IMG/VR virus record: IMGVR_UViG_3300028887_000105
Strand: one strand, 5' to 3'
Origin: a virus
Lineage: Duplodnaviria > Heunggongvirae > Uroviricota > Caudoviricetes
DNA: 64,000 nucleotides
The position numbers and the translations under genes are program-made. Below, one piece after another: positions 1 to 64,000 of this stretch (within the stretch, counting starts at the first letter, position 1; every line of letters starts with the position of its first letter). Below the pieces are notes generated by a model. The model worked only from the letters and a program-made list of their open reading frames with translations, did no database searches and was not told the origin of the DNA.

Positions 1-1
1 T

Positions 2-229
2 GTTGACCACGTTTGGAAAGAAATTTTCAATAAATTAAATGAAATTGGTTCCCAACTTGGGCATGATTTTTGTTACAATAAAACCATTGACCAGGACGAA
101 TTTCTTAAAGGAATGGAAAAGAACATTCATTACAGGGAGATCCTGGATGAGTTGATGTTAATCGCATTTAACAAAATAACTAATGCAAAATTAGGACAAG
201 ATTATAATGAAATTAAACAAAGAATATAA
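2..229 (+). CDS. hypothetical protein, 5' partial (runs off window start)
   Basis: open frame from window edge to TAA near 227-229; no motif recognised. Confidence 0.35.
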   Translation, partial: VDHVWKEIFNKLNEIGSQLGHDFCYNKTIDQDEFLKGMEKNIHYREILDELMLIAFNKITNAKLGQDYNEIKQRI

Positions 230-698
230 ACAATTAAACGTTAATAGTTTTGTTGGTACCAAGAAGAGACCAGACGGTATGTATGAGCAATTTATGGATT
301 ACGATGCCTTGAAAGGTAAAGTGGTTGATAAGGTTGCTTTTACAGATAGAGGATACTCTGATGAGAACCTGTTCATCATTATGTTTACCGACAAGACGTA
401 TATTGCTGTTGGTACCCATTATAAGGACCTGGATGCACATAATACCGAACCTCAATTGGAAAATTATTATGTGATGGATCCTAAATGTTGCAATAGTGGT
501 AATTACGAAAATCATTGTTGGGTTGACAGTGAAGGTAAGGTACATTTTGATGAATGGATTACCATTTTGAAAGACCTTGGCCTTTGGGAAATGGAGGATG
601 ATGAGGTCCTTAAGATTATTGAGGAAGACAAGAAGAAAGAAGAAGAGCGAGAGTATCAACAATACATTCGTTTGAAAGAAAAATTTGAAAAAAATTGA
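207..698 (+). CDS. hypothetical protein with acidic/Lys-rich C-terminus
   Basis: 163-aa ORF, ATG start, same-strand tiling. Confidence 0.55.
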   Translation: MKLNKEYKQLNVNSFVGTKKRPDGMYEQFMDYDALKGKVVDKVAFTDRGYSDENLFIIMFTDKTYIAVGTHYKDLDAHNTEPQLENYYVMDPKCCNSGNYENHCWVDSEGKVHFDEWITILKDLGLWEMEDDEVLKIIEEDKKKEEEREYQQYIRLKEKFEKN

Positions 699-709
699 TT
701 TCTGGATCA

Positions 710-827
710 GTTTGGCACGGTATTTGTAGGATAAAAGTGCGGGGGAAAATAGACATTTCACTCTCGCACTTTTGAAATTAATTAAAAAGTGTTACCTTTG
801 TAGCAGAAAATTAAAAAATAAGAAATT
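710..827 (+). promoter_or_regulatory. conserved upstream element copy 1: TGGCACG-N4-TTGTA core plus sigma-A-like -33 TTTG / -7 TAccTTTG module
   Basis: near-identical to 2969-3079 and 18975-19106; module B has TTTG-N18-TAccTTTG about 30 nt before ATG 828. Confidence 0.6.
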
Positions 828-1082
828 ATGAAGACTATTAAATTTAATGACATCAAAGTTGGTTCTATTGTAAAGGTTTATGACAGTTATATTGGACAGT
901 ATGCTGTTGGTATTGTTGAGGAAAAGAAGGAAGACTATACTGATAAAATGATCGGTGTACGTTTTGGTTTTTCTAATGATTTAAAGAATCCTAAGTTGCA
1001 ATACATTTGTGTTGAATACAAGGATCCTGACGATAAAAGAGATGTAACAATGACTGTTGATGAAATTATTGGTGAAGTTTAA
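828..1082 (+). CDS. small KVG-motif beta-domain protein
   Basis: 84 aa; IKVGSIVKV motif shared with ORFs at 7829, 13462, 63317 and repeats inside 25769. Confidence 0.55.
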   Translation: MKTIKFNDIKVGSIVKVYDSYIGQYAVGIVEEKKEDYTDKMIGVRFGFSNDLKNPKLQYICVEYKDPDDKRDVTMTVDEIIGEV

Positions 1083-1116
1083 AAATAGAATATAAAGAAT
1101 TAAAAAATAGAAAAAT

Positions 1117-1698
1117 ATGACAGTTTTAGAATTGATTAAAAAGGATCTTGAGGCAAAGGGTTTGCTCAAGAAGTACGTTATCCTGAAAAAGGATGAAAAG
1201 GGTTATTACATTGAGTATGCGTTCACCGAGGGTGCCCCGCACGACAACCGTTGTTTGTCTTGGTACAATTCTTATCAACCGAATGCGTATAAACGAAACG
1301 GATGGTTTAAAACTGCCGATGGTAAAGATCTTCCTGAAGAGGAAACCGCTGCTCGTCTTGACCAACTTCGTCGCGAACGTGAAAATAGAGTAGGCTTGAT
1401 TTTTGAGTTGTCTTCTTTTACTTGTGGTTATGAAGAAAATGAAGAAGAAGCGTTAAAGGAGTCTAAGAAGGCTTGGGATAAATTTTACCCAAATGATGAG
1501 TTTATTCCTGAGGATCATATCTGTAAGGTTGGGTGTCCGTCAAAGAGTTGCACCTGGTGTAAGAAAACGTGGACATATGAAGAGCCTGTAAAGTGTGCTT
1601 GCTGGTTCCTTGAGAATAAGGCTACAATGGAAGATTTTATTAACAATTACAAAATTACAATGCCTGCTGTAGAGTTGGTTAACTTCTTTAAAAATTAG
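1117..1698 (+). CDS. hypothetical protein, Cys-rich C-terminal half
   Basis: 193-aa ORF, ATG start; CKVGCPSKSCTWCKK cluster. Confidence 0.55.
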   Translation: MTVLELIKKDLEAKGLLKKYVILKKDEKGYYIEYAFTEGAPHDNRCLSWYNSYQPNAYKRNGWFKTADGKDLPEEETAARLDQLRRERENRVGLIFELSSFTCGYEENEEEALKESKKAWDKFYPNDEFIPEDHICKVGCPSKSCTWCKKTWTYEEPVKCACWFLENKATMEDFINNYKITMPAVELVNFFKN

Positions 1699-1703
1699 GA
1701 AAT

Positions 1704-1955
1704 ATGACACAGGAAGAAATAAAGAAAATGACTTGGCAAGTAGAGGCTGAACATAGTATCTACGATGCAGTACAAGATTGGGACTATCATAGGTTTGTTT
1801 GTCTCATGAAAGATAACACCATTCAGGTTTTTAGTGGAATGAACGACGAAACCTATAATGGTGAGATAAACACTCATATAGATTGTGTTAGTGACTATAG
1901 CCACTATAATACTGACGAAATTTTGATGTGGATTGAAGTGCCAGGAATCGGTTAA
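1704..1955 (+). CDS. hypothetical protein
   Basis: 83 aa; starts ATGACACAGGAAGAA (MTQEE start context). Confidence 0.5.
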   Translation: MTQEEIKKMTWQVEAEHSIYDAVQDWDYHRFVCLMKDNTIQVFSGMNDETYNGEINTHIDCVSDYSHYNTDEILMWIEVPGIG

Positions 1956-1978
1956 ATTTATTAGTAGCAATATTGATT

Positions 1979-2191
1979 ATGACATTTTTTGAAATTTTAG
2001 AAAGATTTAAGAACGGCGAAAAGATTCGCAGAGAATGTTGGGATAAGAATCTGTGGATGGAGTTCAATAAGAACTCAAATTTAAGTCGTCTGTATTCAAA
2101 ACAAGATTTTGGCATTAAACTTCTTAGTATTGATATCCATTATACCACCGACGATATAATGGCTGACGATTGGTGTATTTACGAACAATAA
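1979..2191 (+). CDS. hypothetical protein
   Basis: track ORF begins at TTG 1973; first ATG at 1979. Confidence 0.45.
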   Translation: MTFFEILERFKNGEKIRRECWDKNLWMEFNKNSNLSRLYSKQDFGIKLLSIDIHYTTDDIMADDWCIYEQ

Positions 2192-2204
2192 AATTTAGAA
2201 AATT

Positions 2205-2795
2205 ATGAGTTGTCATACTTGGGCTTATAGAAAAGTCAAAAATCAGGATTTTCCTGAATTTAAAAAAGACGTATTAGAACGTGTAACGAAGTGCTGGGAT
2301 TATATTCCTGAGGGTGTTGATCCATTTAAACACGTTGACGAAAAATACGCCAAACTTATGGAGGTTTACAAGCCTGAGGATATATTTACCAAGGAAGAAT
2401 TTACTGAGGAAATTCTTGGACAGTACCTTGGCCGTCGTCAGTTCGTTAAGGACCTGGAGGCGTGTGAAAGCCTGAAAGATTTCGTTAAGAAAGATATGGA
2501 AGTTGGAATGAACAGATATTATGACGGCATTAAATATATTTTCCGAGGCGAATCTTTGTACGTGGAATGTGGTAATGATGAACCTGTTCGTATCTACGGA
2601 TATCCTGTAGAACAGTTCACTGACGCTGAAGAGTTTATCAACTGGATTAAAAAGAAGGAATCCAAAGGTAAAACTATTTCCAGACTGTACGATGACAATT
2701 ACGGTTTCATTGACGGTATATGTGGTGAAATGGAAAAAGCCATTCGTGATTTTTGGGAGAAATACGATAACGAAGTATACATTGAATTTGGATAA
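2205..2795 (+). CDS. hypothetical protein
   Basis: 196-aa ORF, ATG start. Confidence 0.55.
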   Translation: MSCHTWAYRKVKNQDFPEFKKDVLERVTKCWDYIPEGVDPFKHVDEKYAKLMEVYKPEDIFTKEEFTEEILGQYLGRRQFVKDLEACESLKDFVKKDMEVGMNRYYDGIKYIFRGESLYVECGNDEPVRIYGYPVEQFTDAEEFINWIKKKESKGKTISRLYDDNYGFIDGICGEMEKAIRDFWEKYDNEVYIEFG

Positions 2796-2797
2796 TT

Positions 2798-2968
2798 ATG
2801 ACTGCAGAAGAATTATATAACAAACTTGAGGAATTAATCCTTAGTGGGTACGGTTCGTGTAAAGTACTTATGGAAGTACCCGATGAGACTGGGTTTGAAG
2901 AGGGTGCTGTAGCCAGTTACGCTGCTGAAGAAGTTGAGGCATATGACAAATATGTTATACTGAAATAA
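2798..2968 (+). CDS. small acidic hypothetical protein
   Basis: 56-aa ORF filling the gap before upstream element copy 2. Confidence 0.3.
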   Translation: MTAEELYNKLEELILSGYGSCKVLMEVPDETGFEEGAVASYAAEEVEAYDKYVILK

Positions 2969-3079
2969 GTTTGGCACGGTATTTGTAGGATAAATTGCGA
3001 GGGTCGATCAAACATTTCACTCTCGCAGTTTTGGAATTAATAAAAAAGTATTACCTTTGTGGTATAAAATTAAAAAATT
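2969..3079 (+). promoter_or_regulatory. conserved upstream element copy 2 (TGGCACG-N4-TTGTA core + sigma-A-like module)
   Basis: GTTTGGCACGGTATTTGTAGGATAAA ... CACTCTCGCAGTTTTGGAATTAATAAAAAAGTATTACCTTTGTGG directly upstream of ATG 3080. Confidence 0.6.
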
Positions 3080-3550
3080 ATGGATATTCAATTTATTGAC
3101 ATTACATCTTATAGAGGCATTTCCTCTAATGCAGAACATTATTACGCTAAGGTTGGTAAACCACAGCACACACAAGAATATTATCTCGTTAACTCAATTT
3201 GCGAGGTAAATGAAGGTGTGTGGTTTCAAGATGAGGAACACCTATTGTTTTATCCAACAAAGGAGGAGGCAACACAACTTTGGGAGAAGGATAATAAGTG
3301 GGATAAAAATGAGTTTGTTATCAAACATAAAGAAGACTCTATTATGGAAATGGTAGAAGATGGCACATATCGCTTCCCATCGATTATTGAGGTTGTTAAA
3401 GCAGCCAAGAAAAAGTTTCCAGATTCACTTCTGTGTTTTTCTTTGCAGCATAGCAGAAAAGAGTTTGCAAGGTGGCTTACTAAATGCTATGAAAACGAGA
3501 AAACTAAAGCATATGTGATTGAAGTTTTAGATATTATTGGAGTTAAATAA
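3080..3550 (+). CDS. hypothetical protein
   Basis: 156-aa ORF just downstream of conserved promoter element. Confidence 0.55.
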   Translation: MDIQFIDITSYRGISSNAEHYYAKVGKPQHTQEYYLVNSICEVNEGVWFQDEEHLLFYPTKEEATQLWEKDNKWDKNEFVIKHKEDSIMEMVEDGTYRFPSIIEVVKAAKKKFPDSLLCFSLQHSRKEFARWLTKCYENEKTKAYVIEVLDIIGVK

Positions 3551-3675
3551 TGAAAAAGCGTAAAGGAGAATATAAATTTTGGAAGAAACTCGGTTTCAAT
3601 TCCTATAAAGAATATAAGGAACACGAGGAATGGTACAGTGAAATACTGGACGATATGCACGGAGGTTATATTTAA
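3550..3675 (+). CDS. small basic hypothetical protein
   Basis: 41-aa ORF, ATGA overlap with upstream stop. Confidence 0.25.
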   Translation: MKKRKGEYKFWKKLGFNSYKEYKEHEEWYSEILDDMHGGYI

Positions 3676-3688
3676 AATTTAAATAATT

Positions 3689-4006
3689 ATGCGTTTAAAA
3701 ACATTATTAATTGATATACTTGGCAGGCTTGATGATGTTGTTAGTGGGTTAGATTTTGTTACATCAGGTAATATAGCACATCAACTTCCGTCTATCAAGA
3801 GTAAAGTAAAACAAATCATACAAGAGATAAACGAACATTTGCATGATGAACAATATGTTTATGTCGTTACTCGTTGTGAAGAACATAGTGATTATGTTGA
3901 AAAAGTTTTTATTTATCAAACTGCAGCCGAAAAATATTGCGAACAGTTTAACAATAACGAGGATGCATATCATCGTGACATAACTAAAATAAAATTAGAA
4001 TTATGA
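3689..4006 (+). CDS. hypothetical protein
   Basis: 105-aa ORF. Confidence 0.5.
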   Translation: MRLKTLLIDILGRLDDVVSGLDFVTSGNIAHQLPSIKSKVKQIIQEINEHLHDEQYVYVVTRCEEHSDYVEKVFIYQTAAEKYCEQFNNNEDAYHRDITKIKLEL

Positions 4007-4590
4007 CTTATACATTTACAAAAATACAACCCAAAGTACAGCCTAATGGGGAAAAGCCTAAGGCATACTGGCTATTCAAGCCTAAGACTGAGGAACAAAT
4101 AATGGAGCACTGGAAAAAGTACGCTGCTTCCACTATCAAAGAAGGTGCCAGAATCCTTGCCAATAAATTGGTAAAGGGTTACCAAGGACATTTTAGAAAT
4201 GACTTTGAAAGTGCCGTTGAGGTTTACCAAACATCGATGGGCGACAATCTTATTTCTTCAATGCTTAAAGTGGAAAACGAAACAATGAGTAATCGCCTTA
4301 GAGCGTTCCGTGAGGGTAGAAACATTTACCTTAATCACAGTATTCAAGTGGTTATGGCTGACAGTCGATTTGTTGACATTGTAGATACTGTAGAACGCGA
4401 CGTGCTTACTTTTCCAGATGAAGATAAACCAACAATAGATGATGTTAAGATCCTTGTTTGGGATGGTGGAACTCATTATTATGCCAAAATCGGTAAACTT
4501 GACATTGTTGACGAAAAGGGTAACCAGAAATGGAATACCAGGAAAGAAGCGGAAGACGCTGCTAAATGGTATATTGAAAAATATTGGTAA
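4003..4590 (+). CDS. hypothetical protein
   Basis: 195-aa ORF, ATGA overlap with upstream gene. Confidence 0.55.
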   Translation: MTYTFTKIQPKVQPNGEKPKAYWLFKPKTEEQIMEHWKKYAASTIKEGARILANKLVKGYQGHFRNDFESAVEVYQTSMGDNLISSMLKVENETMSNRLRAFREGRNIYLNHSIQVVMADSRFVDIVDTVERDVLTFPDEDKPTIDDVKILVWDGGTHYYAKIGKLDIVDEKGNQKWNTRKEAEDAAKWYIEKYW

Positions 4591-4594
4591 AATT

Positions 4595-4774
4595 ATGAGG
4601 GCATATAAAAACGACGATATATGTAAAAAATGTTATTGGGCGCACGCATTTAATTATCATAAATGCCATTACACGGTATCTATTGGTGATTATTTTAAGC
4701 CCGCTGTCAGTGGTAGAAAAGGGCTATCTAAAGATGGTTATTCTTGTAAATATTTTAGTGATAAAAAGAGTTAA
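4595..4774 (+). CDS. small Cys/His-rich protein
   Basis: track ORF 4439 overlaps upstream gene; first non-overlapping ATG at 4595; CKKCYWAH...HKCH. Confidence 0.4.
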   Translation: MRAYKNDDICKKCYWAHAFNYHKCHYTVSIGDYFKPAVSGRKGLSKDGYSCKYFSDKKS

Positions 4775-4779
4775 AAATT

Positions 4780-4983
4780 ATGACACTTAGAGAAACGATT
4801 AACAGACTTGAGAAGTTGTCTAAAAATGGGTTGAATGACAATTTGCCAGTTGTTATAAATGATGGTAAATCATGTTTTTATCCAGAAATAACGTCGGCAT
4901 ATATAAATCAGGAATCTGATTACAATTTTGATGAATCAAATTGTGGCCCAGACCAATGGGTTGAATTGAATGTTGAACAATAA
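4780..4983 (+). CDS. hypothetical protein
   Basis: 67-aa ORF. Confidence 0.45.
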   Translation: MTLRETINRLEKLSKNGLNDNLPVVINDGKSCFYPEITSAYINQESDYNFDESNCGPDQWVELNVEQ

Positions 4984-4994
4984 AATTTAGAATT

Positions 4995-5180
4995 ATGAAT
5001 AAAAAATATAAAGACAAATGTACAGATTGTCCATTTAATGATACTGAATGTCCTGGTGGTATGTGGTGTTCTATAAAAGAAAAAGAAGAAAACCTTTCAT
5101 ACTACAAAAGAAACCTTTCATACTACAAAAGAAAAGTAAAAGAAACCGAAGAAGAAATAAAGAAACTTAAAAATCTATAA
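4995..5180 (+). CDS. small Cys-containing protein with internal tandem duplication
   Basis: 61 aa; CTDCPF...CPGGMWC; 24-nt direct repeat encodes ENLSYYKR x2. Confidence 0.45.
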   Translation: MNKKYKDKCTDCPFNDTECPGGMWCSIKEKEENLSYYKRNLSYYKRKVKETEEEIKKLKNL

Positions 5181-5182
5181 TT

Positions 5183-6184
5183 ATGGATTACGAAAAATTA
5201 CATAAAGAAACACTTGAAAATCTTCAAGTTATGGTAAACGAGGGTAAGATTACCGAAAATGTTGCAAAAGGAATTTGTTCTGATTTCAAATTTGAAAGTG
5301 AGGATGAAAGAATAAGGAAAACATTAATGCACATAGTAAAAGGTGCTTGTGATAAATATGGCATAAAGTATCAAGAAAAAGAAATAACTGAAGAAAAATT
5401 ACTTTCTTGGCTTGAAAAGAAAGGCACTGAAAATACCGCAGAATTGCCCAATGGTGAAGACTATGGTATTGACGGTATGTATGCGGCTATTGATATTCTT
5501 ACAAGGACTTTGGGTGAAGTTGAAGGATATCAGTCTGACGATGGTATACTGGAGCATGAATGTGCGATCTCTGCTGTTAAGGCTTTGTATGAGCGAAAGC
5601 ATAATGGCTGGACAGAAGAGGATTCACACATAAAGGGTGCTATCATAGAATACTTGGTTGATAACAATCTTACAGAATGGGCAAATTGGTTGAATAATAC
5701 CATTATGTTGGGGTGTGGTGAGCCGTTTACTATTGAGCACGGTAAATTCTATTACTGTATCAAAGATTACTTCTCTGGTGGCCATAAACGTGCCTCTAAG
5801 GGTGATGTTGTTCAGGCGTTGAATGGACTAAGTATGATGGGTCTTACCAGCGAAAAGGCTGCAGTGTATTTCCGTCCAGTAAACAAGATTGAAGGTGATC
5901 CTTTGAAGTGGACTAAAGAGGATGAAATTTGTTTAACCAACACACTTATTATGATGAAAGAGTGTGCTGCACATCATTATACTAAAGAAACTGTAACTAG
6001 ATGTGTTAATTGGCTTAATGGTATTGAGGAGAAAGTAAAACATCAAACTCATTGGAAACCAACTATAGATCAAATGTATGCAATACAAACGGCAGTTAGT
6101 CACTTGGATAATACTCCTTTTTATGAAATAAAGGAGTTGAAGTCACTGCACGAAGATCTTAAAAAATTGGGTTATGAAGAATAA
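5183..6184 (+). CDS. hypothetical protein, N-terminal region homologous to the 25769 mosaic protein
   Basis: 333 aa; shares MDYEK..., ESEDE[KR]IRK, SWLEK[KQ]G and W[ST]KEDE.C with ORF 25769. Confidence 0.6.
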   Translation: MDYEKLHKETLENLQVMVNEGKITENVAKGICSDFKFESEDERIRKTLMHIVKGACDKYGIKYQEKEITEEKLLSWLEKKGTENTAELPNGEDYGIDGMYAAIDILTRTLGEVEGYQSDDGILEHECAISAVKALYERKHNGWTEEDSHIKGAIIEYLVDNNLTEWANWLNNTIMLGCGEPFTIEHGKFYYCIKDYFSGGHKRASKGDVVQALNGLSMMGLTSEKAAVYFRPVNKIEGDPLKWTKEDEICLTNTLIMMKECAAHHYTKETVTRCVNWLNGIEEKVKHQTHWKPTIDQMYAIQTAVSHLDNTPFYEIKELKSLHEDLKKLGYEE

Positions 6185-6377
6185 TACAATTTACCAGATT
6201 GGGACAAAAGTATGTAAAAAATCAGGAAAGCCATTTCTTTCTACATATAAGGTAAACACGATTAAAGACGTGGTTGAACACCCTTATAAGAAAGTTAATG
6301 GTATTCCTGTAAAGGCATACACATTTGTTGAGGATAACTCAATTGTCGAATGTTCAATATGTAAAATTTTTGTATAG
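6174..6377 (+). CDS. hypothetical protein
   Basis: 67-aa ORF overlapping upstream stop. Confidence 0.45.
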   Translation: MKNNTIYQIGTKVCKKSGKPFLSTYKVNTIKDVVEHPYKKVNGIPVKAYTFVEDNSIVECSICKIFV

Positions 6378-6379
6378 TT

Positions 6380-6661
6380 ATGACACAAGAAGAAAAAAAG
6401 CAGTTGAAAGAATTCATAACATATTATGAAAATGAAAATTTTTATCTGAAAAAGAATAATAATATTTTTGATGGAGATGACAAGAATGTGACCAAGAAGG
6501 TTTTGGATTTTATTATGGCTAATGAGGCATTGATTTTAGATTATTTTTCATTCAATGTTTTTTTGAAACCATTAATTAAAAAACTAGGAAAGAAGTTATT
6601 TAATTATGGCATGATAACTGCTGATGATTGCTTGTATTATATAAATATTAGTTTGAGATGA
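6380..6661 (+). CDS. hypothetical protein (MTQEE start)
   Basis: 93-aa ORF. Confidence 0.45.
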   Translation: MTQEEKKQLKEFITYYENENFYLKKNNNIFDGDDKNVTKKVLDFIMANEALILDYFSFNVFLKPLIKKLGKKLFNYGMITADDCLYYINISLR

Positions 6662-7059
6662 CACAGGAAGAAAAAGATTTATTGTTAAAAGACCTTTGTG
6701 CAAGGTTGCCATATGGTGTAATATGTGATAGATTAGAAAAGCCAAAGAAACTATTAGGGGTTTATCCAACTAAAAAATTCCCATTGGAGTTTGATAATGG
6801 GGAATATATGCCAAGTGACTATGAGTTAGAGGACATTAAGCCATATCTTCGTCCAATGTCAAGTATGACTGAGGAAGAGAAAGAAGAGTATATTCATATT
6901 AAACAAGGGGAATGCAATGGCTGTGTTCTTACAGGAAAAGGTGACCCAAATACAGAATTTTTATTGGTAGATTTTTTCAATACACACCATATAGATTATC
7001 GTGGTTTGATACCTATGGGACTTGCTCTTCCTGCACCAGAAGGAATGTATAAAAATTAA
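6658..7059 (+). CDS. member of the DLCARLPYGV / YLRPMSSMTEEE / HHFDYRGLIxxGLALEAP paralog family (isolated copy)
   Basis: 133 aa; motifs shared with five tandem copies at 60035-62314. Confidence 0.6.
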   Translation: MTQEEKDLLLKDLCARLPYGVICDRLEKPKKLLGVYPTKKFPLEFDNGEYMPSDYELEDIKPYLRPMSSMTEEEKEEYIHIKQGECNGCVLTGKGDPNTEFLLVDFFNTHHIDYRGLIPMGLALPAPEGMYKN

Positions 7060-7070
7060 AAAATTGGATT

Positions 7071-7355
7071 ATGAAAGTATTTGGTTGTAGAATGCATGGA
7101 GGCTACAGAGGAGGTGTAATTCTTGTTGCGGCCAATGATGTAAAGGAAGCATATATTACAGCATCAAAGAATAAAAAAATTAAATGGATGTTTGACTGCT
7201 ATTCTGAAGATGGCATTTGGATTGACCAAGATACACATCCTGATGTAATTCCTATATGTTATTTCTATCCTTTTAAAGAATGGCATGAGTATGAACATTT
7301 ATCCACAGACTTTACAACACCTCATGTAATTTTAGAAGAGAGTTATGTTGAATAA
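7071..7355 (+). CDS. hypothetical protein
   Basis: 94-aa ORF. Confidence 0.5.
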   Translation: MKVFGCRMHGGYRGGVILVAANDVKEAYITASKNKKIKWMFDCYSEDGIWIDQDTHPDVIPICYFYPFKEWHEYEHLSTDFTTPHVILEESYVE

Positions 7356-7425
7356 TTTCATCCTCCGCAATAGAATAATAAATAAAAACAATAAGAGTTA
7401 AACATCACGAAAAAGAAATATAATT

Positions 7426-7569
7426 ATGACACAAGAAGAAATTATTAGAAAAGAAGTCACCGAAGAAATTTATGCGTGGCTTAAAGGTTATGCCTGGGTT
7501 GATAGTGAAAGAGTAAACTATTCAACACTTATGCACGATTTTTTTAAAGATTTTCGTAAATATATGTGA
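7426..7569 (+). CDS. small hypothetical protein (MTQEE start)
   Basis: 47-aa ORF in gap. Confidence 0.3.
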   Translation: MTQEEIIRKEVTEEIYAWLKGYAWVDSERVNYSTLMHDFFKDFRKYM

Positions 7570-7571
7570 TT

Positions 7572-7832
7572 ATGATTAAGAAAAGAAAAATAGTAAAAAA
7601 TTACCATAAAAACGGTAGTGTTTCGTACACAATCAAATACAGAGTATGGCCCTTCTGGTTCACAGAAGAAGAAGATATGGGCTATTATACCGTGGTTTGT
7701 AAGGAAATTGGAAACCTTAGTGACGCAATCGCGATAATGGAACGATTGAATAAAAAAGAGGCTGAGTACGAGGCACAAAAAATCGTTAAAAGAGAACGAG
7801 TAACCATTAAAAAAGAAGACGTAAAAGTATGA
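7572..7832 (+). CDS. hypothetical protein
   Basis: track start 7566 is GTG; ATG at 7572. Confidence 0.45.
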   Translation: MIKKRKIVKNYHKNGSVSYTIKYRVWPFWFTEEEDMGYYTVVCKEIGNLSDAIAIMERLNKKEAEYEAQKIVKRERVTIKKEDVKV

Positions 7833-8083
7833 AAACAAAAGAACCAAAATATAAAGTAGGGGATGTCGTTAAATATCAACGTGCATATGACGATGGTAAC
7901 TCTTTTGGTATATTCCGAATAGACCGTATTGAGAAAGACCAATATGGTAGGTTCGTTTATTATAGAGATTATTCAGAATCCGTTCATTGTTTTATCTATG
8001 ATGAATATATCATTGGTAAGATGGACAATGAAGAGGAGTATGAATTATATTTGAAACTAAAAGAAAAATACGGAGACTTGTAA
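7829..8083 (+). CDS. small KVG-motif beta-domain protein
   Basis: 84 aa; YKVGDVVKY motif. Confidence 0.5.
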   Translation: MKTKEPKYKVGDVVKYQRAYDDGNSFGIFRIDRIEKDQYGRFVYYRDYSESVHCFIYDEYIIGKMDNEEEYELYLKLKEKYGDL

Positions 8084-8092
8084 TTATTAAAG

Positions 8093-8261
8093 ATGATCCA
8101 TATGAAAACAAAAAGTAAACTCGGTCTGATTAATAAAATAAAACTTAATTGGTTTGGCATTTGTCCAGAATGTGGTGCCAATGTTACATCATCCTGGTAC
8201 TCATTCTTGGATATGAAAGATGTGTGCAAATGTGATAAGTGTGGTTCTATGTATAAGTAAT
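8093..8261 (+). CDS. small Zn-ribbon protein
   Basis: 55 aa; CPECG...CKCDKCG. Confidence 0.3.
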
Positions 8262-8269
8262 TAGAAAAG

Positions 8270-8572
8270 ATGACGGTAAAAGAGAAAATAATTAAACGTC
8301 TTAACAAAGGTTTTGGGTTTGATATACCATTGGATGCAAATTGGAAAACCCACGATGCCAGGGGATATTATCGAAGTGCTGGTGCACATTCGTGGTATTT
8401 TGTTGATACGAGATTACCACTCAATCAGCATATTGGAAGTGCAGATGCAGCGACGGAATGTCTCAAATGGAAACGTTGGCTTATTGACACGTCAGAACGA
8501 GAAATTTTCCAATACGTAGAAGGGGTAACAACGTACGATAAGGAAAAAGATTTACTTGAAGAAATAGATTAA
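8270..8572 (+). CDS. hypothetical protein
   Basis: 100-aa ORF. Confidence 0.5.
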   Translation: MTVKEKIIKRLNKGFGFDIPLDANWKTHDARGYYRSAGAHSWYFVDTRLPLNQHIGSADAATECLKWKRWLIDTSEREIFQYVEGVTTYDKEKDLLEEID

Positions 8573-8585
8573 TTTTTATATAATT

Positions 8586-8763
8586 ATGAAGGGTAAAACT
8601 TTAATAATGAAAAACTGCGGAGAAAACTCCGAAGAATGGGAATATTTTGTTAAATCAAGAAACGCCCGTGGTAAAAAGGATTCATGGTGTAAAGCAGAAG
8701 CCAAACGCGCTTCTAGAAATATCCGTAGAAACAACAAAGTTAATTTAAACGATTATGGTAACT
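8586..8763 (+). CDS. small basic hypothetical protein
   Basis: 58-aa ORF in gap. Confidence 0.3.
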
Positions 8764-9111
8764 GAAGATTATGTTAGCCTTGAAACAGCAAAAGTGCTGA
8801 AAGAAAAAGGTTTTGATAATAATGATGCTCAAGCATGGTATAATCCAAATTCTGATGATCCAAATTATCCATCACCTGTTGGATTAAAAGGATGTTTATC
8901 GGCAATCACTCTTCAAATGGCTAGAAAGTGGTTAAAGAAAGAACATAATTTGTTCATTGCTCCCCAAATTAGTAAATATTGCCAATATTATTGTTCGGTA
9001 TTTGATTTAGAAAACGATGATTGGTGTTCTTGGGGTCTTGATGCAAAACTTTATGATACTGAAGAAGAAGCCATTGAAGAAACAATAAAAATCGCTTTAA
9101 AAAAAATTTAA
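8755..9111 (+). CDS. paralog family A protein (YVSxETAKxLKxxGFD ... LQMAxKWL..HNLFI)
   Basis: 118 aa; similar to ORFs at 48352 and 48783. Confidence 0.55.
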   Translation: MVTEDYVSLETAKVLKEKGFDNNDAQAWYNPNSDDPNYPSPVGLKGCLSAITLQMARKWLKKEHNLFIAPQISKYCQYYCSVFDLENDDWCSWGLDAKLYDTEEEAIEETIKIALKKI

Positions 9112-9113
9112 TT

Positions 9114-9497
9114 ATGGTGACGAGTATTGAACAAAGTAAAAAATTGATCGAGTTAGGTGTAGACCGCAAAACTTCAGATATGTGTTATCCGAAAGATGCA
9201 TTTTCACCGCATTATGAGGAACCAAGATGTGTTCGTTCACTTGCTGGCTTAGCCCTTTCAGCCTGGTCCCTGGATGCACTATTGAAACTAATGCCTAAAT
9301 CAATAGATGATGGCCAAGTATATACTTTTTCATTGTTACCAACTTGGGATAAAACTTGGTGTGCGGTATATGGAACGGATGATTACGATGTAGCACACAG
9401 TGTGGAAGAAAAGGAGCCGCTTAATGCGGTTTATAAAATGTTACTTTGGGTAATTAAAAATGGATATTTAAAAGAAGAAGAAAATGACAAGAACTGA
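9114..9497 (+). CDS. paralog family B protein (IEQSKxLxxxGxD ... AWSxxxLxxLMP)
   Basis: 127 aa; similar to ORF 59359. Confidence 0.55.
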   Translation: MVTSIEQSKKLIELGVDRKTSDMCYPKDAFSPHYEEPRCVRSLAGLALSAWSLDALLKLMPKSIDDGQVYTFSLLPTWDKTWCAVYGTDDYDVAHSVEEKEPLNAVYKMLLWVIKNGYLKEEENDKN

Positions 9498-9717
9498 ATA
9501 TTGGACCGCTATTGCAGCCCTGGGTGTTAAACCAGTTTATCATTTGACTGCCGATGTTTGGGAGTTTAAATATATGGATATGAACGGTGTATTTGTTAGC
9601 GCATTTGGTTCAACCATTGATGTTGCTGCTGAAAATTTTGGCGCTGCACTTCAAAACAAAGTTGAAGTATTAAGAAATAAAATTACAAAAAATGGAAAGT
9701 TTGAAAAAACGAGTTGA
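9484..9717 (+). CDS. hypothetical protein
   Basis: 77-aa ORF. Confidence 0.45.
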   Translation: MTRTEYWTAIAALGVKPVYHLTADVWEFKYMDMNGVFVSAFGSTIDVAAENFGAALQNKVEVLRNKITKNGKFEKTS

Positions 9718-9883
9718 CGAAGTTTATAAAGAATGGCTAGACTATAAAGTAAGATCCAAACAACGTGATATTCTTTATAAAGACAGTCTTGTTAAAAAAG
9801 CGTATAATGATTTATACATCAATTGGAATGAAAGACATGCCGATTTCTTTATTTATGCTGTTGAAAAATTTATAAAACAATAA
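9692..9883 (+). CDS. hypothetical protein
   Basis: 63-aa ORF. Confidence 0.45.
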   Translation: MESLKKRVDEVYKEWLDYKVRSKQRDILYKDSLVKKAYNDLYINWNERHADFFIYAVEKFIKQ

Positions 9884-9886
9884 TTT

Positions 9887-10618
9887 ATGGGAAGAGAATT
9901 AAGACGAGTGCCAATGGATTTTGATTGGCCGCAAGGACACATTTGGAAGGGTTATATCAATCCTTATCACGGAGTAAAATGCCCGTATTGTGAGCACGAT
10001 GGTTGCAGTAACGGTGAAACTGTAGAGGCCCGCAAGTACGTAGATACTTTCTATGGTTTTGCAATGGGATATCGATACATTCCACATCCTTACATTCCAG
10101 GGCGTGATTACTGTCCGTATGCTAAACCGTATAAGTGGGACCGTTGGGAATATGATTTCATTGTATCTAACCCAGAATTGTCAAAAAGTTTATTTGGTGA
10201 TCAAGAGGTACCAGCGTTTGAGGATTTGAGAGAGTATTTCTTGACCCATGAATACCCAGTTGGGGTACCTTGTGAGATTCAATGGGCACTTACAAAGGAA
10301 TACTGCAGACGTAACGGTTATGATTATCAATGTCCGCATTGTGATGATGGTGTCGTATACATCAACGACGAGATAAAGAAACTACACGATGAGTGGGAGC
10401 CAGTGGATCCACCTGCAGGTGACGGTTATCAGTTGTGGGAAACCACATCTGAAGGTAGCCCTAAGAGTCCAGTATTTGCTACCCTGGATGAACTTTGTGA
10501 GTGGTGTGAAACAAACGCAACCACGTTTGCTCATTTCAGAGCAACAAAGGAACAGTGGAAGAAAATGCTCGAAGATGACTTTGTTTACCACGAAGAAGGT
10601 AACGCAATATTTATTTGA
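9887..10618 (+). CDS. Cys/His-rich hypothetical protein (putative Zn-binding), locally elevated GC
   Basis: 243 aa; CPYCEHDGC and CPHCDDG motifs; visibly higher GC than flanks. Confidence 0.6.
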   Translation: MGRELRRVPMDFDWPQGHIWKGYINPYHGVKCPYCEHDGCSNGETVEARKYVDTFYGFAMGYRYIPHPYIPGRDYCPYAKPYKWDRWEYDFIVSNPELSKSLFGDQEVPAFEDLREYFLTHEYPVGVPCEIQWALTKEYCRRNGYDYQCPHCDDGVVYINDEIKKLHDEWEPVDPPAGDGYQLWETTSEGSPKSPVFATLDELCEWCETNATTFAHFRATKEQWKKMLEDDFVYHEEGNAIFI

Positions 10619-10803
10619 TCATTATGAAAAAAACAGAATGGATTGAAGAACATAATGAAGAAATGAGACAATACGATAAGTCAATGCTGTCACATGATGA
10701 TGGCACTGACTTACTCGCGGACTATGAAAGTAATCAATTCAAACATTGGGTTGAAGATAATAACGAAGATTGGTATGAACCAATGGGACATTTTAAAGAT
10801 TAA
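10615..10803 (+). CDS. hypothetical acidic protein
   Basis: 62-aa ORF, ATGA overlap. Confidence 0.45.
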   Translation: MIIMKKTEWIEEHNEEMRQYDKSMLSHDDGTDLLADYESNQFKHWVEDNNEDWYEPMGHFKD

Positions 10804-10808
10804 GAAGT

Positions 10809-11192
10809 ATGAAAAAAATAATGAAAAAACCTAACGACTTGAGTCGTTTAACTGTTAGTTATTTTACTGGCCAAGATGTAAAAAACAAATTTTATAGTCG
10901 GCAAATCGGATATGGTTCTTTTACGGTAGATAATATTCCACGGGAACTCAAAGACAAGAAGTGGGTTCCTGAGGATAATAAAAAATATGAATGTCATTGG
11001 TATTATACTAATCCAGCAGACCCTGCAGACCCAGGGGAAGATGTTTTGATATACATCGAAGAAATAGAAGAAGACGTAGCCGATAAAATGCGAACTGACT
11101 ATATATCGAAAATAGATAAAATAGTAAACAAATTATCATTAGATGATTTAAACGACTTATTAAAAGTTTTAAAAAGAAGATATTATATATGA
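10809..11192 (+). CDS. hypothetical protein
   Basis: 127-aa ORF. Confidence 0.5.
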   Translation: MKKIMKKPNDLSRLTVSYFTGQDVKNKFYSRQIGYGSFTVDNIPRELKDKKWVPEDNKKYECHWYYTNPADPADPGEDVLIYIEEIEEDVADKMRTDYISKIDKIVNKLSLDDLNDLLKVLKRRYYI

Positions 11193-11695
11193 GAATAGCA
11201 TTAGTAGCACACGATAGTAGAAAAAAGGAACTCGTTGAATGGGTTACCTATAATATGGAAGAGTTGAAGAAACACGAACTCTTCGCAACAGGTACAACTG
11301 GTAGATTACTCAAAGAAATTGAAGGTAAAATTAGATGGGAACCAACAGGAGGAAATGGTGATGGTTCAATATGGAGTAGATATTGCGAATATCCACTAGA
11401 GGATAAAGTTACCTGTTTGAAATCTGGACCGCTTGGTGGCGATCAGGAAATTGGTGCAATGATTGCAGAAGGAAAACTAGATGTACTTATTTTCTTCTGT
11501 GATAACCTTATTCAACAAGGGCACCAAAATGATGTATCTGCATTAACAAGACTTGCGTCGCTTTATAATATTGCATTTGCAACAAACAGAACCACTGCCG
11601 ATATGATCCTTACTTCATCATTATTCAACAATGAAAAATACAAGAAGGTTATGCCTAATTGTATCCAGGAATACATTTCACGAAGTGTTTTCTAA
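11189..11695 (+). CDS. mgsA: methylglyoxal synthase (MGS family) with ~25-aa loop insertion
   Basis: IALVAHD...ATGTTG...SGPLGGDQEIGA...GKLDVLIFF...GHQNDV..LTRLA...ATN..TAD aligns with bacterial MgsA incl. catalytic His/Asp positions. Confidence 0.85.
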   Translation: MRIALVAHDSRKKELVEWVTYNMEELKKHELFATGTTGRLLKEIEGKIRWEPTGGNGDGSIWSRYCEYPLEDKVTCLKSGPLGGDQEIGAMIAEGKLDVLIFFCDNLIQQGHQNDVSALTRLASLYNIAFATNRTTADMILTSSLFNNEKYKKVMPNCIQEYISRSVF

Positions 11696-11716
11696 TTTTT
11701 TTTATATATTTGTAAT
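11696..11716 (+). promoter_or_regulatory. TATATTTG (-7-like TAnnTTTG) box immediately before ATG
   Basis: TTTTATATATTTGTAATATG; same 15-mer precedes ATG 29401. Confidence 0.35.
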
Positions 11717-11876
11717 ATGAATAATTTTAGATATACAGTAAAACTATGTAGCACAACAAATAAACCCGATTCAAACGGTAGGGTTTATCCGAAATCGGTA
11801 ATAGAAGAAGCGATCGAAAAATACAACGAAGAATTAAAAAACAATAAAAAAGAAAAAATATACGGAATTTTTTAAG
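11717..11876 (+). CDS. small hypothetical protein
   Basis: 52-aa ORF. Confidence 0.3.
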
Positions 11877-11877
11877 T

Positions 11878-12060
11878 ATGATAACGTGTCAATTTAAAAA
11901 GGATGCAACAATTGATGAAGCAGTCAATTTCTTGCACGAGCAAGCGAAAATTCAAAACGACATTTGCCGTGGACTATACGGCAATGTAATGTTCTATTCT
12001 ACCGACGATTTCACAACTGCATGTGAAAGATTTTACGGGCATTATGGTGTAAATCAATGA
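11878..12060 (+). CDS. hypothetical protein
   Basis: 60-aa ORF. Confidence 0.4.
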   Translation: MITCQFKKDATIDEAVNFLHEQAKIQNDICRGLYGNVMFYSTDDFTTACERFYGHYGVNQ

Positions 12061-12210
12061 CAGGAAAGAAGTATGAGGTATATGATAAAAGCGGTGGGTT
12101 ACTGGCTTATGGCTGGCACTATGCACCTATTTCGTACAAAGCCCTGGAGAAGGAACTCAAGAGTAAAAACCCAGAGTCGGGTAAAATAATAATTGCAAAA
12201 ATTTAAAGTT

Positions 12211-13272
12211 ATGGCAGTAAAAAGCGATATATTAACAAACGACAACAAACACCTTTCCATTATGGAAAATGGTGACGGTATTGAAGTCGATAAATCTCTG
12301 TTGAAATACTCATCGATCAAAAAAGAAATTGATGAGTTTAGAAAAGAACATTCTGGTGGTAATGCGTCTGAGTTCACTATTAACAATTCATTCGTAACGC
12401 CAGACGGAGTTAGTGACGCTTTCAAGGAGAAAGAGGAAATTAAGAATCTGGCTAAGAACTATGAGATTATCAAAGACAGTGATGTACACGGTGTAAACCT
12501 GTTTGTTAGCAAACACATTGCTAATAATTTATTCTCATCTTTCAATGAGTTTGTTGTAACTAACAACGTTACCTGGAACGGTATTGGTAACGTTAACAAC
12601 GCTCGTAATGTTGCGGACCAGAATGAGAAACCTGGTTTCTTCAAACGCCTTGCTGACCTGTTTAACTTTAAGTCAAAGGAAGCCGAGGAAATTTATACCT
12701 TGGACGTACTTGATTTCTTCTCCAATGTAAAGGGTCTCACCAAGGAGAATAAGGACCTGTATGTTAACCGTCTTACTGGTTACATTGTTGCTCTGAAGAA
12801 CTGTGACGTTTCTGGCCAGGTAGCATTGAAGGAGAAACTTCTTCGTGATATGGTTGTTAACAAGTACGAGTCAGTTCTTTATGCTAACGGTATTTATTAT
12901 GTAGTTACAGAAGATCAAATTGTTAACTTCGTAAAGAAAACCCAGAAAGGTGTTCGTCTTACTTATGTTAAGAATTATCTTCGTGTAATTCCGCCTGAGG
13001 TGGTAGAGAAGATGAACAAGGCTAACGAACTTGAAATCTTTGATAATTACGCAATTCTGCATTATGATCCAGAAGCAAAGAGTTACGCTGAGACTATCAA
13101 AGAAACACAAAAACGTAGGGATCCTATTCTATTTGGCTTGATTCGTGGGTCAAATAAACTATATTATATTACAGACTGGATTGACGAATACTGCGACTTG
13201 ACGTTGGATAAATTCGTTGAGACTCTGCAGATTGACAAAGAAAATTTGAAGATTGAAAACATTAAAATGTAA
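12211..13272 (+). CDS. hypothetical protein
   Basis: track ORF starts at TTG 12193; first ATG 12211; 353 aa. Confidence 0.6.
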   Translation: MAVKSDILTNDNKHLSIMENGDGIEVDKSLLKYSSIKKEIDEFRKEHSGGNASEFTINNSFVTPDGVSDAFKEKEEIKNLAKNYEIIKDSDVHGVNLFVSKHIANNLFSSFNEFVVTNNVTWNGIGNVNNARNVADQNEKPGFFKRLADLFNFKSKEAEEIYTLDVLDFFSNVKGLTKENKDLYVNRLTGYIVALKNCDVSGQVALKEKLLRDMVVNKYESVLYANGIYYVVTEDQIVNFVKKTQKGVRLTYVKNYLRVIPPEVVEKMNKANELEIFDNYAILHYDPEAKSYAETIKETQKRRDPILFGLIRGSNKLYYITDWIDEYCDLTLDKFVETLQIDKENLKIENIKM

Positions 13273-13277
13273 TTATT

Positions 13278-13460
13278 ATGGAAAAATTAGTGAATTTAAT
13301 TCTTGCGATTGGCATCGCACTGTTCATTTTCATTTTGATTGGTGTAGTAATAGCCATTTTCTACTTCAGTAGAACATCAACAATGCTTGCACTCGGTCTT
13401 ATGGGCGTGCTATTGTTTTGTTTCGTGGTATATCTTATTTACCAATCGCTAAAACGTTAA
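13278..13460 (+). CDS. small membrane protein
   Basis: 60 aa, two hydrophobic helices. Confidence 0.5.
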   Translation: MEKLVNLILAIGIALFIFILIGVVIAIFYFSRTSTMLALGLMGVLLFCFVVYLIYQSLKR

Positions 13461-13461
13461 A

Positions 13462-13683
13462 ATGGGAAAGAAAGAAGATTTCAAAGTTGGCGATATTGTT
13501 TGTTGGCAAGAGACACCAACATATATGGGTATTGGTAGAATAGATGGTTTATGTAAAACACAAGCCAGGATTGTACCTAAGAATATATATTTATATGAAC
13601 CAGGCCAAGTGGTAATTTGGCGATCATATAAGAAACTTAAAATAATGAATGAAAATGATGTAAAACGTGAAGAAAGAAGTTAG
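13462..13683 (+). CDS. small KVG-motif beta-domain protein
   Basis: 73 aa; FKVGDIVCW. Confidence 0.5.
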   Translation: MGKKEDFKVGDIVCWQETPTYMGIGRIDGLCKTQARIVPKNIYLYEPGQVVIWRSYKKLKIMNENDVKREERS

Positions 13684-14251
13684 AGACATAATTAAAAAGT
13701 TGTTGGCTGGTAAGCAGCATGTAAAAATTAGTGACGTACAAATATTAATGAAATGCTTGCTTGGTAATACTGGCCAATACGGTATTGCTGCGTCTGATAT
13801 CATCGAACGCGCATTCAATGACGGTATTATAACCGAAGATGATGTAATTACTTTGATTGAGGAAATGATTGACGATAACAACAATGACAGGATTACTTTT
13901 CCAACAATTCCAGTGGATCCAATTCAAACACCTGTGAATCCATGGCGTGATAATATCACTGTAATGTATGGTGTGTCAATAGAGCCTTATACTTATGATA
14001 ATAACAGCGTAACTGGTGTTCTTAACAGTGAGGATTCCAGTGCAATAACTGAGGCATACAACCAAGCGGATGTACAGACAGCACAATCACTTAGTGGTGC
14101 CCTGGATGATGAAGCAAGGCGTAAGGTAAAGTATGGTATTCCAAATTTCAATAAACAAGATAAGGAATACACACCGTACACACCGTTTTATGGGGAGAAG
14201 CCTAAGAAAAATAAAGTGAAAAAACCAAAATTAGGAAAAGGCGATGTATGA
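13667..14251 (+). CDS. hypothetical protein
   Basis: frame opens with GTG at 13667 (first in-frame ATG 13748); 194 aa. Confidence 0.5.
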   Translation: MKKEVRDIIKKLLAGKQHVKISDVQILMKCLLGNTGQYGIAASDIIERAFNDGIITEDDVITLIEEMIDDNNNDRITFPTIPVDPIQTPVNPWRDNITVMYGVSIEPYTYDNNSVTGVLNSEDSSAITEAYNQADVQTAQSLSGALDDEARRKVKYGIPNFNKQDKEYTPYTPFYGEKPKKNKVKKPKLGKGDV

Positions 14252-14436
14252 TTTTAAATATCTTGGTATAATCGATGGGGTTCCTACTGTAAGTTGTATG
14301 TTTTTGAAGCCTATTGATGAGATTGTTATATATATGACAATTACTTCCTCAACAAATGGATAAACCAAAGAGTGTAGAGGATTAAGATTGCAATAACGAA
14401 ACGTACATCGTAATCGTCAGCGGTATTATTTATTAC

Positions 14437-14457
14437 TTCTAGAAACATATTCTAGAA
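14437..14457. promoter_or_regulatory. operator-like pair of palindromic TTCTAGAA octamers
   Basis: TTCTAGAA-ACATA-TTCTAGAA in 308-bp non-coding gap. Confidence 0.35.
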
Positions 14458-14473
14458 TAAATACTGTTTTAAA

Positions 14474-14505
14474 ATGGAAAGTGAGAAAACACCTTCCATT
14501 TTTTG
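14474..14505 (+). terminator. rho-independent terminator
   Basis: ATGGAAAGTG-AGAAAA-CACCTTCCAT hairpin followed by TTTTT, then TTTGTA motif. Confidence 0.6.
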
Positions 14506-14565
14506 TATTTATATATGAGATATTTTTTGTATCTTTATAATAATGAAAATAAAAACTAATTGAAT

Positions 14566-15213
14566 ATGAAACAAATTATAGACAACTTTGACTTAGTTCT
14601 TGAGAAGTTCTTTGATGAACCTTTAACAGAAGATGAATTTTATTTTATTGACATAATACAACGAATAAAAGACGGTAATTTCAAAGGTAAAAAAACATTA
14701 CATAAACTTATTGCTTATTACCCAATTACAAGTAAACAGCAATTTATTGATTTGAAAGACGAATTGATTAGATTGAGTAGAGAAAATAATGCACGAGTAT
14801 ATTTTGATGTAAATAAACGAAGTTTTGCGCAAGTAAATAATTTTGTAACTTATATTGAAAATAAACATAAAAATAACGGGCATGTTCACAAATCAGCAAA
14901 AACTTTCCATTTGAAATTATCAGAACATGACGAATTATTTTATCATGCTTGTGATTTTTTTGTTCCAGATACAGCAACAAAGTATCTTTTAGATCTCGAC
15001 AATATTAAAATTGGTGACGAAAAATATAACGAAATACTTTCATTTATAGGTGAAGATAATGTATTTCTTGCACTTCCAAGTAAAACTGGAACACATCTTG
15101 TGACTAAAAATGTTATAGATGAACACGAATTCAGAGAAAGATTTAAATTTGACATTAGTAAAACATGGCCGATTACCCTTTATTTTGAATGGGATGACGG
15201 TTTAAACGAATAA
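14566..15213 (+). CDS. tandem paralog 1 (DNFDL...EDEFYF...NNAR.Y...KRSF family)
   Basis: track start TTG 14560, ATG 14566; homologous to adjacent ORF 15225. Confidence 0.6.
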   Translation: MKQIIDNFDLVLEKFFDEPLTEDEFYFIDIIQRIKDGNFKGKKTLHKLIAYYPITSKQQFIDLKDELIRLSRENNARVYFDVNKRSFAQVNNFVTYIENKHKNNGHVHKSAKTFHLKLSEHDELFYHACDFFVPDTATKYLLDLDNIKIGDEKYNEILSFIGEDNVFLALPSKTGTHLVTKNVIDEHEFRERFKFDISKTWPITLYFEWDDGLNE

Positions 15214-15224
15214 TAATAAACAAA

Positions 15225-15869
15225 ATGAAAAAAGTAGTAGACAATTTTGATCTATTTGGTCAAAAACTTTTCGAGAAAGAATTGAATGAGGATGAATTTT
15301 ACTTCCTCCAGGTCCTTGTGCGTGGTAAAGACGGTAACGCTGTAAGCGGTAATAACAAGAACCGCCTGGTACGTTACTATACCATTACTAACAAAGATCA
15401 ATTTTTTAGAATTAAGGATGAGGTTTTGGCATTGTGCCGAGTAAATAACGCACGTGCTTACATTCACCCAACTAAGCGTAGTTTCCAGGAAGTAGCAAAC
15501 ATTGTTTTGCAACTCACTGCTAAGACCTTTGTATCAAAGCAATGGAAGGGTCTTAAAAGCACGTATTCTACCGCTTGTGGACAAAGTTATATCACTGGTG
15601 ATAAGAAGTTCATTGTGGACCTGGATGACATTACAGATAAGGATGAGAAATTCAAGGAGATTGAAGAGTTCATCTTCAAACTTCGTGGACACGGTGGTGA
15701 GAACAGTGACAAGGTATTTATGAAGGTTCCAACAAAGAGTGGTTGGCACCTTATCACTTATCCGTTTGATCTTGGTACGTTCAGTGCTAAGTATCCAGAC
15801 ATTGATGTTCATAAGAACAATCCAACATTACTTTATTACGAATGGGAGGTAGCAGATGAAAGCATTTAA
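15225..15869 (+). CDS. tandem paralog 2 (DNFDL...EDEFYF...NNAR.Y...KRSF family)
   Basis: 214 aa; shared motifs with 14566 ORF. Confidence 0.6.
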   Translation: MKKVVDNFDLFGQKLFEKELNEDEFYFLQVLVRGKDGNAVSGNNKNRLVRYYTITNKDQFFRIKDEVLALCRVNNARAYIHPTKRSFQEVANIVLQLTAKTFVSKQWKGLKSTYSTACGQSYITGDKKFIVDLDDITDKDEKFKEIEEFIFKLRGHGGENSDKVFMKVPTKSGWHLITYPFDLGTFSAKYPDIDVHKNNPTLLYYEWEVADESI

Positions 15870-16269
15870 GGATCTACAAAAGGGCGATAAGATATATACG
15901 TTTGACAAAGACGATATCGGTATCGAAACAGTAGTTGAGGTTGGAAAAAAGGAAATGTACAACCTTGACAATTCTAAAAAGGGTACATTTTGTATCACCA
16001 CGAACAAGACAACATATCCGTTATATTACCACGAGGAAAATGGGAATATTTACGTTGCTTGTAATTTCAGTACCGAGTTTGGATTGTCTATTATGGCTAC
16101 GTCCGTTGATACCATAAAGAATTATATTCTAAAACGTAGACAAGAAGAAATTGATGGGAAGAAAAAAGCAATGGAAAATTTTGAAAGAGGTATTAAGTTG
16201 TTTGAAGAGTTTCTTGATAACTTCTATACCGCCAGAGATAAAAATAAAGCATTGAAAAAAGTAAAATAA
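15856..16269 (+). CDS. hypothetical protein
   Basis: 137-aa ORF. Confidence 0.55.
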   Translation: MKAFKDLQKGDKIYTFDKDDIGIETVVEVGKKEMYNLDNSKKGTFCITTNKTTYPLYYHEENGNIYVACNFSTEFGLSIMATSVDTIKNYILKRRQEEIDGKKKAMENFERGIKLFEEFLDNFYTARDKNKALKKVK

Positions 16270-16270
16270 A

Positions 16271-16450
16271 ATGTCAGATGAATATTCAAGCGAAGTAGAT
16301 TTGTCACAAATTGATCATATTATTTATGAGACAGTAGATAAAGTTTGTGACGAACTAAGTTATTCGAAAGATTTATACTGGGGTGCTGGTTTTAATTCTT
16401 TAATGAACAGAATAAATGAATTACATAAAATGAGTATTAAAGGAAATTAA
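16271..16450 (+). CDS. small hypothetical protein
   Basis: 59-aa ORF. Confidence 0.35.
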   Translation: MSDEYSSEVDLSQIDHIIYETVDKVCDELSYSKDLYWGAGFNSLMNRINELHKMSIKGN

Positions 16451-16451
16451 T

Positions 16452-17354
16452 ATGAAGTGTGAAGGAAAAATATTGATCATATTACAAGGTCCTCCTTGTT
16501 CTGGAAAGTCCACATGGGCAAAGGAATATCAGGAAAAGTATCCTGATACATTGGTTGCCAATCGTGATACTATTCGTTATACGCTTGGCGAAGGTAAGTA
16601 TACAATGGACAGAGAAGATGAGGTCACTGAGATTGAAATGGCCCAGGTAAAGGGTGCAATGGGTGCTGGTAGAACTGTTGTTATTGACGACACTAACCTT
16701 AATCCTAAGTATCTTAAGCCTTGGTTAGACCTTGCTGAAGAAAAAGGCTATGAGGTAAGATATGAGAAATTGTACATACCTTATGGCGAGGCAATGGAAC
16801 GTTCTAAGAAGCGTAAGGAAGAAGGTGGTCTTTACATATCAAAAGATGTAATGCAGCGTTTCTATAAGAAATACTTCAAGGAAGAATTCGAGAAGGAAAT
16901 GACTGATTATCGTGTATTCAATATGAATAAGTATGACGATAAATTACCTAATTGTGTTATATGCGATTTAGACGGTACTATTGCTATGCATACGGGCCGA
17001 ACACCATTCGAGTGGGACAGATTATTCGAAGACCAAATTGATTGGCGTATGAAGGATATTTTGCGTGCCCTGGCTGCTACTGGTGCTGAGATTATATTCT
17101 TGACTGGTAGACAGGAATCTGTAAGAGAGAAGACAGAGGAATGGCTTACAGCCAATTTCGGTTGGAAACATCAGTTGATTATGCGTCCAGACAGAGAGTT
17201 TGGTAAGGGTAATGCTGTTAAGAAGGAACTATACGAAAAGTACGTTAAGGGTAAGTATAATGTAATCTGTGTGTTTGATGACGCAAATTATTGCGTTGAT
17301 ATGTGGCGCAATGAGGGATTGTTAACATTACAGGTTCAAGATTCAGATTATTAA
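16452..17354 (+). CDS. pnk: polynucleotide 5'-kinase / 3'-phosphatase (T4 Pnk-like)
   Basis: N-terminal P-loop GPPCSGKSTWA and DTNLNP; C-terminal HAD phosphatase DLDGT, LTGRQE, FDDA..VDMWR; collinear with T4 Pnk. Confidence 0.9.
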   Translation: MKCEGKILIILQGPPCSGKSTWAKEYQEKYPDTLVANRDTIRYTLGEGKYTMDREDEVTEIEMAQVKGAMGAGRTVVIDDTNLNPKYLKPWLDLAEEKGYEVRYEKLYIPYGEAMERSKKRKEEGGLYISKDVMQRFYKKYFKEEFEKEMTDYRVFNMNKYDDKLPNCVICDLDGTIAMHTGRTPFEWDRLFEDQIDWRMKDILRALAATGAEIIFLTGRQESVREKTEEWLTANFGWKHQLIMRPDREFGKGNAVKKELYEKYVKGKYNVICVFDDANYCVDMWRNEGLLTLQVQDSDY

Positions 17355-17356
17355 TT

Positions 17357-17545
17357 ATGGGTAAGATTATTACATTGTCATTGTTCATCATTGTAACGGT
17401 TATTTTTGTGGTTGATATTGCTTCAATTGTTTATAATTTATATCTCTCCGCAAAATATAAACATAATTACGAAAAACAGTTGTGGCCAGAATTGATATTA
17501 CTGATTTTCTGGTCCATATTATTATCAATTTTAATTGTGTATTAA
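17357..17545 (+). CDS. small membrane protein
   Basis: 62 aa, two TM helices. Confidence 0.45.
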   Translation: MGKIITLSLFIIVTVIFVVDIASIVYNLYLSAKYKHNYEKQLWPELILLIFWSILLSILIVY

Positions 17546-18013
17546 ATGGAAAAAGAAGAATTACTGAAAACAGTGAACGGCAAAAACGTCACGTGTGCCG
17601 TTGTTATGATTGATAAGGAAGGTTCAATCCTGGGATGTCACCCGACCAGCAGATCTGAGGTCTATGACTTCCCTAAGGGTTGTGCTGGATTTGCTGAGAA
17701 GGATGAGGATGCCGCAGTACGGGAACTACAGGAAGAAACCAGTATTCTATTAACGCCTAATGAGTTGGCTCGACTTGTTGATGGTGGTATACACCCACAT
17801 ACTAAAGAGAAACTTATTCACATTTTTATATTGAGGGTGGATGAATTACCAGATCCAGAATCATTGGTGTGTGAGTCATTCTATGAATACAAAGGGAAGA
17901 CATATCCTGAGGTAGATAGATATGCAATTATTACTAGGGATAAGAGAAATCTGTTCTTTGGGTGCCTGCAGGACAAATTTGAAATAATTGACAGTATAGC
18001 AAGTCTGATGTAA
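17546..18013 (+). CDS. Nudix hydrolase
   Basis: Nudix box GCAGFAEKDEDAAVRELQEETS (Gx5Ex7REUxEExGU). Confidence 0.8.
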   Translation: MEKEELLKTVNGKNVTCAVVMIDKEGSILGCHPTSRSEVYDFPKGCAGFAEKDEDAAVRELQEETSILLTPNELARLVDGGIHPHTKEKLIHIFILRVDELPDPESLVCESFYEYKGKTYPEVDRYAIITRDKRNLFFGCLQDKFEIIDSIASLM

Positions 18014-18017
18014 TATT

Positions 18018-18245
18018 ATGAATAAGTATTTATTGTGTTTCATTATAATATATGCAATAGGCTGGATTGCGTTTACGATTGGATTTCTAGTAATATGTAA
18101 TGATGCTAGACCAAAAAATCGTACTTTATGGAATTATGTACCACGTTCAATGTTGTTCTCGCTTATATGGCCATACATTCTTTATGAATATATTGCTCTT
18201 TGGGTAATACCTGAAATTAAAGAAAAAAGAAAGAAAAAAGTATGA
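18018..18245 (+). CDS. small membrane protein
   Basis: 75 aa, two TM helices. Confidence 0.5.
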   Translation: MNKYLLCFIIIYAIGWIAFTIGFLVICNDARPKNRTLWNYVPRSMLFSLIWPYILYEYIALWVIPEIKEKRKKKV

Positions 18246-18448
18246 AAAATGATCCAAAATATAACAAATGGCCATTTTGGAGTTATTGTGAAGACTGTAT
18301 ATATTTAAGAGAAGATTCATTATCTTGTGAAGAATATGGTTATTATAATTCTTGTGGTAATAGTGAATCTGAAAATTATTATGGCAGAGAAGATGATTTA
18401 AGTATACTCTATCCAGGAGAAAAATGTCCAGATAAAGAAATTGAATAA
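18242..18448 (+). CDS. hypothetical Cys-containing protein
   Basis: 68-aa ORF. Confidence 0.45.
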   Translation: MKNDPKYNKWPFWSYCEDCIYLREDSLSCEEYGYYNSCGNSESENYYGREDDLSILYPGEKCPDKEIE

Positions 18449-18451
18449 AGT

Positions 18452-18853
18452 ATGAGAAAGAAAAAAGAAGAAGTAACAGAAGAGTTGGTACAGGAAGTTA
18501 AGTATCCAACAGTAGAAGAATTGGTAATTGAGTGTATTAAACACGACATACCAGTAAACGGTGTTGACTATAATGGTAGAAACCTGGAGTATGAGATTGG
18601 CGGTTTCTCAAAGAGTGGTACTGGAAAACTTACCACTGATGAGGACGGTAATACAATCTTAGTTACCAGATATAATACAGTAAACGAAGTAAGATCCTTT
18701 GAGGATATTGCTGACGTTGCATATGATTGGTATTATAACTACCGAGACAGAGAACCATTTACACAGCCAGATTATAACTGGGCACCAATATTTGTTGAAA
18801 TGGGTCTAATTGAGGAACGAATTGTTAAGACCTACGTCCCTGTAGTTCAATGA
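18452..18853 (+). CDS. hypothetical protein
   Basis: 133-aa ORF. Confidence 0.55.
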   Translation: MRKKKEEVTEELVQEVKYPTVEELVIECIKHDIPVNGVDYNGRNLEYEIGGFSKSGTGKLTTDEDGNTILVTRYNTVNEVRSFEDIADVAYDWYYNYRDREPFTQPDYNWAPIFVEMGLIEERIVKTYVPVVQ

Positions 18854-18910
18854 ATAGAACGTGGGTTTCCTAAACCTAAGATCTGCGTTTGATTCGCAGC
18901 AGGGGTACTT

Positions 18911-18941
18911 AAAAAGAGAGGATTAATTCCTCTTTTTTTTG
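18911..18941 (+). terminator. rho-independent terminator
   Basis: AGAGAGG-ATTAATT-CCTCTTT hairpin + T8, followed by GTATAATTAC. Confidence 0.65.
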
Positions 18942-18974
18942 TATAATTACTACACTTTCTTTCTGTTCGGATCA

Positions 18975-19106
18975 GTTTGGCACGGTATTTGTAAGATAAA
19001 AATTGAGGCGCATAGTGAACAACTCACTCTCGCAGTTTTGAAATTAAAAAAAAATGTGTTACCTTTGCGGTACGAAATTGAAAAAACAGATTAAAATTTT
19101 AGTAAT
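18975..19106 (+). promoter_or_regulatory. conserved upstream element copy 3 (TGGCACG-N4-TTGTA core + sigma-A-like module)
   Basis: GTTTGGCACGGTATTTGTAAGATAAAA ... CACTCTCGCAGTTTTGAAATTAAAAAAAAATGTGTTACCTTTGCGG upstream of ATG 19107. Confidence 0.6.
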
Positions 19107-19358
19107 ATGAAAAAAGTAAAAACAGAGTATGTTGCAATTGTTAATGGCGATAAATACGTTATTTTTTCGCCAGATATTTCTAGAATTAATCCACATACCG
19201 TTTTGGGTTGCGTATTGTATGAGGGTAGTGCTCATAGTTCTTTGTATTACAACGAGGGTAACTATTCAAAAGAAGAACTAGAAAGTGCTGGTTATGGTAT
19301 TGTCGATGAAATAGTTAAAGTTGACACATATACAGAAGAAACAACAATTTATAAATAA
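19107..19358 (+). CDS. hypothetical protein
   Basis: 83-aa ORF downstream of conserved element. Confidence 0.5.
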   Translation: MKKVKTEYVAIVNGDKYVIFSPDISRINPHTVLGCVLYEGSAHSSLYYNEGNYSKEELESAGYGIVDEIVKVDTYTEETTIYK

Positions 19359-19386
19359 TCTTTAATATAGAATTAAATTTATTGTT

Positions 19387-20202
19387 ATGGAAGAGAAATT
19401 TTTAACTAGAGAAATTGTACAACAAAACGGCTGGGACGAACTAGAGGTTATAACAGCCGACATGCTTGATGGGTATACGGAAATTGGATATGCTGCTTTC
19501 GGTAATTGTTACAATATTACTTCAATTACTATTCCAAATAGCGTAACATATATTGGCAATTCGGCTTTCGCTGGTTGCGACAGTCTTACATCTGTTATTG
19601 TTCCAAACAGCGTCATAACCATTGGTGCGAGTGCTTTTAGGGGTTGTTCAAATCTTAAATCAATTAATATTCCAGATAGTACAAAAGAAATTGGAGAATA
19701 TGCTTTCCATAGATGCAAAAGTCTTACTTCAATTACCATTCCAGATAGTGTAACACGTATGGAAAGCGGCGCTTTCGATGGTTGCTCCAGCCTTACATCT
19801 GTCACTATTCCCAACAGTGTAACATACATGGGATATTGGGTTTTCAACCATTGTTCATTCAAAACCCCAAAAAGATATGATGAACAAGGTCGTTTAATTG
19901 CCTATAAGGGATTTAATGCCGACATGTCATGTCGTGGTTTTCAATATGAGGAGGGTGAAACTTATGAAATGGATGGTGAGATTAAATTATGCGAACGAGG
20001 CTTTCATGCGTGCACAAACCCACTAGATTGTTTGAATTTCTATGGTGGTGAAATATGCAAAGACGTTGTATACCACGAGGTTTACCTTGAAGATGTATCT
20101 GATGAGAGTGGTGATGATTCAAAGGTAGTTGCAAGGAAAATCACCATTGGGCACGAAATAACGCTATCCGAAATGGCAGATATTGCAAGTGGTAAAAAAT
20201 AA
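19387..20202 (+). CDS. BspA-type leucine-rich repeat protein with unique C-terminal domain
   Basis: five to six ~23-aa repeats IPxSVTxIGxxAFxxCxSLTS; no signal peptide. Confidence 0.75.
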   Translation: MEEKFLTREIVQQNGWDELEVITADMLDGYTEIGYAAFGNCYNITSITIPNSVTYIGNSAFAGCDSLTSVIVPNSVITIGASAFRGCSNLKSINIPDSTKEIGEYAFHRCKSLTSITIPDSVTRMESGAFDGCSSLTSVTIPNSVTYMGYWVFNHCSFKTPKRYDEQGRLIAYKGFNADMSCRGFQYEEGETYEMDGEIKLCERGFHACTNPLDCLNFYGGEICKDVVYHEVYLEDVSDESGDDSKVVARKITIGHEITLSEMADIASGKK

Positions 20203-20231
20203 AATTGTGTAATTACGATGTGCCCTTATCA

Positions 20232-20324
20232 GTTTGGCACGGTATTTGTACTGAAAAAAGTACGACCGTATTTATTAGGTCTGTAAAGTAAAAGTAGAAT
20301 ATTAACTAAAACAAATAAAATAAA
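20232..20324 (+). promoter_or_regulatory. upstream element copy 4 (TGGCACG-N4-TTGTA core only)
   Basis: CAGTTTGGCACGGTATTTGTACTGAAAAAAGTAC...; module B absent. Confidence 0.45.
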
Positions 20325-20744
20325 ATGAAAAGAATTAAGTATTGGAAAGTCGTTAAAGACGGAGTTGACATTGAAACCGCTAACAATATGCTTAAAGCAC
20401 AGGCGGTTGAAGGACATTTGTATGACAGATTGGCCGTGCGCCTGAAAGGTGATGGTAACATCTACGAATACGGTACTGACCTTATGAGTCGCAACTTTAC
20501 CGCTAAGGTTGTACTTCACGGAACCTGGGAGATACTGATCCCTGATGACGGAGAAGAGGAACGTCTGGATAAACTGCGTAAGATTGTTAAGGATGAAAAT
20601 TTCCTTACGGTAAATCACGAGGCTATTGACAATATGAATATCGATGCTATCTGGAAAAAGGTCGTCGATCGTATTGACAGTAATAAAGCCAAGTACGTGG
20701 TTATCAAGGCTATTGTCGAAAACAAATTGTATAAAGACAAGTAA
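20325..20744 (+). CDS. hypothetical protein
   Basis: 139-aa ORF. Confidence 0.55.
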   Translation: MKRIKYWKVVKDGVDIETANNMLKAQAVEGHLYDRLAVRLKGDGNIYEYGTDLMSRNFTAKVVLHGTWEILIPDDGEEERLDKLRKIVKDENFLTVNHEAIDNMNIDAIWKKVVDRIDSNKAKYVVIKAIVENKLYKDK

Positions 20745-20745
20745 T

Positions 20746-20985
20746 ATGTGGTTAAAAATTGATGATAACAAATTGATCAATCTTGATTTAGTCAAAGCGA
20801 TTGATAAGGGATTTAACGATATGATTATCATTCGTTATGAATTAGATCAAGATGTTATTAATTTCAGAAACGAATGGACTAGAGACGCTGCTTTCGATGA
20901 CATTCAGAAGTATATTAAAAGTGGTCCGTTGATGACGGACATTAAAACAGGTAATGATGAAAAAGAAGATTTATCTAGCATCTAG
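20746..20985 (+). CDS. hypothetical protein
   Basis: track ORF 20644 overlaps upstream gene; non-overlapping ATG at 20746 (MWLKIDDNK...). Confidence 0.45.
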   Translation: MWLKIDDNKLINLDLVKAIDKGFNDMIIIRYELDQDVINFRNEWTRDAAFDDIQKYIKSGPLMTDIKTGNDEKEDLSSI

Positions 20986-21388
20986 TATGAACAGCGATCG
21001 TAGGGATGAATACTACTTCGCTAAAAAGGCTCTTGAAGCCGCTGGCTTTGAAGTTTACTATCCAGTGGAACATTGCATTGACCACGCCTGGGATTATCCC
21101 AATCAAGAGTGGGGTCTGATGGTGTTCCAAAACGATATGTCCGCAATACTTGCTTGTGACTATATGGTTCTTCTTTCTTATGGAAGAAACTCCACTGCGG
21201 GTGCCAATTGGGAGGCTGGTTATGCTTTCGGTATTGGTAAAAAAGTGATCGTTGTTGAAATGACCGATGAGGTTATGTCTCTTATGGTCGCTAACGGTAG
21301 ATATGCTACAGTTAAGGGCTTGGAAGGTCTTAAAAAGTATGATTGGGAGAATATGCCCATGAGTAGAACAAATACAGAACAAAAGTAA
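20954..21388 (+). CDS. nucleoside 2-deoxyribosyltransferase-like (NDT/Rcl-family) enzyme
   Basis: KIYLASSM N-terminal strand and GANWEAGYAFGIGKKVIVV matching the DxGTxFExGYAxAxGKPV catalytic-Glu motif. Confidence 0.7.
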   Translation: MMKKKIYLASSMNSDRRDEYYFAKKALEAAGFEVYYPVEHCIDHAWDYPNQEWGLMVFQNDMSAILACDYMVLLSYGRNSTAGANWEAGYAFGIGKKVIVVEMTDEVMSLMVANGRYATVKGLEGLKKYDWENMPMSRTNTEQK

Positions 21389-21401
21389 AATTTATGGAAT
21401 T

Positions 21402-21827
21402 ATGAAACTAGAAAAAGATTATTTAGACTATCTCGTGATCGAACTGGAAGAAACGATTGGTACTAGTCCTCATAGTCGAGAGGCCATTAAGGATATCCTG
21501 CAGAAGGCTGCTGATTTTGGTAAAGACAAAAAAGAGCCTGTAAACGAGGACTTGGAGAAAGAAGTGAAAGAATGTTGGGATTATGTTTTTGCTCTTGGTT
21601 GGGATGAGAACTCTTTAATGACAATGAATCACAAAGAGTTTGTAGCGTTTGCTCGTCACTTTGCTGAGTGGCAAAAAGAACAGATGATGAAAAATAGTAC
21701 AGATGCATATATTCACAGAAACAGGTACACCAAGACAAATGTGCTGCACCTTGACGTGACTTGTGATGCTGTCCAAGTTTTCAAAGACAATGATAAACTG
21801 AAAGTTATTTTCGTTAAAGAAGATTAA
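21402..21827 (+). CDS. hypothetical protein
   Basis: 141-aa ORF. Confidence 0.55.
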   Translation: MKLEKDYLDYLVIELEETIGTSPHSREAIKDILQKAADFGKDKKEPVNEDLEKEVKECWDYVFALGWDENSLMTMNHKEFVAFARHFAEWQKEQMMKNSTDAYIHRNRYTKTNVLHLDVTCDAVQVFKDNDKLKVIFVKED

Positions 21828-21828
21828 T

Positions 21829-21933
21829 TATGGATCCCGTAATTGAAGTATTATCTTGTATCGTTATCTCGTGCGTTATTGTACTGATAATGGTTATATG
21901 GGATTATTTTACTCACGATAAAAGACAAAGATA
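21829..21933 (+). CDS. tiny membrane protein
   Basis: 34 aa, one TM helix. Confidence 0.3.
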
Positions 21934-21934
21934 A

Positions 21935-22117
21935 ATGGAAAAATTAGCAACAATAAACGAGGCTCTTGCTTTTGGAAAAAAGGAAATGCTTGAAAAAGCA
22001 ATTAAGTGGTTATCGGAAAACGCTGGTTATTATACCTGGTATAACGAATTTGAAGGTGAATCGGGTATGATGGAAGAGTTCATTCCTGAGTTCCGTAAAG
22101 CAATGGAGAAAGAATGA
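21935..22117 (+). CDS. hypothetical protein
   Basis: 60-aa ORF. Confidence 0.4.
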   Translation: MEKLATINEALAFGKKEMLEKAIKWLSENAGYYTWYNEFEGESGMMEEFIPEFRKAMEKE

Positions 22118-22593
22118 TAGTAGAGTACGGCACATATATGAGTGAGCGGGAGAAAAAGAAATATTTGAAAAGGATTAAACGTCCTGTTCATTTATATCAT
22201 ATTTCTCTTAAAAATCACGATGGTGAGGTTTTCAAACCACGAGTTCCTGAGGATTTCGGAAACAACGAAGACTATACCATACCGCGAGTGTGCTTTTCTT
22301 CCACGATTTCTGGCGCGTACAGGGCGATCACATTCGAAGATATACATGGGGAAGATTGCTATGTTCACGTGCCTGAGAACGCCGTTTCTTTGTTTAAGAA
22401 CGGCAATGTATATAAACCAGGCGAGGAACTTGTATGGGATACTTATTTCACCGACGAATATTGGGTGAAAAGACCAGTCAAAATGAAATGCATTGGTAAG
22501 GCTAGGTTCTATTATAAAGAATCACTTGGTTTATTTTGTTCTGGACCCTGGAGACCACCAGTGAAATTCAAATGGTTAGAAAAATATAATTAA
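22114..22593 (+). CDS. hypothetical protein
   Basis: 159-aa ORF. Confidence 0.55.
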   Translation: MIVEYGTYMSEREKKKYLKRIKRPVHLYHISLKNHDGEVFKPRVPEDFGNNEDYTIPRVCFSSTISGAYRAITFEDIHGEDCYVHVPENAVSLFKNGNVYKPGEELVWDTYFTDEYWVKRPVKMKCIGKARFYYKESLGLFCSGPWRPPVKFKWLEKYN

Positions 22594-22746
22594 ATGGAAA
22601 AGAAACACGAGAAATTAAAGAAAAGATGTTTTAATTGCAAATTTAGTGAAATGGGCTGTGAGGATCGGTTCAGAGTTAGAAATACATTTGGCTACACTGT
22701 TTGCAGTAAATGGAGAAATAATCAAAGTTTAATTGAAAAGAAATGA
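22594..22746 (+). CDS. small Cys-containing protein
   Basis: 50 aa; CFNCKFSEMGCED...C. Confidence 0.3.
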   Translation: MEKKHEKLKKRCFNCKFSEMGCEDRFRVRNTFGYTVCSKWRNNQSLIEKK

Positions 22747-23243
22747 GCGCAACAAATTCATTACATTACAATTTATGTCTGGAAGGTGCCAAGTGGCTTA
22801 AGAGAAAAAATAACCATGAGTATTATGAAACACCGTGGAAGTATATCGCGGTGGAGATCGTCGTATATGGTTGTGAGAACCCAGACATATGGGCTTTCAA
22901 CGGCTGGAGTACTATAGTTGTTGAGGTTAAGACTTCTCATGCTGACTTTCTAAATGACAAGAAGAAGTGGTTTAGACAAGTTGGTAATGAATGTGGAGAT
23001 CCAGGTAACTATAGGTACTATTTAACACCTAAGGGCCTGTTAAAGCCAGAGGAACTACCAGAAGGCTTTGGATTGCTTGAGTGGGACGGTAAGAATATTG
23101 AACGTGTCATAAAGGCAACCAAGCGAACAGTTACCAATCACGCTGACGGTATTATTATGGCAAGCATACTTAGACGCGAGCATTTCCCAGAAAAAATATA
23201 TAATTATCGTGGGGAACCAACAACTATACATCCCCAAGAGTAA
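22743..23243 (+). CDS. PD-(D/E)xK-fold nuclease
   Basis: IAVEIVVYG...ENPDIWAF...IVVEVKTS = E / PD / ExK catalytic triad order. Confidence 0.6.
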   Translation: MSATNSLHYNLCLEGAKWLKRKNNHEYYETPWKYIAVEIVVYGCENPDIWAFNGWSTIVVEVKTSHADFLNDKKKWFRQVGNECGDPGNYRYYLTPKGLLKPEELPEGFGLLEWDGKNIERVIKATKRTVTNHADGIIMASILRREHFPEKIYNYRGEPTTIHPQE

Positions 23244-23256
23244 ATTATTTTAGCGT

Positions 23257-23439
23257 ATGAGATATGTAGAATATGAGGAAATGGAAAAGTTTCTGTTAGA
23301 AAAAGTAGATGACATTGATAAAAGAATGGAAGAATGTACAGAAGATGACCTAACTTACAGATCACATTTATATGGTGTGAAAATAGGTTATCTGAATGCA
23401 CTTGGTTATTTAATTGCAAGACAAAAAATAAGAATTTAA
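23257..23439 (+). CDS. hypothetical protein
   Basis: 60-aa ORF. Confidence 0.4.
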   Translation: MRYVEYEEMEKFLLEKVDDIDKRMEECTEDDLTYRSHLYGVKIGYLNALGYLIARQKIRI

Positions 23440-23443
23440 AGTT

Positions 23444-23713
23444 ATGTTTGAAAGACTTGGTAAAAAGGTTGCGTACATCGTTGAGAACTATATGGAGTTC
23501 ATCTTTGCCCTTGCTGCACTAGCAATAATCTTTGCTGTGATTGGGCACTATGGTACGTGTGGTTTTAACTGGAAATGGTTCCTGTTCTTTGAACTTCCGT
23601 TGTATCTGTTCTTAGCCTGGGCTATATATGCTTCATGTCAGTTGTATGTAGAAGCCAAAAAGATACAGGAAGCAATGACAAAGAAAGAGAAAAAAGAGGA
23701 AGAAAATAAATAA
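23444..23713 (+). CDS. small membrane protein
   Basis: 89 aa, two TM helices, Lys/Glu tail. Confidence 0.5.
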   Translation: MFERLGKKVAYIVENYMEFIFALAALAIIFAVIGHYGTCGFNWKWFLFFELPLYLFLAWAIYASCQLYVEAKKIQEAMTKKEKKEEENK

Positions 23714-23719
23714 AAAGAT

Positions 23720-24088
23720 ATGGAAAAAGAAATAATCAAAACGATCAAATTAAAACCAATTAAATGTATCCGTCAATCAAAAAACAATCCATATATGCGT
23801 GGATTGGTAATGAAAAGAGGATTAACAACAAGGGAAGCCTGTCATATTTACAGAGAAATATTCTTGTTTAATCTTGATCTATCGCTAGATGATTTCGAAG
23901 ATAGAGAAGAAAAGAACTATTTCTATAATGATATTACTGAGAAGATGAATGATTATATCAAAGGAGACGTTGCATGGAATGATTTGTGTGACGCAACTTA
24001 CTGTTATGATGAAGACGATGATAGCGGTCCTTCTATCGCTTCTCATTTAAAATTAGTAGAGTATCTACAAAAAAGAGAGGTTATTTAA
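23720..24088 (+). CDS. hypothetical protein
   Basis: 122-aa ORF. Confidence 0.5.
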   Translation: MEKEIIKTIKLKPIKCIRQSKNNPYMRGLVMKRGLTTREACHIYREIFLFNLDLSLDDFEDREEKNYFYNDITEKMNDYIKGDVAWNDLCDATYCYDEDDDSGPSIASHLKLVEYLQKREVI

Positions 24089-24089
24089 G

Positions 24090-24242
24090 TATGATAATGT
24101 TTAAGGATTACCCGAAGGATTCGAGATATTCGAGTAGCAAGCGGTGGTTAAAAGTAAAAAAGAGAATTAAGAAAATTTTCCATACGAAATTACGTAGGGG
24201 AGAATGTGATAAACCATATTCACAAGGAGAAGTAATATTATA
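24090..24242 (+). CDS. small basic protein
   Basis: 50-aa ORF. Confidence 0.25.
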
Positions 24243-24253
24243 ATTGATCAAAA

Positions 24254-24472
24254 ATGAGTAAGAAAAGATTAACGTACGAAGAAGCATCCCAAATTGAATG
24301 GGACAATGTTGAACCAATTCCGTGTGGTAATAGAGTAATCGTCGGTCAAAGTAAAGACGGTAAGTATTACTACGAGGATGACACCAGAACTGCTGATCAT
24401 CGAATCCTGGACGCGGAGACAGGAGAGGAACTGTATAGTTATTATGAAGATTTTTATAACGGAAGAAGATGA
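24254..24472 (+). CDS. hypothetical protein
   Basis: 72-aa ORF. Confidence 0.45.
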   Translation: MSKKRLTYEEASQIEWDNVEPIPCGNRVIVGQSKDGKYYYEDDTRTADHRILDAETGEELYSYYEDFYNGRR

Positions 24473-24705
24473 GTAGAAAAGACGAAATAATTGCTAAAGC
24501 GAAGGATAAACTTTCGTATTCTTCTATCCAGCAGAGTGGTTTTATCCAAGGTGCTGAATGGGCTGATCAATCAATGCTTGAAAAAGTAATCAAGTGGGCC
24601 AAAAAGAATGCAAGAAAATATGCTTGGCACGATGATGCCAATGATACTTGCGGTTTTTCAGTTAACATATTTATTAAAGATTTAAAAAAAGCAATGGAGG
24701 AATAA
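24469..24705 (+). CDS. hypothetical protein
   Basis: 78-aa ORF, ATGA overlap. Confidence 0.45.
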   Translation: MSRKDEIIAKAKDKLSYSSIQQSGFIQGAEWADQSMLEKVIKWAKKNARKYAWHDDANDTCGFSVNIFIKDLKKAMEE

Positions 24706-24708
24706 ACT

Positions 24709-24894
24709 ATGGAAGAAATGACTCACGATCTTAAAATGTTACTAACATTTTTGTTGGTTATGATTGCAACTAGTCTTATTGGACTTATTGGTGCAATGTC
24801 TGATAAAAAAATGGTATACGGTGGTGCTGGTATAGCATTATTCGTTGAAATGTTTATTCTTATCGGCTATCTAATTTATAGCCTTTGGACTTAG
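24709..24894 (+). CDS. small membrane protein
   Basis: 61 aa, two TM helices. Confidence 0.5.
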   Translation: MEEMTHDLKMLLTFLLVMIATSLIGLIGAMSDKKMVYGGAGIALFVEMFILIGYLIYSLWT

Positions 24895-24898
24895 AATT

Positions 24899-25267
24899 AT
24901 GGAAACTAAAGAATTAAAAGAATATTTGGAGAAACGAATCCAAAAGTACGAAAAGAAAGCATTGCGTTATAAAGATATAGGTAGCGCAGGAATTGCTACA
25001 GAAGATAAAGCAATCCTTAGATATATCAAGTCTAAGGAAAAGAAAGGTGTTGATTACGAACTGTTAAAGAAACAACTTGACGAGGCCCTGGCTAAAGAAA
25101 CCAAGGAGTCTTGGAATTCGTTTATAGATGGCACTATCGATTGTAAAGTGTCATGGTATGATGGATTTATGCTGGATTATACCCAGGAACAATTGGACAA
25201 TGCTTTGTTAAAGATTGGTGCCGAAGTTGGAGACAAAGTAAAAGTAATTGTTTTAAAAGATGATTAA
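24899..25267 (+). CDS. hypothetical protein
   Basis: 122-aa ORF. Confidence 0.5.
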   Translation: METKELKEYLEKRIQKYEKKALRYKDIGSAGIATEDKAILRYIKSKEKKGVDYELLKKQLDEALAKETKESWNSFIDGTIDCKVSWYDGFMLDYTQEQLDNALLKIGAEVGDKVKVIVLKDD

Positions 25268-25282
25268 AAAGAAAATACAATT

Positions 25283-25486
25283 ATGAATACAAAAGAAAAG
25301 AAAGAAATAGAAAGTGTAATCAAGAAATTTGAAAATTGGGAGACTGGTTGTATGACCCAAATGGCGTGGTGTCATGAACACAATTTCCTGTTGGAAAATA
25401 TGGCTATGGATTACAAACGAAAAGCATACAGTGACTGTAGAATGGAATTAAGGTATGTGTTAAATCAACTTATTAAAAAAGATTAG
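25283..25486 (+). CDS. hypothetical protein
   Basis: 67-aa ORF. Confidence 0.45.
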   Translation: MNTKEKKEIESVIKKFENWETGCMTQMAWCHEHNFLLENMAMDYKRKAYSDCRMELRYVLNQLIKKD

Positions 25487-25488
25487 TT

Positions 25489-25758
25489 ATGAGTAAAGGT
25501 AAATCAAGAACAGCAACATATAGGCGTGTTAATGATATGTTAGCCACTCGTGGTACGGAATGTGAATGGTGGGATGGAGGTTATCCAGAATGCATGTTAC
25601 CTTGGGCTAAAAAAGGTCCAAAAGGATGTAATGGGAATCCATTTGTTTGTAAAAAATTATATTTACACCACCTTGCAGCGGCAAAAAAAATCGATAAATA
25701 CGCAAAATTAGATTTTGAAGAACGAGAAAAAAACACTTACAAGATAAAACCAATTTAA
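25489..25758 (+). CDS. hypothetical basic Cys-containing protein
   Basis: 89-aa ORF. Confidence 0.45.
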   Translation: MSKGKSRTATYRRVNDMLATRGTECEWWDGGYPECMLPWAKKGPKGCNGNPFVCKKLYLHHLAAAKKIDKYAKLDFEEREKNTYKIKPI

Positions 25759-25768
25759 TTAAATAATT

Positions 25769-27982
25769 ATGGATTACGAGAAAGCATATAAAGAATTAGA
25801 AACAAAAGCGAAGTCATTTATTGCTAGATGGGAAGGCATCGAAGCAATTAATTCTGAACTTGCATTGAAAGAACTAAAGGATATGTTCAATGAATTCACA
25901 GAGAGTGAGGATGAGAAAATAAGGAAAGAACTGATTTACTTTTTTCAAAATAGAAGAAAGCAACAAGAAGAAGATAAGTACTATCAAGGCGTAGAGATTC
26001 TTGACAGATGGATTTCTTGGCTTGAAAAGCAAGGTGAACAGAAACCTATCTCTAAATTTAAGGTCGGAGACCGCATATACGACAAAAGAGATAGTTACAA
26101 CAGAAATGTTATTAGAGAGGTAGGTAAGGATTACTACATAAATGCTTTTGGCCAGAAGATGGATATGGCTTATACCAATGCCAACTTTGAATTTCTAGAG
26201 CATTTAGAGGACGACCATATCGATAGTAAGCCTGCCGAGTGGAGTAAAGAGGATGAAGAAATATGTCAAGGAATAATAAACACACTTGAAGGCTTGTACG
26301 AATCTGCATCAAGCGACACGGTTAAGGCTTTATATGCTGCGAAAGCAGATTGGCTCAAACACCTCAAACCGAAACCGAGACCAGAGTGGAGTGAAGAGGA
26401 TGAAAGTGTAGATACTAGATTTGCGTTTTACACATACAAAGACGAACCTAATGTATTGTATTTGTCAAATGTTTTTGTTGAAGAATCTAGTCGAAACGAA
26501 GGTAAAGGTACCGAAATACTCAAAGTTGCCGAGCAAGTCGCTAAATCACTCAATAAGACTACAATTCGTCTGAAAGTTAAAAAGGAATCTGAAGCAAACG
26601 AGTGGTATTATAAGCATGGGTATTCACTTATACAATGTGAAGATGAATATAATTGGCTTGAAAAGAAAATAGAGCAGAAGCCTATTATGATTCAATGGAC
26701 TGGAGATAATCTCAAAGACGTAACTGAGTTTACTGGTTATTCTCCTAAATTCAGCGAGTGGTTTAAGAATTGGGAAGAATATGAAACTTATGTTCATTCT
26801 CACAACAATATCTTTAAGATGTTTAATGAAGATGGTTCTCACTACGAAGTTCCTGTCGGTGCATGGATTGTAAAAACTCCAGACGGACATAATGTTGCTT
26901 CAAAAGCAACTTATATTCAGAAGCCTGCTTCCAAGGTTGAACCAATGTTTAAGGTTGGTGATTGGATTATATCTGACAAGGCACATGAGGATTATCGTAT
27001 CTGTAAAATTATTGAGGTTGGTAACGGAAATTATAAAATAGAGTCGATACACGGATATTGTGGTTATAACGAATATAAGTATTTTGACAATATATATAGA
27101 CTTTGGACCATTGAGGATGCAAAACCAGGTGATGTACTTGTAGATAATCATCCGTTTATTTTTGAAAAAGTTGATACTTCTGGCCACTGTTATGCTTATT
27201 GCGGTTTAAATCCGTTTGATGAGTTTATGATAGAGTCTGAGGGAGAATCGGGAGAATGGACGTGGCATCCTAATGTACATCCTGCAACAAATGAACAGAT
27301 TAACTTGTTATTTCAGAAAATGGAAGAAGCAGGTTATGAGTGGGATTCCGAAAAGTTAAAGTTGGTCAAAATTGATCAAGAAGAAGAGGACACCCCAAAG
27401 TTTAAGGTAAAAAAAGGTGAATGGTACGTTTGTACTAATACTTTTGTATTAAAAGGTAAAATTATTGCAATTAAGGGACAAACATATCAATCAAAACAAC
27501 AAGATAATACTATAACTTGTGAAGATAATTGTCTTTTTATTGATAGACATGATGGTAAGGCATCAGACTATTTTCGTCTTTGGACTATCCAAGACGCAAA
27601 GCCTGGTGATATCCTTACTGACAAAGATGGTTGTACCTTCATCTTTAGAGAATTAGACGCTGATTTTGACGAAACTATGGCTATGGCTTATTGCGGCATT
27701 AACAGTGATGGTTATTTTATTCTTTGCGAAAAAGGTAGAGTTTGGACAGATCCAGAAGAGGTATATCCAGCAGATTCAGACGATCGTAATCATTTGTTTG
27801 ACAAAATGAGGGACGCTGGTTATGAATGGGATTCCACAAAACTTGAGTTAAAAGTGGTCAAACAGGAACCACCAGTTGTAAAAAATGAAAATAAAGAACG
27901 TTTTGAACGTATTGTTGGATTTCTAAGATATAAAGGGTTTGAAGATGATGCTGACTGGCTCGAATCATCGAAATTTCATTAA
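25769..27982 (+). CDS. mosaic protein: N-terminal helical domain (shared with 5183), GNAT acetyltransferase domain, KVG beta-domains and two ~95-aa tandem repeats
   Basis: GNAT motif A LSNVFVEESSRNEGKGTEIL (RxxGxG); repeats FRLWTIEDAKPGDVL...AGYEWDSEKLKL / FRLWTIQDAKPGDIL...AGYEWDSTKLEL; three FKVGD motifs. Confidence 0.7.
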   Translation: MDYEKAYKELETKAKSFIARWEGIEAINSELALKELKDMFNEFTESEDEKIRKELIYFFQNRRKQQEEDKYYQGVEILDRWISWLEKQGEQKPISKFKVGDRIYDKRDSYNRNVIREVGKDYYINAFGQKMDMAYTNANFEFLEHLEDDHIDSKPAEWSKEDEEICQGIINTLEGLYESASSDTVKALYAAKADWLKHLKPKPRPEWSEEDESVDTRFAFYTYKDEPNVLYLSNVFVEESSRNEGKGTEILKVAEQVAKSLNKTTIRLKVKKESEANEWYYKHGYSLIQCEDEYNWLEKKIEQKPIMIQWTGDNLKDVTEFTGYSPKFSEWFKNWEEYETYVHSHNNIFKMFNEDGSHYEVPVGAWIVKTPDGHNVASKATYIQKPASKVEPMFKVGDWIISDKAHEDYRICKIIEVGNGNYKIESIHGYCGYNEYKYFDNIYRLWTIEDAKPGDVLVDNHPFIFEKVDTSGHCYAYCGLNPFDEFMIESEGESGEWTWHPNVHPATNEQINLLFQKMEEAGYEWDSEKLKLVKIDQEEEDTPKFKVKKGEWYVCTNTFVLKGKIIAIKGQTYQSKQQDNTITCEDNCLFIDRHDGKASDYFRLWTIQDAKPGDILTDKDGCTFIFRELDADFDETMAMAYCGINSDGYFILCEKGRVWTDPEEVYPADSDDRNHLFDKMRDAGYEWDSTKLELKVVKQEPPVVKNENKERFERIVGFLRYKGFEDDADWLESSKFH

Positions 27983-27998
27983 AAAAATTTTTAAGCAA

Positions 27999-28241
27999 AT
28001 GAAAGTAGGACGAGATTATTCTTGGTGGGTTCAATACTCCTGGAAGTATAAATGGTATGACAAAGATGAAGAAGTTTGGGAAATCGACGACTTCGGCTCT
28101 GGAAGATTTACGTGTACCAAAAAGGAAATAAAAAAGGCTGTTACCGAACATATTGAAAAATATGAACTAGCGGATACACAATATTGTGATTTGGAAGTTA
28201 GTATTGATGACGCTTATATGACAACTACGGAAGAAGTATGA
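27999..28241 (+). CDS. hypothetical protein
   Basis: track ORF 27939 overlaps; non-overlapping ATG 27999 (MKVGRD...). Confidence 0.45.
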   Translation: MKVGRDYSWWVQYSWKYKWYDKDEEVWEIDDFGSGRFTCTKKEIKKAVTEHIEKYELADTQYCDLEVSIDDAYMTTTEEV

Positions 28242-28346
28242 CCACAGAAGAAGAATTATTGGAATGGACCTTGGATGAATTAAAACAACATCCAAGGCAC
28301 TACAATTCAGCGATTGATTTTGTAAATGAGTTAAAAGATTTAATGT

Positions 28347-28586
28347 ATGGACCAGGATGTAATTATAAACCCAAGAGAAGGGCTAGAAAGAGTAAAAAGC
28401 GGTAGTTCGTTAGATACCGAAACTAAACTACGCTTGGCTGAAGAAATGATTCAACAGGCAAAGAAACTACTTTGGGATGAATGGAACGACTATGCCGATG
28501 TCCAAATGTGGATGCACGACATGGAAATGGCAAGAATGAAAACCTCAATCTTGTTGAGTAGTTATCTACACGGACAATGGAAATAA
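28347..28586 (+). CDS. hypothetical protein
   Basis: 79-aa ORF; a 55-aa MTTEEE ORF (approx 28238-28405) overlaps its 5' end in another frame. Confidence 0.4.
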   Translation: MDQDVIINPREGLERVKSGSSLDTETKLRLAEEMIQQAKKLLWDEWNDYADVQMWMHDMEMARMKTSILLSSYLHGQWK

Positions 28587-28600
28587 TTGATCAATAAACA

Positions 28601-28858
28601 ATGAATGATATGAAAACAAAAAAAATTTGGATTACCAGAGACAAGGAAGGTGATTTATTTGTGTTCGATGCCAAACCCATTCGAAACAAGGAATACGGTA
28701 TATTCGTATGTGATAAACATGAAGATAATTGCCGTGAAATAGAAGAAGAACCATCAGAACGTTTTGACCCCTTCTATGGATTATTCCCAGATTTAACCTG
28801 GGAGAATAGCCCAATTGAATTTGTATTAAAAGAAAACGAAGATGAAGGAGTTTTATAA
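28601..28858 (+). CDS. hypothetical protein
   Basis: 85-aa ORF. Confidence 0.45.
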   Translation: MNDMKTKKIWITRDKEGDLFVFDAKPIRNKEYGIFVCDKHEDNCREIEEEPSERFDPFYGLFPDLTWENSPIEFVLKENEDEGVL

Positions 28859-29135
28859 AGCACTACTTTCCGTCGCCAATAAAACGGAAGACGGTATGTT
28901 CCACGTCAATCTGGATGATGTCACACAGAAGTTTAAAGAGGCTGGATGGCACATTTATGATTTTGGTGGTGAACAGATATGGTCTAAGAGAGAACTCACA
29001 CCAGAAGAATATGCTGCATATAAACAAAAATATGACGATGGAATTAATGCAATGGTTGAGGGTCTAACCAAAGACATTGACAAGAAAATACTCGAAAAAA
29101 TATTAAAAGAACATAAGTATGATACTGTTAAGTAA
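28842..29135 (+). CDS. hypothetical protein
   Basis: 97-aa ORF. Confidence 0.5.
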   Translation: MKEFYKALLSVANKTEDGMFHVNLDDVTQKFKEAGWHIYDFGGEQIWSKRELTPEEYAAYKQKYDDGINAMVEGLTKDIDKKILEKILKEHKYDTVK

Positions 29136-29388
29136 AAAAGACATTCAAGCAAGGGCGGATAAATTATATCCAATTGTGCCTCTTAAAACCAGGACAGACG
29201 AGGATCCGAGTGTAGTTGTTAATGACAGCGAGTTACTTGAGAATTTCCGTCTCACTATTCAATCGACCTGTTCCAATATGGCGTATGTACGTGGTTATAA
29301 CGACGCTGCTAATGATTGGTTCACTACAGTTATTTCTGTTTTAATCGGTTTACTTATTGGCTTTTTCGCGTGTGTAATATTTTTTTAA
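29119..29388 (+). CDS. hypothetical protein with C-terminal TM anchor
   Basis: 89 aa; C-terminal hydrophobic helix. Confidence 0.45.
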   Translation: MILLSKKDIQARADKLYPIVPLKTRTDEDPSVVVNDSELLENFRLTIQSTCSNMAYVRGYNDAANDWFTTVISVLIGLLIGFFACVIFF

Positions 29389-29400
29389 TATATTTGTAAT
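29381..29400 (+). promoter_or_regulatory. TATATTTG (-7-like) box immediately before ATG
   Basis: TTTTTTAATATATTTGTAATATG, same as at 11696. Confidence 0.35.
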
Positions 29401-29868
29401 ATGTTAATAACTGAATTAAACATAGGAGATTACGTATATTCCAAAAAGAATATAACAAACGAACCATATATTGTCGATGGGATACTTAAACATTCAATCA
29501 TAACAACAGAAGGCAAATCAATTGAAGTTGACGATCTTGAACCAGTTAAAATGAATCAAAGTGTATTATTATCTAACGGTTTTACACAAGATGGTACATT
29601 AAAAAACTGGTATTCAAGGATGTACGGCAAAAAACATGTAACTGTTTGTCTGCACGTTGTGGAAGATAATGTTTACGGTTACGACTTTTGGATTAATCAA
29701 CCTTGGGGTGTTTCTATCCAAACTAAGATATCTAATGTTTGGAATAAAATGGACGGATTTACATATAAACTTGGCGCTCGTCCAACTTGTGCTGATGCAA
29801 TTGGCGTTCACATACTTCAGCACGCATATACATTCGCTGAAATTGAAGAAAAATTAATAATTAAATAA
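29401..29868 (+). CDS. hypothetical protein
   Basis: 155-aa ORF. Confidence 0.55.
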   Translation: MLITELNIGDYVYSKKNITNEPYIVDGILKHSIITTEGKSIEVDDLEPVKMNQSVLLSNGFTQDGTLKNWYSRMYGKKHVTVCLHVVEDNVYGYDFWINQPWGVSIQTKISNVWNKMDGFTYKLGARPTCADAIGVHILQHAYTFAEIEEKLIIK

Positions 29869-29869
29869 T

Positions 29870-30115
29870 ATGGATACAACAGGAATTATAGTATTAATAG
29901 TTTATGTTATCGGGTATTTTCTTAGTTTCTTTCTGACAATCAAATACTGCAGAAATAATAAGGAGTATCTGACACTCTCAGAATTTGCTTGGATGTCGTT
30001 TATGTCACTTGCGTCATGGATTAGTGCAATTACACTTTATATCTTTACGCACGAGGACAAACCCGTGATGAGATTCAAGGATAAATCAATCTTTACTGAG
30101 AAAGACGATTTTTAA
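29870..30115 (+). CDS. small membrane protein, paralog of 54369
   Basis: TGIIVLIVYVIGYFLSF...YLTLSEFAWMSFMSLASWI vs ITGIIILFVYLFGFAISF...YITLSELVWMSFLSLFSWI. Confidence 0.55.
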   Translation: MDTTGIIVLIVYVIGYFLSFFLTIKYCRNNKEYLTLSEFAWMSFMSLASWISAITLYIFTHEDKPVMRFKDKSIFTEKDDF

Positions 30116-30215
30116 TTATGGAAAATAAAAATATATTAGATGGAGTAACCTGGAAATACGAAACTGGAGAGTTGGCGTTTTACAGTTGGTTACACAGTTA
30201 TGACGACGATTAATT

Positions 30216-31055
30216 ATGATACATTTTAGACTTAGATGTAAACATTGTCAAAAGGAATATACGTATTGTACCTACGGTAACGGTCAAGAATATGGTACCG
30301 AAGAAGGGTGCAGTATGGAGTATTGTGCCGAATGTCAAAAAGCAATCGACAAGGCCCTGGGTAAAATACCAGTAAAGTTTGAGTCAAGACAAATGGAGAT
30401 AAAAGAAGATAGATTATTTCCATTGTTTGAAAAGATCAAAACTGAGGTAGAAGAAGAACGAAAGAAATCTATTTACTTCAATGCTTGTATATGTGTTGGT
30501 CATCCAGAAGCATCTAATTACGACATTATAGAGGAATATCACCACGATGGTATTCATTACTTTGTGAAATGGTTAGATGAAAGTCCAGAGGATAAACATA
30601 TCTTTGTTGATATGGAATATGATATCAAGAAGAAGAAATTCACTGGACAACCTTGGAAATACGATGATAAGGGTAAAGATTATTATTCTTCACATCGGAA
30701 TATGGCAAAGGATTTCGTAAAACGAATGCAGGCACTAGATGTTGTGGATCCAATGCCAATGCCAATGTCTGAACCACAAGGATTATTGTTTTATTCAGAA
30801 CCAGTAATCGATTGGGAACTTACTGGTCCAAAGACGCAACCACGTCAGAGATCACATGAACTAAGACAATTTGATCTTCCTTATACTGGAGGACAGATTC
30901 CGTCTGTAATAGAACACGGTTGGTATCAGACCACAGTAAAGGTTGCTCAAGGTGTAGATGTAGAGCATTTGATCAATTTCTTAAATTATAATTGTATATT
31001 TGTTCAGTACGACGACGAAGACGTTGCTACATTGATCAAAATAGAATGTGTTTAA
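30216..31055 (+). CDS. hypothetical protein with N-terminal Cys4-type zinc finger
   Basis: 279 aa; CKHCQ...CAECQ. Confidence 0.6.
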   Translation: MIHFRLRCKHCQKEYTYCTYGNGQEYGTEEGCSMEYCAECQKAIDKALGKIPVKFESRQMEIKEDRLFPLFEKIKTEVEEERKKSIYFNACICVGHPEASNYDIIEEYHHDGIHYFVKWLDESPEDKHIFVDMEYDIKKKKFTGQPWKYDDKGKDYYSSHRNMAKDFVKRMQALDVVDPMPMPMSEPQGLLFYSEPVIDWELTGPKTQPRQRSHELRQFDLPYTGGQIPSVIEHGWYQTTVKVAQGVDVEHLINFLNYNCIFVQYDDEDVATLIKIECV

Positions 31056-31073
31056 TTTAAAGATTTAATCATT

Positions 31074-31334
31074 ATGGAAGGTGATATGAAACTTTTAAAA
31101 TTTTTGTGTATATTTAACACTGTCGCAACTGTACTGCTTTGGGTTTTCGTCTTGGTGACCAGCGACCTTAAAGGTATCGCTATGGATAGAACCGAGGAAC
31201 TTGCAAGAAAACAGAAACAACTTGAAGAAAAGGTTGAATTTATCCAGGAATCCGCCAAAGTAGATACTCTTGTAGTTAGAATGACTATTGATGAAATTAA
31301 ACAAGTAAAAAACAATATTAAAAAAACAAAGTAA
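31074..31334 (+). CDS. small membrane protein with coiled-coil tail
   Basis: 86 aa. Confidence 0.5.
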   Translation: MEGDMKLLKFLCIFNTVATVLLWVFVLVTSDLKGIAMDRTEELARKQKQLEEKVEFIQESAKVDTLVVRMTIDEIKQVKNNIKKTK

Positions 31335-31340
31335 GAAATT

Positions 31341-31508
31341 ATGAGATTCTTTTTATTGATTCTTTTTGCAGTACTGTTCCTGGTACTGTTGTATTATGTA
31401 ACGGTGATTATCCACCTGTTTACTGGGATGTTCGGTAAAGACATCAAATTTAGCAGAACCCTTATTCCGTTCTACGGATGGACGAAATGGTTCCAAGATC
31501 TAGACTAA
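31341..31508 (+). CDS. small membrane protein
   Basis: 55 aa, hydrophobic N-terminus. Confidence 0.3.
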   Translation: MRFFLLILFAVLFLVLLYYVTVIIHLFTGMFGKDIKFSRTLIPFYGWTKWFQDLD

Positions 31509-31550
31509 TCAAAAAAAATGTTAAACAATATTAATTAAAAAAAGTACAAA

Positions 31551-32714
31551 ATGGAAAGTAAAAAAATTGTTATTACCAGCGTCATCGCTGTGTTTGTAAT
31601 CATTGTTCTCTGCTGCATTGGCAGTCTTGTTGAGGACGTAAAGAATGAAACTATCGTCGTTAACCAGGTACCTATTACAGGTACGATGGAAGTATGGAGC
31701 CAGCCTGGTATGTATGTCCAGAAGTTCGGCCACACCACGACCTATCACAAGACCGAGCAACTTTGGTTCGGTGCCCAGGAAAATGGTGAACCTATCAAGG
31801 TAATTTTTAACGACGCTTCTAATGGTTTGATTTATGGCTCACTTCGAGTAAAGTTGCCGACAGACCGAGAGCATATGCTTCGTATTCAAACCGATTACAA
31901 CGGTACGGACCGACTTATGAATGACCTTATCCGTCCTACTGTTACCAAGGTTGTATACGCTTCAGGCCCGCTTATGAGTGCATTCGAATCTTATGCAGAG
32001 AAGAAAAACAACTTGATCGAATACATTACGGACCAGTTGAACAACGGTGTTTACACTACCACAGTTCGCACAGTTGATGTTGTTGACCCGATTACAGGCG
32101 AGACCAAGACACAGAAAGTAGCCGCACTTATCCCCGACAGTTTGTCAGCAGGTGGATTCCGCCGTTCCGAGAGTTCTCCGTTTGAGTTCTACGGAATTGA
32201 GATTGGCCAGGTATCCGTTTCTGAGATTGACTATGAGGACAAAGTTAAACAGCAAATCGCACAGCAACAGGAGGCAAACATGTTGATCCAGACCTCTAAG
32301 TCCAAGGCTGCTGCAGCACAACAGGAAGCCATTCGTGCAGAGCAAGAAGGTAAGGCATCTGCAGCAAAGGCTAAGTGGGAGCAGGAGAAGATTAAGGCTA
32401 TCGAGGTTACAAAGGCTGAGCAGGAGCGTGAGGTTTCTCGACTTGCAGCAGAAAAGGCTGAGTTCGATAAGAAACGTATCATTGCCGAAGGTGAGGCAGA
32501 GGCTGCTGCTAACCGTGCAAAGGTTGCCGCAGGTTTGACCCCGCAGGAACGTGCCGAATGGGATTACAAGACCAGAGTTGGTGTTGCAGAGGCCGTTGCT
32601 AAGGTTACACTTCCGAAGGTTGTTATGGGCGGAAATGGACAGGGTGGAAACGCAACTATGGACATCATGAGTCTCAAGTTTGCTACCGACCTTGTTGAGA
32701 AACTTAGCAAGTAA
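31551..32714 (+). CDS. SPFH/band-7 (HflK/C-, prohibitin-like) membrane protein
   Basis: N-terminal TM helix, SPFH core, long Ala/Glu/Lys coiled coil (AEQEREVSRLAAEKAEFDKKRIIAEGEAEAAANRAK); GC clearly higher than genome background. Confidence 0.8.
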   Translation: MESKKIVITSVIAVFVIIVLCCIGSLVEDVKNETIVVNQVPITGTMEVWSQPGMYVQKFGHTTTYHKTEQLWFGAQENGEPIKVIFNDASNGLIYGSLRVKLPTDREHMLRIQTDYNGTDRLMNDLIRPTVTKVVYASGPLMSAFESYAEKKNNLIEYITDQLNNGVYTTTVRTVDVVDPITGETKTQKVAALIPDSLSAGGFRRSESSPFEFYGIEIGQVSVSEIDYEDKVKQQIAQQQEANMLIQTSKSKAAAAQQEAIRAEQEGKASAAKAKWEQEKIKAIEVTKAEQEREVSRLAAEKAEFDKKRIIAEGEAEAAANRAKVAAGLTPQERAEWDYKTRVGVAEAVAKVTLPKVVMGGNGQGGNATMDIMSLKFATDLVEKLSK

Positions 32715-32736
32715 ATAACAATGAAACAACAAAAAT

Positions 32737-32768
32737 GCGTGCTAAGGGCCACTTTGGCACGCTTTTTG
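32737..32768 (+). terminator. rho-independent terminator overlapping a TGGCACG-N4-TTGTT element
   Basis: GCGTGC-loop-GCACGC + TTTTTG; 3' arm forms CTTTGGCACGCTTTTTGTT. Confidence 0.55.
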
Positions 32769-32798
32769 TTTGACTTTTAATAAAAAATTTGTATAATT
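32751..32798 (+). promoter_or_regulatory. upstream element variant (TTTGGCACGC-TTTT-TGTT) + TTTGTATAATT box before ATG 32799
   Basis: seen in sequence; same core as copies at 710/2969/18975. Confidence 0.4.
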
Positions 32799-33248
32799 AT
32801 GATACATGAAAAAATCAATGGGCTGATCATGGAATCAATGAAAGCCCGCAACGATATACGTACGGAATCACTCCGTGCAATCAAGACCGCTTTCCTTAAC
32901 TGGAAAACGGAAAAAGAAAACGTTGGCAAGGAACCTGACGAGGCTTCAGAGTTGCAGATGCTTAGGAAACTCGTTAAACAGCGCCAGGAGTCAATTGAAA
33001 TGTACAATGCTGCTGGCAGAACCGATTTGGCTGAAGCAGAGGCCGCACAGATTAACGTTATCAAAGAATTTCTTCCTGCTGAAGCAACAGAGGAAGACGT
33101 TCTTAAGGCTTTCAACGAGGTTCTTACTGATCTGGACATTGAGCCAGTAAAGAAGAATATGGGTGCCTTTGTAAAGAACATCAAGACTATCTTGCCTAAC
33201 GCAGACGGTAAGTTGGTAGCAAGTGTTGTACAAAAACAATTGCATTAA
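32799..33248 (+). CDS. GatB/YqeY-domain protein
   Basis: 149 aa; collinear with bacterial YqeY (KARND.R.ESLRAIK...QRQESIEMY..AGR.DLAEAE...EFLP...EE...........MGAFVK.....DGKLV..VV). Confidence 0.8.
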   Translation: MIHEKINGLIMESMKARNDIRTESLRAIKTAFLNWKTEKENVGKEPDEASELQMLRKLVKQRQESIEMYNAAGRTDLAEAEAAQINVIKEFLPAEATEEDVLKAFNEVLTDLDIEPVKKNMGAFVKNIKTILPNADGKLVASVVQKQLH

Positions 33249-33490
33249 TGGATATAATAGAACGCGGAATACGATCTCACTTGACAATGGACGGTAGGCC
33301 GAAGAAGGGTTTATCCGAAAACGATGCAGTGAAACTGTGTTATCGGTTAAACTGTAACCCTTTTTCCATTCATCAAGTAGTGGCATACAAATGTGTGTCC
33401 TGTGGTAAATTCCATATCGGCCACACCCGCGTTGTATTAACCGACGAAAAAAAGGAAACTTATAAGAAAAAATTACTTAAATTGGAATAA
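33248..33490 (+). CDS. small Zn-ribbon-like protein
   Basis: 80 aa; CVSCGKFHIGH. Confidence 0.45.
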   Translation: MDIIERGIRSHLTMDGRPKKGLSENDAVKLCYRLNCNPFSIHQVVAYKCVSCGKFHIGHTRVVLTDEKKETYKKKLLKLE

Positions 33491-33491
33491 A

Positions 33492-33833
33492 ATGTCAAAC
33501 ATATTTTTTAGTACTGATAAAAAAATATCAGATTATCTACATGGAAAATTCTTCAGATGTGTTGGCCGATTTCTTCCCTGGTTGAAAATAGGTGAAACAT
33601 ACTGGTTTGAATATCATGGAAATGGAGAATATGAGGTAAGAAGTGATAATAATCTTGGTAAAAGATTTAATATGAGTCAATTACAACTTATCACTAAATT
33701 TGTTCCAACAGAAGTTGAAGATGATATATCATTTGCTTTAACATATGGATTTTGGTTGTCAGACAGAGGAGTTCATCACACAAATCTTGACAATATGATA
33801 AATTATTATCACAACAAAAAAGAGAAATTATAG
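33492..33833 (+). CDS. hypothetical protein
   Basis: 113-aa ORF. Confidence 0.5.
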   Translation: MSNIFFSTDKKISDYLHGKFFRCVGRFLPWLKIGETYWFEYHGNGEYEVRSDNNLGKRFNMSQLQLITKFVPTEVEDDISFALTYGFWLSDRGVHHTNLDNMINYYHNKKEKL

Positions 33834-33850
33834 GAAAAAATTACTTAAAT

Positions 33851-34408
33851 ATGGATAAATTACGTTGGAATAGATTTAAATGGAAAATGCGTGAACTACG
33901 AGACAAAGTGGTTTACTATGTTACTATGCCGTATGTCAGACTACGTAATTATGTGCTTGTCAAGAAATTTCCTTTTTTGAAACCACAGTGTGGATGGGGT
34001 GTTGATATGGAATACCATAAACCAGGGTATAAATACCGTTATGAGGAAACCTGGCTTGACGGAATGCCTAAAGCCTGGAGACGCAGTTTTGGTATTCAGT
34101 TATGTATAAACCTGAAACATATCATTGAACGCGATGGTTTAACTGATTACAAAGTACGTCAGGTAAAAGAGAAATTTGGCGGTTTACGTTGGTATGACGA
34201 AGGTGGTAACAAATACACCGCTATGCTAATTGAGAGTTACGAACATCTTAGTATGACAATGTGCTTTTACTGTGGTAGAAAAGCAGAATATGTTGGTACC
34301 GAATGGATTGTTTTCTATTGTCCGAAATGTGCAAAAAAAGCGATGAAACGCGGAAGACAATGTGTGCCACTTAAAAATGGAATTGGAGTAATAAGAACAG
34401 AATTATGA
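33851..34408 (+). CDS. hypothetical protein with C-terminal Zn ribbon
   Basis: 185 aa; CFYCGRK...CPKC. Confidence 0.55.
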   Translation: MDKLRWNRFKWKMRELRDKVVYYVTMPYVRLRNYVLVKKFPFLKPQCGWGVDMEYHKPGYKYRYEETWLDGMPKAWRRSFGIQLCINLKHIIERDGLTDYKVRQVKEKFGGLRWYDEGGNKYTAMLIESYEHLSMTMCFYCGRKAEYVGTEWIVFYCPKCAKKAMKRGRQCVPLKNGIGVIRTEL

Positions 34409-34665
34409 AAATATTTGGAATATTAATACTTGTGGTATTGTACCTGCTTATGGGTGTTTTGATTTTGAGCATGTATTCACTGGTTAAAGATTACGACATA
34501 CCATTTAGTAAAGATAACGATGATGAAACAAGTGCAAAACAAATGTTAGTTTGGTCATTCTGGCCATTTTACCTTTTGTATTTGATCATTTACTGTATTG
34601 CATGGTATATCAATAAAATGTGTTTTTCTATAAAATACATATTAAACAAATTCAAAAATAGTTAA
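34405..34665 (+). CDS. small membrane protein
   Basis: 86 aa, two TM helices. Confidence 0.5.
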   Translation: MKIFGILILVVLYLLMGVLILSMYSLVKDYDIPFSKDNDDETSAKQMLVWSFWPFYLLYLIIYCIAWYINKMCFSIKYILNKFKNS

Positions 34666-34668
34666 GAT

Positions 34669-35085
34669 ATGGAAGAAAAAGAATTTATTGTAAATGAAAA
34701 AAGAATCCCTATGATTCTAAAGGACATTAAATATGTTCTGCAAGAGGTTTATGATAATTTTAGGGCTGTTGGAGATACAAATGAATACTTGGAAAAAGAA
34801 AATAAGAGATTGAAATCTGAGCAATACAAAGACGAGGAACTTTCAAGACTGAAAGAAGAAAACGAAAGGCTCAAAGCAGATTATTACAGAGGATTTCCAA
34901 TTTCTGAAGAAGAGAAAAAGAAAATTGACGAGTGGAAAGATTCACTACCAGAAGTTCCTATTTCAAAATTGGGATCAATTGGTGGAAGGTATACTTACGA
35001 ATTTACCCCAACATCAATTGGTATTTCTGGAACAATTCGTGACTCAATATCTGGTAGAAGTTTTGAATTTCAAGAACTTAGTTAA
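34669..35085 (+). CDS. coiled-coil hypothetical protein
   Basis: 138 aa; repeated ENxRLK heptads. Confidence 0.5.
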   Translation: MEEKEFIVNEKRIPMILKDIKYVLQEVYDNFRAVGDTNEYLEKENKRLKSEQYKDEELSRLKEENERLKADYYRGFPISEEEKKKIDEWKDSLPEVPISKLGSIGGRYTYEFTPTSIGISGTIRDSISGRSFEFQELS

Positions 35086-35086
35086 T

Positions 35087-35281
35087 ATGGAAAAGAAACC
35101 GTTGAAAGAATTAACAGATGAAGAATTGGATGTTAGAATCATCTATTCTGGCCTGGATGATATTGTTGAAAACTTGGAACGTATGACAAGTGGAAACTTT
35201 ATGCATAACAAGATGAACTGTATCTATATGGCAAAACAAGTTAGACAAGCAGTTGAACGTTTAGGAATTAAAGAAGTATGA
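35087..35281 (+). CDS. hypothetical protein
   Basis: track ORF 34925 overlaps; non-overlapping ATG 35087. Confidence 0.4.
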   Translation: MEKKPLKELTDEELDVRIIYSGLDDIVENLERMTSGNFMHNKMNCIYMAKQVRQAVERLGIKEV

Positions 35282-35682
35282 CGGATTATATGCACCTGTC
35301 AATCGAAGAGATTGATAAAAAAATAGCAGAAAACGACAAAGTTCTCAAGAAGTACTGGGAAATGGAGACTGGTTCATGGGAAGAGTATCGTGAATTGTGT
35401 CAACCTTATTGGGATGATAACAGCGATTTGGAGGCAGCAAAGACATTGAAGACACCCCGCGAAGAAATCGAACTAAGGCCATTTTCAGAACTTGATAAAG
35501 AATGTCTAATGGACATTAAGGACTTTACCGAATGCTGCAAAGAAGGATTTTTAACGTCCTGGGATGGCGTTGGTTATTATGCAACAGAGGATTCAGTTTC
35601 TTGGCTTATTGCTAGTACGTACGCATTCAAGCACGGTATGATCCGTCCAGACTTTGATTATGTTTGTTGGTACAATAAATGA
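35278..35682 (+). CDS. hypothetical protein
   Basis: 134-aa ORF. Confidence 0.5.
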   Translation: MTDYMHLSIEEIDKKIAENDKVLKKYWEMETGSWEEYRELCQPYWDDNSDLEAAKTLKTPREEIELRPFSELDKECLMDIKDFTECCKEGFLTSWDGVGYYATEDSVSWLIASTYAFKHGMIRPDFDYVCWYNK

Positions 35683-35781
35683 ATACAGAAAAAGTAATTG
35701 AGATTATATACGTATTACTGGTGGCAGGTGGATTATTCTATCTTCTAAAAGATGCGTATGACACTTTATTCAAAAAATAAT
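35680..35781 (+). CDS. tiny membrane protein
   Basis: 33 aa. Confidence 0.25.
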
Positions 35782-35782
35782 T

Positions 35783-36349
35783 ATGACAGTAATATACGGA
35801 AATCGTGGAGATATGGACACCCTTATGCTACCTAGCATATGGGAGAGATTAGACAATGTAAATGTTGTTGAAATCGGTCTTAGAACGTTTCACTTCGAAG
35901 ATAGAGTAGCAGAGGCAATAGCCAATGAGGATGATACTCTTATTCTTTGCGGCCACGGAACGTCCTGGGGCCTTCTACACCCCAATTTCCATACTGGACA
36001 GTATATTATTCACGAGAACAATTATCGTGACATACACGCAAGAAATTTGATATGTGTATGGTGCCATGCTGCTGACTTTGCTGAGAGATATCACGTAAAC
36101 GGTTTTTTTAGTTCAATGTTCATATCGAACGTTAATGAAGCACAAGAGCACCTTGGTAATGGTACAGACCTTACACAAGATCAGATTGGAGACTCGGAAT
36201 TGATATTCTGCAGAAGACTTAATGCACTTCTTAGGGATGGTACACCACTTAACGAGTGGGTGCCTACTTTGAAGAGTTTAATGAATGAAAATAATATGGT
36301 GGAGAGATATAATTATAATGGTTTAAAATTTTTTGAGAATTATGAATGA
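35783..36349 (+). CDS. hypothetical protein with His/Cys dyad arrangement (LILCGHG ... LICVWCHAAD), possible clan-CD-like peptidase fold
   Basis: 188 aa; spacing of GHG and hydrophobic-strand + Cys resembles caspase-like dyad; weak. Confidence 0.5.
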   Translation: MTVIYGNRGDMDTLMLPSIWERLDNVNVVEIGLRTFHFEDRVAEAIANEDDTLILCGHGTSWGLLHPNFHTGQYIIHENNYRDIHARNLICVWCHAADFAERYHVNGFFSSMFISNVNEAQEHLGNGTDLTQDQIGDSELIFCRRLNALLRDGTPLNEWVPTLKSLMNENNMVERYNYNGLKFFENYE

Positions 36350-37811
36350 GATTTTTACACAAAGTGAAAACATCAAGCACGAGTACTGTTGTACTATCGT
36401 GCGCATCGGCGAGATCAAGCCAATCGAGGGCAGGGATCGAATTGTACAGACACTGGTAAACGGTTTGTCTATGGTAATTCGTAAGGACCAGGTAAAAGAG
36501 GGTGACCTTATGATTTACGCGATGAACGAAACACAGTTGTCCGAGAAGTTCCTTGCTGCTAATAACCTGTATGCTATCGACTGTTACGAAAAGAACAGTA
36601 ATGCCCCAGAGGTGGGTCAATTACTATTCGACGGTAAGAACGATGAGGCAAAGGAACACGTTGGTTTCTTCAATAAGTATGGCCGAGTGAAATTGATTAG
36701 ACTTGGTGGTGTACCTTCATTCGGATACCTCTTCACTGTTAACGAACTTGCAAAGGTATATCCTGAGGTTCTTAATGTTAACCTTGAGGAACTGGTAGAC
36801 ACCGACTTCGATACCGTATGCGGTGAGGAATTTGTAAAGGTATATATGCCACCTGTAAAGGAAGCAACACCTCGTGGTTCAAAGGAAGCAAAAATGCAGC
36901 GTAAACTCGCTAAGTTTGATCGTATGCTTCCAGGCCAGTTTGCTTTCCACTATGAGACAAAGCAACTCGCAAGGTACATTTCTTACATCAAGCCTACCGA
37001 CGTGGTAACCATTTCTGTTAAGATGGACGGTACTTCATTTATTGTTGGTAATATCCTTGTTAAGTTCCCTAAGTGGGATGGTTTCTACAAGAAGATATTC
37101 CCATATCTTCCTAAGTTCCTACAATTCACTCGCGAGGATTATGATATTGTTTATTCTTCACGTAAGGTGATTATCAATAAGGATATTAATCCTAACAAGG
37201 GTGAAGGATGGGATGGTGGTTCTGTACAGAAGGCCATTACTGTAGTTGCCGATCTTATCAGGGACTATGTTCCTAAGGATATGACTATCTACGGTGAGAT
37301 TGTTGGTTATTACAATCAGACTAACAAGGCTATCCAAACTCGTGGTGGTAAGGATTATGACTATGGTTGCCCAGTGGGTACCAACAGGTTTATGCCTTAT
37401 CGAATTGTTACAAAGAACGAGGATGGTACAAATCACGAATGGAACGTTTGTGAGGTTTACGATTGGACTATCAATTTCATGAAGGAACATGAGGACCTTG
37501 CTAAGTACGTACAACCAATCGTTATCGTTTACCACGGTACGCTTGCTGACCTTTATCCACAACTTGACGTTGAGAATCATTGGCACGAGAATGTTCTTGA
37601 GGCTATGAAGAACGACAAGAAGACACTTGGTCTTGAGGTATATGAGCCAATGTGTAAGGATAAGGTATGGCGTGAAGGTGTAGTACTCCGTGTTGACGAC
37701 GATATGGTTAACGAAGCCTTCAAGTTGAAGAGTGTTAAATACTCTGAGAAGGAACGTGAGGATTACGACAAGGGTGTCATTGACCAGGAAGCAATGGAAG
37801 GATACCTTTAA
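36342..37811 (+). CDS. RNA ligase (covalent nucleotidyltransferase superfamily) with N-terminal OB-like domain
   Basis: track start 36333 is TTG, ATG at 36342; motif I ISVKMDGTS (KxDG), III TIYGEIVG, IV REGVVLRV (EGxxxR/K), V FKLKSVK; ~200-aa N-terminal OB-like domain as in Rnl5-type ligases; GC above background. Confidence 0.8.
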   Translation: MNEIFTQSENIKHEYCCTIVRIGEIKPIEGRDRIVQTLVNGLSMVIRKDQVKEGDLMIYAMNETQLSEKFLAANNLYAIDCYEKNSNAPEVGQLLFDGKNDEAKEHVGFFNKYGRVKLIRLGGVPSFGYLFTVNELAKVYPEVLNVNLEELVDTDFDTVCGEEFVKVYMPPVKEATPRGSKEAKMQRKLAKFDRMLPGQFAFHYETKQLARYISYIKPTDVVTISVKMDGTSFIVGNILVKFPKWDGFYKKIFPYLPKFLQFTREDYDIVYSSRKVIINKDINPNKGEGWDGGSVQKAITVVADLIRDYVPKDMTIYGEIVGYYNQTNKAIQTRGGKDYDYGCPVGTNRFMPYRIVTKNEDGTNHEWNVCEVYDWTINFMKEHEDLAKYVQPIVIVYHGTLADLYPQLDVENHWHENVLEAMKNDKKTLGLEVYEPMCKDKVWREGVVLRVDDDMVNEAFKLKSVKYSEKEREDYDKGVIDQEAMEGYL

Positions 37812-37815
37812 CATT

Positions 37816-37856
37816 CGAAAGGCAGGCTGAAAGGCTTGCCTTTTTAATTTTTTTTG
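37816..37856 (+). terminator. rho-independent terminator
   Basis: AAAGGCAGGC-TGAAAG-GCTTGCCTTT hairpin + TTTTTAATTTTTTTT, then GTATATTTAAA. Confidence 0.65.
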
Positions 37857-37885
37857 TATATTTAAACAATAAAAGATAATTAACT

Positions 37886-38413
37886 ATGGGATACGAAATT
37901 TCATTTAAACCTACAGAAGAGGCGATGGCTAAATTAAAGCCCTGGGGTGATTCATACCAATCATCAACCAAGAAACAACGAATTGAGTTGATTGCATATT
38001 GTATGAGAAAGTCGGATGAACCGACAATAAAAATATATGATAACATTAATTTCTATCTTAGATTTTTGAAAGAAAGTGTTAGAACCGACGAACGCGCATT
38101 TGCTTATAAAAGATGGAAAGAAAACGAAGAAAAAGAAATATGGTATTGCGGTTGGGAATTTTCCCGTCCTTCCAGTGTCGACATTGATGAGGTTATTGAA
38201 TTTACAACACAGGAATTAACAATTTTAACCGCTGTGGTTGAAACACCAGACTATTTTGAAAATAACGATAAATTCTACGAAAAGTATCGTGAAGTGATAA
38301 AAAGAATTGACGATTTCATTGACACAATGGAAGAAGTTACTATACATGAAATAATTGAAGAACTTGACGAATTTAAAGAGAAATACGAAGAAGAAAATGA
38401 TCAAGAAGTATAG
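37886..38413 (+). CDS. hypothetical acidic protein
   Basis: 175-aa ORF. Confidence 0.5.
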   Translation: MGYEISFKPTEEAMAKLKPWGDSYQSSTKKQRIELIAYCMRKSDEPTIKIYDNINFYLRFLKESVRTDERAFAYKRWKENEEKEIWYCGWEFSRPSSVDIDEVIEFTTQELTILTAVVETPDYFENNDKFYEKYREVIKRIDDFIDTMEEVTIHEIIEELDEFKEKYEEENDQEV

Positions 38414-39311
38414 AATAATAGGGGATATTCATGGTAGAACTAATTGGCATAAGTTAGTAGAACCATTTGACGAAGAAACAATGTACATCTTCGTCGGGGA
38501 TTATGTGGACCCATACTATCATCTGGAAGATGTTACATTTGATCAAATGTTTTCTGAAATGGAATCTATCTTCAAAATGAAACAGGAACATCCTGATAAT
38601 GTAATTATTCTGCTTGGTAACCACGATCTTCAATATATTATAAAATATGGAGAAACAAGTCGTTATGAAATAAGCATCAGTAAAAGGAACAAATTGTTCA
38701 ACTTTTTTGACGAGAATTTGAAATATACAGATGGTGTTGCGTATCAAATTAACAACAAATATCTTATCACGCACGCTGGTGTTACTAAAGAGTGGTATGA
38801 AACATACTTTGGCGAATTTAAAAAAGACACAACGCTTGAAGAAATAGTTAAAAACATAAATGAACTGTGGGAAAACAACAAGTCTGCATTTTATTTTTGT
38901 GGTAAATTCTCAGATTCTTACGGTGTATCGGAATCTCAAGGACCATTATGGATACGACCTGAAACATTATGGTATGCAAATTTATTTGGCTTTGACAGTG
39001 GTATAATTCAAATTGTTGGACATACACCATATGAATCAGATTTCCCTGGTTTGGCACCTAATGATGATAATCGTATAGCAACAATTGGCACCGTAAAAAT
39101 ACCAGCAGACAAAGAAGAAATCGAAAATGATTTATATTTTAATGACGGTACAAATATTTGTCAACGAATTGATAATAAACCATTACATGTAGATATTATA
39201 CTCGTTGATTGTTTACGTCGGGAAACCGCTTGTCTCGACATTGGTGCTGAAACTAACGGTTGGAAACAAGTATATTTTGGTGATGTTGAAAATAAAAAAA
39301 TTAAATGGTAA
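38397..39311 (+). CDS. PPP-family Ser/Thr-phosphatase-like metallophosphoesterase (lambda PPase / ApaH-like)
   Basis: GDIHGR, GDYVDPY (GDxVDRG-like), GNHD, HAGV, GHTP motif series. Confidence 0.8.
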   Translation: MIKKYRIIGDIHGRTNWHKLVEPFDEETMYIFVGDYVDPYYHLEDVTFDQMFSEMESIFKMKQEHPDNVIILLGNHDLQYIIKYGETSRYEISISKRNKLFNFFDENLKYTDGVAYQINNKYLITHAGVTKEWYETYFGEFKKDTTLEEIVKNINELWENNKSAFYFCGKFSDSYGVSESQGPLWIRPETLWYANLFGFDSGIIQIVGHTPYESDFPGLAPNDDNRIATIGTVKIPADKEEIENDLYFNDGTNICQRIDNKPLHVDIILVDCLRRETACLDIGAETNGWKQVYFGDVENKKIKW

Positions 39312-39925
39312 ATATGGAATATAATTATAAATTTACAAGTGGTAAGAATATTTGGTTTACATCTGATATTCATTTTAATCATAAAAACATAATTAAGTAC
39401 TGCCAACGTCCCTGGGAAACAGTAGACGAAATGAATGAGGCGTTAATTGCCAACTGGAATTCGGTTGTTAAAAAAGACGACACGGTATTTATACTCGGAG
39501 ACATTGGATTTGGAAGTGTTACTAAGACAGTAGAATTGGTGTCACGATTAAACGGGCATAAAATTCTATTACCTGGTAATCATGATAGGGAATTCATTCA
39601 TAAAGAAGAGGTTAGAGCGTTATTTGACGACATCCTACCATTGGCATATATTAAAATTGAAGAATTTCATATATATTTATGTCACTTCCCATTCTTATGT
39701 TTCGACGGTGCATACAGTGGTGAAAAAGCAACTTGGCAATTGTTTGGCCACTGCCACTCAAAGAAAGGTTCATTTGGATTGGATTCACAAAGATTGATTC
39801 ATTGTTATCCTACACAATATGATGTAGGTGTTGACAATAACAATTATTTTCCAATCTCATTTGAAACGGTTAAGGAAAAAATTTATGATCAGCAACAAAG
39901 TTTAAATTTGATTAGAGAATGTTAA
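39305..39925 (+). CDS. calcineurin-like metallophosphoesterase
   Basis: SDIHFNH, LGDIGFG, PGNHD, GHCH motifs. Confidence 0.75.
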   Translation: MVNMEYNYKFTSGKNIWFTSDIHFNHKNIIKYCQRPWETVDEMNEALIANWNSVVKKDDTVFILGDIGFGSVTKTVELVSRLNGHKILLPGNHDREFIHKEEVRALFDDILPLAYIKIEEFHIYLCHFPFLCFDGAYSGEKATWQLFGHCHSKKGSFGLDSQRLIHCYPTQYDVGVDNNNYFPISFETVKEKIYDQQQSLNLIREC

Positions 39926-40161
39926 TAGAATTTAAGAAAGAGGTAAACTTCTGCAGTTTATGTCCTCATGGATTTACAGATGGCCCGTACTGGAACCCTG
40001 ATTTTGAAGAGGAAGATTATAAGGTTTATTGCATGATATTGGACAAAGTAGTTCACGAAGATTTACATTGGACTGAATGCGCAGCCAAGACTTCAAAAAG
40101 AACTGGGCTTGATGTACCTGGAGATTTTTGCCCGTTTAGTGAAAATAACAAACAACAATAA
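39919..40161 (+). CDS. small Cys-rich protein
   Basis: 80 aa; CSLCPHG...C...C...C. Confidence 0.45.
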   Translation: MLIEFKKEVNFCSLCPHGFTDGPYWNPDFEEEDYKVYCMILDKVVHEDLHWTECAAKTSKRTGLDVPGDFCPFSENNKQQ

Positions 40162-40180
40162 TAATTAAAAATTAAAAAGT

Positions 40181-41056
40181 ATGAAGAAATTATTTTATTT
40201 ATTTGCATTAGTTGGTTCGCTAATGCTTGCAAGTTGCAATCCAGAACCAAAGCCAGCAGAGGTAACATTTGCAATTGGTGTTAGTGACATTACTGCTACT
40301 AGCGCACTTGTTACAGTTACTCCTTCTGACACAAACGCACTTTATTACTTCGACCTTTTCTCACAGGAAGTATATGATGAGTTCGAGACACCTACACAGG
40401 CTGCTGAGGACCTTCTACAATACATTCTTGATGGTGTTGAGGAATATCAAGAGTATGGTTATGACGTAGAACTTGTAGACTGGTTGTCTCAAGGCCAAGA
40501 TCACTATGAATTCAGTACCCTAAGTCCTGAGACTTCATATGTAGTTGTTGCATTTAGAGTTGACACAGCAACAAGTGCAGTTGTAGGTACTGTTTATCAC
40601 GAGGCTTTCACAACACATCCAGTTGAACAGGTCGATCTTACATTTAATACCGAAGTAACTGATACAGCAATTTGGTTTGTACCAAATCTTGATGAGGTTG
40701 AATATTTCGCCACATTTATTGATGCAGATACACTACAGGCATATGGTGTTACCGCTACTGAATATTTTGAGTATTTGGTAACTTACTACGGCGAATACAT
40801 TGAATACTTCACAATGCACGGACCTATCTATGTGGAACTTAGTGAGTTGAATCCTGGCTCTGATTACGTTTTCTTAGCACAGGCATACACAGGTGGTGTA
40901 TGGAACTCAGATTTGTTCGCTGGATATTTTAGCGCACCTACTGATGAACCAGCAGAAATTGCTCCTTCACGTCAGAAGATGTCATTCAATCACAAGGTCT
41001 ATAAGAAGATGGCCAAGAGATTGACTATTGAAAATAACAAAATTCAAAAACTCTAA
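40181..41056 (+). CDS. lipoprotein (SPase II signal MKKLFYLFALVGSLMLASC), acidic/Tyr-rich, elevated GC
   Basis: lipobox L-A-S-C; Cys followed by NPEPKPAE; GC above background. Confidence 0.7.
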   Translation: MKKLFYLFALVGSLMLASCNPEPKPAEVTFAIGVSDITATSALVTVTPSDTNALYYFDLFSQEVYDEFETPTQAAEDLLQYILDGVEEYQEYGYDVELVDWLSQGQDHYEFSTLSPETSYVVVAFRVDTATSAVVGTVYHEAFTTHPVEQVDLTFNTEVTDTAIWFVPNLDEVEYFATFIDADTLQAYGVTATEYFEYLVTYYGEYIEYFTMHGPIYVELSELNPGSDYVFLAQAYTGGVWNSDLFAGYFSAPTDEPAEIAPSRQKMSFNHKVYKKMAKRLTIENNKIQKL

Positions 41057-41062
41057 TTAATT

Positions 41063-41281
41063 ATGAAGAATTGGACATGGCAACAGTGGACTGCACTTGG
41101 TATCATCGCTGCAGTCATTATCGCAGCAGTTGTACTTCACTTGGTACAACCTGAGGTATCATTTGCCTTCTTCGAGATTGGTGCCCTTGTAATGTTCGCC
41201 GTAGGCGTTGTTGCAGGATATCTTTTGAAGAAGAAGAACATTGTTAACGAAGAACCCGCAAAGCAACTTCTAAAAGACTAA
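41063..41281 (+). CDS. small membrane protein
   Basis: 72 aa, two TM helices. Confidence 0.5.
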   Translation: MKNWTWQQWTALGIIAAVIIAAVVLHLVQPEVSFAFFEIGALVMFAVGVVAGYLLKKKNIVNEEPAKQLLKD

Positions 41282-41285
41282 AAGT

Positions 41286-42026
41286 ATGAAGATTTGCGCT
41301 ATATCTGATTTACACGGAACGCTCCCCAGTATTGGGGAGTGCGACGTGGTTTTCATTTGCGGTGATATCTTTCCGACCAGGATTGATACGATGACAAAAG
41401 AATGCCACGAGTGGTTCAACGGTCCATTTGCCGATTGGATCAATGAGTTACCTTGCAAACAAGTTTTTCTTATTGCTGGTAATCACGATTTTTATTTGGA
41501 AAGCGAATTGTCATACTTCGGTGAAAATGAACAACACTATACTGAATTAAGCCGAATTAAAAGAATTATTCGTGAAAACGAGAAAATGAAGGATAAACTT
41601 GTGTACCTTCAAGATGAAAGTTATACACTTGAAAACGGTATGAAAGTTTATGGTACACCTTGGTGTATTAGTCCTAAAGGATTTGCTTTCATTGATAGTT
41701 CAGGAAAACCATATGAAGAAATTCCAATGGATTGTGACATCTTGTTAGTACATCAGCCACCAAGGGTAGGTAAATTAGGGTGTTCAAATCCTAATACACA
41801 ATATGAAGTTAACTATGCAAGTAAATCACTTGCAAATGCAATTGCTGACAGACATATCAAGTATGTGTTCTGTGGGCATATTCATAGTGGAATTCACGGT
41901 GGTATATACGTAGATGATACAAAAGAAACATTATATCCGTTCTACAAGGATACTTTGTATTATAACGTATCAATTAAAGATGAAGAATATAAGGTTCGTT
42001 ATGAACCAACTTTTGTAATGATATAA
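41286..42026 (+). CDS. calcineurin-like metallophosphoesterase
   Basis: SDLHG, CGDIFP, AGNHDFY, HQPP, CGHIHSG motifs. Confidence 0.75.
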   Translation: MKICAISDLHGTLPSIGECDVVFICGDIFPTRIDTMTKECHEWFNGPFADWINELPCKQVFLIAGNHDFYLESELSYFGENEQHYTELSRIKRIIRENEKMKDKLVYLQDESYTLENGMKVYGTPWCISPKGFAFIDSSGKPYEEIPMDCDILLVHQPPRVGKLGCSNPNTQYEVNYASKSLANAIADRHIKYVFCGHIHSGIHGGIYVDDTKETLYPFYKDTLYYNVSIKDEEYKVRYEPTFVMI

Positions 42027-42536
42027 ATGGAAACACTTAAATTTAAAAAAGTAGATGAACGTGCGGTAATACCGTTCTATGCACATCCAGGGGATATCGG
42101 GATGGATGTTGTAGGTATTGACCTCACTTATGATTTGGAACACGATATGTATATTTATCGCACTGGACTTGCGTGTGAAATGGCACCTGGCTTTGCTATG
42201 TTCTGCCTCCCACAGAGTCGTAACACCAAGACTGAGGGTTATATTCCTAACTCACCTGGTCTTGTGGATCCAGCAACCTATCGTGGAGAGATACAATTCC
42301 GATATAAAAACCGTGATAAACTCAACGTTTGTTGGTTAACCAAAAAGTTGTATGATAAGTTTGACTTTATAAAGGCCAGAATTGACCGTTACGCGCTTTC
42401 TAAGGCACCTTATGCCGTCGGTGAACGAATTGGTCAATTCGTAATAGTTAAGGTCCCAGAAGTCGAAATTATTGAGACTAATGAATTATCCGAAACAAGT
42501 CGTGGTACTGGCGGATTTGGTAGCACAGGTAAATAA
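42027..42536 (+). CDS. dut: dUTP diphosphatase (dUTPase)
   Basis: GDIGMDV, RTGLA, ATYRGEIQFR, GERIGQFV, SRGTGGFGSTG = dUTPase motifs I-V. Confidence 0.9.
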   Translation: METLKFKKVDERAVIPFYAHPGDIGMDVVGIDLTYDLEHDMYIYRTGLACEMAPGFAMFCLPQSRNTKTEGYIPNSPGLVDPATYRGEIQFRYKNRDKLNVCWLTKKLYDKFDFIKARIDRYALSKAPYAVGERIGQFVIVKVPEVEIIETNELSETSRGTGGFGSTGK

Positions 42537-42537
42537 T

Positions 42538-42894
42538 ATGAAAATCGCAATTGTAGGTAGCAGGATATTTAACGATTATGACAAGTTGGAATCGTTCATA
42601 ACGAACACTTGTCAGGACAACGACTACGAAGTTACCGAAGTTATATCTGGTGGTGCCAGGGGTGCTGATTCACTTGGAGAATTGTACGCAAAAAAATACG
42701 GACTGAAAACTACGATCTTCAAACCTGATTGGGAAAAATACGGTAAGAGTGCTGGATTTAGAAGAAACGTAGATATTATCAAAGCCTGTGACATTTGCTT
42801 TGCATTCTGGGATGGTGAATCTCACGGCACCAAACACGACATTGAGTTGTGTAAACAATACGATAAACCTTGTTATATTTGTTATTTTAAATAA
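42538..42894 (+). CDS. SLOG/DprA-like Rossmann nucleotide-binding protein (DUF2493-like)
   Basis: MKIAIVGSR...VISGGARGADSLGE; ATG 1 nt after dut stop (track ORF 42472 extends upstream in overlap). Confidence 0.55.
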   Translation: MKIAIVGSRIFNDYDKLESFITNTCQDNDYEVTEVISGGARGADSLGELYAKKYGLKTTIFKPDWEKYGKSAGFRRNVDIIKACDICFAFWDGESHGTKHDIELCKQYDKPCYICYFK

Positions 42895-42896
42895 TT

Positions 42897-43307
42897 ATGA
42901 GAATAATTGATTCATTTAGAGAGTTTCATAAAATCGTACGTAAGTACTTTAAGAGACATTGTGTGAAACGTGTTGATTATTTCAGCACTGGAAGATGTGT
43001 TTCTTATTGGGAGAAGGAAGATTGGATTGGCATTGCAATCACGAAACCAGAACAATTGGAAGATATTGGCATTGTCAGGTCCGTTGAATTAATGGTTGAT
43101 CCAATGGTACGTGCTGAATTTATTCACGATTTTAGAAAATATCTCAAGGAACCTCATCAGTTATTTGATGAAGGTGGTATTGTTTACAACCTACTTGGTT
43201 TGATGTTAACAAATCGAGACGTATATTACCTGGTAGAAAAAGACGGACAACAATACTTGCGTCCTATTTACGATTATAAAGAAAAACATTTAATTCAAAA
43301 AGTATGA
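42897..43307 (+). CDS. hypothetical protein
   Basis: 136-aa ORF. Confidence 0.5.
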   Translation: MRIIDSFREFHKIVRKYFKRHCVKRVDYFSTGRCVSYWEKEDWIGIAITKPEQLEDIGIVRSVELMVDPMVRAEFIHDFRKYLKEPHQLFDEGGIVYNLLGLMLTNRDVYYLVEKDGQQYLRPIYDYKEKHLIQKV

Positions 43308-43729
43308 GTGAACCAAAAGAAATAAAAATGGGTGTTATTGCTGACTTATGGCGTGATATCTGTAATGACTATTTGTACTTTTTTTGTGAAAAGCATAAAT
43401 TCAGATATGACGATACAATGTGGGTTGCAGACAACCCAGGTACAGTTGTTATGGTTGCTGACATGTACATTGATATGGAAGATATTCGTTACGACATCGA
43501 TAACAAAGTGAGAGAAGATAAGTTCGAAAAGTGGTACTGGAAAAATCTAGAACTCCACGAACTTGGTGTAAAACACTGGATGAATTATTCCAGTTATTGT
43601 AAAGGTGCTCCAGACGAATGGACCGAGGAACGTATGAACAAGGCACGTGAAATGCGTAAAGGCATTCATGAACTTGAGGAAAATTTAAGAGAACTAATTG
43701 AAGAAACAGGACATGAACCAGAATTTTAA
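43304..43729 (+). CDS. hypothetical protein
   Basis: 141-aa ORF. Confidence 0.5.
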   Translation: MSEPKEIKMGVIADLWRDICNDYLYFFCEKHKFRYDDTMWVADNPGTVVMVADMYIDMEDIRYDIDNKVREDKFEKWYWKNLELHELGVKHWMNYSSYCKGAPDEWTEERMNKAREMRKGIHELEENLRELIEETGHEPEF

Positions 43730-43731
43730 TT

Positions 43732-44460
43732 ATGGAAAAAGATGTTAAGATAGTAAAGGAATACGATGTTCCACGCAGTAAACAAATAGATGTATTGTGT
43801 GGAATGGCAGACGAAAAGGATAGTTTCGGTATCTGGTTTGCTGCTCATATTAAAACACCAATCCTGGTATGGTGGAATGATCTAATCAATTGTATTAAAA
43901 ACCATATTCTTTTCCACCAGGAATTGAAGAAATGGAGAAGTTGGGATTACCATTATCAAGTGGAAATGTTTTCCTTCTGTTTAAGACAGATGTCTGATTA
44001 TCTTTTTAATAATGGTCACGAGATTTATGATACCAGAATTAAAAAAATTAAGGCGATCAATGAACTTGCCAAAGAAATTGAGCGTGACTATGAGGCTGAT
44101 GTACGTGAACAATTACGTAAGGAAACAAAGGACCTTGAAGAAAAGGCTACAACTCATGTAACAGAATACGAAGATGGTAGTATTGGTTTCGAAGAAGTTG
44201 AAAACGAATACAGTAAAGCAATCCGTGAGCGGTATAAGAGATACTTTGACGAAATTAAAGAGGCGCGTGAAAAACACTATGATAAGATATTCAAACTTAT
44301 CAAGGGGCAGGATAAAGATGAAATAAATCAACGTATTGAGAATTTCGTTGAACATACCGTTTTTCCAGAAAAAGCAGATAAATGGTCTGTTGAAAAATAT
44401 CGGCAAGAATTATACAACAGGCTATACGACGGTAGTGGTATAGAAAATTGGTGGGATTAA
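43732..44460 (+). CDS. hypothetical protein, C-terminal coiled-coil
   Basis: 242-aa ORF. Confidence 0.55.
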   Translation: MEKDVKIVKEYDVPRSKQIDVLCGMADEKDSFGIWFAAHIKTPILVWWNDLINCIKNHILFHQELKKWRSWDYHYQVEMFSFCLRQMSDYLFNNGHEIYDTRIKKIKAINELAKEIERDYEADVREQLRKETKDLEEKATTHVTEYEDGSIGFEEVENEYSKAIRERYKRYFDEIKEAREKHYDKIFKLIKGQDKDEINQRIENFVEHTVFPEKADKWSVEKYRQELYNRLYDGSGIENWWD

Positions 44461-44462
44461 AA

Positions 44463-44498
44463 TTATTGGTTCTCGTTTGGGAACCAATTTTTTTTTTG
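44463..44498 (+). terminator. rho-independent terminator
   Basis: ATTGGTTC-TCGTTTGG-GAACCAAT hairpin + T10, then GTATAATTAC. Confidence 0.7.
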
Positions 44499-44523
44499 TA
44501 TAATTACTAAAAATATTGATAAT

Positions 44524-44751
44524 ATGACAAAAGATGAGTTAATAGAAAAACTAACGTATAGTGCCAACACGTATACATATGGTAAACTGTACAAGAAAAC
44601 TATCTTCGGTGTTAAAGAAATTGTTGATGCTTATTGGAAAGGTATTGACGATACATTGTTAGCGCTTGGTTTAATTGATAAGCCAGGCGGTGAATACGTG
44701 GAAGGTAAGAAAATAATTGAATTTGTAAACGAAGAACAAAATGGAAATTGA
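44524..44751 (+). CDS. hypothetical protein
   Basis: 75-aa ORF. Confidence 0.45.
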   Translation: MTKDELIEKLTYSANTYTYGKLYKKTIFGVKEIVDAYWKGIDDTLLALGLIDKPGGEYVEGKKIIEFVNEEQNGN

Positions 44752-45166
44752 TCAAAAAGAATGGTTCAATTTAACAGAGGAGGAAAAAAGAAGAATAATT
44801 GACGATGCGCGTTGGATAATTGAAACCAATGAAAGACTTTCAACCGAAATACTTGAATCTGACGTAGAAAACAATCGAATCATTATTCATCTTCCAAAAG
44901 AAGTTGCTGCATTTATCGAAATGGAAGAGGGTCGTAGAAAAGCAGTCGAAGAAATGCGTAAGAAAAAAGAGGGGCTTGAAAGATTTCCAGAAGGTTCTGT
45001 TGCTGTATTGAATTTACAAAAGTTTTTCGACGACATATCAGATGTTGAAAAAATGTATTTATTCGAACAATATAGTTCAATAACATTCCAAATGGTTGAA
45101 AACACATTGAAAATGATTTTTGAACGTTTACAATATAGACACCCAGATTACATAAAATACATTTAA
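44741..45166 (+). CDS. hypothetical protein
   Basis: 141-aa ORF. Confidence 0.5.
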   Translation: MEIDQKEWFNLTEEEKRRIIDDARWIIETNERLSTEILESDVENNRIIIHLPKEVAAFIEMEEGRRKAVEEMRKKKEGLERFPEGSVAVLNLQKFFDDISDVEKMYLFEQYSSITFQMVENTLKMIFERLQYRHPDYIKYI

Positions 45167-45167
45167 T

Positions 45168-45305
45168 ATGGAACAAAATAAATTAATGGAAGAAACACCA
45201 CAGTATAAAGCCTGGGTGGAATGGTGGACAGAAATGAATAAAAAACTAATTCAAGAAATAAACAAAAATAATTCATTTGATAATAATAAACCAATAAGAT
45301 GTTAA
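45168..45305 (+). CDS. small hypothetical protein
   Basis: 45-aa ORF. Confidence 0.25.
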   Translation: MEQNKLMEETPQYKAWVEWWTEMNKKLIQEINKNNSFDNNKPIRC

Positions 45306-45847
45306 AGATTAACGAAGAAAACAAAAAATTCTGGGACGATACATTTGCTCAAGTCCCACCTACTCGCGACGAAGATTGTTGCTGTGAATGTTCAGGTAAA
45401 GACGATAGTGACGACGAAGTAGAATGTTGCTGTGGATGCTGCTGCGAAGACGAAGACGGTAATTGGAAGCCTGCAGTACCACTTGGCTACGATGACGACA
45501 TGAAAGAATATAGTGCCGTTAAGGACCTTACAGAAGACGCAATTAAAAACAGGACTTACAGGTGCTGGAAAGTTGGTAGTTATCTTGTAGAATCATACTG
45601 TGAAAATCCTGAGGAACTACGTCTGTACGACGTATTGTTCTTATTTACCGAAAGTTGGGAAGAACCACTGTTTACGGTATTACTCACTGGCATTGATGAA
45701 GAAAACCACAAACTTAAAGTGATGTATATTGATAACAATAAAGACAAAGTTATCAAGGCTGATGCTAAATACACACCTCCAGTAAATCTTACTTTCAATG
45801 ATAAAAGAACTCTTCCAAAGGAAAATAATTTAGATCCAAGAGGATAA
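45299..45847 (+). CDS. hypothetical protein with poly-Cys cluster
   Basis: 182 aa; DCCCECSGKDDSDDEVECCCGCCCED. Confidence 0.55.
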   Translation: MLKINEENKKFWDDTFAQVPPTRDEDCCCECSGKDDSDDEVECCCGCCCEDEDGNWKPAVPLGYDDDMKEYSAVKDLTEDAIKNRTYRCWKVGSYLVESYCENPEELRLYDVLFLFTESWEEPLFTVLLTGIDEENHKLKVMYIDNNKDKVIKADAKYTPPVNLTFNDKRTLPKENNLDPRG

Positions 45848-45852
45848 TAATT

Positions 45853-46215
45853 ATGGTAATAGCATTAGAATATAAAGGATACGCATTATTCGATATTGAA
45901 TGGTGGGTCCACAAGGAAGATTCGTGCAAGACTGAATATTGCTGGTATTCAAAGATTAAATCTCTTCCTTGTGTAGAAGGTATTACACGTTTCCTTCAGG
46001 ATAAATTGAAAGACGATAATTTCAACGTAGAAGAGTTTATTACACTTTCTGAAGGAATTAGTGAACTCGCTGGTTGGTTATGGGAACTTCACAAGAATCA
46101 CCCTGTGGATTTAAAACACGCTGAACAACGTCATTATCATGAGTTTGAACCAGAACTAATGAAAATAATTAATCAGTACTGTGACAAGTACGGATTGGAA
46201 AAACACGTAGATTAA
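45853..46215 (+). CDS. hypothetical protein
   Basis: 120-aa ORF. Confidence 0.5.
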   Translation: MVIALEYKGYALFDIEWWVHKEDSCKTEYCWYSKIKSLPCVEGITRFLQDKLKDDNFNVEEFITLSEGISELAGWLWELHKNHPVDLKHAEQRHYHEFEPELMKIINQYCDKYGLEKHVD

Positions 46216-46217
46216 AT

Positions 46218-46775
46218 ATGAAAGTATTTTTTGATACAGAATTTACTGGTTTACACAAAAATACAACGCTTATTAGCCTTGGTTGTGTAGACGAAGACGG
46301 TAGATCTTTTTATGCTGAGTTTGCCGATTATGACAGGAACCAATGCGATGACTGGATTAAGAAACACGTATTGAAAAACCTCAAGTTTGACCGTGGTGAT
46401 AGTATTGTAGGTCAACTTAATTCTGATGAAGTAACTGAAATTTACGATGACAAGGAACACGTAAAAGAGGCCCTTGCAGAATGGTTGTCAGTATATGACG
46501 AAGTTCAATTAGTTTCTGACGTATGCCATTACGATATGGTATTGTTAATTGACTTGTTTGGTAGTGCATTTGATTTACCAAAGAACGTTTGTCCGTCCTG
46601 TCACGATATTAACCAGGACATTGCTGAACATTACGGTTGTTCTGAAAGAGAGGCGTTTGATAAGTCTCGTGAAGGTATCTTGGCTGATTATGAATTGGAA
46701 ATTAGTGGGGACAAACATAATGCATTGTATGATGCGAAAGTAATTAAACGTTTGTACTTATACGTTTTAAAATAA
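46218..46775 (+). CDS. DEDDh 3'-5' exonuclease (DnaQ/RNase T/oligoribonuclease-like)
   Basis: FFDTEFTG (Exo I), middle Asp motif, HNALYDAKV (Exo III with His). Confidence 0.75.
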   Translation: MKVFFDTEFTGLHKNTTLISLGCVDEDGRSFYAEFADYDRNQCDDWIKKHVLKNLKFDRGDSIVGQLNSDEVTEIYDDKEHVKEALAEWLSVYDEVQLVSDVCHYDMVLLIDLFGSAFDLPKNVCPSCHDINQDIAEHYGCSEREAFDKSREGILADYELEISGDKHNALYDAKVIKRLYLYVLK

Positions 46776-46795
46776 TTAATATAAAAAAGTAAGAA

Positions 46796-47293
46796 ATGCA
46801 AGTAAATGTTAGTATTGACATCGATGAGGCTTACGACAACCTACTCGGTGAACAAAAAAGAAATTTCCTAAGAAGTCATATTGTTGAATTAGGCTTTGAA
46901 GAACTAATGGAAGCAGCACAAGACGCAGACAGACTTCCAGATGTTAAAGTTATAATTAAAAGTGATCATAACAGAACACTCAAGAATGGCCCTGTATATG
47001 TTGCTGATAGTGAAAATAAAAAAGAAGCCGATCAAGGTGTTGAAGGTGAGGGTGAATACGCACCTGGAAAAGTAACAGAGCGTAATTTCACTCGTCCATA
47101 CAAGAAGATGGGTACCGTTGAACCACGCTATACTGATAAATATAACATCGTAGGAGGTGAAATCAAAGACACAGCACTTGGTTTCATTTATGGTGCCATT
47201 AAGAAATATGGCGGTGATCTTCAATATGTTGATGATCTTAAGATTTATATTAAGATGATGGCCGATAGAATCGGTGACGAAACAATTAATTAA
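46796..47293 (+). CDS. hypothetical protein
   Basis: 165-aa ORF. Confidence 0.5.
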   Translation: MQVNVSIDIDEAYDNLLGEQKRNFLRSHIVELGFEELMEAAQDADRLPDVKVIIKSDHNRTLKNGPVYVADSENKKEADQGVEGEGEYAPGKVTERNFTRPYKKMGTVEPRYTDKYNIVGGEIKDTALGFIYGAIKKYGGDLQYVDDLKIYIKMMADRIGDETIN

Positions 47294-47294
47294 T

Positions 47295-47504
47295 ATGGAA
47301 CTATTAGAAAATAACTATGGTAAGGTACGGTGTCGCACATGTGACTCCGTACTAAAACCTGGTAAAGAGGATATACACTCAAACTATGATAATGAATATT
47401 ATGTAATTTGTCCAGTTTGTGGTCAAGATATTTGGTTTGATGGAAAGCCAAGTACTAATCCAGTTCTTAAACATATAATTCATGGTGGATTACCACATAG
47501 ATAA
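47295..47504 (+). CDS. small Zn-ribbon protein
   Basis: CRTCDS...CPVCGQ; non-overlapping ATG inside track ORF 47274. Confidence 0.45.
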   Translation: MELLENNYGKVRCRTCDSVLKPGKEDIHSNYDNEYYVICPVCGQDIWFDGKPSTNPVLKHIIHGGLPHR

Positions 47505-47555
47505 GTTTGGCACAGTTTTTGTATATTTGTTGTAGTAACTTAAAAATTTAAAATA
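47505..47555 (+). promoter_or_regulatory. upstream element variant: TTTGGCACA-GTTT-TTGTA followed by TATATTTG box
   Basis: AGTTTGGCACAGTTTTTGTATATTTGTTG 25 nt before ATG 47556. Confidence 0.45.
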
Positions 47556-47780
47556 ATGAAACATTTGACAGAAAAAGAACTTTTTCCAGGTAAAGCGGTT
47601 AGATACTATCCTTTCATTGATGGCGACGGTAATCCAGATAGCGAACCTAAACTTGGTATTGTAGCCAGTGGTCCTTACTATATATGTGGTAGTGTATGCT
47701 ACAAACTCGCTGAGGTAAGTGCTGTAGTAGACATTGAAAATCTATTTGATGTATGGGACGAAGACAAAGTTAGTGAATAA
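47556..47780 (+). CDS. hypothetical protein
   Basis: 74-aa ORF. Confidence 0.45.
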   Translation: MKHLTEKELFPGKAVRYYPFIDGDGNPDSEPKLGIVASGPYYICGSVCYKLAEVSAVVDIENLFDVWDEDKVSE

Positions 47781-47781
47781 T

Positions 47782-47988
47782 ATGAAACAAATTAAAGTAA
47801 CAACAACCGCATCTGCAGTAGTAACCTTAGATGGTTTGGATATTGACGATGTAATTCAGCAAGCAGCAGACCTGGCACACGAGGTCCTGGAGGAACTGTC
47901 AATCTATAGACAGGAACACGATTTGGATCCACTTACATTCAGTTGTGAGGGAAGTTGCTGTGCATTTTTGGACTTAATAGATGATTAA
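47782..47988 (+). CDS. hypothetical acidic protein
   Basis: non-overlapping ATG inside track ORF 47734. Confidence 0.4.
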   Translation: MKQIKVTTTASAVVTLDGLDIDDVIQQAADLAHEVLEELSIYRQEHDLDPLTFSCEGSCCAFLDLIDD

Positions 47989-47990
47989 TT

Positions 47991-48362
47991 ATGACAAAGA
48001 CAGCAGTAATGCAATCGGATTTTAACATCACTGGAGAAATAGGTGGTGTTAAATATAAATATATAAAGATTCCATGGGTTGAACATCTAGAGATATATAA
48101 GTATTATCATGATAGTCAATCTGCGGAAAGAATTAATGAACGTGGTGGTTTTGGTGTAAGAGAAGCCGCTTATATGGGTTATAATCCTCTAGTTATTTGG
48201 GTAATTTATGATTACAGCGAAAAAGATAGTGATTGGACAAAAGTAGCACTCCTTTTTGATAAAGACTCTGATTTTAGATCATACCGTTACAGGGTTTTAA
48301 CTGAAGAAGAATACAAAAGTCTTGATATATTTGAAAAAATTAAAGATACGTATGATAATTGA
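47991..48362 (+). CDS. hypothetical protein
   Basis: 123-aa ORF. Confidence 0.5.
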   Translation: MTKTAVMQSDFNITGEIGGVKYKYIKIPWVEHLEIYKYYHDSQSAERINERGGFGVREAAYMGYNPLVIWVIYDYSEKDSDWTKVALLFDKDSDFRSYRYRVLTEEEYKSLDIFEKIKDTYDN

Positions 48363-48780
48363 AAATGAAAATTATGTTAGTTTTGAAACAGCAAAACTAT
48401 TGAAAGATAATGGATTTGATTGGTCTTGCCGAGCAAGATACGGAAGTGCTGGTTCTTTCTGTTATGAAAAATATCCGATTGAAGCAAGTGGATGTGAAAT
48501 GCACAATTGTATACTTTGTCCAACTCTTCAAATGGCTAAGAAATGGTTAGAAGAAGTTCACAATCTTTTCATTACTATTGAAATAAAAGGTGATCCACGA
48601 AAAGAGGATTTCATTTATTATAAATGGTCTGTTGCAAAATTTTGTTGTGTTAAAATTGAAAGAATTGATAACGGTTTAAACACACCAGAAGATTATTGGC
48701 TTGCACCTGAGGAAGAGGATGAAAAACCTGAATATGCGTGTGAAGCAGCAATTAAATATTGTCTTGAAAATTTGATTTGA
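48352..48780 (+). CDS. paralog family A protein
   Basis: MIIENENYVSFETAKLLKDNGFD ... LQMAKKWLEEVHNLFI ... ACEAAIKYCLENLI. Confidence 0.55.
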   Translation: MIIENENYVSFETAKLLKDNGFDWSCRARYGSAGSFCYEKYPIEASGCEMHNCILCPTLQMAKKWLEEVHNLFITIEIKGDPRKEDFIYYKWSVAKFCCVKIERIDNGLNTPEDYWLAPEEEDEKPEYACEAAIKYCLENLI

Positions 48781-48782
48781 TT

Positions 48783-49202
48783 ATGATAGAAGAAGCATAC
48801 GTTAGTTTTGAAGTGGCAAAACTTCTGAAAGAGAAGGGTTTTGATGTTGATACTCCAACAAGATATGCTATTGAAAAGGTAACAGAATCTTGGTATGATG
48901 ATTATCGGGAAAGAGTTGTTAAATTCGATTGGGATAGCGGTTATTTTTTAGGCATAAATGATATAAAACACGATATTAGTGGAGATACTATATCTGCTCC
49001 TACCCAACAGATGGCAATGCAATGGTTGAGAAAAATGGGTTGGTTTATTCATATTGATGTCATTCGAGAGGTGTCCTGCTGGACAGCAGATATTCAAGAT
49101 ATAAAGAATGATGTTGCCATTTATGCGGTTGAAAAAGAATTTCCCAACTATGAACAAGCATGTGAAGCAGCAATTAAATATTGCCTTGAAAATTTGATCT
49201 AA
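48783..49202 (+). CDS. paralog family A protein
   Basis: track start 48777 is TTG; ATG 48783; EEAYVSFEVAKLLKEKGFD ... identical C-terminus ACEAAIKYCLENLI. Confidence 0.55.
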   Translation: MIEEAYVSFEVAKLLKEKGFDVDTPTRYAIEKVTESWYDDYRERVVKFDWDSGYFLGINDIKHDISGDTISAPTQQMAMQWLRKMGWFIHIDVIREVSCWTADIQDIKNDVAIYAVEKEFPNYEQACEAAIKYCLENLI

Positions 49203-49204
49203 TT

Positions 49205-49402
49205 ATGACTAAGGAAGATAGAGTAGAATTACAAAAGGCTGTATCTAATTTTCTTTACTCGTTTTCGAGCGAGGAAACACGAATGTATGCGCCGTGGGCA
49301 TTTGATTCAACTGGTTTTCAAAAGCCACTTTCAATTGCTGAATTTGCGGCTACATGGATGGAAAGACGTTTGTTAAACAAAATTAAAAATAAAATAAAAT
49401 GA
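49205..49402 (+). CDS. hypothetical protein
   Basis: 65-aa ORF. Confidence 0.4.
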   Translation: MTKEDRVELQKAVSNFLYSFSSEETRMYAPWAFDSTGFQKPLSIAEFAATWMERRLLNKIKNKIK

Positions 49403-50223
49403 AATTTAAAAGTCTAGAAGAAAAGTGTTTGTATTACAGAGGTTTAACTGATTATAAACTTCTGCCTAACAGTAATATTCTTGTCATGCTTGACGGTAAA
49501 AACTTTAGTCGTCTCATCAAGAATAACTTTAAGAAACCGTTTGATGATGATTTTATCAGAATGATGAACAACACGGCTAAGTTCCTGTGTGAAAACGTAC
49601 AGGGATGTAAGTTTGCATATGTTCAGTCTGATGAGATCTCATTGCTCATTACCGATTATGACACACCAGAGACCGACTTGCTGTTTGGTGGTAGACTTTG
49701 CAAGATTGAATCTATTCTTGCTTCCCTGGCTACGTCAGAGTTCAATCGCCAATTCATTAAGTATCACTTGTTTGAGAAGAGAGAAAATTGGTCTGGTGTT
49801 GGTTTCGCAGGCCTTTCTGATCAACTTGATAAAATGAAGATGGCTCAGTTTGACTGCAAGGCTTGGACTGTACCTAATTTTAACGATGCATTTGCTTGGT
49901 TCCTATATCGTCAGATTGACTGTATCCGTAACTCAAAGCAGCAGACTGCTCAAACCTATGTTCCACACAAAGAACTGGTTAAAAAAGATACTGATCAACA
50001 AATTGCAATTTGTAGAGAAAAAACCGATATTGATTGGAATGATTTTGCCAACCAATACAAATATGGTAGATTTGTTTACAAGGTAGAAAAGGAACTTACT
50101 ACTACTCTTCCTGACGGTAAGGAAATCACTTATTTCAGAAACAAATTCGAGGCTGTACCAGCGTTTGAATTGACGAAGGAAGGAAATAAAGACAAGTTTA
50201 TCAATCTTATTTTCGAATCATGA
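49399..50223 (+). CDS. Thg1-like 3'-5' nucleotidyltransferase (tRNA-His guanylyltransferase family, TLP)
   Basis: ILVMLDGKNFSRL...KPFDDDFIRMMNNTAKFL...FAYVQSDEISLLI aligns with Thg1 VVRLDGRNFHRF...KPND...AYGQSDEYSFVF incl. catalytic Asp residues. Confidence 0.85.
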   Translation: MKFKSLEEKCLYYRGLTDYKLLPNSNILVMLDGKNFSRLIKNNFKKPFDDDFIRMMNNTAKFLCENVQGCKFAYVQSDEISLLITDYDTPETDLLFGGRLCKIESILASLATSEFNRQFIKYHLFEKRENWSGVGFAGLSDQLDKMKMAQFDCKAWTVPNFNDAFAWFLYRQIDCIRNSKQQTAQTYVPHKELVKKDTDQQIAICREKTDIDWNDFANQYKYGRFVYKVEKELTTTLPDGKEITYFRNKFEAVPAFELTKEGNKDKFINLIFES

Positions 50224-50504
50224 ACAGTGAACAACCAACATATTATCAACCGCTGACGCTTGAAAAATTGAATCAAGCGGTTGCAGAACTCGCTAGGCAC
50301 CAGGCTATTCAAGAAAGAAACTTTGAGGCCTGGTACCAAAAAGCGTGTCAGATGAACCCAGACTTAAGAAAACAAGTTGAGGCAGAAATTCGAAGAGAGG
50401 TTAGTAAGTGGCGTAATGATAACTGTGATTTTGAAGTCACTGAAAATCAAATAAGATCTTATTTAAAAACTAAACTAAGAGAACTTAGTGTATTTACAAG
50501 TTAA
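50220..50504 (+). CDS. hypothetical protein
   Basis: 94-aa ORF. Confidence 0.45.
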   Translation: MNSEQPTYYQPLTLEKLNQAVAELARHQAIQERNFEAWYQKACQMNPDLRKQVEAEIRREVSKWRNDNCDFEVTENQIRSYLKTKLRELSVFTS

Positions 50505-50506
50505 TT

Positions 50507-51340
50507 ATGGAAAACGAACACGTTGAATTTTTTAAGAAATTATCAGAATATAGGAAAGAATGTGATGAACATTCTCCTGATTCATTTAGTATAGTTGCTC
50601 AGGAACTATACGGTATGAGTGTAAAAGAAGCCCAAATGCTTTTTACGAAGTATAAGAGGATCCTTGCTGGTTGGTGGGATTGGGAAGAAAATGAAGATGA
50701 AGGTATTGAAGTTGCCACAAAGGGTAAAGCAGTACTTGAGCATTCATTTAAACTAACTCCTTCCAAAAAGTGGGATGGTATTAAATCATACCTTGATAGT
50801 GACGAATACGGATATAAAAACCACATTGCTGTATGGGTTAAATATACCGATAAAGAGCAGCCACAAATGCTTGAATTAAAGATTGATTCGGTAAAGAACC
50901 TTGCTATGATTCACGATTTAGCCGAAAGGGAAGACGTTGAGGTTTTATGTATTGTACCTAGTGTTGATAGTATTTCAAATTTACAAGATTGTGAAAATGA
51001 CGTTGATACCAGGAATGGTAGAATGCGTGTATATGATGGAGACATTTTTGTTCTTTCCAATCATGGTGCTGATGACTATTGGAATAGACCGAAAGAGAAC
51101 GGTGTATATGTATGTATGCACGGTGCATATCGCAGATTGCTTTACACTATTGGTAGAGGTTATGTTAATACCAGTAAGCAGCCTAACATAGCAAATAATA
51201 GTAGTCGTGATGACGATTATGGTGAGGTATTCACATATCACGAGGGTAAATGGAACCAGCATTTGCTTACTATGGATCACAAATGGAAACGAATTGGTAA
51301 TATCCACGCAGATATAAGCCTGTTAATGGAAAAAAATTAG
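50507..51340 (+). CDS. hypothetical protein
   Basis: 277-aa ORF. Confidence 0.55.
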   Translation: MENEHVEFFKKLSEYRKECDEHSPDSFSIVAQELYGMSVKEAQMLFTKYKRILAGWWDWEENEDEGIEVATKGKAVLEHSFKLTPSKKWDGIKSYLDSDEYGYKNHIAVWVKYTDKEQPQMLELKIDSVKNLAMIHDLAEREDVEVLCIVPSVDSISNLQDCENDVDTRNGRMRVYDGDIFVLSNHGADDYWNRPKENGVYVCMHGAYRRLLYTIGRGYVNTSKQPNIANNSSRDDDYGEVFTYHEGKWNQHLLTMDHKWKRIGNIHADISLLMEKN

Positions 51341-51347
51341 TATAATT

Positions 51348-51743
51348 ATGACAAGAGAAGAATTTAAAGAACTTGCCGAGAAGAAATATCCAGTACAGAA
51401 TGTAACTGTCAAAAGTAATGTAGGTGATTTTTATACAACGCATGATGTTAATGAATTACCTAGAAAGGCTTTTATGGAGGCTTACGAGATATTGTTACTG
51501 GAACATATGGCTGACATAGACAAGACCATTGACGAGACCAAGAAGTATATGCTTGGTAAATTGCCAAAATGGCACAAGGCTGATAGAGATATTGACACTG
51601 ACATATTGGAGTATGCAATATTATTTAGACAGGATGGCGGAGATTATCCTGATTATGACACTGTTGAAGTAACCAACAGGTTACACAAAGGTGAATGGTA
51701 TTTTGAATTATCTGATTTACAGAAACTATTAAAAGAAGAATAA
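51348..51743 (+). CDS. hypothetical protein
   Basis: 131-aa ORF. Confidence 0.5.
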   Translation: MTREEFKELAEKKYPVQNVTVKSNVGDFYTTHDVNELPRKAFMEAYEILLLEHMADIDKTIDETKKYMLGKLPKWHKADRDIDTDILEYAILFRQDGGDYPDYDTVEVTNRLHKGEWYFELSDLQKLLKEE

Positions 51744-51747
51744 GAAT

Positions 51748-51933
51748 ATGGATGATATAGACTGGGGAAGAATAATTACCGCTTTAGTCCTTACAGTATT
51801 AATAATCGGTTTAATTTGTTTGCTATTATGGTTAGCAAAATATCATCCAGTTATTTTAGGCTGGTTACTTGGAGCAGTTTTTGTATTTAGTTTATTTATA
51901 ATAATTTACGAAGAACTTGACGATTTATGGTAA
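51748..51933 (+). CDS. small membrane protein
   Basis: 61 aa, two TM helices. Confidence 0.45.
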   Translation: MDDIDWGRIITALVLTVLIIGLICLLLWLAKYHPVILGWLLGAVFVFSLFIIIYEELDDLW

Positions 51934-52298
51934 GAGTATTTTGGTTTTGTGTAGATAGTAACGGTGATGAGAAAATAACATCAAACCGTGATGGTTGGCA
52001 AAGGTTTTCACCATCTTTGTATTATGGAATATACAATGGTACTGTTGCTGATTTAGAAGAATTCCATAGGAAACAGCGTGCTGAAAAGAAGAAAGTAATT
52101 TCTTGGTATGATACACGAATGAAATATGACCATTGGGTCGAACTTCATGATGAAATTGATATTGAGGCACCACGTGAAGGTTATCATCCAGATTGGAACT
52201 ATCTACCTAAGGGTAGTATTGAAAAAATAACAGGAAAGAAAATAACATGGGCCGATGAGCCTATTAAAATAGAAGAAGAATATGATAGCGAGAATTAA
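51927..52298 (+). CDS. hypothetical protein
   Basis: 123-aa ORF. Confidence 0.5.
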   Translation: MVRVFWFCVDSNGDEKITSNRDGWQRFSPSLYYGIYNGTVADLEEFHRKQRAEKKKVISWYDTRMKYDHWVELHDEIDIEAPREGYHPDWNYLPKGSIEKITGKKITWADEPIKIEEEYDSEN

Positions 52299-52719
52299 AA
52301 AAGAATTATGTGACCCAGTAAATGGGGAAGTAGTAGGTCCTTACTATCACTTGTATAAAGTAAAGGACGATGGAACCGAAGAATTGATCGAATCATTCAA
52401 TGGCGATATAAAAGCAGCAGCACGCAGAGCAGAACAAATTGTGGACCTTGAGGCCTTGGATATAGCATATGAACAAAATCCAAATTGCTTTAGTTCCGTT
52501 GCATTTCCTCCTAATTATTATAATGTTAGAAGTAATGCGCCTGGGGCATTTAAACCAATTGAAGTTGATTCATACGAAGGTAAAGTAACTCGTGTAAACG
52601 AGGATTTCGTAGCGGTCAATTACAAGGATGAAACTGGTGAGAACCAGATATTCTATGCAAACCCAGGTAAATACAAAATGGGAGATAAAGTACAAATTTT
52701 AGTTTGGCCAACAGAATAA
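52282..52719 (+). CDS. hypothetical protein
   Basis: 145-aa ORF. Confidence 0.5.
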   Translation: MIARIKKELCDPVNGEVVGPYYHLYKVKDDGTEELIESFNGDIKAAARRAEQIVDLEALDIAYEQNPNCFSSVAFPPNYYNVRSNAPGAFKPIEVDSYEGKVTRVNEDFVAVNYKDETGENQIFYANPGKYKMGDKVQILVWPTE

Positions 52720-52728
52720 TAAAAAGTT

Positions 52729-53010
52729 ATGAGAAAGTACACATTATTTGAAGGTGAACTGTTAGACGGTTCGATTAATGAAGTAATTCCAGGATTAATT
52801 CAAACAGCAAAGTTGAAAAACGAAGACGTATTTCTTCGCTGGAATGGTGCAACTGTAAGAATTATGCCAGACTCTACCGCAGAATCTGTTCATCGTGATT
52901 ATCAATACCTGTTACATGAACAAGATTTGTTTACTAAAGAACGAAATGGAGAACTTATTTCCGTTCAAGATTTAGCACAAAAAATAGCAAAAACATTAGT
53001 GAATTTATGA
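52729..53010 (+). CDS. hypothetical protein
   Basis: 93-aa ORF. Confidence 0.45.
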   Translation: MRKYTLFEGELLDGSINEVIPGLIQTAKLKNEDVFLRWNGATVRIMPDSTAESVHRDYQYLLHEQDLFTKERNGELISVQDLAQKIAKTLVNL

Positions 53011-53219
53011 AAAAACGAAAACTTGAATACGATATTTGGGATTTAAATGCCGCTAAGAGAAGGGCGGTTGAAGAAACCGAAGAACGTCTTGCGTTGGATT
53101 GGAAAGATATCGAATTGATCGATTGTATTTTGAAAGAACTCAGGAAATATCACAAATATAAACACCCTTATTATGAGGATGTTTTAAGTGAATTTAATAG
53201 ATACAGAAGAAAAAAATGA
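53007..53219 (+). CDS. hypothetical protein
   Basis: 70-aa ORF. Confidence 0.45.
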   Translation: MKKRKLEYDIWDLNAAKRRAVEETEERLALDWKDIELIDCILKELRKYHKYKHPYYEDVLSEFNRYRRKK

Positions 53220-53262
53220 TAGAAAATTTTTATATTATGACAAAATATAAAATTATAGAGCA

Positions 53263-53751
53263 ATGAAGAAAGATGCATTGGAATATCTCGAAAGAGTTAA
53301 AGAGACAACACAGAAATCTCATTATGTACCTCACGGTTGGGGTATTGATGATATGATGGTACGTGAAAGTTATGATGTTCAATCAGTGCCATATGATAAG
53401 GCTGTATATGCTGTAGAAATTGCTAATAAAGGTATGACTGCACGACCAAAACCAGAATGGATTGACTACAAGAAGCAGAAACCTCCATATGGCGAAGAAG
53501 TATTAGCATATCATCACTTATGGGTCAGAGAAGATTCTACCCCTGATGGTATTCGTGTAGGATTTCGTTCAGAAGGAGTTGTTGATGATAATGATGATTT
53601 TATATCATCGTATTGGTGGAATTATCAAGAGTGTTATGTCACTATCAGTAGATTTGAAGTAAAAGACAATCTTTCATTCGACCAAAAACTTCTTGAATGT
53701 ATAGAGCCAGAGTATTGGATGAAAAAACCGAAATTCTCTAAGAGTAAATAA
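53263..53751 (+). CDS. hypothetical protein
   Basis: 162-aa ORF. Confidence 0.5.
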   Translation: MKKDALEYLERVKETTQKSHYVPHGWGIDDMMVRESYDVQSVPYDKAVYAVEIANKGMTARPKPEWIDYKKQKPPYGEEVLAYHHLWVREDSTPDGIRVGFRSEGVVDDNDDFISSYWWNYQECYVTISRFEVKDNLSFDQKLLECIEPEYWMKKPKFSKSK

Positions 53752-53812
53752 TTACCTAAAATATAAGATAAACTAATTTAATTTGAGATTATACGGAAAC
53801 AAAATATAGATT

Positions 53813-53944
53813 ATGAATTGTAAAATATGCAATAAAACAGAATATTGTGAGTACAAAAAAAGCGGTACTTTATGTCCTTACATTGGATTAGGATTAGATG
53901 ACGATTATATAAATAGTCTGAGTACTTCGTCAGGTGATTTATAA
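53813..53944 (+). CDS. tiny Cys-containing protein
   Basis: 43 aa; MNCKICNKTEYC...LCPY. Confidence 0.25.
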   Translation: MNCKICNKTEYCEYKKSGTLCPYIGLGLDDDYINSLSTSSGDL

Positions 53945-53950
53945 TCGTAT

Positions 53951-54043
53951 AGTCAGTGGGAGAGCATACTCTAATATATTTTATCCAACTTAGCTTGGTG
54001 GAGTATGTGAATATTTTACCAAGCGATGCTCTCGCCACTGACT
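53951..54043 (+). ncRNA. candidate structured RNA / long bulged hairpin with nested hairpin
   Basis: 17-bp stem AGTCAGTGGGAGAGCAT / ATGCTCTC(G)CCACTGACT with 1-nt bulge enclosing 7-bp stem GCTTGGT/ACCAAGC; in 357-bp non-coding gap. Confidence 0.35.
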
Positions 54044-54108
54044 TTCTAAAGATAACAATTAATTAAAGATATAGCCAACATGTATATCGTTACCAAAAAT
54101 TTTATATT

Positions 54109-54372
54109 ATGACAAAAGATAAACTTGAAATACTAAATAGTTTAAAAAAACGTATTGAAGAATACGAACGTGCGCTTAAAAAACTCGCATTGAACGGTAG
54201 TAATCGTGAACATGGAATACATGATTATCAATTTGGGTTGCTTTGGGAAAATCCAGTTTCATTTGATTATGAGCGTTCCATCGTATTTGTTGATGATAAA
54301 TTAACAAAAGAATTCACTGTAATATTAGAAAAACGGCTTGAAGAATTGAAAAAACAATTTAATGAATTATGA
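54109..54372 (+). CDS. hypothetical protein
   Basis: 87-aa ORF. Confidence 0.45.
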   Translation: MTKDKLEILNSLKKRIEEYERALKKLALNGSNREHGIHDYQFGLLWENPVSFDYERSIVFVDDKLTKEFTVILEKRLEELKKQFNEL

Positions 54373-54590
54373 GTATAACTGGAATAATTATTTTATTTGT
54401 ATACCTTTTTGGGTTTGCAATTTCTTTTTGGATATTAGCAGCATATATAAGAAATAATGCTGATTACATAACCTTGTCAGAATTAGTGTGGATGTCGTTT
54501 TTGTCATTATTTTCTTGGATTGTTGCGTTTTCATTGTATATGGCTATATATAGTGACAAACCAATTATTAAATTTAAGAAAAAACATTAA
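54369..54590 (+). CDS. small membrane protein, paralog of 29870
   Basis: 73 aa; see 29870. Confidence 0.55.
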   Translation: MSITGIIILFVYLFGFAISFWILAAYIRNNADYITLSELVWMSFLSLFSWIVAFSLYMAIYSDKPIIKFKKKH

Positions 54591-54593
54591 AAT

Positions 54594-55361
54594 ATGGTAG
54601 AAAAATTACAACATATTACGTTTACTGGTGTCGACGGTAAAACCGACCTTGGTAGAATGTATGAAATTCAGGAAAAGTATCCACTTGTAGAGTGGGGCGT
54701 TCTCGTTGCCAAGAATTGGAGAGAGAACGGTAATCGTTATTTCAATCCAAGTTATCTTAGTGCATTAGACGGCACTGGATTAAAACTATCTGCACATATG
54801 TGTGGTAGTATTGCCCGCGCTGCAGTACAAGGTGATCTTAACCCATTCTTTGATTGGAGTAGAGGATATTGTCATATGTTTAATCGTTGTCAATTGAACA
54901 TTTCAACTTCAAAAGAAAACCCTGCAATTTTCAAGTATGAAGGTGATATATCAAATTATTTCAATGAAGTAATTCTTCAGCAAAAATCAGTACGTGACTG
55001 TGAATTATATGTTAAAAGTAAACTACACAGAATCGACGAAGCAAGGAAAGATGGAATCACCTGTCTTATTGGTGCCGTAGCATTTGACAGGATTACTATG
55101 CTGCTTGATGCGTCTGGTGGTCTTGGTATTGATACACCTGTTGAAGTATATCCTAATATAGATAAAGTTGGATATGCTGGCGGTATGAATGCATATAACG
55201 TTGCTGATAAGTTGGAATATCTTCTTACCAATGACGACGTTCATGATTTCTGGATTGATATGGAATCTGGCGTACGTACAGATGATTGGTTCGATCTTGA
55301 CAAGGTTGAAGAGGTCCTTGAAATATGCCAGGGTGTAATAAATAAACACAGTAATAAATAA
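54594..55361 (+). CDS. hypothetical protein (possibly alpha/beta-barrel enzyme; not assignable)
   Basis: 255-aa ORF. Confidence 0.55.
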   Translation: MVEKLQHITFTGVDGKTDLGRMYEIQEKYPLVEWGVLVAKNWRENGNRYFNPSYLSALDGTGLKLSAHMCGSIARAAVQGDLNPFFDWSRGYCHMFNRCQLNISTSKENPAIFKYEGDISNYFNEVILQQKSVRDCELYVKSKLHRIDEARKDGITCLIGAVAFDRITMLLDASGGLGIDTPVEVYPNIDKVGYAGGMNAYNVADKLEYLLTNDDVHDFWIDMESGVRTDDWFDLDKVEEVLEICQGVINKHSNK

Positions 55362-55365
55362 AGAT

Positions 55366-55629
55366 ATGAACGAGAAACTGGATATTAAAAAGGCTCTTGA
55401 ATTATCTTGTGAGATATTTTTAAATCTTGCCAGTCCTAAGATGTGGGGTTTAAAACCCGAAAAGGGTTGGTGTAGACCTTGTGTAATTGAACACGAGGGT
55501 GAATATTACTGTTTAAGAAACCCGAACGAAGAGGTTTATTTCGAAGAGGCTTATTCTGATTTTACAGAAGATATAAAAAACGGAGTTTATGTTCCGACTG
55601 GAATAAAAGTAAATGAATCATATTTATAA
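55366..55629 (+). CDS. hypothetical protein
   Basis: 87-aa ORF. Confidence 0.45.
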   Translation: MNEKLDIKKALELSCEIFLNLASPKMWGLKPEKGWCRPCVIEHEGEYYCLRNPNEEVYFEEAYSDFTEDIKNGVYVPTGIKVNESYL

Positions 55630-55877
55630 TGGAAAAACCAATAGATAGACTATACAAATTTCTCCAAGATAACCACCCTGGTTATGACGAGTGTATGGTA
55701 TGCAAATGTAAAGAAAAAGATTATGAAGGAAACGATAAAATTGAATACCTAATAATCGAAAAACATGAATGTGCTAGTGGAGATTTATTTCTCATTAACA
55801 CACGTTTGTGGTATGATTACGATTTCAAGTGGAGAGACGGAGATCCTAATTGGGAAATAATTTTTAAAAGTAAATAA
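55629..55877 (+). CDS. hypothetical Cys-containing protein
   Basis: 82-aa ORF. Confidence 0.45.
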   Translation: MEKPIDRLYKFLQDNHPGYDECMVCKCKEKDYEGNDKIEYLIIEKHECASGDLFLINTRLWYDYDFKWRDGDPNWEIIFKSK

Positions 55878-55878
55878 T

Positions 55879-56085
55879 ATGAAAGTAAGAGTAATTACAA
55901 GAGGTCCATTATTTTATTCTCAGTATTACAATGAGGATAAATCAAAATGGTGTGAAACACATAGGCACGATGGTGCTTCTATTCAAAATCAGTTTAGTAC
56001 GATACAGGAGGCTATTGAAGAATGCAAATGGTTTGCAGAAAATAGTAACCAACCTAAAGTTGTTTGGGAAGGAGTAGTAGCATGA
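55879..56085 (+). CDS. hypothetical protein
   Basis: 68-aa ORF. Confidence 0.45.
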   Translation: MKVRVITRGPLFYSQYYNEDKSKWCETHRHDGASIQNQFSTIQEAIEECKWFAENSNQPKVVWEGVVA

Positions 56086-56369
56086 AATATACAACATTTG
56101 AAATAAAAGAAGTGGAGATAGACGTTGATTTTCAAAAGATATACGACTATATCTCCAGTGAAGATCACACAGATGATATTAATATCATAGGCGAAGATTT
56201 CGGTGATAATTTCCAACACTATATGTGGCAAGCCCTTGGCATTGAAATGGATAATGGATTCCTTGGTAGAGTACCGTCTGAATTTGATGGTCGTTATCTT
56301 GAACTCAATGATTTGGAAGATAAAATCTGTGACGATTTCTACGAGTGGTTAAAAGAAAACAAGAAGTAA
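56082..56369 (+). CDS. hypothetical acidic protein
   Basis: non-overlapping ATG inside track ORF 56064. Confidence 0.45.
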   Translation: MKYTTFEIKEVEIDVDFQKIYDYISSEDHTDDINIIGEDFGDNFQHYMWQALGIEMDNGFLGRVPSEFDGRYLELNDLEDKICDDFYEWLKENKK

Positions 56370-56370
56370 T

Positions 56371-56721
56371 ATGGAACGAGTAATAGCAGCAGCATATAAG
56401 GTAAAACCTGAATTTGTATGCCATAAAAAACATGGCATAGCCAAGGTTGGTACTAATAGAACTGAGGTGGATGATATCTATCAGTGCAGAATTGGTCGGC
56501 ACCACGCAGAGATACTTCATATATTTGGTAAAGAAGTTGATCATCATACAGATGGATTCTATACTTCTTATGGTAGATATGTAGACAGAGAAGAAGCGGC
56601 AAAGATTGCTATTGCTGCAGGACAAATAAAAGAATGTCACTATTGGGGTCATAACAAACTTGATTCCAGTGACCTTTTTGATTTAGATTACGATGGTTAT
56701 CCAATAGAATTTGATGAATAA
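56371..56721 (+). CDS. hypothetical His-rich protein
   Basis: 116 aa; GRHHAEILH...DHHTDG. Confidence 0.5.
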   Translation: MERVIAAAYKVKPEFVCHKKHGIAKVGTNRTEVDDIYQCRIGRHHAEILHIFGKEVDHHTDGFYTSYGRYVDREEAAKIAIAAGQIKECHYWGHNKLDSSDLFDLDYDGYPIEFDE

Positions 56722-56728
56722 ATGAATT

Positions 56729-57163
56729 ATGAAAACAAGTGAACTTCAAAACGAAACCAGTTCTTTGATAAAAGAACATAGCAAATTGTATAAATTAATT
56801 GACGAAAAAGAAGAAGCCATTACAGTTAAAGCAAGGGAATTACTAAATGAATTGCGTAAACTGGATAATTGGGAGGTAATGATTGACGAGTGTAAAGACC
56901 ACTATGAACGATTTCCTGACGAATTCTTTGATTGGTGTCATGTAGAATTTGAAAAAAATAAGGTTTATTTTGTGAAGAATTATAGTGATGACGATGACGA
57001 TTATTATGTTCTTACTATTGATTTGTCTAAGCCTTTAGAAGATCAAATAAAGGAAAAACAAGAAAAGATAAAAAAAGACGAGGAAAAAGAAAAAGAAAAA
57101 ATTAAGGCAAAAGAACTTGCCGAATTAAACCGTTTAAAAGAAAAATATGAAACATTACGATAG
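56729..57163 (+). CDS. coiled-coil hypothetical protein
   Basis: 144 aa; KEKEKIKAKELAELNRLKEKYE. Confidence 0.5.
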   Translation: MKTSELQNETSSLIKEHSKLYKLIDEKEEAITVKARELLNELRKLDNWEVMIDECKDHYERFPDEFFDWCHVEFEKNKVYFVKNYSDDDDDYYVLTIDLSKPLEDQIKEKQEKIKKDEEKEKEKIKAKELAELNRLKEKYETLR

Positions 57164-57824
57164 TATACCGAGAATACAAGATGATGGCACTTTGAAAGGT
57201 GAAATGGTTGTAGGTTATAACAAACTGGATGGCCAAAACTTTTGTGTAGCATATAATTGTAGAAAGAAAACCTGGGGTCCTTACGGTTCCAGGACAGTGA
57301 CTGTAGATGAAAACTCTGAACAGTTTGGAGAAACTGTAAAGTTCTTTAACAACTCTGATTACAAGGAGATTCTGGAAAGAATTGTGAAGGAGTTTTCTGG
57401 AAAGGGTGACGTGTTTAACGGTGTTGATGAAATCACATTCATATTTGAATGGTATGGATGGAATTCATTTGCTGGGAAGCATAAAGAAGGTGATACGATG
57501 AACCTGGCTCTTATTGATGTATTCCTCAAAAAGAGAGGTTATATTGAACCAAAGAATTATGAAATGTGTTTCAGATATTGTGGTATTGAACTTCCCGATC
57601 TAATTTATTCAGGGCCGCTAAATAGCGAAATTATTGAAAAAGTTCAGAACAACGACTGGACACAACCTGATTGTTGGAATCCACACGTTCACGAAGGTGT
57701 TGTATTTAAAAGAACAACATTGCTTAAGGGTCAGCGTAGACCGTCTGTAAAGGTAAAAACAAAGTGGTGGATAGATAAACTTCATTCAATGTATAGTGAA
57801 GAGGAATGTAAAAAACTTGAGTAA
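57147..57824 (+). CDS. Rnl2-like adenylyltransferase-domain RNA ligase (stand-alone NTase domain)
   Basis: motif I YNKLDGQN (KxDG), III ITFIFEWYG, IV HEGVVFKR (EGxxxK), V VKVKTK; size/layout like T4 Rnl2 N-terminal domain. Confidence 0.75.
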   Translation: MKHYDSIPRIQDDGTLKGEMVVGYNKLDGQNFCVAYNCRKKTWGPYGSRTVTVDENSEQFGETVKFFNNSDYKEILERIVKEFSGKGDVFNGVDEITFIFEWYGWNSFAGKHKEGDTMNLALIDVFLKKRGYIEPKNYEMCFRYCGIELPDLIYSGPLNSEIIEKVQNNDWTQPDCWNPHVHEGVVFKRTTLLKGQRRPSVKVKTKWWIDKLHSMYSEEECKKLE

Positions 57825-57825
57825 T

Positions 57826-58218
57826 ATGACACCTGAAGAATTTAATACTAAAGTAGACTCTTTGAAAAAAGAATTTGACGATGTGGTTTATGAATATATA
57901 GATTCCAATAAAAAATATAGTATTGGTGATATTTTGAGGATATCATTCACTAAACGTGAAAAGAAATATTCATACAATTGTAAGATTGTAAACGTATATC
58001 TTAAACCAAATATGGTCGCATTATCATTAACACAATGGCCAACATCAACCATACACTATTTTGCAAGATATTGTTGGAAAGATAAAGAATCTGGAGATAT
58101 TGTAATTGGTGACCATTGTCCGATTGGTTATCTTGAAGGTGGGCATATTATTTGTGGCCATTTAGGAATAGATATGGATACATTAAAAATAGAAGTTATT
58201 GGAGTAAAAGATTTGTAA
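57826..58218 (+). CDS. hypothetical protein
   Basis: non-overlapping ATG inside track ORF 57796. Confidence 0.5.
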   Translation: MTPEEFNTKVDSLKKEFDDVVYEYIDSNKKYSIGDILRISFTKREKKYSYNCKIVNVYLKPNMVALSLTQWPTSTIHYFARYCWKDKESGDIVIGDHCPIGYLEGGHIICGHLGIDMDTLKIEVIGVKDL

Positions 58219-58219
58219 T

Positions 58220-58507
58220 ATGGAAACACAAACTAGAACAAAGACTGTAGATTATACAGTGTACGTCGCAGAAGACGGTAAAGAATTTGATAAGAAGTCA
58301 GATTGCGAACTCCACGAGAAGTTCCTACATGGAGACGCAAAAGAATGCCCTGAATGTCACGGAAAGGGTGAATTATGGGAAGAGTATGAAGATACCAATT
58401 ACCACACAGGAGCACCTGAGACATATACACGTTTTTATAAATGTCCTAAGTGCCAGGGTAAAGGTTATTTAATTAAGAAAGTTAAAACACAAACTTTTTG
58501 GGTATAA
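58220..58507 (+). CDS. Zn-binding hypothetical protein
   Basis: 95 aa; CPECHGKG ... CPKCQGKG. Confidence 0.5.
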   Translation: METQTRTKTVDYTVYVAEDGKEFDKKSDCELHEKFLHGDAKECPECHGKGELWEEYEDTNYHTGAPETYTRFYKCPKCQGKGYLIKKVKTQTFWV

Positions 58508-58508
58508 T

Positions 58509-59165
58509 ATGGATAAAGATTTTGAACAATACAAACAAGAGGCAAAGGACCGACTATTGAAAGCAATAGAGGAACAGGACAAACTTATCAAAGCAAAGGA
58601 AGAACTTATTAAGGAACTTCAGACTGACTTTGATAGGATTGCTCGTTTTCAGCCTGGTAGTTTTATTGTTAATGAATATGGGCGTGGTTTAGAACCAACT
58701 TATTTTCTAATTGTTGGTATGCCGATAATTGAGGCGGGTAAGATAAAAATACCAATTAGACACCATATTTATCCAATCTTTCATGGGACATCCATTTCTC
58801 TGAATATGTCTGGTGTTATTGATATGGTAGTGGCACCACTGGATAAGATGGATAAAATTAAAATTATCACCGCCCAAGAGTATTTTGAATTACAGAAGTC
58901 TAAATTAAAAGATGATTTCGAAAAAAGTATTCCTGCCTATGAAAAACGTATTGAAAACTGCAGAGAAGAAATCAACGAAATTAAGAAAGATATAAAACAC
59001 TATCAAGATATAATTAAGGAATATAAATCGATTGATTTTGACACGGTGTATTCCGAATATATTGATAAATATTTGAAAACTGATAGATACAATGATGCGG
59101 TGTTCAAAACTAAAAAATCAAACTATTGTGATTCATATAGATATAATATAGATTTAAATGTATAA
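58509..59165 (+). CDS. coiled-coil hypothetical protein
   Basis: 218-aa ORF. Confidence 0.5.
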   Translation: MDKDFEQYKQEAKDRLLKAIEEQDKLIKAKEELIKELQTDFDRIARFQPGSFIVNEYGRGLEPTYFLIVGMPIIEAGKIKIPIRHHIYPIFHGTSISLNMSGVIDMVVAPLDKMDKIKIITAQEYFELQKSKLKDDFEKSIPAYEKRIENCREEINEIKKDIKHYQDIIKEYKSIDFDTVYSEYIDKYLKTDRYNDAVFKTKKSNYCDSYRYNIDLNV

Positions 59166-59167
59166 CT

Positions 59168-59356
59168 ATGATAATCGTTAAAGATTTAAGAGTACACAAC
59201 AAGTACAGATTCACACATTTGGGCTGTTGTGAGTTCATTGCAGAAGGTAATGAATTTAAATGGACAACTGTAGGATATAATGAAACAGTTGCCGATGTTA
59301 TTTGTCCACAGTGTGGTAAACAATTTTATGATAGTCCAACAGTAATACCAGAATAA
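59168..59356 (+). CDS. small Zn-ribbon protein
   Basis: 62 aa; GCCEF...CPQCG. Confidence 0.45.
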   Translation: MIIVKDLRVHNKYRFTHLGCCEFIAEGNEFKWTTVGYNETVADVICPQCGKQFYDSPTVIPE

Positions 59357-59358
59357 TT

Positions 59359-59751
59359 ATGGAACAGTTTGTTTGTACAACAATAGAACAGAGTAAGGCA
59401 TTGCTTGACGCAGGCCTGGACATTGAATCTGCAGATATGTATTATCGTTACGATTATAACGAACATACCTGTGAAAACAGTGTACCAAAAATACTTGAAG
59501 TATCAGTATGGGATGATCCTAATTGTAAAGATATACCAGCCTGGAGTGTTGGTAAATTGATCAATCTTATGCCTGATACAATGTATGGGCCATATCCGCC
59601 CGATCATTCAACGGACCTTATGATAAATAATAAGGTAGTTAATTACTTTGACTGGACTGGAATGCAACATGGTCCCGATTTTACTGGCGGCAGTTTACGA
59701 GATAACTGTGTAGAAACAATAAAATGGCTATTAAAAAACGAAATCATATGA
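59359..59751 (+). CDS. paralog family B protein
   Basis: TTIEQSKALLDAGLD ... PAWSVGKLINLMPD; similar to 9114. Confidence 0.55.
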   Translation: MEQFVCTTIEQSKALLDAGLDIESADMYYRYDYNEHTCENSVPKILEVSVWDDPNCKDIPAWSVGKLINLMPDTMYGPYPPDHSTDLMINNKVVNYFDWTGMQHGPDFTGGSLRDNCVETIKWLLKNEII

Positions 59752-60038
59752 CAAAGACATTTAGACAATTAGAACGAGGTGATAAGATTTTAGTTAAAAA
59801 CATAACAAAACATGTACCTTGCAATGTTACAATAGACGACCATCATTACATAACGGAAGTTGTTAGTGAAGATAAAACAATGACTATTGACACATTCTCT
59901 CATTATGATAATGGTCTTGGAGGTAAGTTGGTAGAGTTTTATGCATATCCTTATTTAGGTGTAACTCTCAGATTTGAAATGGCTGTAGACGACTTAGATA
60001 AAACAGAAACAGAAAAATATAAAATATTAGACATATGA
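59748..60038 (+). CDS. hypothetical protein
   Basis: non-overlapping ATG inside track ORF 59724. Confidence 0.45.
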   Translation: MTKTFRQLERGDKILVKNITKHVPCNVTIDDHHYITEVVSEDKTMTIDTFSHYDNGLGGKLVEFYAYPYLGVTLRFEMAVDDLDKTETEKYKILDI

Positions 60039-60433
60039 CAAATCAAGATAAAGAACTATTATTGAAAGACCTTTGTGGAAGGTTGTATTATGGCGTTAAA
60101 TTTCACTATTTCTCAGAATTTGCTGATGGTGAAGACCCAGAATTTGATAATACTATCGTAATGATAGATATGGCTGATGAGCAAATCCTTGACGAAGACC
60201 ATGAAGATTATATTCCAATCAGACAGATAGTGCCGTATCTCCGTCCATTATCTAGTATGACTGATGAAGAAGATAAAGAATTTGCTCTTCTTCAAACTGA
60301 CTTTTATGTTGATGGGTTTCTTTATCCAATTGCAGCAGTAAATATGATTAATTGGCTTAATAAACATCATTTTGACTACAATGGATTAATTGAAAAAGGC
60401 TTAGCATTGGAGGCACCTAAAGATATGTATTAA
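60035..60433 (+). CDS. tandem family copy 1 (DLCGRLYYGV / YLRPLSSMTDEE / HHFDYNGLIEKGLALEAPKDMY)
   Basis: 132 aa; family motifs. Confidence 0.6.
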   Translation: MTNQDKELLLKDLCGRLYYGVKFHYFSEFADGEDPEFDNTIVMIDMADEQILDEDHEDYIPIRQIVPYLRPLSSMTDEEDKEFALLQTDFYVDGFLYPIAAVNMINWLNKHHFDYNGLIEKGLALEAPKDMY

Positions 60434-60435
60434 TT

Positions 60436-60840
60436 ATGGAAAAAGAAAAACAATATTTTAAGACTCAGATTACACGCAATGGATTAGATCTTATCGTTAA
60501 AGATATGTCTGCTCGTATAGCATACGGAGTAATGGTTTCCGATGTACATATGGATGGAGATGTATTAACCTCGCCATATAAATTGTGGGATATTATTATT
60601 GATGACTGGTACGATGAAAATTTTGATAATTACCAAATGTGCTATCTTCGTCCCATGTCAAGTATGACAAAAAAAGAAAAAGAAGAGTTTGAAAAAACTT
60701 GTTTCTTTTCCAATGAGATTGGTACTATTCAAACTATAGAAAGTGCTGATTGGTTAAATGCACATCACTTTGATTACCGTGGTTTAATTGAATTAGGTTT
60801 AGCATTTAAGGCCCCTAAAGATATGTATAAATTCGAATAA
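60436..60840 (+). CDS. tandem family copy 2 (divergent N-terminus; CYLRPMSSMTKKEKEEF / HHFDYRGLIELGLAFKAPKDMYKFE)
   Basis: 134 aa. Confidence 0.6.
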   Translation: MEKEKQYFKTQITRNGLDLIVKDMSARIAYGVMVSDVHMDGDVLTSPYKLWDIIIDDWYDENFDNYQMCYLRPMSSMTKKEKEEFEKTCFFSNEIGTIQTIESADWLNAHHFDYRGLIELGLAFKAPKDMYKFE

Positions 60841-60842
60841 TT

Positions 60843-61277
60843 ATGACACAAGAAGAAAAAGAATTATTAGCAAAAGATATTTTTAGTCGTGCAATGTGTG
60901 GATTAAAGGTACAATATCATGGAGAAATATATACTTTGGGATATAACCTTTATCTGGAAGAAAGTTCAACAGCGTTTGAAAGTTATCCAATGAAATGTTT
61001 TCTAAGTAAGATTGAGGAAATTAAACCCTATCTTCGCCCAATGTCAAGTATGACTGAGGAAGAACGTAATGATTTTGAAGATGAATCTCATGGCTGGTTT
61101 TATGTTAATGATGATGGTGAAATATATCCTATTGGTCAATTTACTGATAGTGGTGAATTTGAAGATGGAATATTAGGTGGTATAGAATATTTAAATAAAA
61201 ACCATTTTGATTACCGTGGTTTAATTCATAGAGAACTTGCTCTTGAAGCACCTGAAGATATGTATAAAACAAAATAA
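60843..61277 (+). CDS. tandem family copy 3
   Basis: 144 aa; MTQEEKELLAKDIFSRAMCGL / YLRPMSSMTEEERNDF / HFDYRGLIHRELALEAPEDMY. Confidence 0.6.
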   Translation: MTQEEKELLAKDIFSRAMCGLKVQYHGEIYTLGYNLYLEESSTAFESYPMKCFLSKIEEIKPYLRPMSSMTEEERNDFEDESHGWFYVNDDGEIYPIGQFTDSGEFEDGILGGIEYLNKNHFDYRGLIHRELALEAPEDMYKTK

Positions 61278-61279
61278 CT

Positions 61280-61729
61280 ATGACACAAGAAGATAAAGAA
61301 CTATTATTGACAGACATTTGTGCAAGACTACCTTATGGTGTTAAAGTAGAAAATACAAGTTTTTCAGAATCACAAATACATACACTGTTCGGTAGAGTTT
61401 CTGATGATGAATTTCTGATGTTAGAAACATATAAAAGTGTTGGTGGTGAAGATTATAGAAGAGTTACCGATGATATACATTATACAGGTTATTTAGAAAA
61501 CATTAAACCTTATCTCCGTCCTATGTCAAGTATGACTGAAAAGGAATGTTATGAATTGCATTTCATTAGAAGCAATTTTACGGATAATTGGAAGTACATC
61601 AAGACTCCGATTCCGTTGAGTATCGCTAACTATAATCAAGTCGATTGGCTCAACAGTCATCACTTTGATTATCGAGGTTTAATTGAAAAAGGGCTTGCAC
61701 TTGAAGCACCTGCAGATATGTATAAATAA
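61280..61729 (+). CDS. tandem family copy 4
   Basis: 149 aa; MTQEDKELLLTDICARLPYGV / YLRPMSSMTEKECYEL / HHFDYRGLIEKGLALEAPADMY. Confidence 0.6.
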   Translation: MTQEDKELLLTDICARLPYGVKVENTSFSESQIHTLFGRVSDDEFLMLETYKSVGGEDYRRVTDDIHYTGYLENIKPYLRPMSSMTEKECYELHFIRSNFTDNWKYIKTPIPLSIANYNQVDWLNSHHFDYRGLIEKGLALEAPADMYK

Positions 61730-61740
61730 CTTTTATTGAT

Positions 61741-61941
61741 ATGATAAAGACATGTTACTATGCTATTATAGATAAATGGTATGATACGTATATTGGCAAT
61801 GACAACAAGAAACACCGTAAATACTATACTAATATAATACATTATATGGAAGGTGGATATCCAATGAAATACATAGAAAATATTAATAAACTACCTAGAC
61901 ATCAATATAGTTATATTTGGAGTTTTTGTCCAATTAAGTAA
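61741..61941 (+). CDS. hypothetical Tyr-rich protein inserted in tandem array
   Basis: 66-aa ORF. Confidence 0.4.
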   Translation: MIKTCYYAIIDKWYDTYIGNDNKKHRKYYTNIIHYMEGGYPMKYIENINKLPRHQYSYIWSFCPIK

Positions 61942-61954
61942 ATAATAGATAGAT

Positions 61955-62314
61955 ATGACACAGGAAGATAAAGAATTATTATTGAAAGATCTTTGTGCAA
62001 GGTTACCTTATGGCGTAATGTTATATGTTGAAGGTATAAAGAAAAATATTAAGTTATTTGCAGTTGAAGATACTGGAATAAACGGTTTTCAATTTCAGTT
62101 TGTTAAACCATATCTCCGTTCAATGTCTTCGATGACAGAAGATGAAATAGAAGAATATAATAATATAACTCTTATTCATACTCCTTGGGGCATTATGACA
62201 GACAGAATAATCGAATTAATCAATTTTCTCAACTCTCGCCACTTTGACTACAGAGGACTCATAGATAAAGGTATTGCACTTGAAGCACCTAAAGATATGT
62301 ATAAATTTGATTAA
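61955..62314 (+). CDS. tandem family copy 5
   Basis: 119 aa; MTQEDKELLLKDLCARLPYGV / YLRSMSSMTEDEIEEY / HFDYRGLIDKGIALEAPKDMYKFD. Confidence 0.6.
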   Translation: MTQEDKELLLKDLCARLPYGVMLYVEGIKKNIKLFAVEDTGINGFQFQFVKPYLRSMSSMTEDEIEEYNNITLIHTPWGIMTDRIIELINFLNSRHFDYRGLIDKGIALEAPKDMYKFD

Positions 62315-62315
62315 T

Positions 62316-62477
62316 TATGAAAAAATATCACTCAAAAGGTACATGTTCTCAATGTCTTTTTGGTCCATATTATAAAAATGGTAAGAATTGGTGTACTGAG
62401 CATAATAGAGAAATTAAAAATCCAAATATAGAACATTGTAATCAATTTTGGAGAGGTGATTTTGCAAAAAGAAAATA
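62316..62477 (+). CDS. small Cys-containing protein
   Basis: 53 aa; CSQCLFGPYY...C. Confidence 0.3.
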
Positions 62478-62488
62478 ATTTAAAAATT

Positions 62489-62644
62489 ATGACACAAGAA
62501 GAAATTAAACAATATCTTAAAGACAATTTGAAATTGGGATATTTTAAATATAGATCGTGCGGTCAAAATTACATAGGTTTTAAACTTACGTTAGGCGAAG
62601 AAATAATCAGTGAAATTAGACCAAGTATAAAATCCTTTTTTTAA
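62489..62644 (+). CDS. small hypothetical protein (MTQEE start)
   Basis: 51 aa inside track ORF 62456. Confidence 0.35.
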   Translation: MTQEEIKQYLKDNLKLGYFKYRSCGQNYIGFKLTLGEEIISEIRPSIKSFF

Positions 62645-62646
62645 TT

Positions 62647-62826
62647 ATGATCACAGTAATAAATAATTACATACAGTGTGACGAATGTGGTAGGGATTTG
62701 GCATATGACAATAGTGATACCTATGAATCCTGGAACTGGAACCATAGATATAGAGTAATATATTTGGATTGCCCTAAATGTGGTAATTCTATTGCAATAA
62801 GACGATTAGAAGAAAAAAATGTATAA
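62647..62826 (+). CDS. small Zn-ribbon protein
   Basis: 59 aa; CDECG ... CPKCG. Confidence 0.3.
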   Translation: MITVINNYIQCDECGRDLAYDNSDTYESWNWNHRYRVIYLDCPKCGNSIAIRRLEEKNV

Positions 62827-62828
62827 TT

Positions 62829-63155
62829 ATGTACAGAAAGTATGGAATAGCAATTTTACCTTGGAGAGGGGACCCAAAAACATTAATCGAATGGAGAAGT
62901 GAAGATGATGCATTCGTTAATGTAAGTGATGAACATTTTGGAGGTATACCAGAAGACAAGGTTGATTTTGATATTGATCACGTCGTAGATTTTCTATTAG
63001 GTGAAGGAAGATACCAAATGGGATTATACTTACCTGATGAAATATTAAAATTAATGAAACAAAGATGCCCAGAATCGGAAACTTGGTTGATGGGACAAAT
63101 TGATTATATGATTAGGCAAAACAGAAGATATTATGACACAAGAAGAATTATTTGA
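62829..63155 (+). CDS. hypothetical protein
   Basis: 108-aa ORF. Confidence 0.5.
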   Translation: MYRKYGIAILPWRGDPKTLIEWRSEDDAFVNVSDEHFGGIPEDKVDFDIDHVVDFLLGEGRYQMGLYLPDEILKLMKQRCPESETWLMGQIDYMIRQNRRYYDTRRII

Positions 63156-63339
63156 AATAGTAGCAAAAGGATATGAAGCAGCATTAAGTTCATGTTTTGA
63201 CGGTGGAGCATTATATGCAAGAGGATTTGTCGACGGAATGGCATTTCAAAAAGATGGAACCATTCCAATGAGCAAACTAGATAGAATACTTAAAGAAATA
63301 GAAGATAAAAAGAAAAATGAAAAGACCGAAGAAAATTGA
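63133..63339 (+). CDS. hypothetical protein (MTQEE start)
   Basis: 68-aa ORF. Confidence 0.45.
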   Translation: MTQEELFEIVAKGYEAALSSCFDGGALYARGFVDGMAFQKDGTIPMSKLDRILKEIEDKKKNEKTEEN

Positions 63340-63571
63340 AATTGGAGACACTGTTACGTGGATTAAAGAAAAAAGACACGTTGTATCATTCCTGGAAGAT
63401 AATAAAGAGCCATTAGTTGTTTTTAAAATTTGGTACCCGTCTAGAGGGTGGAAATATTATTGTGAATATCTTAAGTTGTTCCTTTATAATATTTGCCTGC
63501 AGGAAGAATACACTAAAGCAAAAAGAAATAAACTTTACAAATTAAATGGATTAGTATATGGAGAATGGTAA
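63317..63571 (+). CDS. hypothetical protein with IEIGDTV beta-motif
   Basis: 84-aa ORF. Confidence 0.45.
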   Translation: MKRPKKIEIGDTVTWIKEKRHVVSFLEDNKEPLVVFKIWYPSRGWKYYCEYLKLFLYNICLQEEYTKAKRNKLYKLNGLVYGEW

Positions 63572-63890
63572 TGTAAACATAATGATCCCAGTACCAACAA
63601 AAGAATTTACTGAGGAATTGAAAGAAAAAAAAGGCGTTGATATTAATGACGTATTAGCCAGACTTGTGTATGACTTTCTGGATAACGTTAAAAAAGACAA
63701 CCCAACTGAAATAATACAAATTAGTGTTACTGTAAAACAACTTGCCGAACTGGACGTTTATAATATAAATGCTCCAGCAATGATAACATCCGCATTTAAA
63801 AAAGAATTAGAGGCTTTATTAGATAGTTGTGAAAAAACTGATAAAAATATACATCAACCAAACGGTCAAGTAAGGTTTGACAAATTATAA
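63558..63890 (+). CDS. hypothetical protein
   Basis: 110-aa ORF. Confidence 0.5.
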   Translation: MENGNVNIMIPVPTKEFTEELKEKKGVDINDVLARLVYDFLDNVKKDNPTEIIQISVTVKQLAELDVYNINAPAMITSAFKKELEALLDSCEKTDKNIHQPNGQVRFDKL

Positions 63891-63932
63891 AATGATCAAA
63901 ATTTTTATAAATCATTTAAAACATTATAATAT

Positions 63933-64000
63933 ATGAATACATTTGAATTAATTATTATTACATTAGCACTTGTTTATGTTGTTTCTTCACTGTATTTTGC
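63933..64000 (+). CDS. small membrane protein, 3' partial (runs off window end)
   Basis: ATG then hydrophobic MNTFELIIITLALVYVVSSLYF. Confidence 0.3.
   Translation, partial: MNTFELIIITLALVYVVSSLYF

Follow-up and report, generated by a model that had tools for sequence, protein, structure and literature searches.

The window, by which we mean the whole 64,000-nucleotide stretch of viral DNA that was analysed, carries six plus-strand open reading frames (ORFs) encoding related proteins of 119–149 amino acids (aa). Five of them form a tandem array and the sixth lies away from it. Each copy is built from three conserved boxes, N, M and C, flanking two variable cassettes, V1 and V2, and the array also holds one ORF from outside the family:

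60035–60433 (+): copy 1, 132 aa; N box 60035–60103, V1 60104–60226, M box 60227–60283, V2 60284–60349, C box 60350–60430.
60436–60840 (+): copy 2, 134 aa; N box 60469–60537, V1 60538–60633, M box 60634–60690, V2 60691–60747, C box 60748–60831.
60843–61277 (+): copy 3, 144 aa; N box 60843–60911, V1 60912–61019, M box 61020–61076, V2 61077–61184, C box 61185–61268.
61280–61729 (+): copy 4, 149 aa; N box 61280–61348, V1 61349–61501, M box 61502–61558, V2 61559–61642, C box 61643–61726.
61741–61941 (+): ORF of 66 aa in the 225-nt gap ahead of copy 5; non-family; coding status uncertain.
61955–62314 (+): copy 5, 119 aa, the shortest; N box 61955–62023, V1 62024–62101, M box 62102–62158, V2 62159–62221, C box 62222–62305.
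6658–7059 (+): copy 6, 133 aa, away from the array; N box 6658–6726, V1 6727–6834, M box 6835–6891, V2 6892–6969, C box 6970–7053.

The six ORFs align with 25 invariant columns, and a profile built from them, searched against all six-frame ORFs of the window, returned exactly these six at E values of 1e-50 to 1e-60. The next-best ORF reached only E 0.88, which places the relationship far above chance. ORFs, alignment and profile search thus bear out the six paralogs that an earlier note had read from the same DNA, and these constitute the largest paralog set of the window. Copies 1–4 are spaced 2 nt apart, and copy 1 overlaps its upstream gene by 4 nt. A scan of the array for promoters and terminators gave a signal no higher than that of shuffled controls. 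The motifs that the earlier note called invariant are nearly, not strictly, so: the variants YLRPLSSMTDEE, YLRSMSSMTEDE, HHFDYNGLI, NHFDYRGLIHRELALEAP and HHIDYRGLIPMGLALPAPEGMY occur among the copies, and in copy 2 the N box is degraded and divergent and is preceded by 11 extra residues at the N terminus. The ORF at 61741–61941, described as an unrelated insertion in the array, is indeed unrelated (E 1.8 against the family profile); the ENA gene caller annotates it as a gene, and no homologue was found in 120 related loci besides the source contig itself. The description of five tandem copies plus a sixth is accurate for the window and incomplete as the whole set, since three more copies lie ~18–21 kb beyond the window end on the same 254-kb contig, bringing the count for that contig to at least 9.

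At the protein level the six window copies are 34–47% identical among themselves, whereas they share 54–79% identity with genes of other phages. Their DNA identity to one another is 54–62%, with diverged synonymous sites, and on these comparisons they are old paralogs. Recent tandem amplification or gene conversion among them is ruled out by the same DNA identities, the diverged synonymous sites and the nearer relatives in other phages. Because synonymous sites have diverged in the boxes as well, the constraint on the boxes acts at the protein level.

Modal-residue frequencies were calculated over 346 family domains. They are 0.8–1.0 in the boxes and fall to 0.1–0.4 at profile positions 28–68 and 88–113; the conserved boxes and hypervariable regions are therefore real, and the suspicion that the variable regions might be alignment artefacts falls away. 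The scaffold comprises about 70 conserved residues distributed over the three boxes. The N box is an N-terminal helix, the M box a central PYLRPMSSMTEEE strand with the start of a helix, and the C box the C-terminal tail DWLNxHHFDYRGLIxxGLALEAPxxMY. V1 (about 29–51 aa) is beta-rich, and V2 (about 17–41 aa) consists of helix and loop. The earlier picture of conserved termini around a variable core thus keeps its layout of boxes and variable regions and loses its single core, as the central box separates two independent cassettes. Many polar residues are invariant: K6, D12, R16, Y19, Y63, R65, S68, S69, T71, E74, N108, H110, H111, D113, Y114 and R115.

AlphaFold2 gave confident models for copy 6 (pLDDT 86.1, pTM 0.81) and copy 4 (pLDDT 82.5, pTM 0.76), which have the same topology in spite of their differing cassettes. 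In these predictions the boxes would pack into one scaffold, a small beta-barrel with a helical hairpin, a packing that we infer from secondary structure and pLDDT only. With a median pI of 4.9 and a net charge of −8, the family proteins are acidic; they are also small (~135 aa) and soluble, lack a hydrophobic segment, and have cassettes poor in K and R. The median pI of the window proteome, 5.3, is near the acidity of the family, and acidity was accordingly rejected as a DNA-mimic signal, not being distinctive.

The two cassettes of a protein assort independently. Over 146,611 pairs, V1 identity and V2 identity were uncorrelated (Spearman rho 0.005–0.007). Among pairs sharing V1 at ≥80% identity, V2 was <30% identical in 217 of 258; conversely, 375 of the 438 pairs with V2 at ≥80% had V1 at <30%. 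Thus, when two proteins have one cassette in common at ≥80% identity, the other is unrelated about 85% of the time. A subset gathered by box patterns alone gave the same outcome (rho −0.002; 38/42 and 40/44 pairs). Many discrete and old cassette types can be told apart: the 346 domains contain 236 V1 types and 236 V2 types in 325 combinations, and a single V1 type was found with 23 different V2 types. The window copies fit this pattern. The V2 type of copy 1 occurs in 14 other proteins carrying 14 different V1 types, and the V2 of copy 2 recurs in protein P0043, whose V1 differs. The V1 type of copy 3 (14 members) is joined to 11 V2 types, and that of copy 4 (21 members) to 18. Every genome carries a non-redundant cassette set, as in locus L070, where the maximum identity between cassettes is 32% for V1 and 31% for V2, and diverse variants are kept in each genome.

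DNA comparisons bear on how such combinations arise. Two genes with a common cassette are ~94% identical across it, but the identity drops away in the boxes, where the breakpoints are located. One patch in the array lies in copy 4:

61334–61539 (+): recombination patch in copy 4, V1 with box edges (PYGV...SSMT), 94% DNA identity to a gene of another phage contig, at positions 10001–10260 of locus L040.

Around this patch, the same two genes are 80% identical in the N-box part, 25% in V2 and 76% in the C box. Positions 60227–60433 of copy 1 are 73% identical to loci L054 and L051. In copy 6, 6658–6903 is 89.4% identical to L042 (2115–2360) and 6841–7052 is 87.3% identical to L043 (10175–10386); the two blocks overlap in the M box only, and copy 6 is a demonstrable chimera. 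The boxes of unrelated copies are 63–67% identical, with exact matches of median 9 nt, a 95th percentile of 17–20 nt and a maximum of 47 nt. Within shared cassettes dN/dS was 0.19 and 0.13 and never above 1, over about 40 short, non-independent pairs per cassette. Shared cassettes are thus under purifying selection, and no sign of the diversifying selection that the earlier note had suggested was seen on substitutions; diversity comes through recombination rather than through rapid point mutation. From the mosaic patterns, although exact box matches are short, we infer that this diversity probably arises when paralogs, or the genes of co-infecting phages, undergo homologous or microhomology recombination in their conserved boxes, with subsequent selection for in-frame products. 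No recombinase was identified.

The multigene family to which the window array belongs is very large, and the array itself is a modest instance of it. At 50% identity the family forms >7,500 clusters (7,576 representatives at E ≤ 1e-3), and at 90% identity at least 8,000. All members are on metagenomic contigs, phage-like and from gut or rumen, of 100–413 kb, many of them 150–413 kb, and the family is confined to big uncultured gut and rumen phages. No match was found among 50,697 GenBank phage records by blastn and tblastn with two copies and the consensus. Metagenome-assembled genomes containing the family bear the names Prevotella, Firmicutes, Tenericutes and others, which we left aside for host assignment; the 286–410 kb contigs inside them resemble phage genomes that were binned wrongly. 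The IMG/VR loci examined, 1.4 Mb in all, hold 223 full copies, 222 of them co-oriented; L070 has 26 within 20 kb, L071 has 16 and L089 has 13. The surroundings are dense, co-oriented small-gene regions without structural genes, and no structural or fibre gene adjoins the array in any neighbourhood examined. Genes for RNA repair, Lar, NAD salvage and GmrSD_N lie nearby; such counter-defence-type neighbours are kilobases off and common in phages of this kind, which makes the association weak. A Bacteroidota-type promoter motif is present in the window.

Homology searches led to a single family of uncharacterised proteins. PHROG 10841, whose function is unknown, was matched by 121 of 122 members at E ≤ 0.01 (best 1.9e-13) and by all six window copies (E 4.6e-8 to 6.3e-3). 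Scans of the six copies against Pfam-A, NCBIfam and PADLOC gave nothing at curated cut-offs, and the 122 members had no consistent Pfam match. The commonest weak one, TFIIE-A_C in 13 of 122 members, covers the acidic SSMTEEE stretch and looks compositional, and a CdiI_4 match in one member (E 0.039) is probably due to chance. Profile searches of the PDB with the full length and with the C box alone gave a marginal match to 9mlu_C (E 0.056 and 0.11), a chain named 'Fibronectin-binding protein'; a tblastn search of the 9mlu_C fragment against phages gave no match. No characterised protein came out of sequence and fold searches of the PDB or out of BFVD, and a Foldseek search of the PDB gave nothing with E < 1. 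The sole recurrent fusion partner, DUF6794, is itself uncharacterised, and an IBR-like zinc finger is fused in one protein. A literature search on DUF6794, phrog_10841 and multigene families of huge or jumbo phages found nothing relevant. The statement that no known domain is recognisable therefore holds for Pfam, NCBIfam, PADLOC and the PDB; PHROG 10841 carries no annotation. As to novelty, the family lacks an annotated relative, as claimed, and is neither small nor local, given its 7,576 clusters at 50% identity and the PHROG match of 121 of 122 members.

Taken together, these results are best explained by a recombining scaffold–cassette family serving as an intracellular repertoire of binders or adaptors, an account that, taken whole, we regard as evenly balanced. 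Its parts differ in strength: the architecture and recombination are very probably right, and the functional part is tentative. In the infected cell, the proteins may act as a repertoire of binders or adaptors. The fold would come from the conserved scaffold, whose many invariant polar residues suggest that it might also offer a shared site for docking or ligand binding. Which of the variable host targets is recognised, during counter-defence or host take-over, would be set by the two cassettes. The candidate role as decoys, inhibitors or host-range modulators proposed in the earlier note remains plausible; in our searches of the profile libraries, the PDB and BFVD the family matched no characterised anti-defence or host take-over protein. 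A more ambitious form of this reading, which we advance as speculative, holds that the binders carried by huge phages of gut and rumen form a combinatorial repertoire with a new fold, in which a fixed scaffold presents two independently exchangeable cassettes. Each genome would have dozens of non-redundant versions, recombination would keep hundreds of cassette types in circulation among the phages, and the whole would amount to an 'antibody-like' population library aimed at host targets that vary, in defence or take-over. The natural tandem fusions P0121–P0124 hint that such proteins might also form hetero-oligomers.

The invariant polar residues admit another reading, as the conserved site rather than the cassettes could be the business end. 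The boxes would then form an enzyme-like, metal-, nucleotide- or nucleic-acid-end-binding pocket on the small beta-barrel, for example in a sponge or an RNA/DNA-end binder, and the cassettes would tune localisation, partners or stability. We consider this unlikely, while ranking it first among the alternatives to a binder repertoire.

It is more doubtful that the proteins are virion-associated host-range modules whose scaffold docks on the tail or fibre while the cassettes contact variable host receptors, the repertoire widening host range. The surfaces of gut Bacteroidota are highly variable, and the promoter motif in the window is of Bacteroidota type. The design logic is moreover that of the gp38 adhesins, with conserved motifs between easily interchanged specificity segments (PMC3157838). 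However, no structural or fibre gene lies beside any array examined, and the proteins are small, acidic and lysine-poor, have no lectin-, Ig- or beta-helix-like fold and show no similarity to gp38 in sequence or fold. To our knowledge, 26 alternative adhesins in one genome would also be unprecedented.

An immunity-type role, in which diversified proteins neutralise polymorphic toxins or abortive-infection effectors as bacterial tandem immunity-gene arrays do, seems improbable. It would fit a family whose small, divergent paralogs stand in tandem and combine a common fold with surfaces that vary, and the weak CdiI_4 match, probably fortuitous, points the same way; but cognate toxin genes are not adjacent, no immunity family was matched consistently, and the family occurs on phage-like contigs only, being absent from bacterial toxin loci. 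Least credible, and largely refuted, is the idea that a shufflon/invertase or a diversity-generating retroelement programs hypervariation, or that neutral selfish amplification took place through unequal crossing-over: the boxes are direct repeats flanking every cassette, and adjoining C-box/N-box junctions form 129-nt repeats that could drive such crossing-over, but the boxes, at 60–92% identity, are the sole repeats in the window and no template-repeat-like near-identical DNA accompanies them, the cassettes vary in length and are mutually unrelated rather than A-site point variants (which tells against the retroelement), 59000–63000 contains no inverted repeats and all but one of the 223 copies share one orientation (which tells against the shufflon), and the paralogs are old, under purifying selection and non-redundant.

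The main new result is the architecture itself, two independently assorting cassettes on a three-box scaffold, together with a route of diversification, reassortment at the boxes, that can be read directly from sequence. It offers a natural experiment in scaffold-plus-cassette design, in which a compact 70-residue scaffold accepts unrelated inserts in two places, hundreds of them in all. It also carries a warning to annotators: because the two halves of a gene differ in history, whole-gene orthology is meaningless for this family. Whatever its function, the family marks a large clade of uncultured big phages, and its paired cassette types are concrete candidates with which to screen the defence systems of Bacteroidota or Firmicutes. 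If the binder or adaptor role is true, few uncharacterised protein families in the virome of gut and rumen would be larger, and bacterial viruses would have in it a clear parallel to the multigene families by which large eukaryotic viruses modulate host range and evade immunity.

Among known systems, PHROG 10841 is alike in that the N- and C-terminal boxes align to both ends of its 163-position profile, and it is distant (E 5e-8 to 6e-3, in round figures, for the window copies). Comparison with small beta-barrels (Sm/Hfq, SH3, KOW, PAZ, WYL) gave scores under usual homology levels, and the helical hairpin and conserved C-terminal tail have no counterpart there; an Sm/Hfq-like identity is not supported, Sm1 and Sm2 motifs and convincing structural similarity both being absent. 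The internal proteins of T-even phages are encoded at a polymorphic locus of tandem small genes in a plastic region and combine a shared capsid-targeting leader of 10 residues with unrelated bodies; at least one of them, IPI*, is an injected anti-restriction protein. The family resembles them in its tandem small genes and conserved N-terminal segment, but has three conserved boxes and not just a leader; a conserved N-terminal helix was seen, and neither a prohead-protease site nor evidence of packaging was found. ASFV MGF360/505/110 and the poxvirus ankyrin/PRANC and kelch families, which combine a shared scaffold with variable surfaces, are thought or have been shown to modulate host range and immunity. 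They likewise form large tandem arrays of diverged paralogs in accessory parts of the genome, although their folds are unrelated and the hosts here are bacterial; we know of no description of cassette-level reassortment at conserved boxes in them. In Neisseria pilE/pilS and similar systems, mini-cassettes lie between short conserved segments that serve as recombination junctions, and silent donors feed one expressed locus. The logic of the cassette junctions is alike, whereas the copies described here are complete ORFs with their own start codons and exchange takes place between phage lineages. In T-even gp38-type adhesins, glycine-rich motifs accompany a fibre-attachment domain at the N terminus, and the gene lies beside that for the long tail fibre (PMC3157838); the family lacks glycine-rich motifs, and its annotated neighbourhoods contain no structural genes. 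Furthermore, gp38 is a single-copy virion protein with four short loops, whereas members of the family are acidic, have two cassettes and occur in many copies (as many as 26 within 20 kb) in non-structural regions. The design principle is nevertheless the same, as the conserved motifs of gp38 are a structural core between interchangeable specificity segments (PMC3157838), and in the family the boxes also coincide with the recombination breakpoints.

ORF calling in the window yields six paralogs at the positions claimed in the earlier note, and their identity is borne out by 25 invariant alignment columns and by a six-copy profile which, run against all six-frame ORFs of the window, recovered exactly the same six (E 1e-50 to 1e-60) and none other below E 0.88.

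60035-60433, + strand, family copy, ORF of 132 aa
60436-60840, + strand, family copy, ORF of 134 aa
60843-61277, + strand, family copy, ORF of 144 aa
61280-61729, + strand, family copy, ORF of 149 aa
61955-62314, + strand, family copy, ORF of 119 aa
6658-7059, + strand, family copy, ORF of 133 aa

These genes form the biggest paralog set among the 153 small, dense, co-oriented ORFs called in the window (94% covered, 35% GC). The motifs described as invariant come close to it, but strict invariance does not hold. In copy 2 (60436-60840) the N-terminal conserved part is degraded, and the protein is extended at its N-terminus. An ORF (61741-61941) does interrupt the array, as previously noted; its coding status is left putative because no homologue was found in 120 related loci. 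The window spans ~52,967-116,966 of a 253,946-bp ENA metagenome contig bearing three extra family copies at ~132.4-135.4 kb, so the genome carries at least nine copies.

Modal-residue frequencies along the profile of 346 family domains divide the protein into three conserved boxes (N, M, C) and two variable cassettes (V1, V2).

N box, profile positions 5-27, modal-residue frequency ~0.8-1.0
V1, profile positions 28-68, modal-residue frequency 0.1-0.4
M box, profile positions 69-87, modal-residue frequency ~0.8-1.0
V2, profile positions 88-113, modal-residue frequency 0.1-0.4
C box, profile positions 114-141, modal-residue frequency ~0.8-1.0

V1 measures 29-51 aa and V2 17-41 aa; median identity between random members is 73% in the boxes, 18% in V1 and 15% in V2. 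AlphaFold2 models of copy 6658 (pLDDT 86, pTM 0.81) and of copy 61280, whose cassettes are unlike those of 6658 (pLDDT 82.5, pTM 0.76), have a common topology: helix, 3-4 strands (V1), PYLRP strand, long helix, loop (V2), helix and tail. In both, pLDDT is 93-97 within boxes and minimal in the cassettes, and the conserved C-terminal tail is predicted to be extended, with short beta-bridges.

Several copies per locus are the rule in the family. We counted 223 full copies in 78 IMG/VR loci (1.4 Mb), 222 of them on the query copy's strand, with 107 of 145 gaps between successive copies below 1 kb and 34 below 60 nt. Because far larger arrays occur elsewhere (26 copies in 20 kb at the densest locus, 16 and 13 at further ones), the five-gene window array is a modest example; other related loci hold 5 copies in 6.4 kb or 6 in 20 kb. 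The six window copies are 34-47% identical in protein and 54-62% in DNA, and their nearest relatives lie on other contigs (54-79%) rather than in their own genome, whose paralogs rank 30th to 271st among ~276 matches per copy. These values rule out recent local amplification or gene conversion. Synonymous codons vary freely within the boxes of the six copies, and the boxes are maintained by selection on the protein.

The nearest relatives of each window copy have either V1 or V2 in common with it, never both. Over all 146,611 pairs of the 542 unique domains, V1 identity shows no correlation with V2 identity (rho 0.007): V2 is below 30% in 217 of 258 pairs with V1 identity of at least 80%, and V1 is below 30% in 375 of the 438 with V2 at least 80%. 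Since these protein matches were chosen with a profile containing the window's own cassettes, the analysis was repeated with loci gathered by box pattern only, which hold 248 copies. Here rho was -0.002, V2 was unrelated in 38 of 42 V1-sharing pairs (≥60% identity), and V1 in 40 of 44 V2-sharing pairs. Single-linkage clustering of 346 domains at 50% identity gave 236 V1 and 236 V2 types in 325 combinations; copy 6658 has a V1 type (27 members) that is partnered with 23 V2 types and a V2 type (22 members) partnered with 14 V1 types. No cassette type occurs twice in the 26-copy array (maximum identity 32% for V1, 31% for V2), and the repertoire is therefore non-redundant.

At the DNA level, copy 61280 and a gene from another phage contig (L040) are 94% identical (194/206) from PYGV to SSMT; identity is 80% over the N box's 5' portion, 25% for V2 and 76% for the C box. 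BLAST similarity between the two genes starts 4 nt before the start codon, and their neighbouring genes are dissimilar. The mirror pattern is seen in 13 independent V2-sharing pairs. Copy 6658 is a chimera, with 6658-6903 89.4% identical to one related locus (L042) and 6841-7052 87.3% identical to another (L043), the two blocks overlapping in the M box only. Between copies with unrelated cassettes, box DNA identity is 63-67%, the median exact box match is 9 nt long (95th percentile 17-20 nt, maximum 47 nt), and codon sharing is modestly over expectation (0.46-0.52 vs 0.39-0.40). In tandem arrays the C box adjoins the next gene's N box, producing repeats of ~129 nt. These patterns suggest that cassettes are exchanged by homologous or microhomology recombination within boxes. 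No sign of the diversifying selection previously proposed is seen in dN/dS within shared cassette types (0.19 for V1, 0.13 for V2, no pair above 1), indicating that cassettes are conserved functional modules, not fast-mutating loops.

A profile search placed the family at no fewer than 8,000 90%-identity clusters, and exhaustive HMMER against 1.84 billion 50%-identity representatives returned 7,576 matches at E≤1e-3 and 1,104 at E≤1e-30, with no Pfam domain or informative name among them. The contigs that bear matches are metagenomic and often 150-413 kb long; those in IMG/VR are viral contigs of 100-413 kb, and those in GTDB come only from rumen or gut metagenome-assembled genomes, on phage-genome-like contigs of 286-410 kb. 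The GenBank phage collection gave no match. PHROG 10841, a phage orthologous group with unknown function, was the only library family matched (121 of 122 members), and no solved structural relative of the fold was found. The proteins belong to no characterised family.

Because the proteins are small and soluble, combine an invariant scaffold rich in polar residues with two exchangeable specificity cassettes, form large, non-redundant repertoires and are encoded in accessory regions, we tentatively read the family as a repertoire of putative intracellular binders or adaptors directed at variable host targets. It is less likely that a conserved pocket is the functional part. Adhesin modules of the virion, as in gp38, are rather improbable, immunity-type proteins seem more improbable still, and programmed or neutral generation of the diversity is highly improbable. 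Programmed variation is largely ruled out by the lack of template-like near-identical repeats in the window and of inverted repeats at 59000-63000, and by the uniform orientation of the copies (222/223). The genomic context is non-structural: the window encodes PNKP, two RNA ligases, a metallophosphatase, GNAT and SPFH proteins and a tRNA, and related loci encode sigma factor, CCA-adding enzyme, Thg1, Lar, pentapeptide, LRR and ExoX-like genes.

Family fusions involve a second family domain or the uncharacterised DUF6794, which stands at the C-terminus of some members or is encoded near arrays, and which is present in 10 of 120 loci (10637-11347 of locus L001; protein P0128; L014, L040 and six other loci). 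Some 3-8 kb beyond the window, the source contig of this phage (15912-16532 and 18330-20423 of L122) bears genes for a GmrSD_N (DUF262) protein and for an NAD synthase and NAPRTase pair; such GmrSD_N and NAD-salvage genes are of the kind linked to restriction and NAD-depletion conflicts. An RNA-repair style set (polynucleotide kinase-phosphatase, two RNA-ligase-domain proteins, metallophosphatase) with tRNA-Arg(CCT), at 16452-17354, 36333-37811, 57147-57824, 38355-39311 and 18836-18908, would fit a role in countering anticodon nucleases.

The array is flanked by several very small proteins of the zinc-ribbon or CXXCXGXG DnaJ type (58220-58507, 62317-62478, 62647-62826); a 95-aa zinc-finger gene and a 218-aa gene (58220-59165) are syntenic in L042, directly after a family copy. 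A paralog family with two members of 127-130 aa and without Pfam match lies two genes upstream of the array (59359-59751) and 2 kb downstream of copy 6658 (9114-9497). It is a recurrent neighbour: 12 other loci (L017, L024, L031, L046, L056, L071 etc.) have homologues close to copies of the array family. Other small paralog sets are 8755-9111, 48352-48780 and 48783-49202 (the latter region, 48.3-49.2 kb, a tandem pair); 14566-15213 and 15225-15869; and 5183-6184 and 25769-27982. A 737-aa GNAT-containing protein has a region in common with the 333-aa protein at 5183, and the 271-aa ORF 19387-20202 contains a ~135-nt tandem duplication (19480-19613 and 19687-19820, 76% identity). The MTQEE(K/I/L) start of the N box recurs on five unrelated genes (1704, 6380, 7426, 62489, 63133), which may stem from a favoured translation-initiation context or from exchange of 5' ends on a small scale.

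An intergenic element of ~115-150 nt occurs in three copies of ~80% identity (704-853, 2965-3102, 18969-19085), with further sites at 20235, 32755 and 47508. Its exact 16-mer, TGGCACGGTATTTGTA, looks like a sigma-54 promoter (TGGCAC-N5-TTGT) and occurs four times exactly and eight times at ≤3 mismatches (0.53 expected). The motif TTTG-N18/19-TAccTTTG follows some 58 nt downstream and fits the Bacteroidota -33/-7 promoter consensus. All of these promoter-like motifs lie away from the array; they give a hint of the host's phylum and of the phage's transcription units.

A literature search found no paper on the family or on reassortment of its cassettes; the design principle is already known, the family and its reassortment are without earlier description found, and there is a non-negligible chance of more novelty. 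Pilin mini-cassettes follow the same principle. The multi-copy, accessory-region habit resembles that of ASFV and poxvirus multigene families. The design also matches T-even gp38 adhesins, in which conserved motifs form the core and bound interchangeable specificity segments (PMC3157838).
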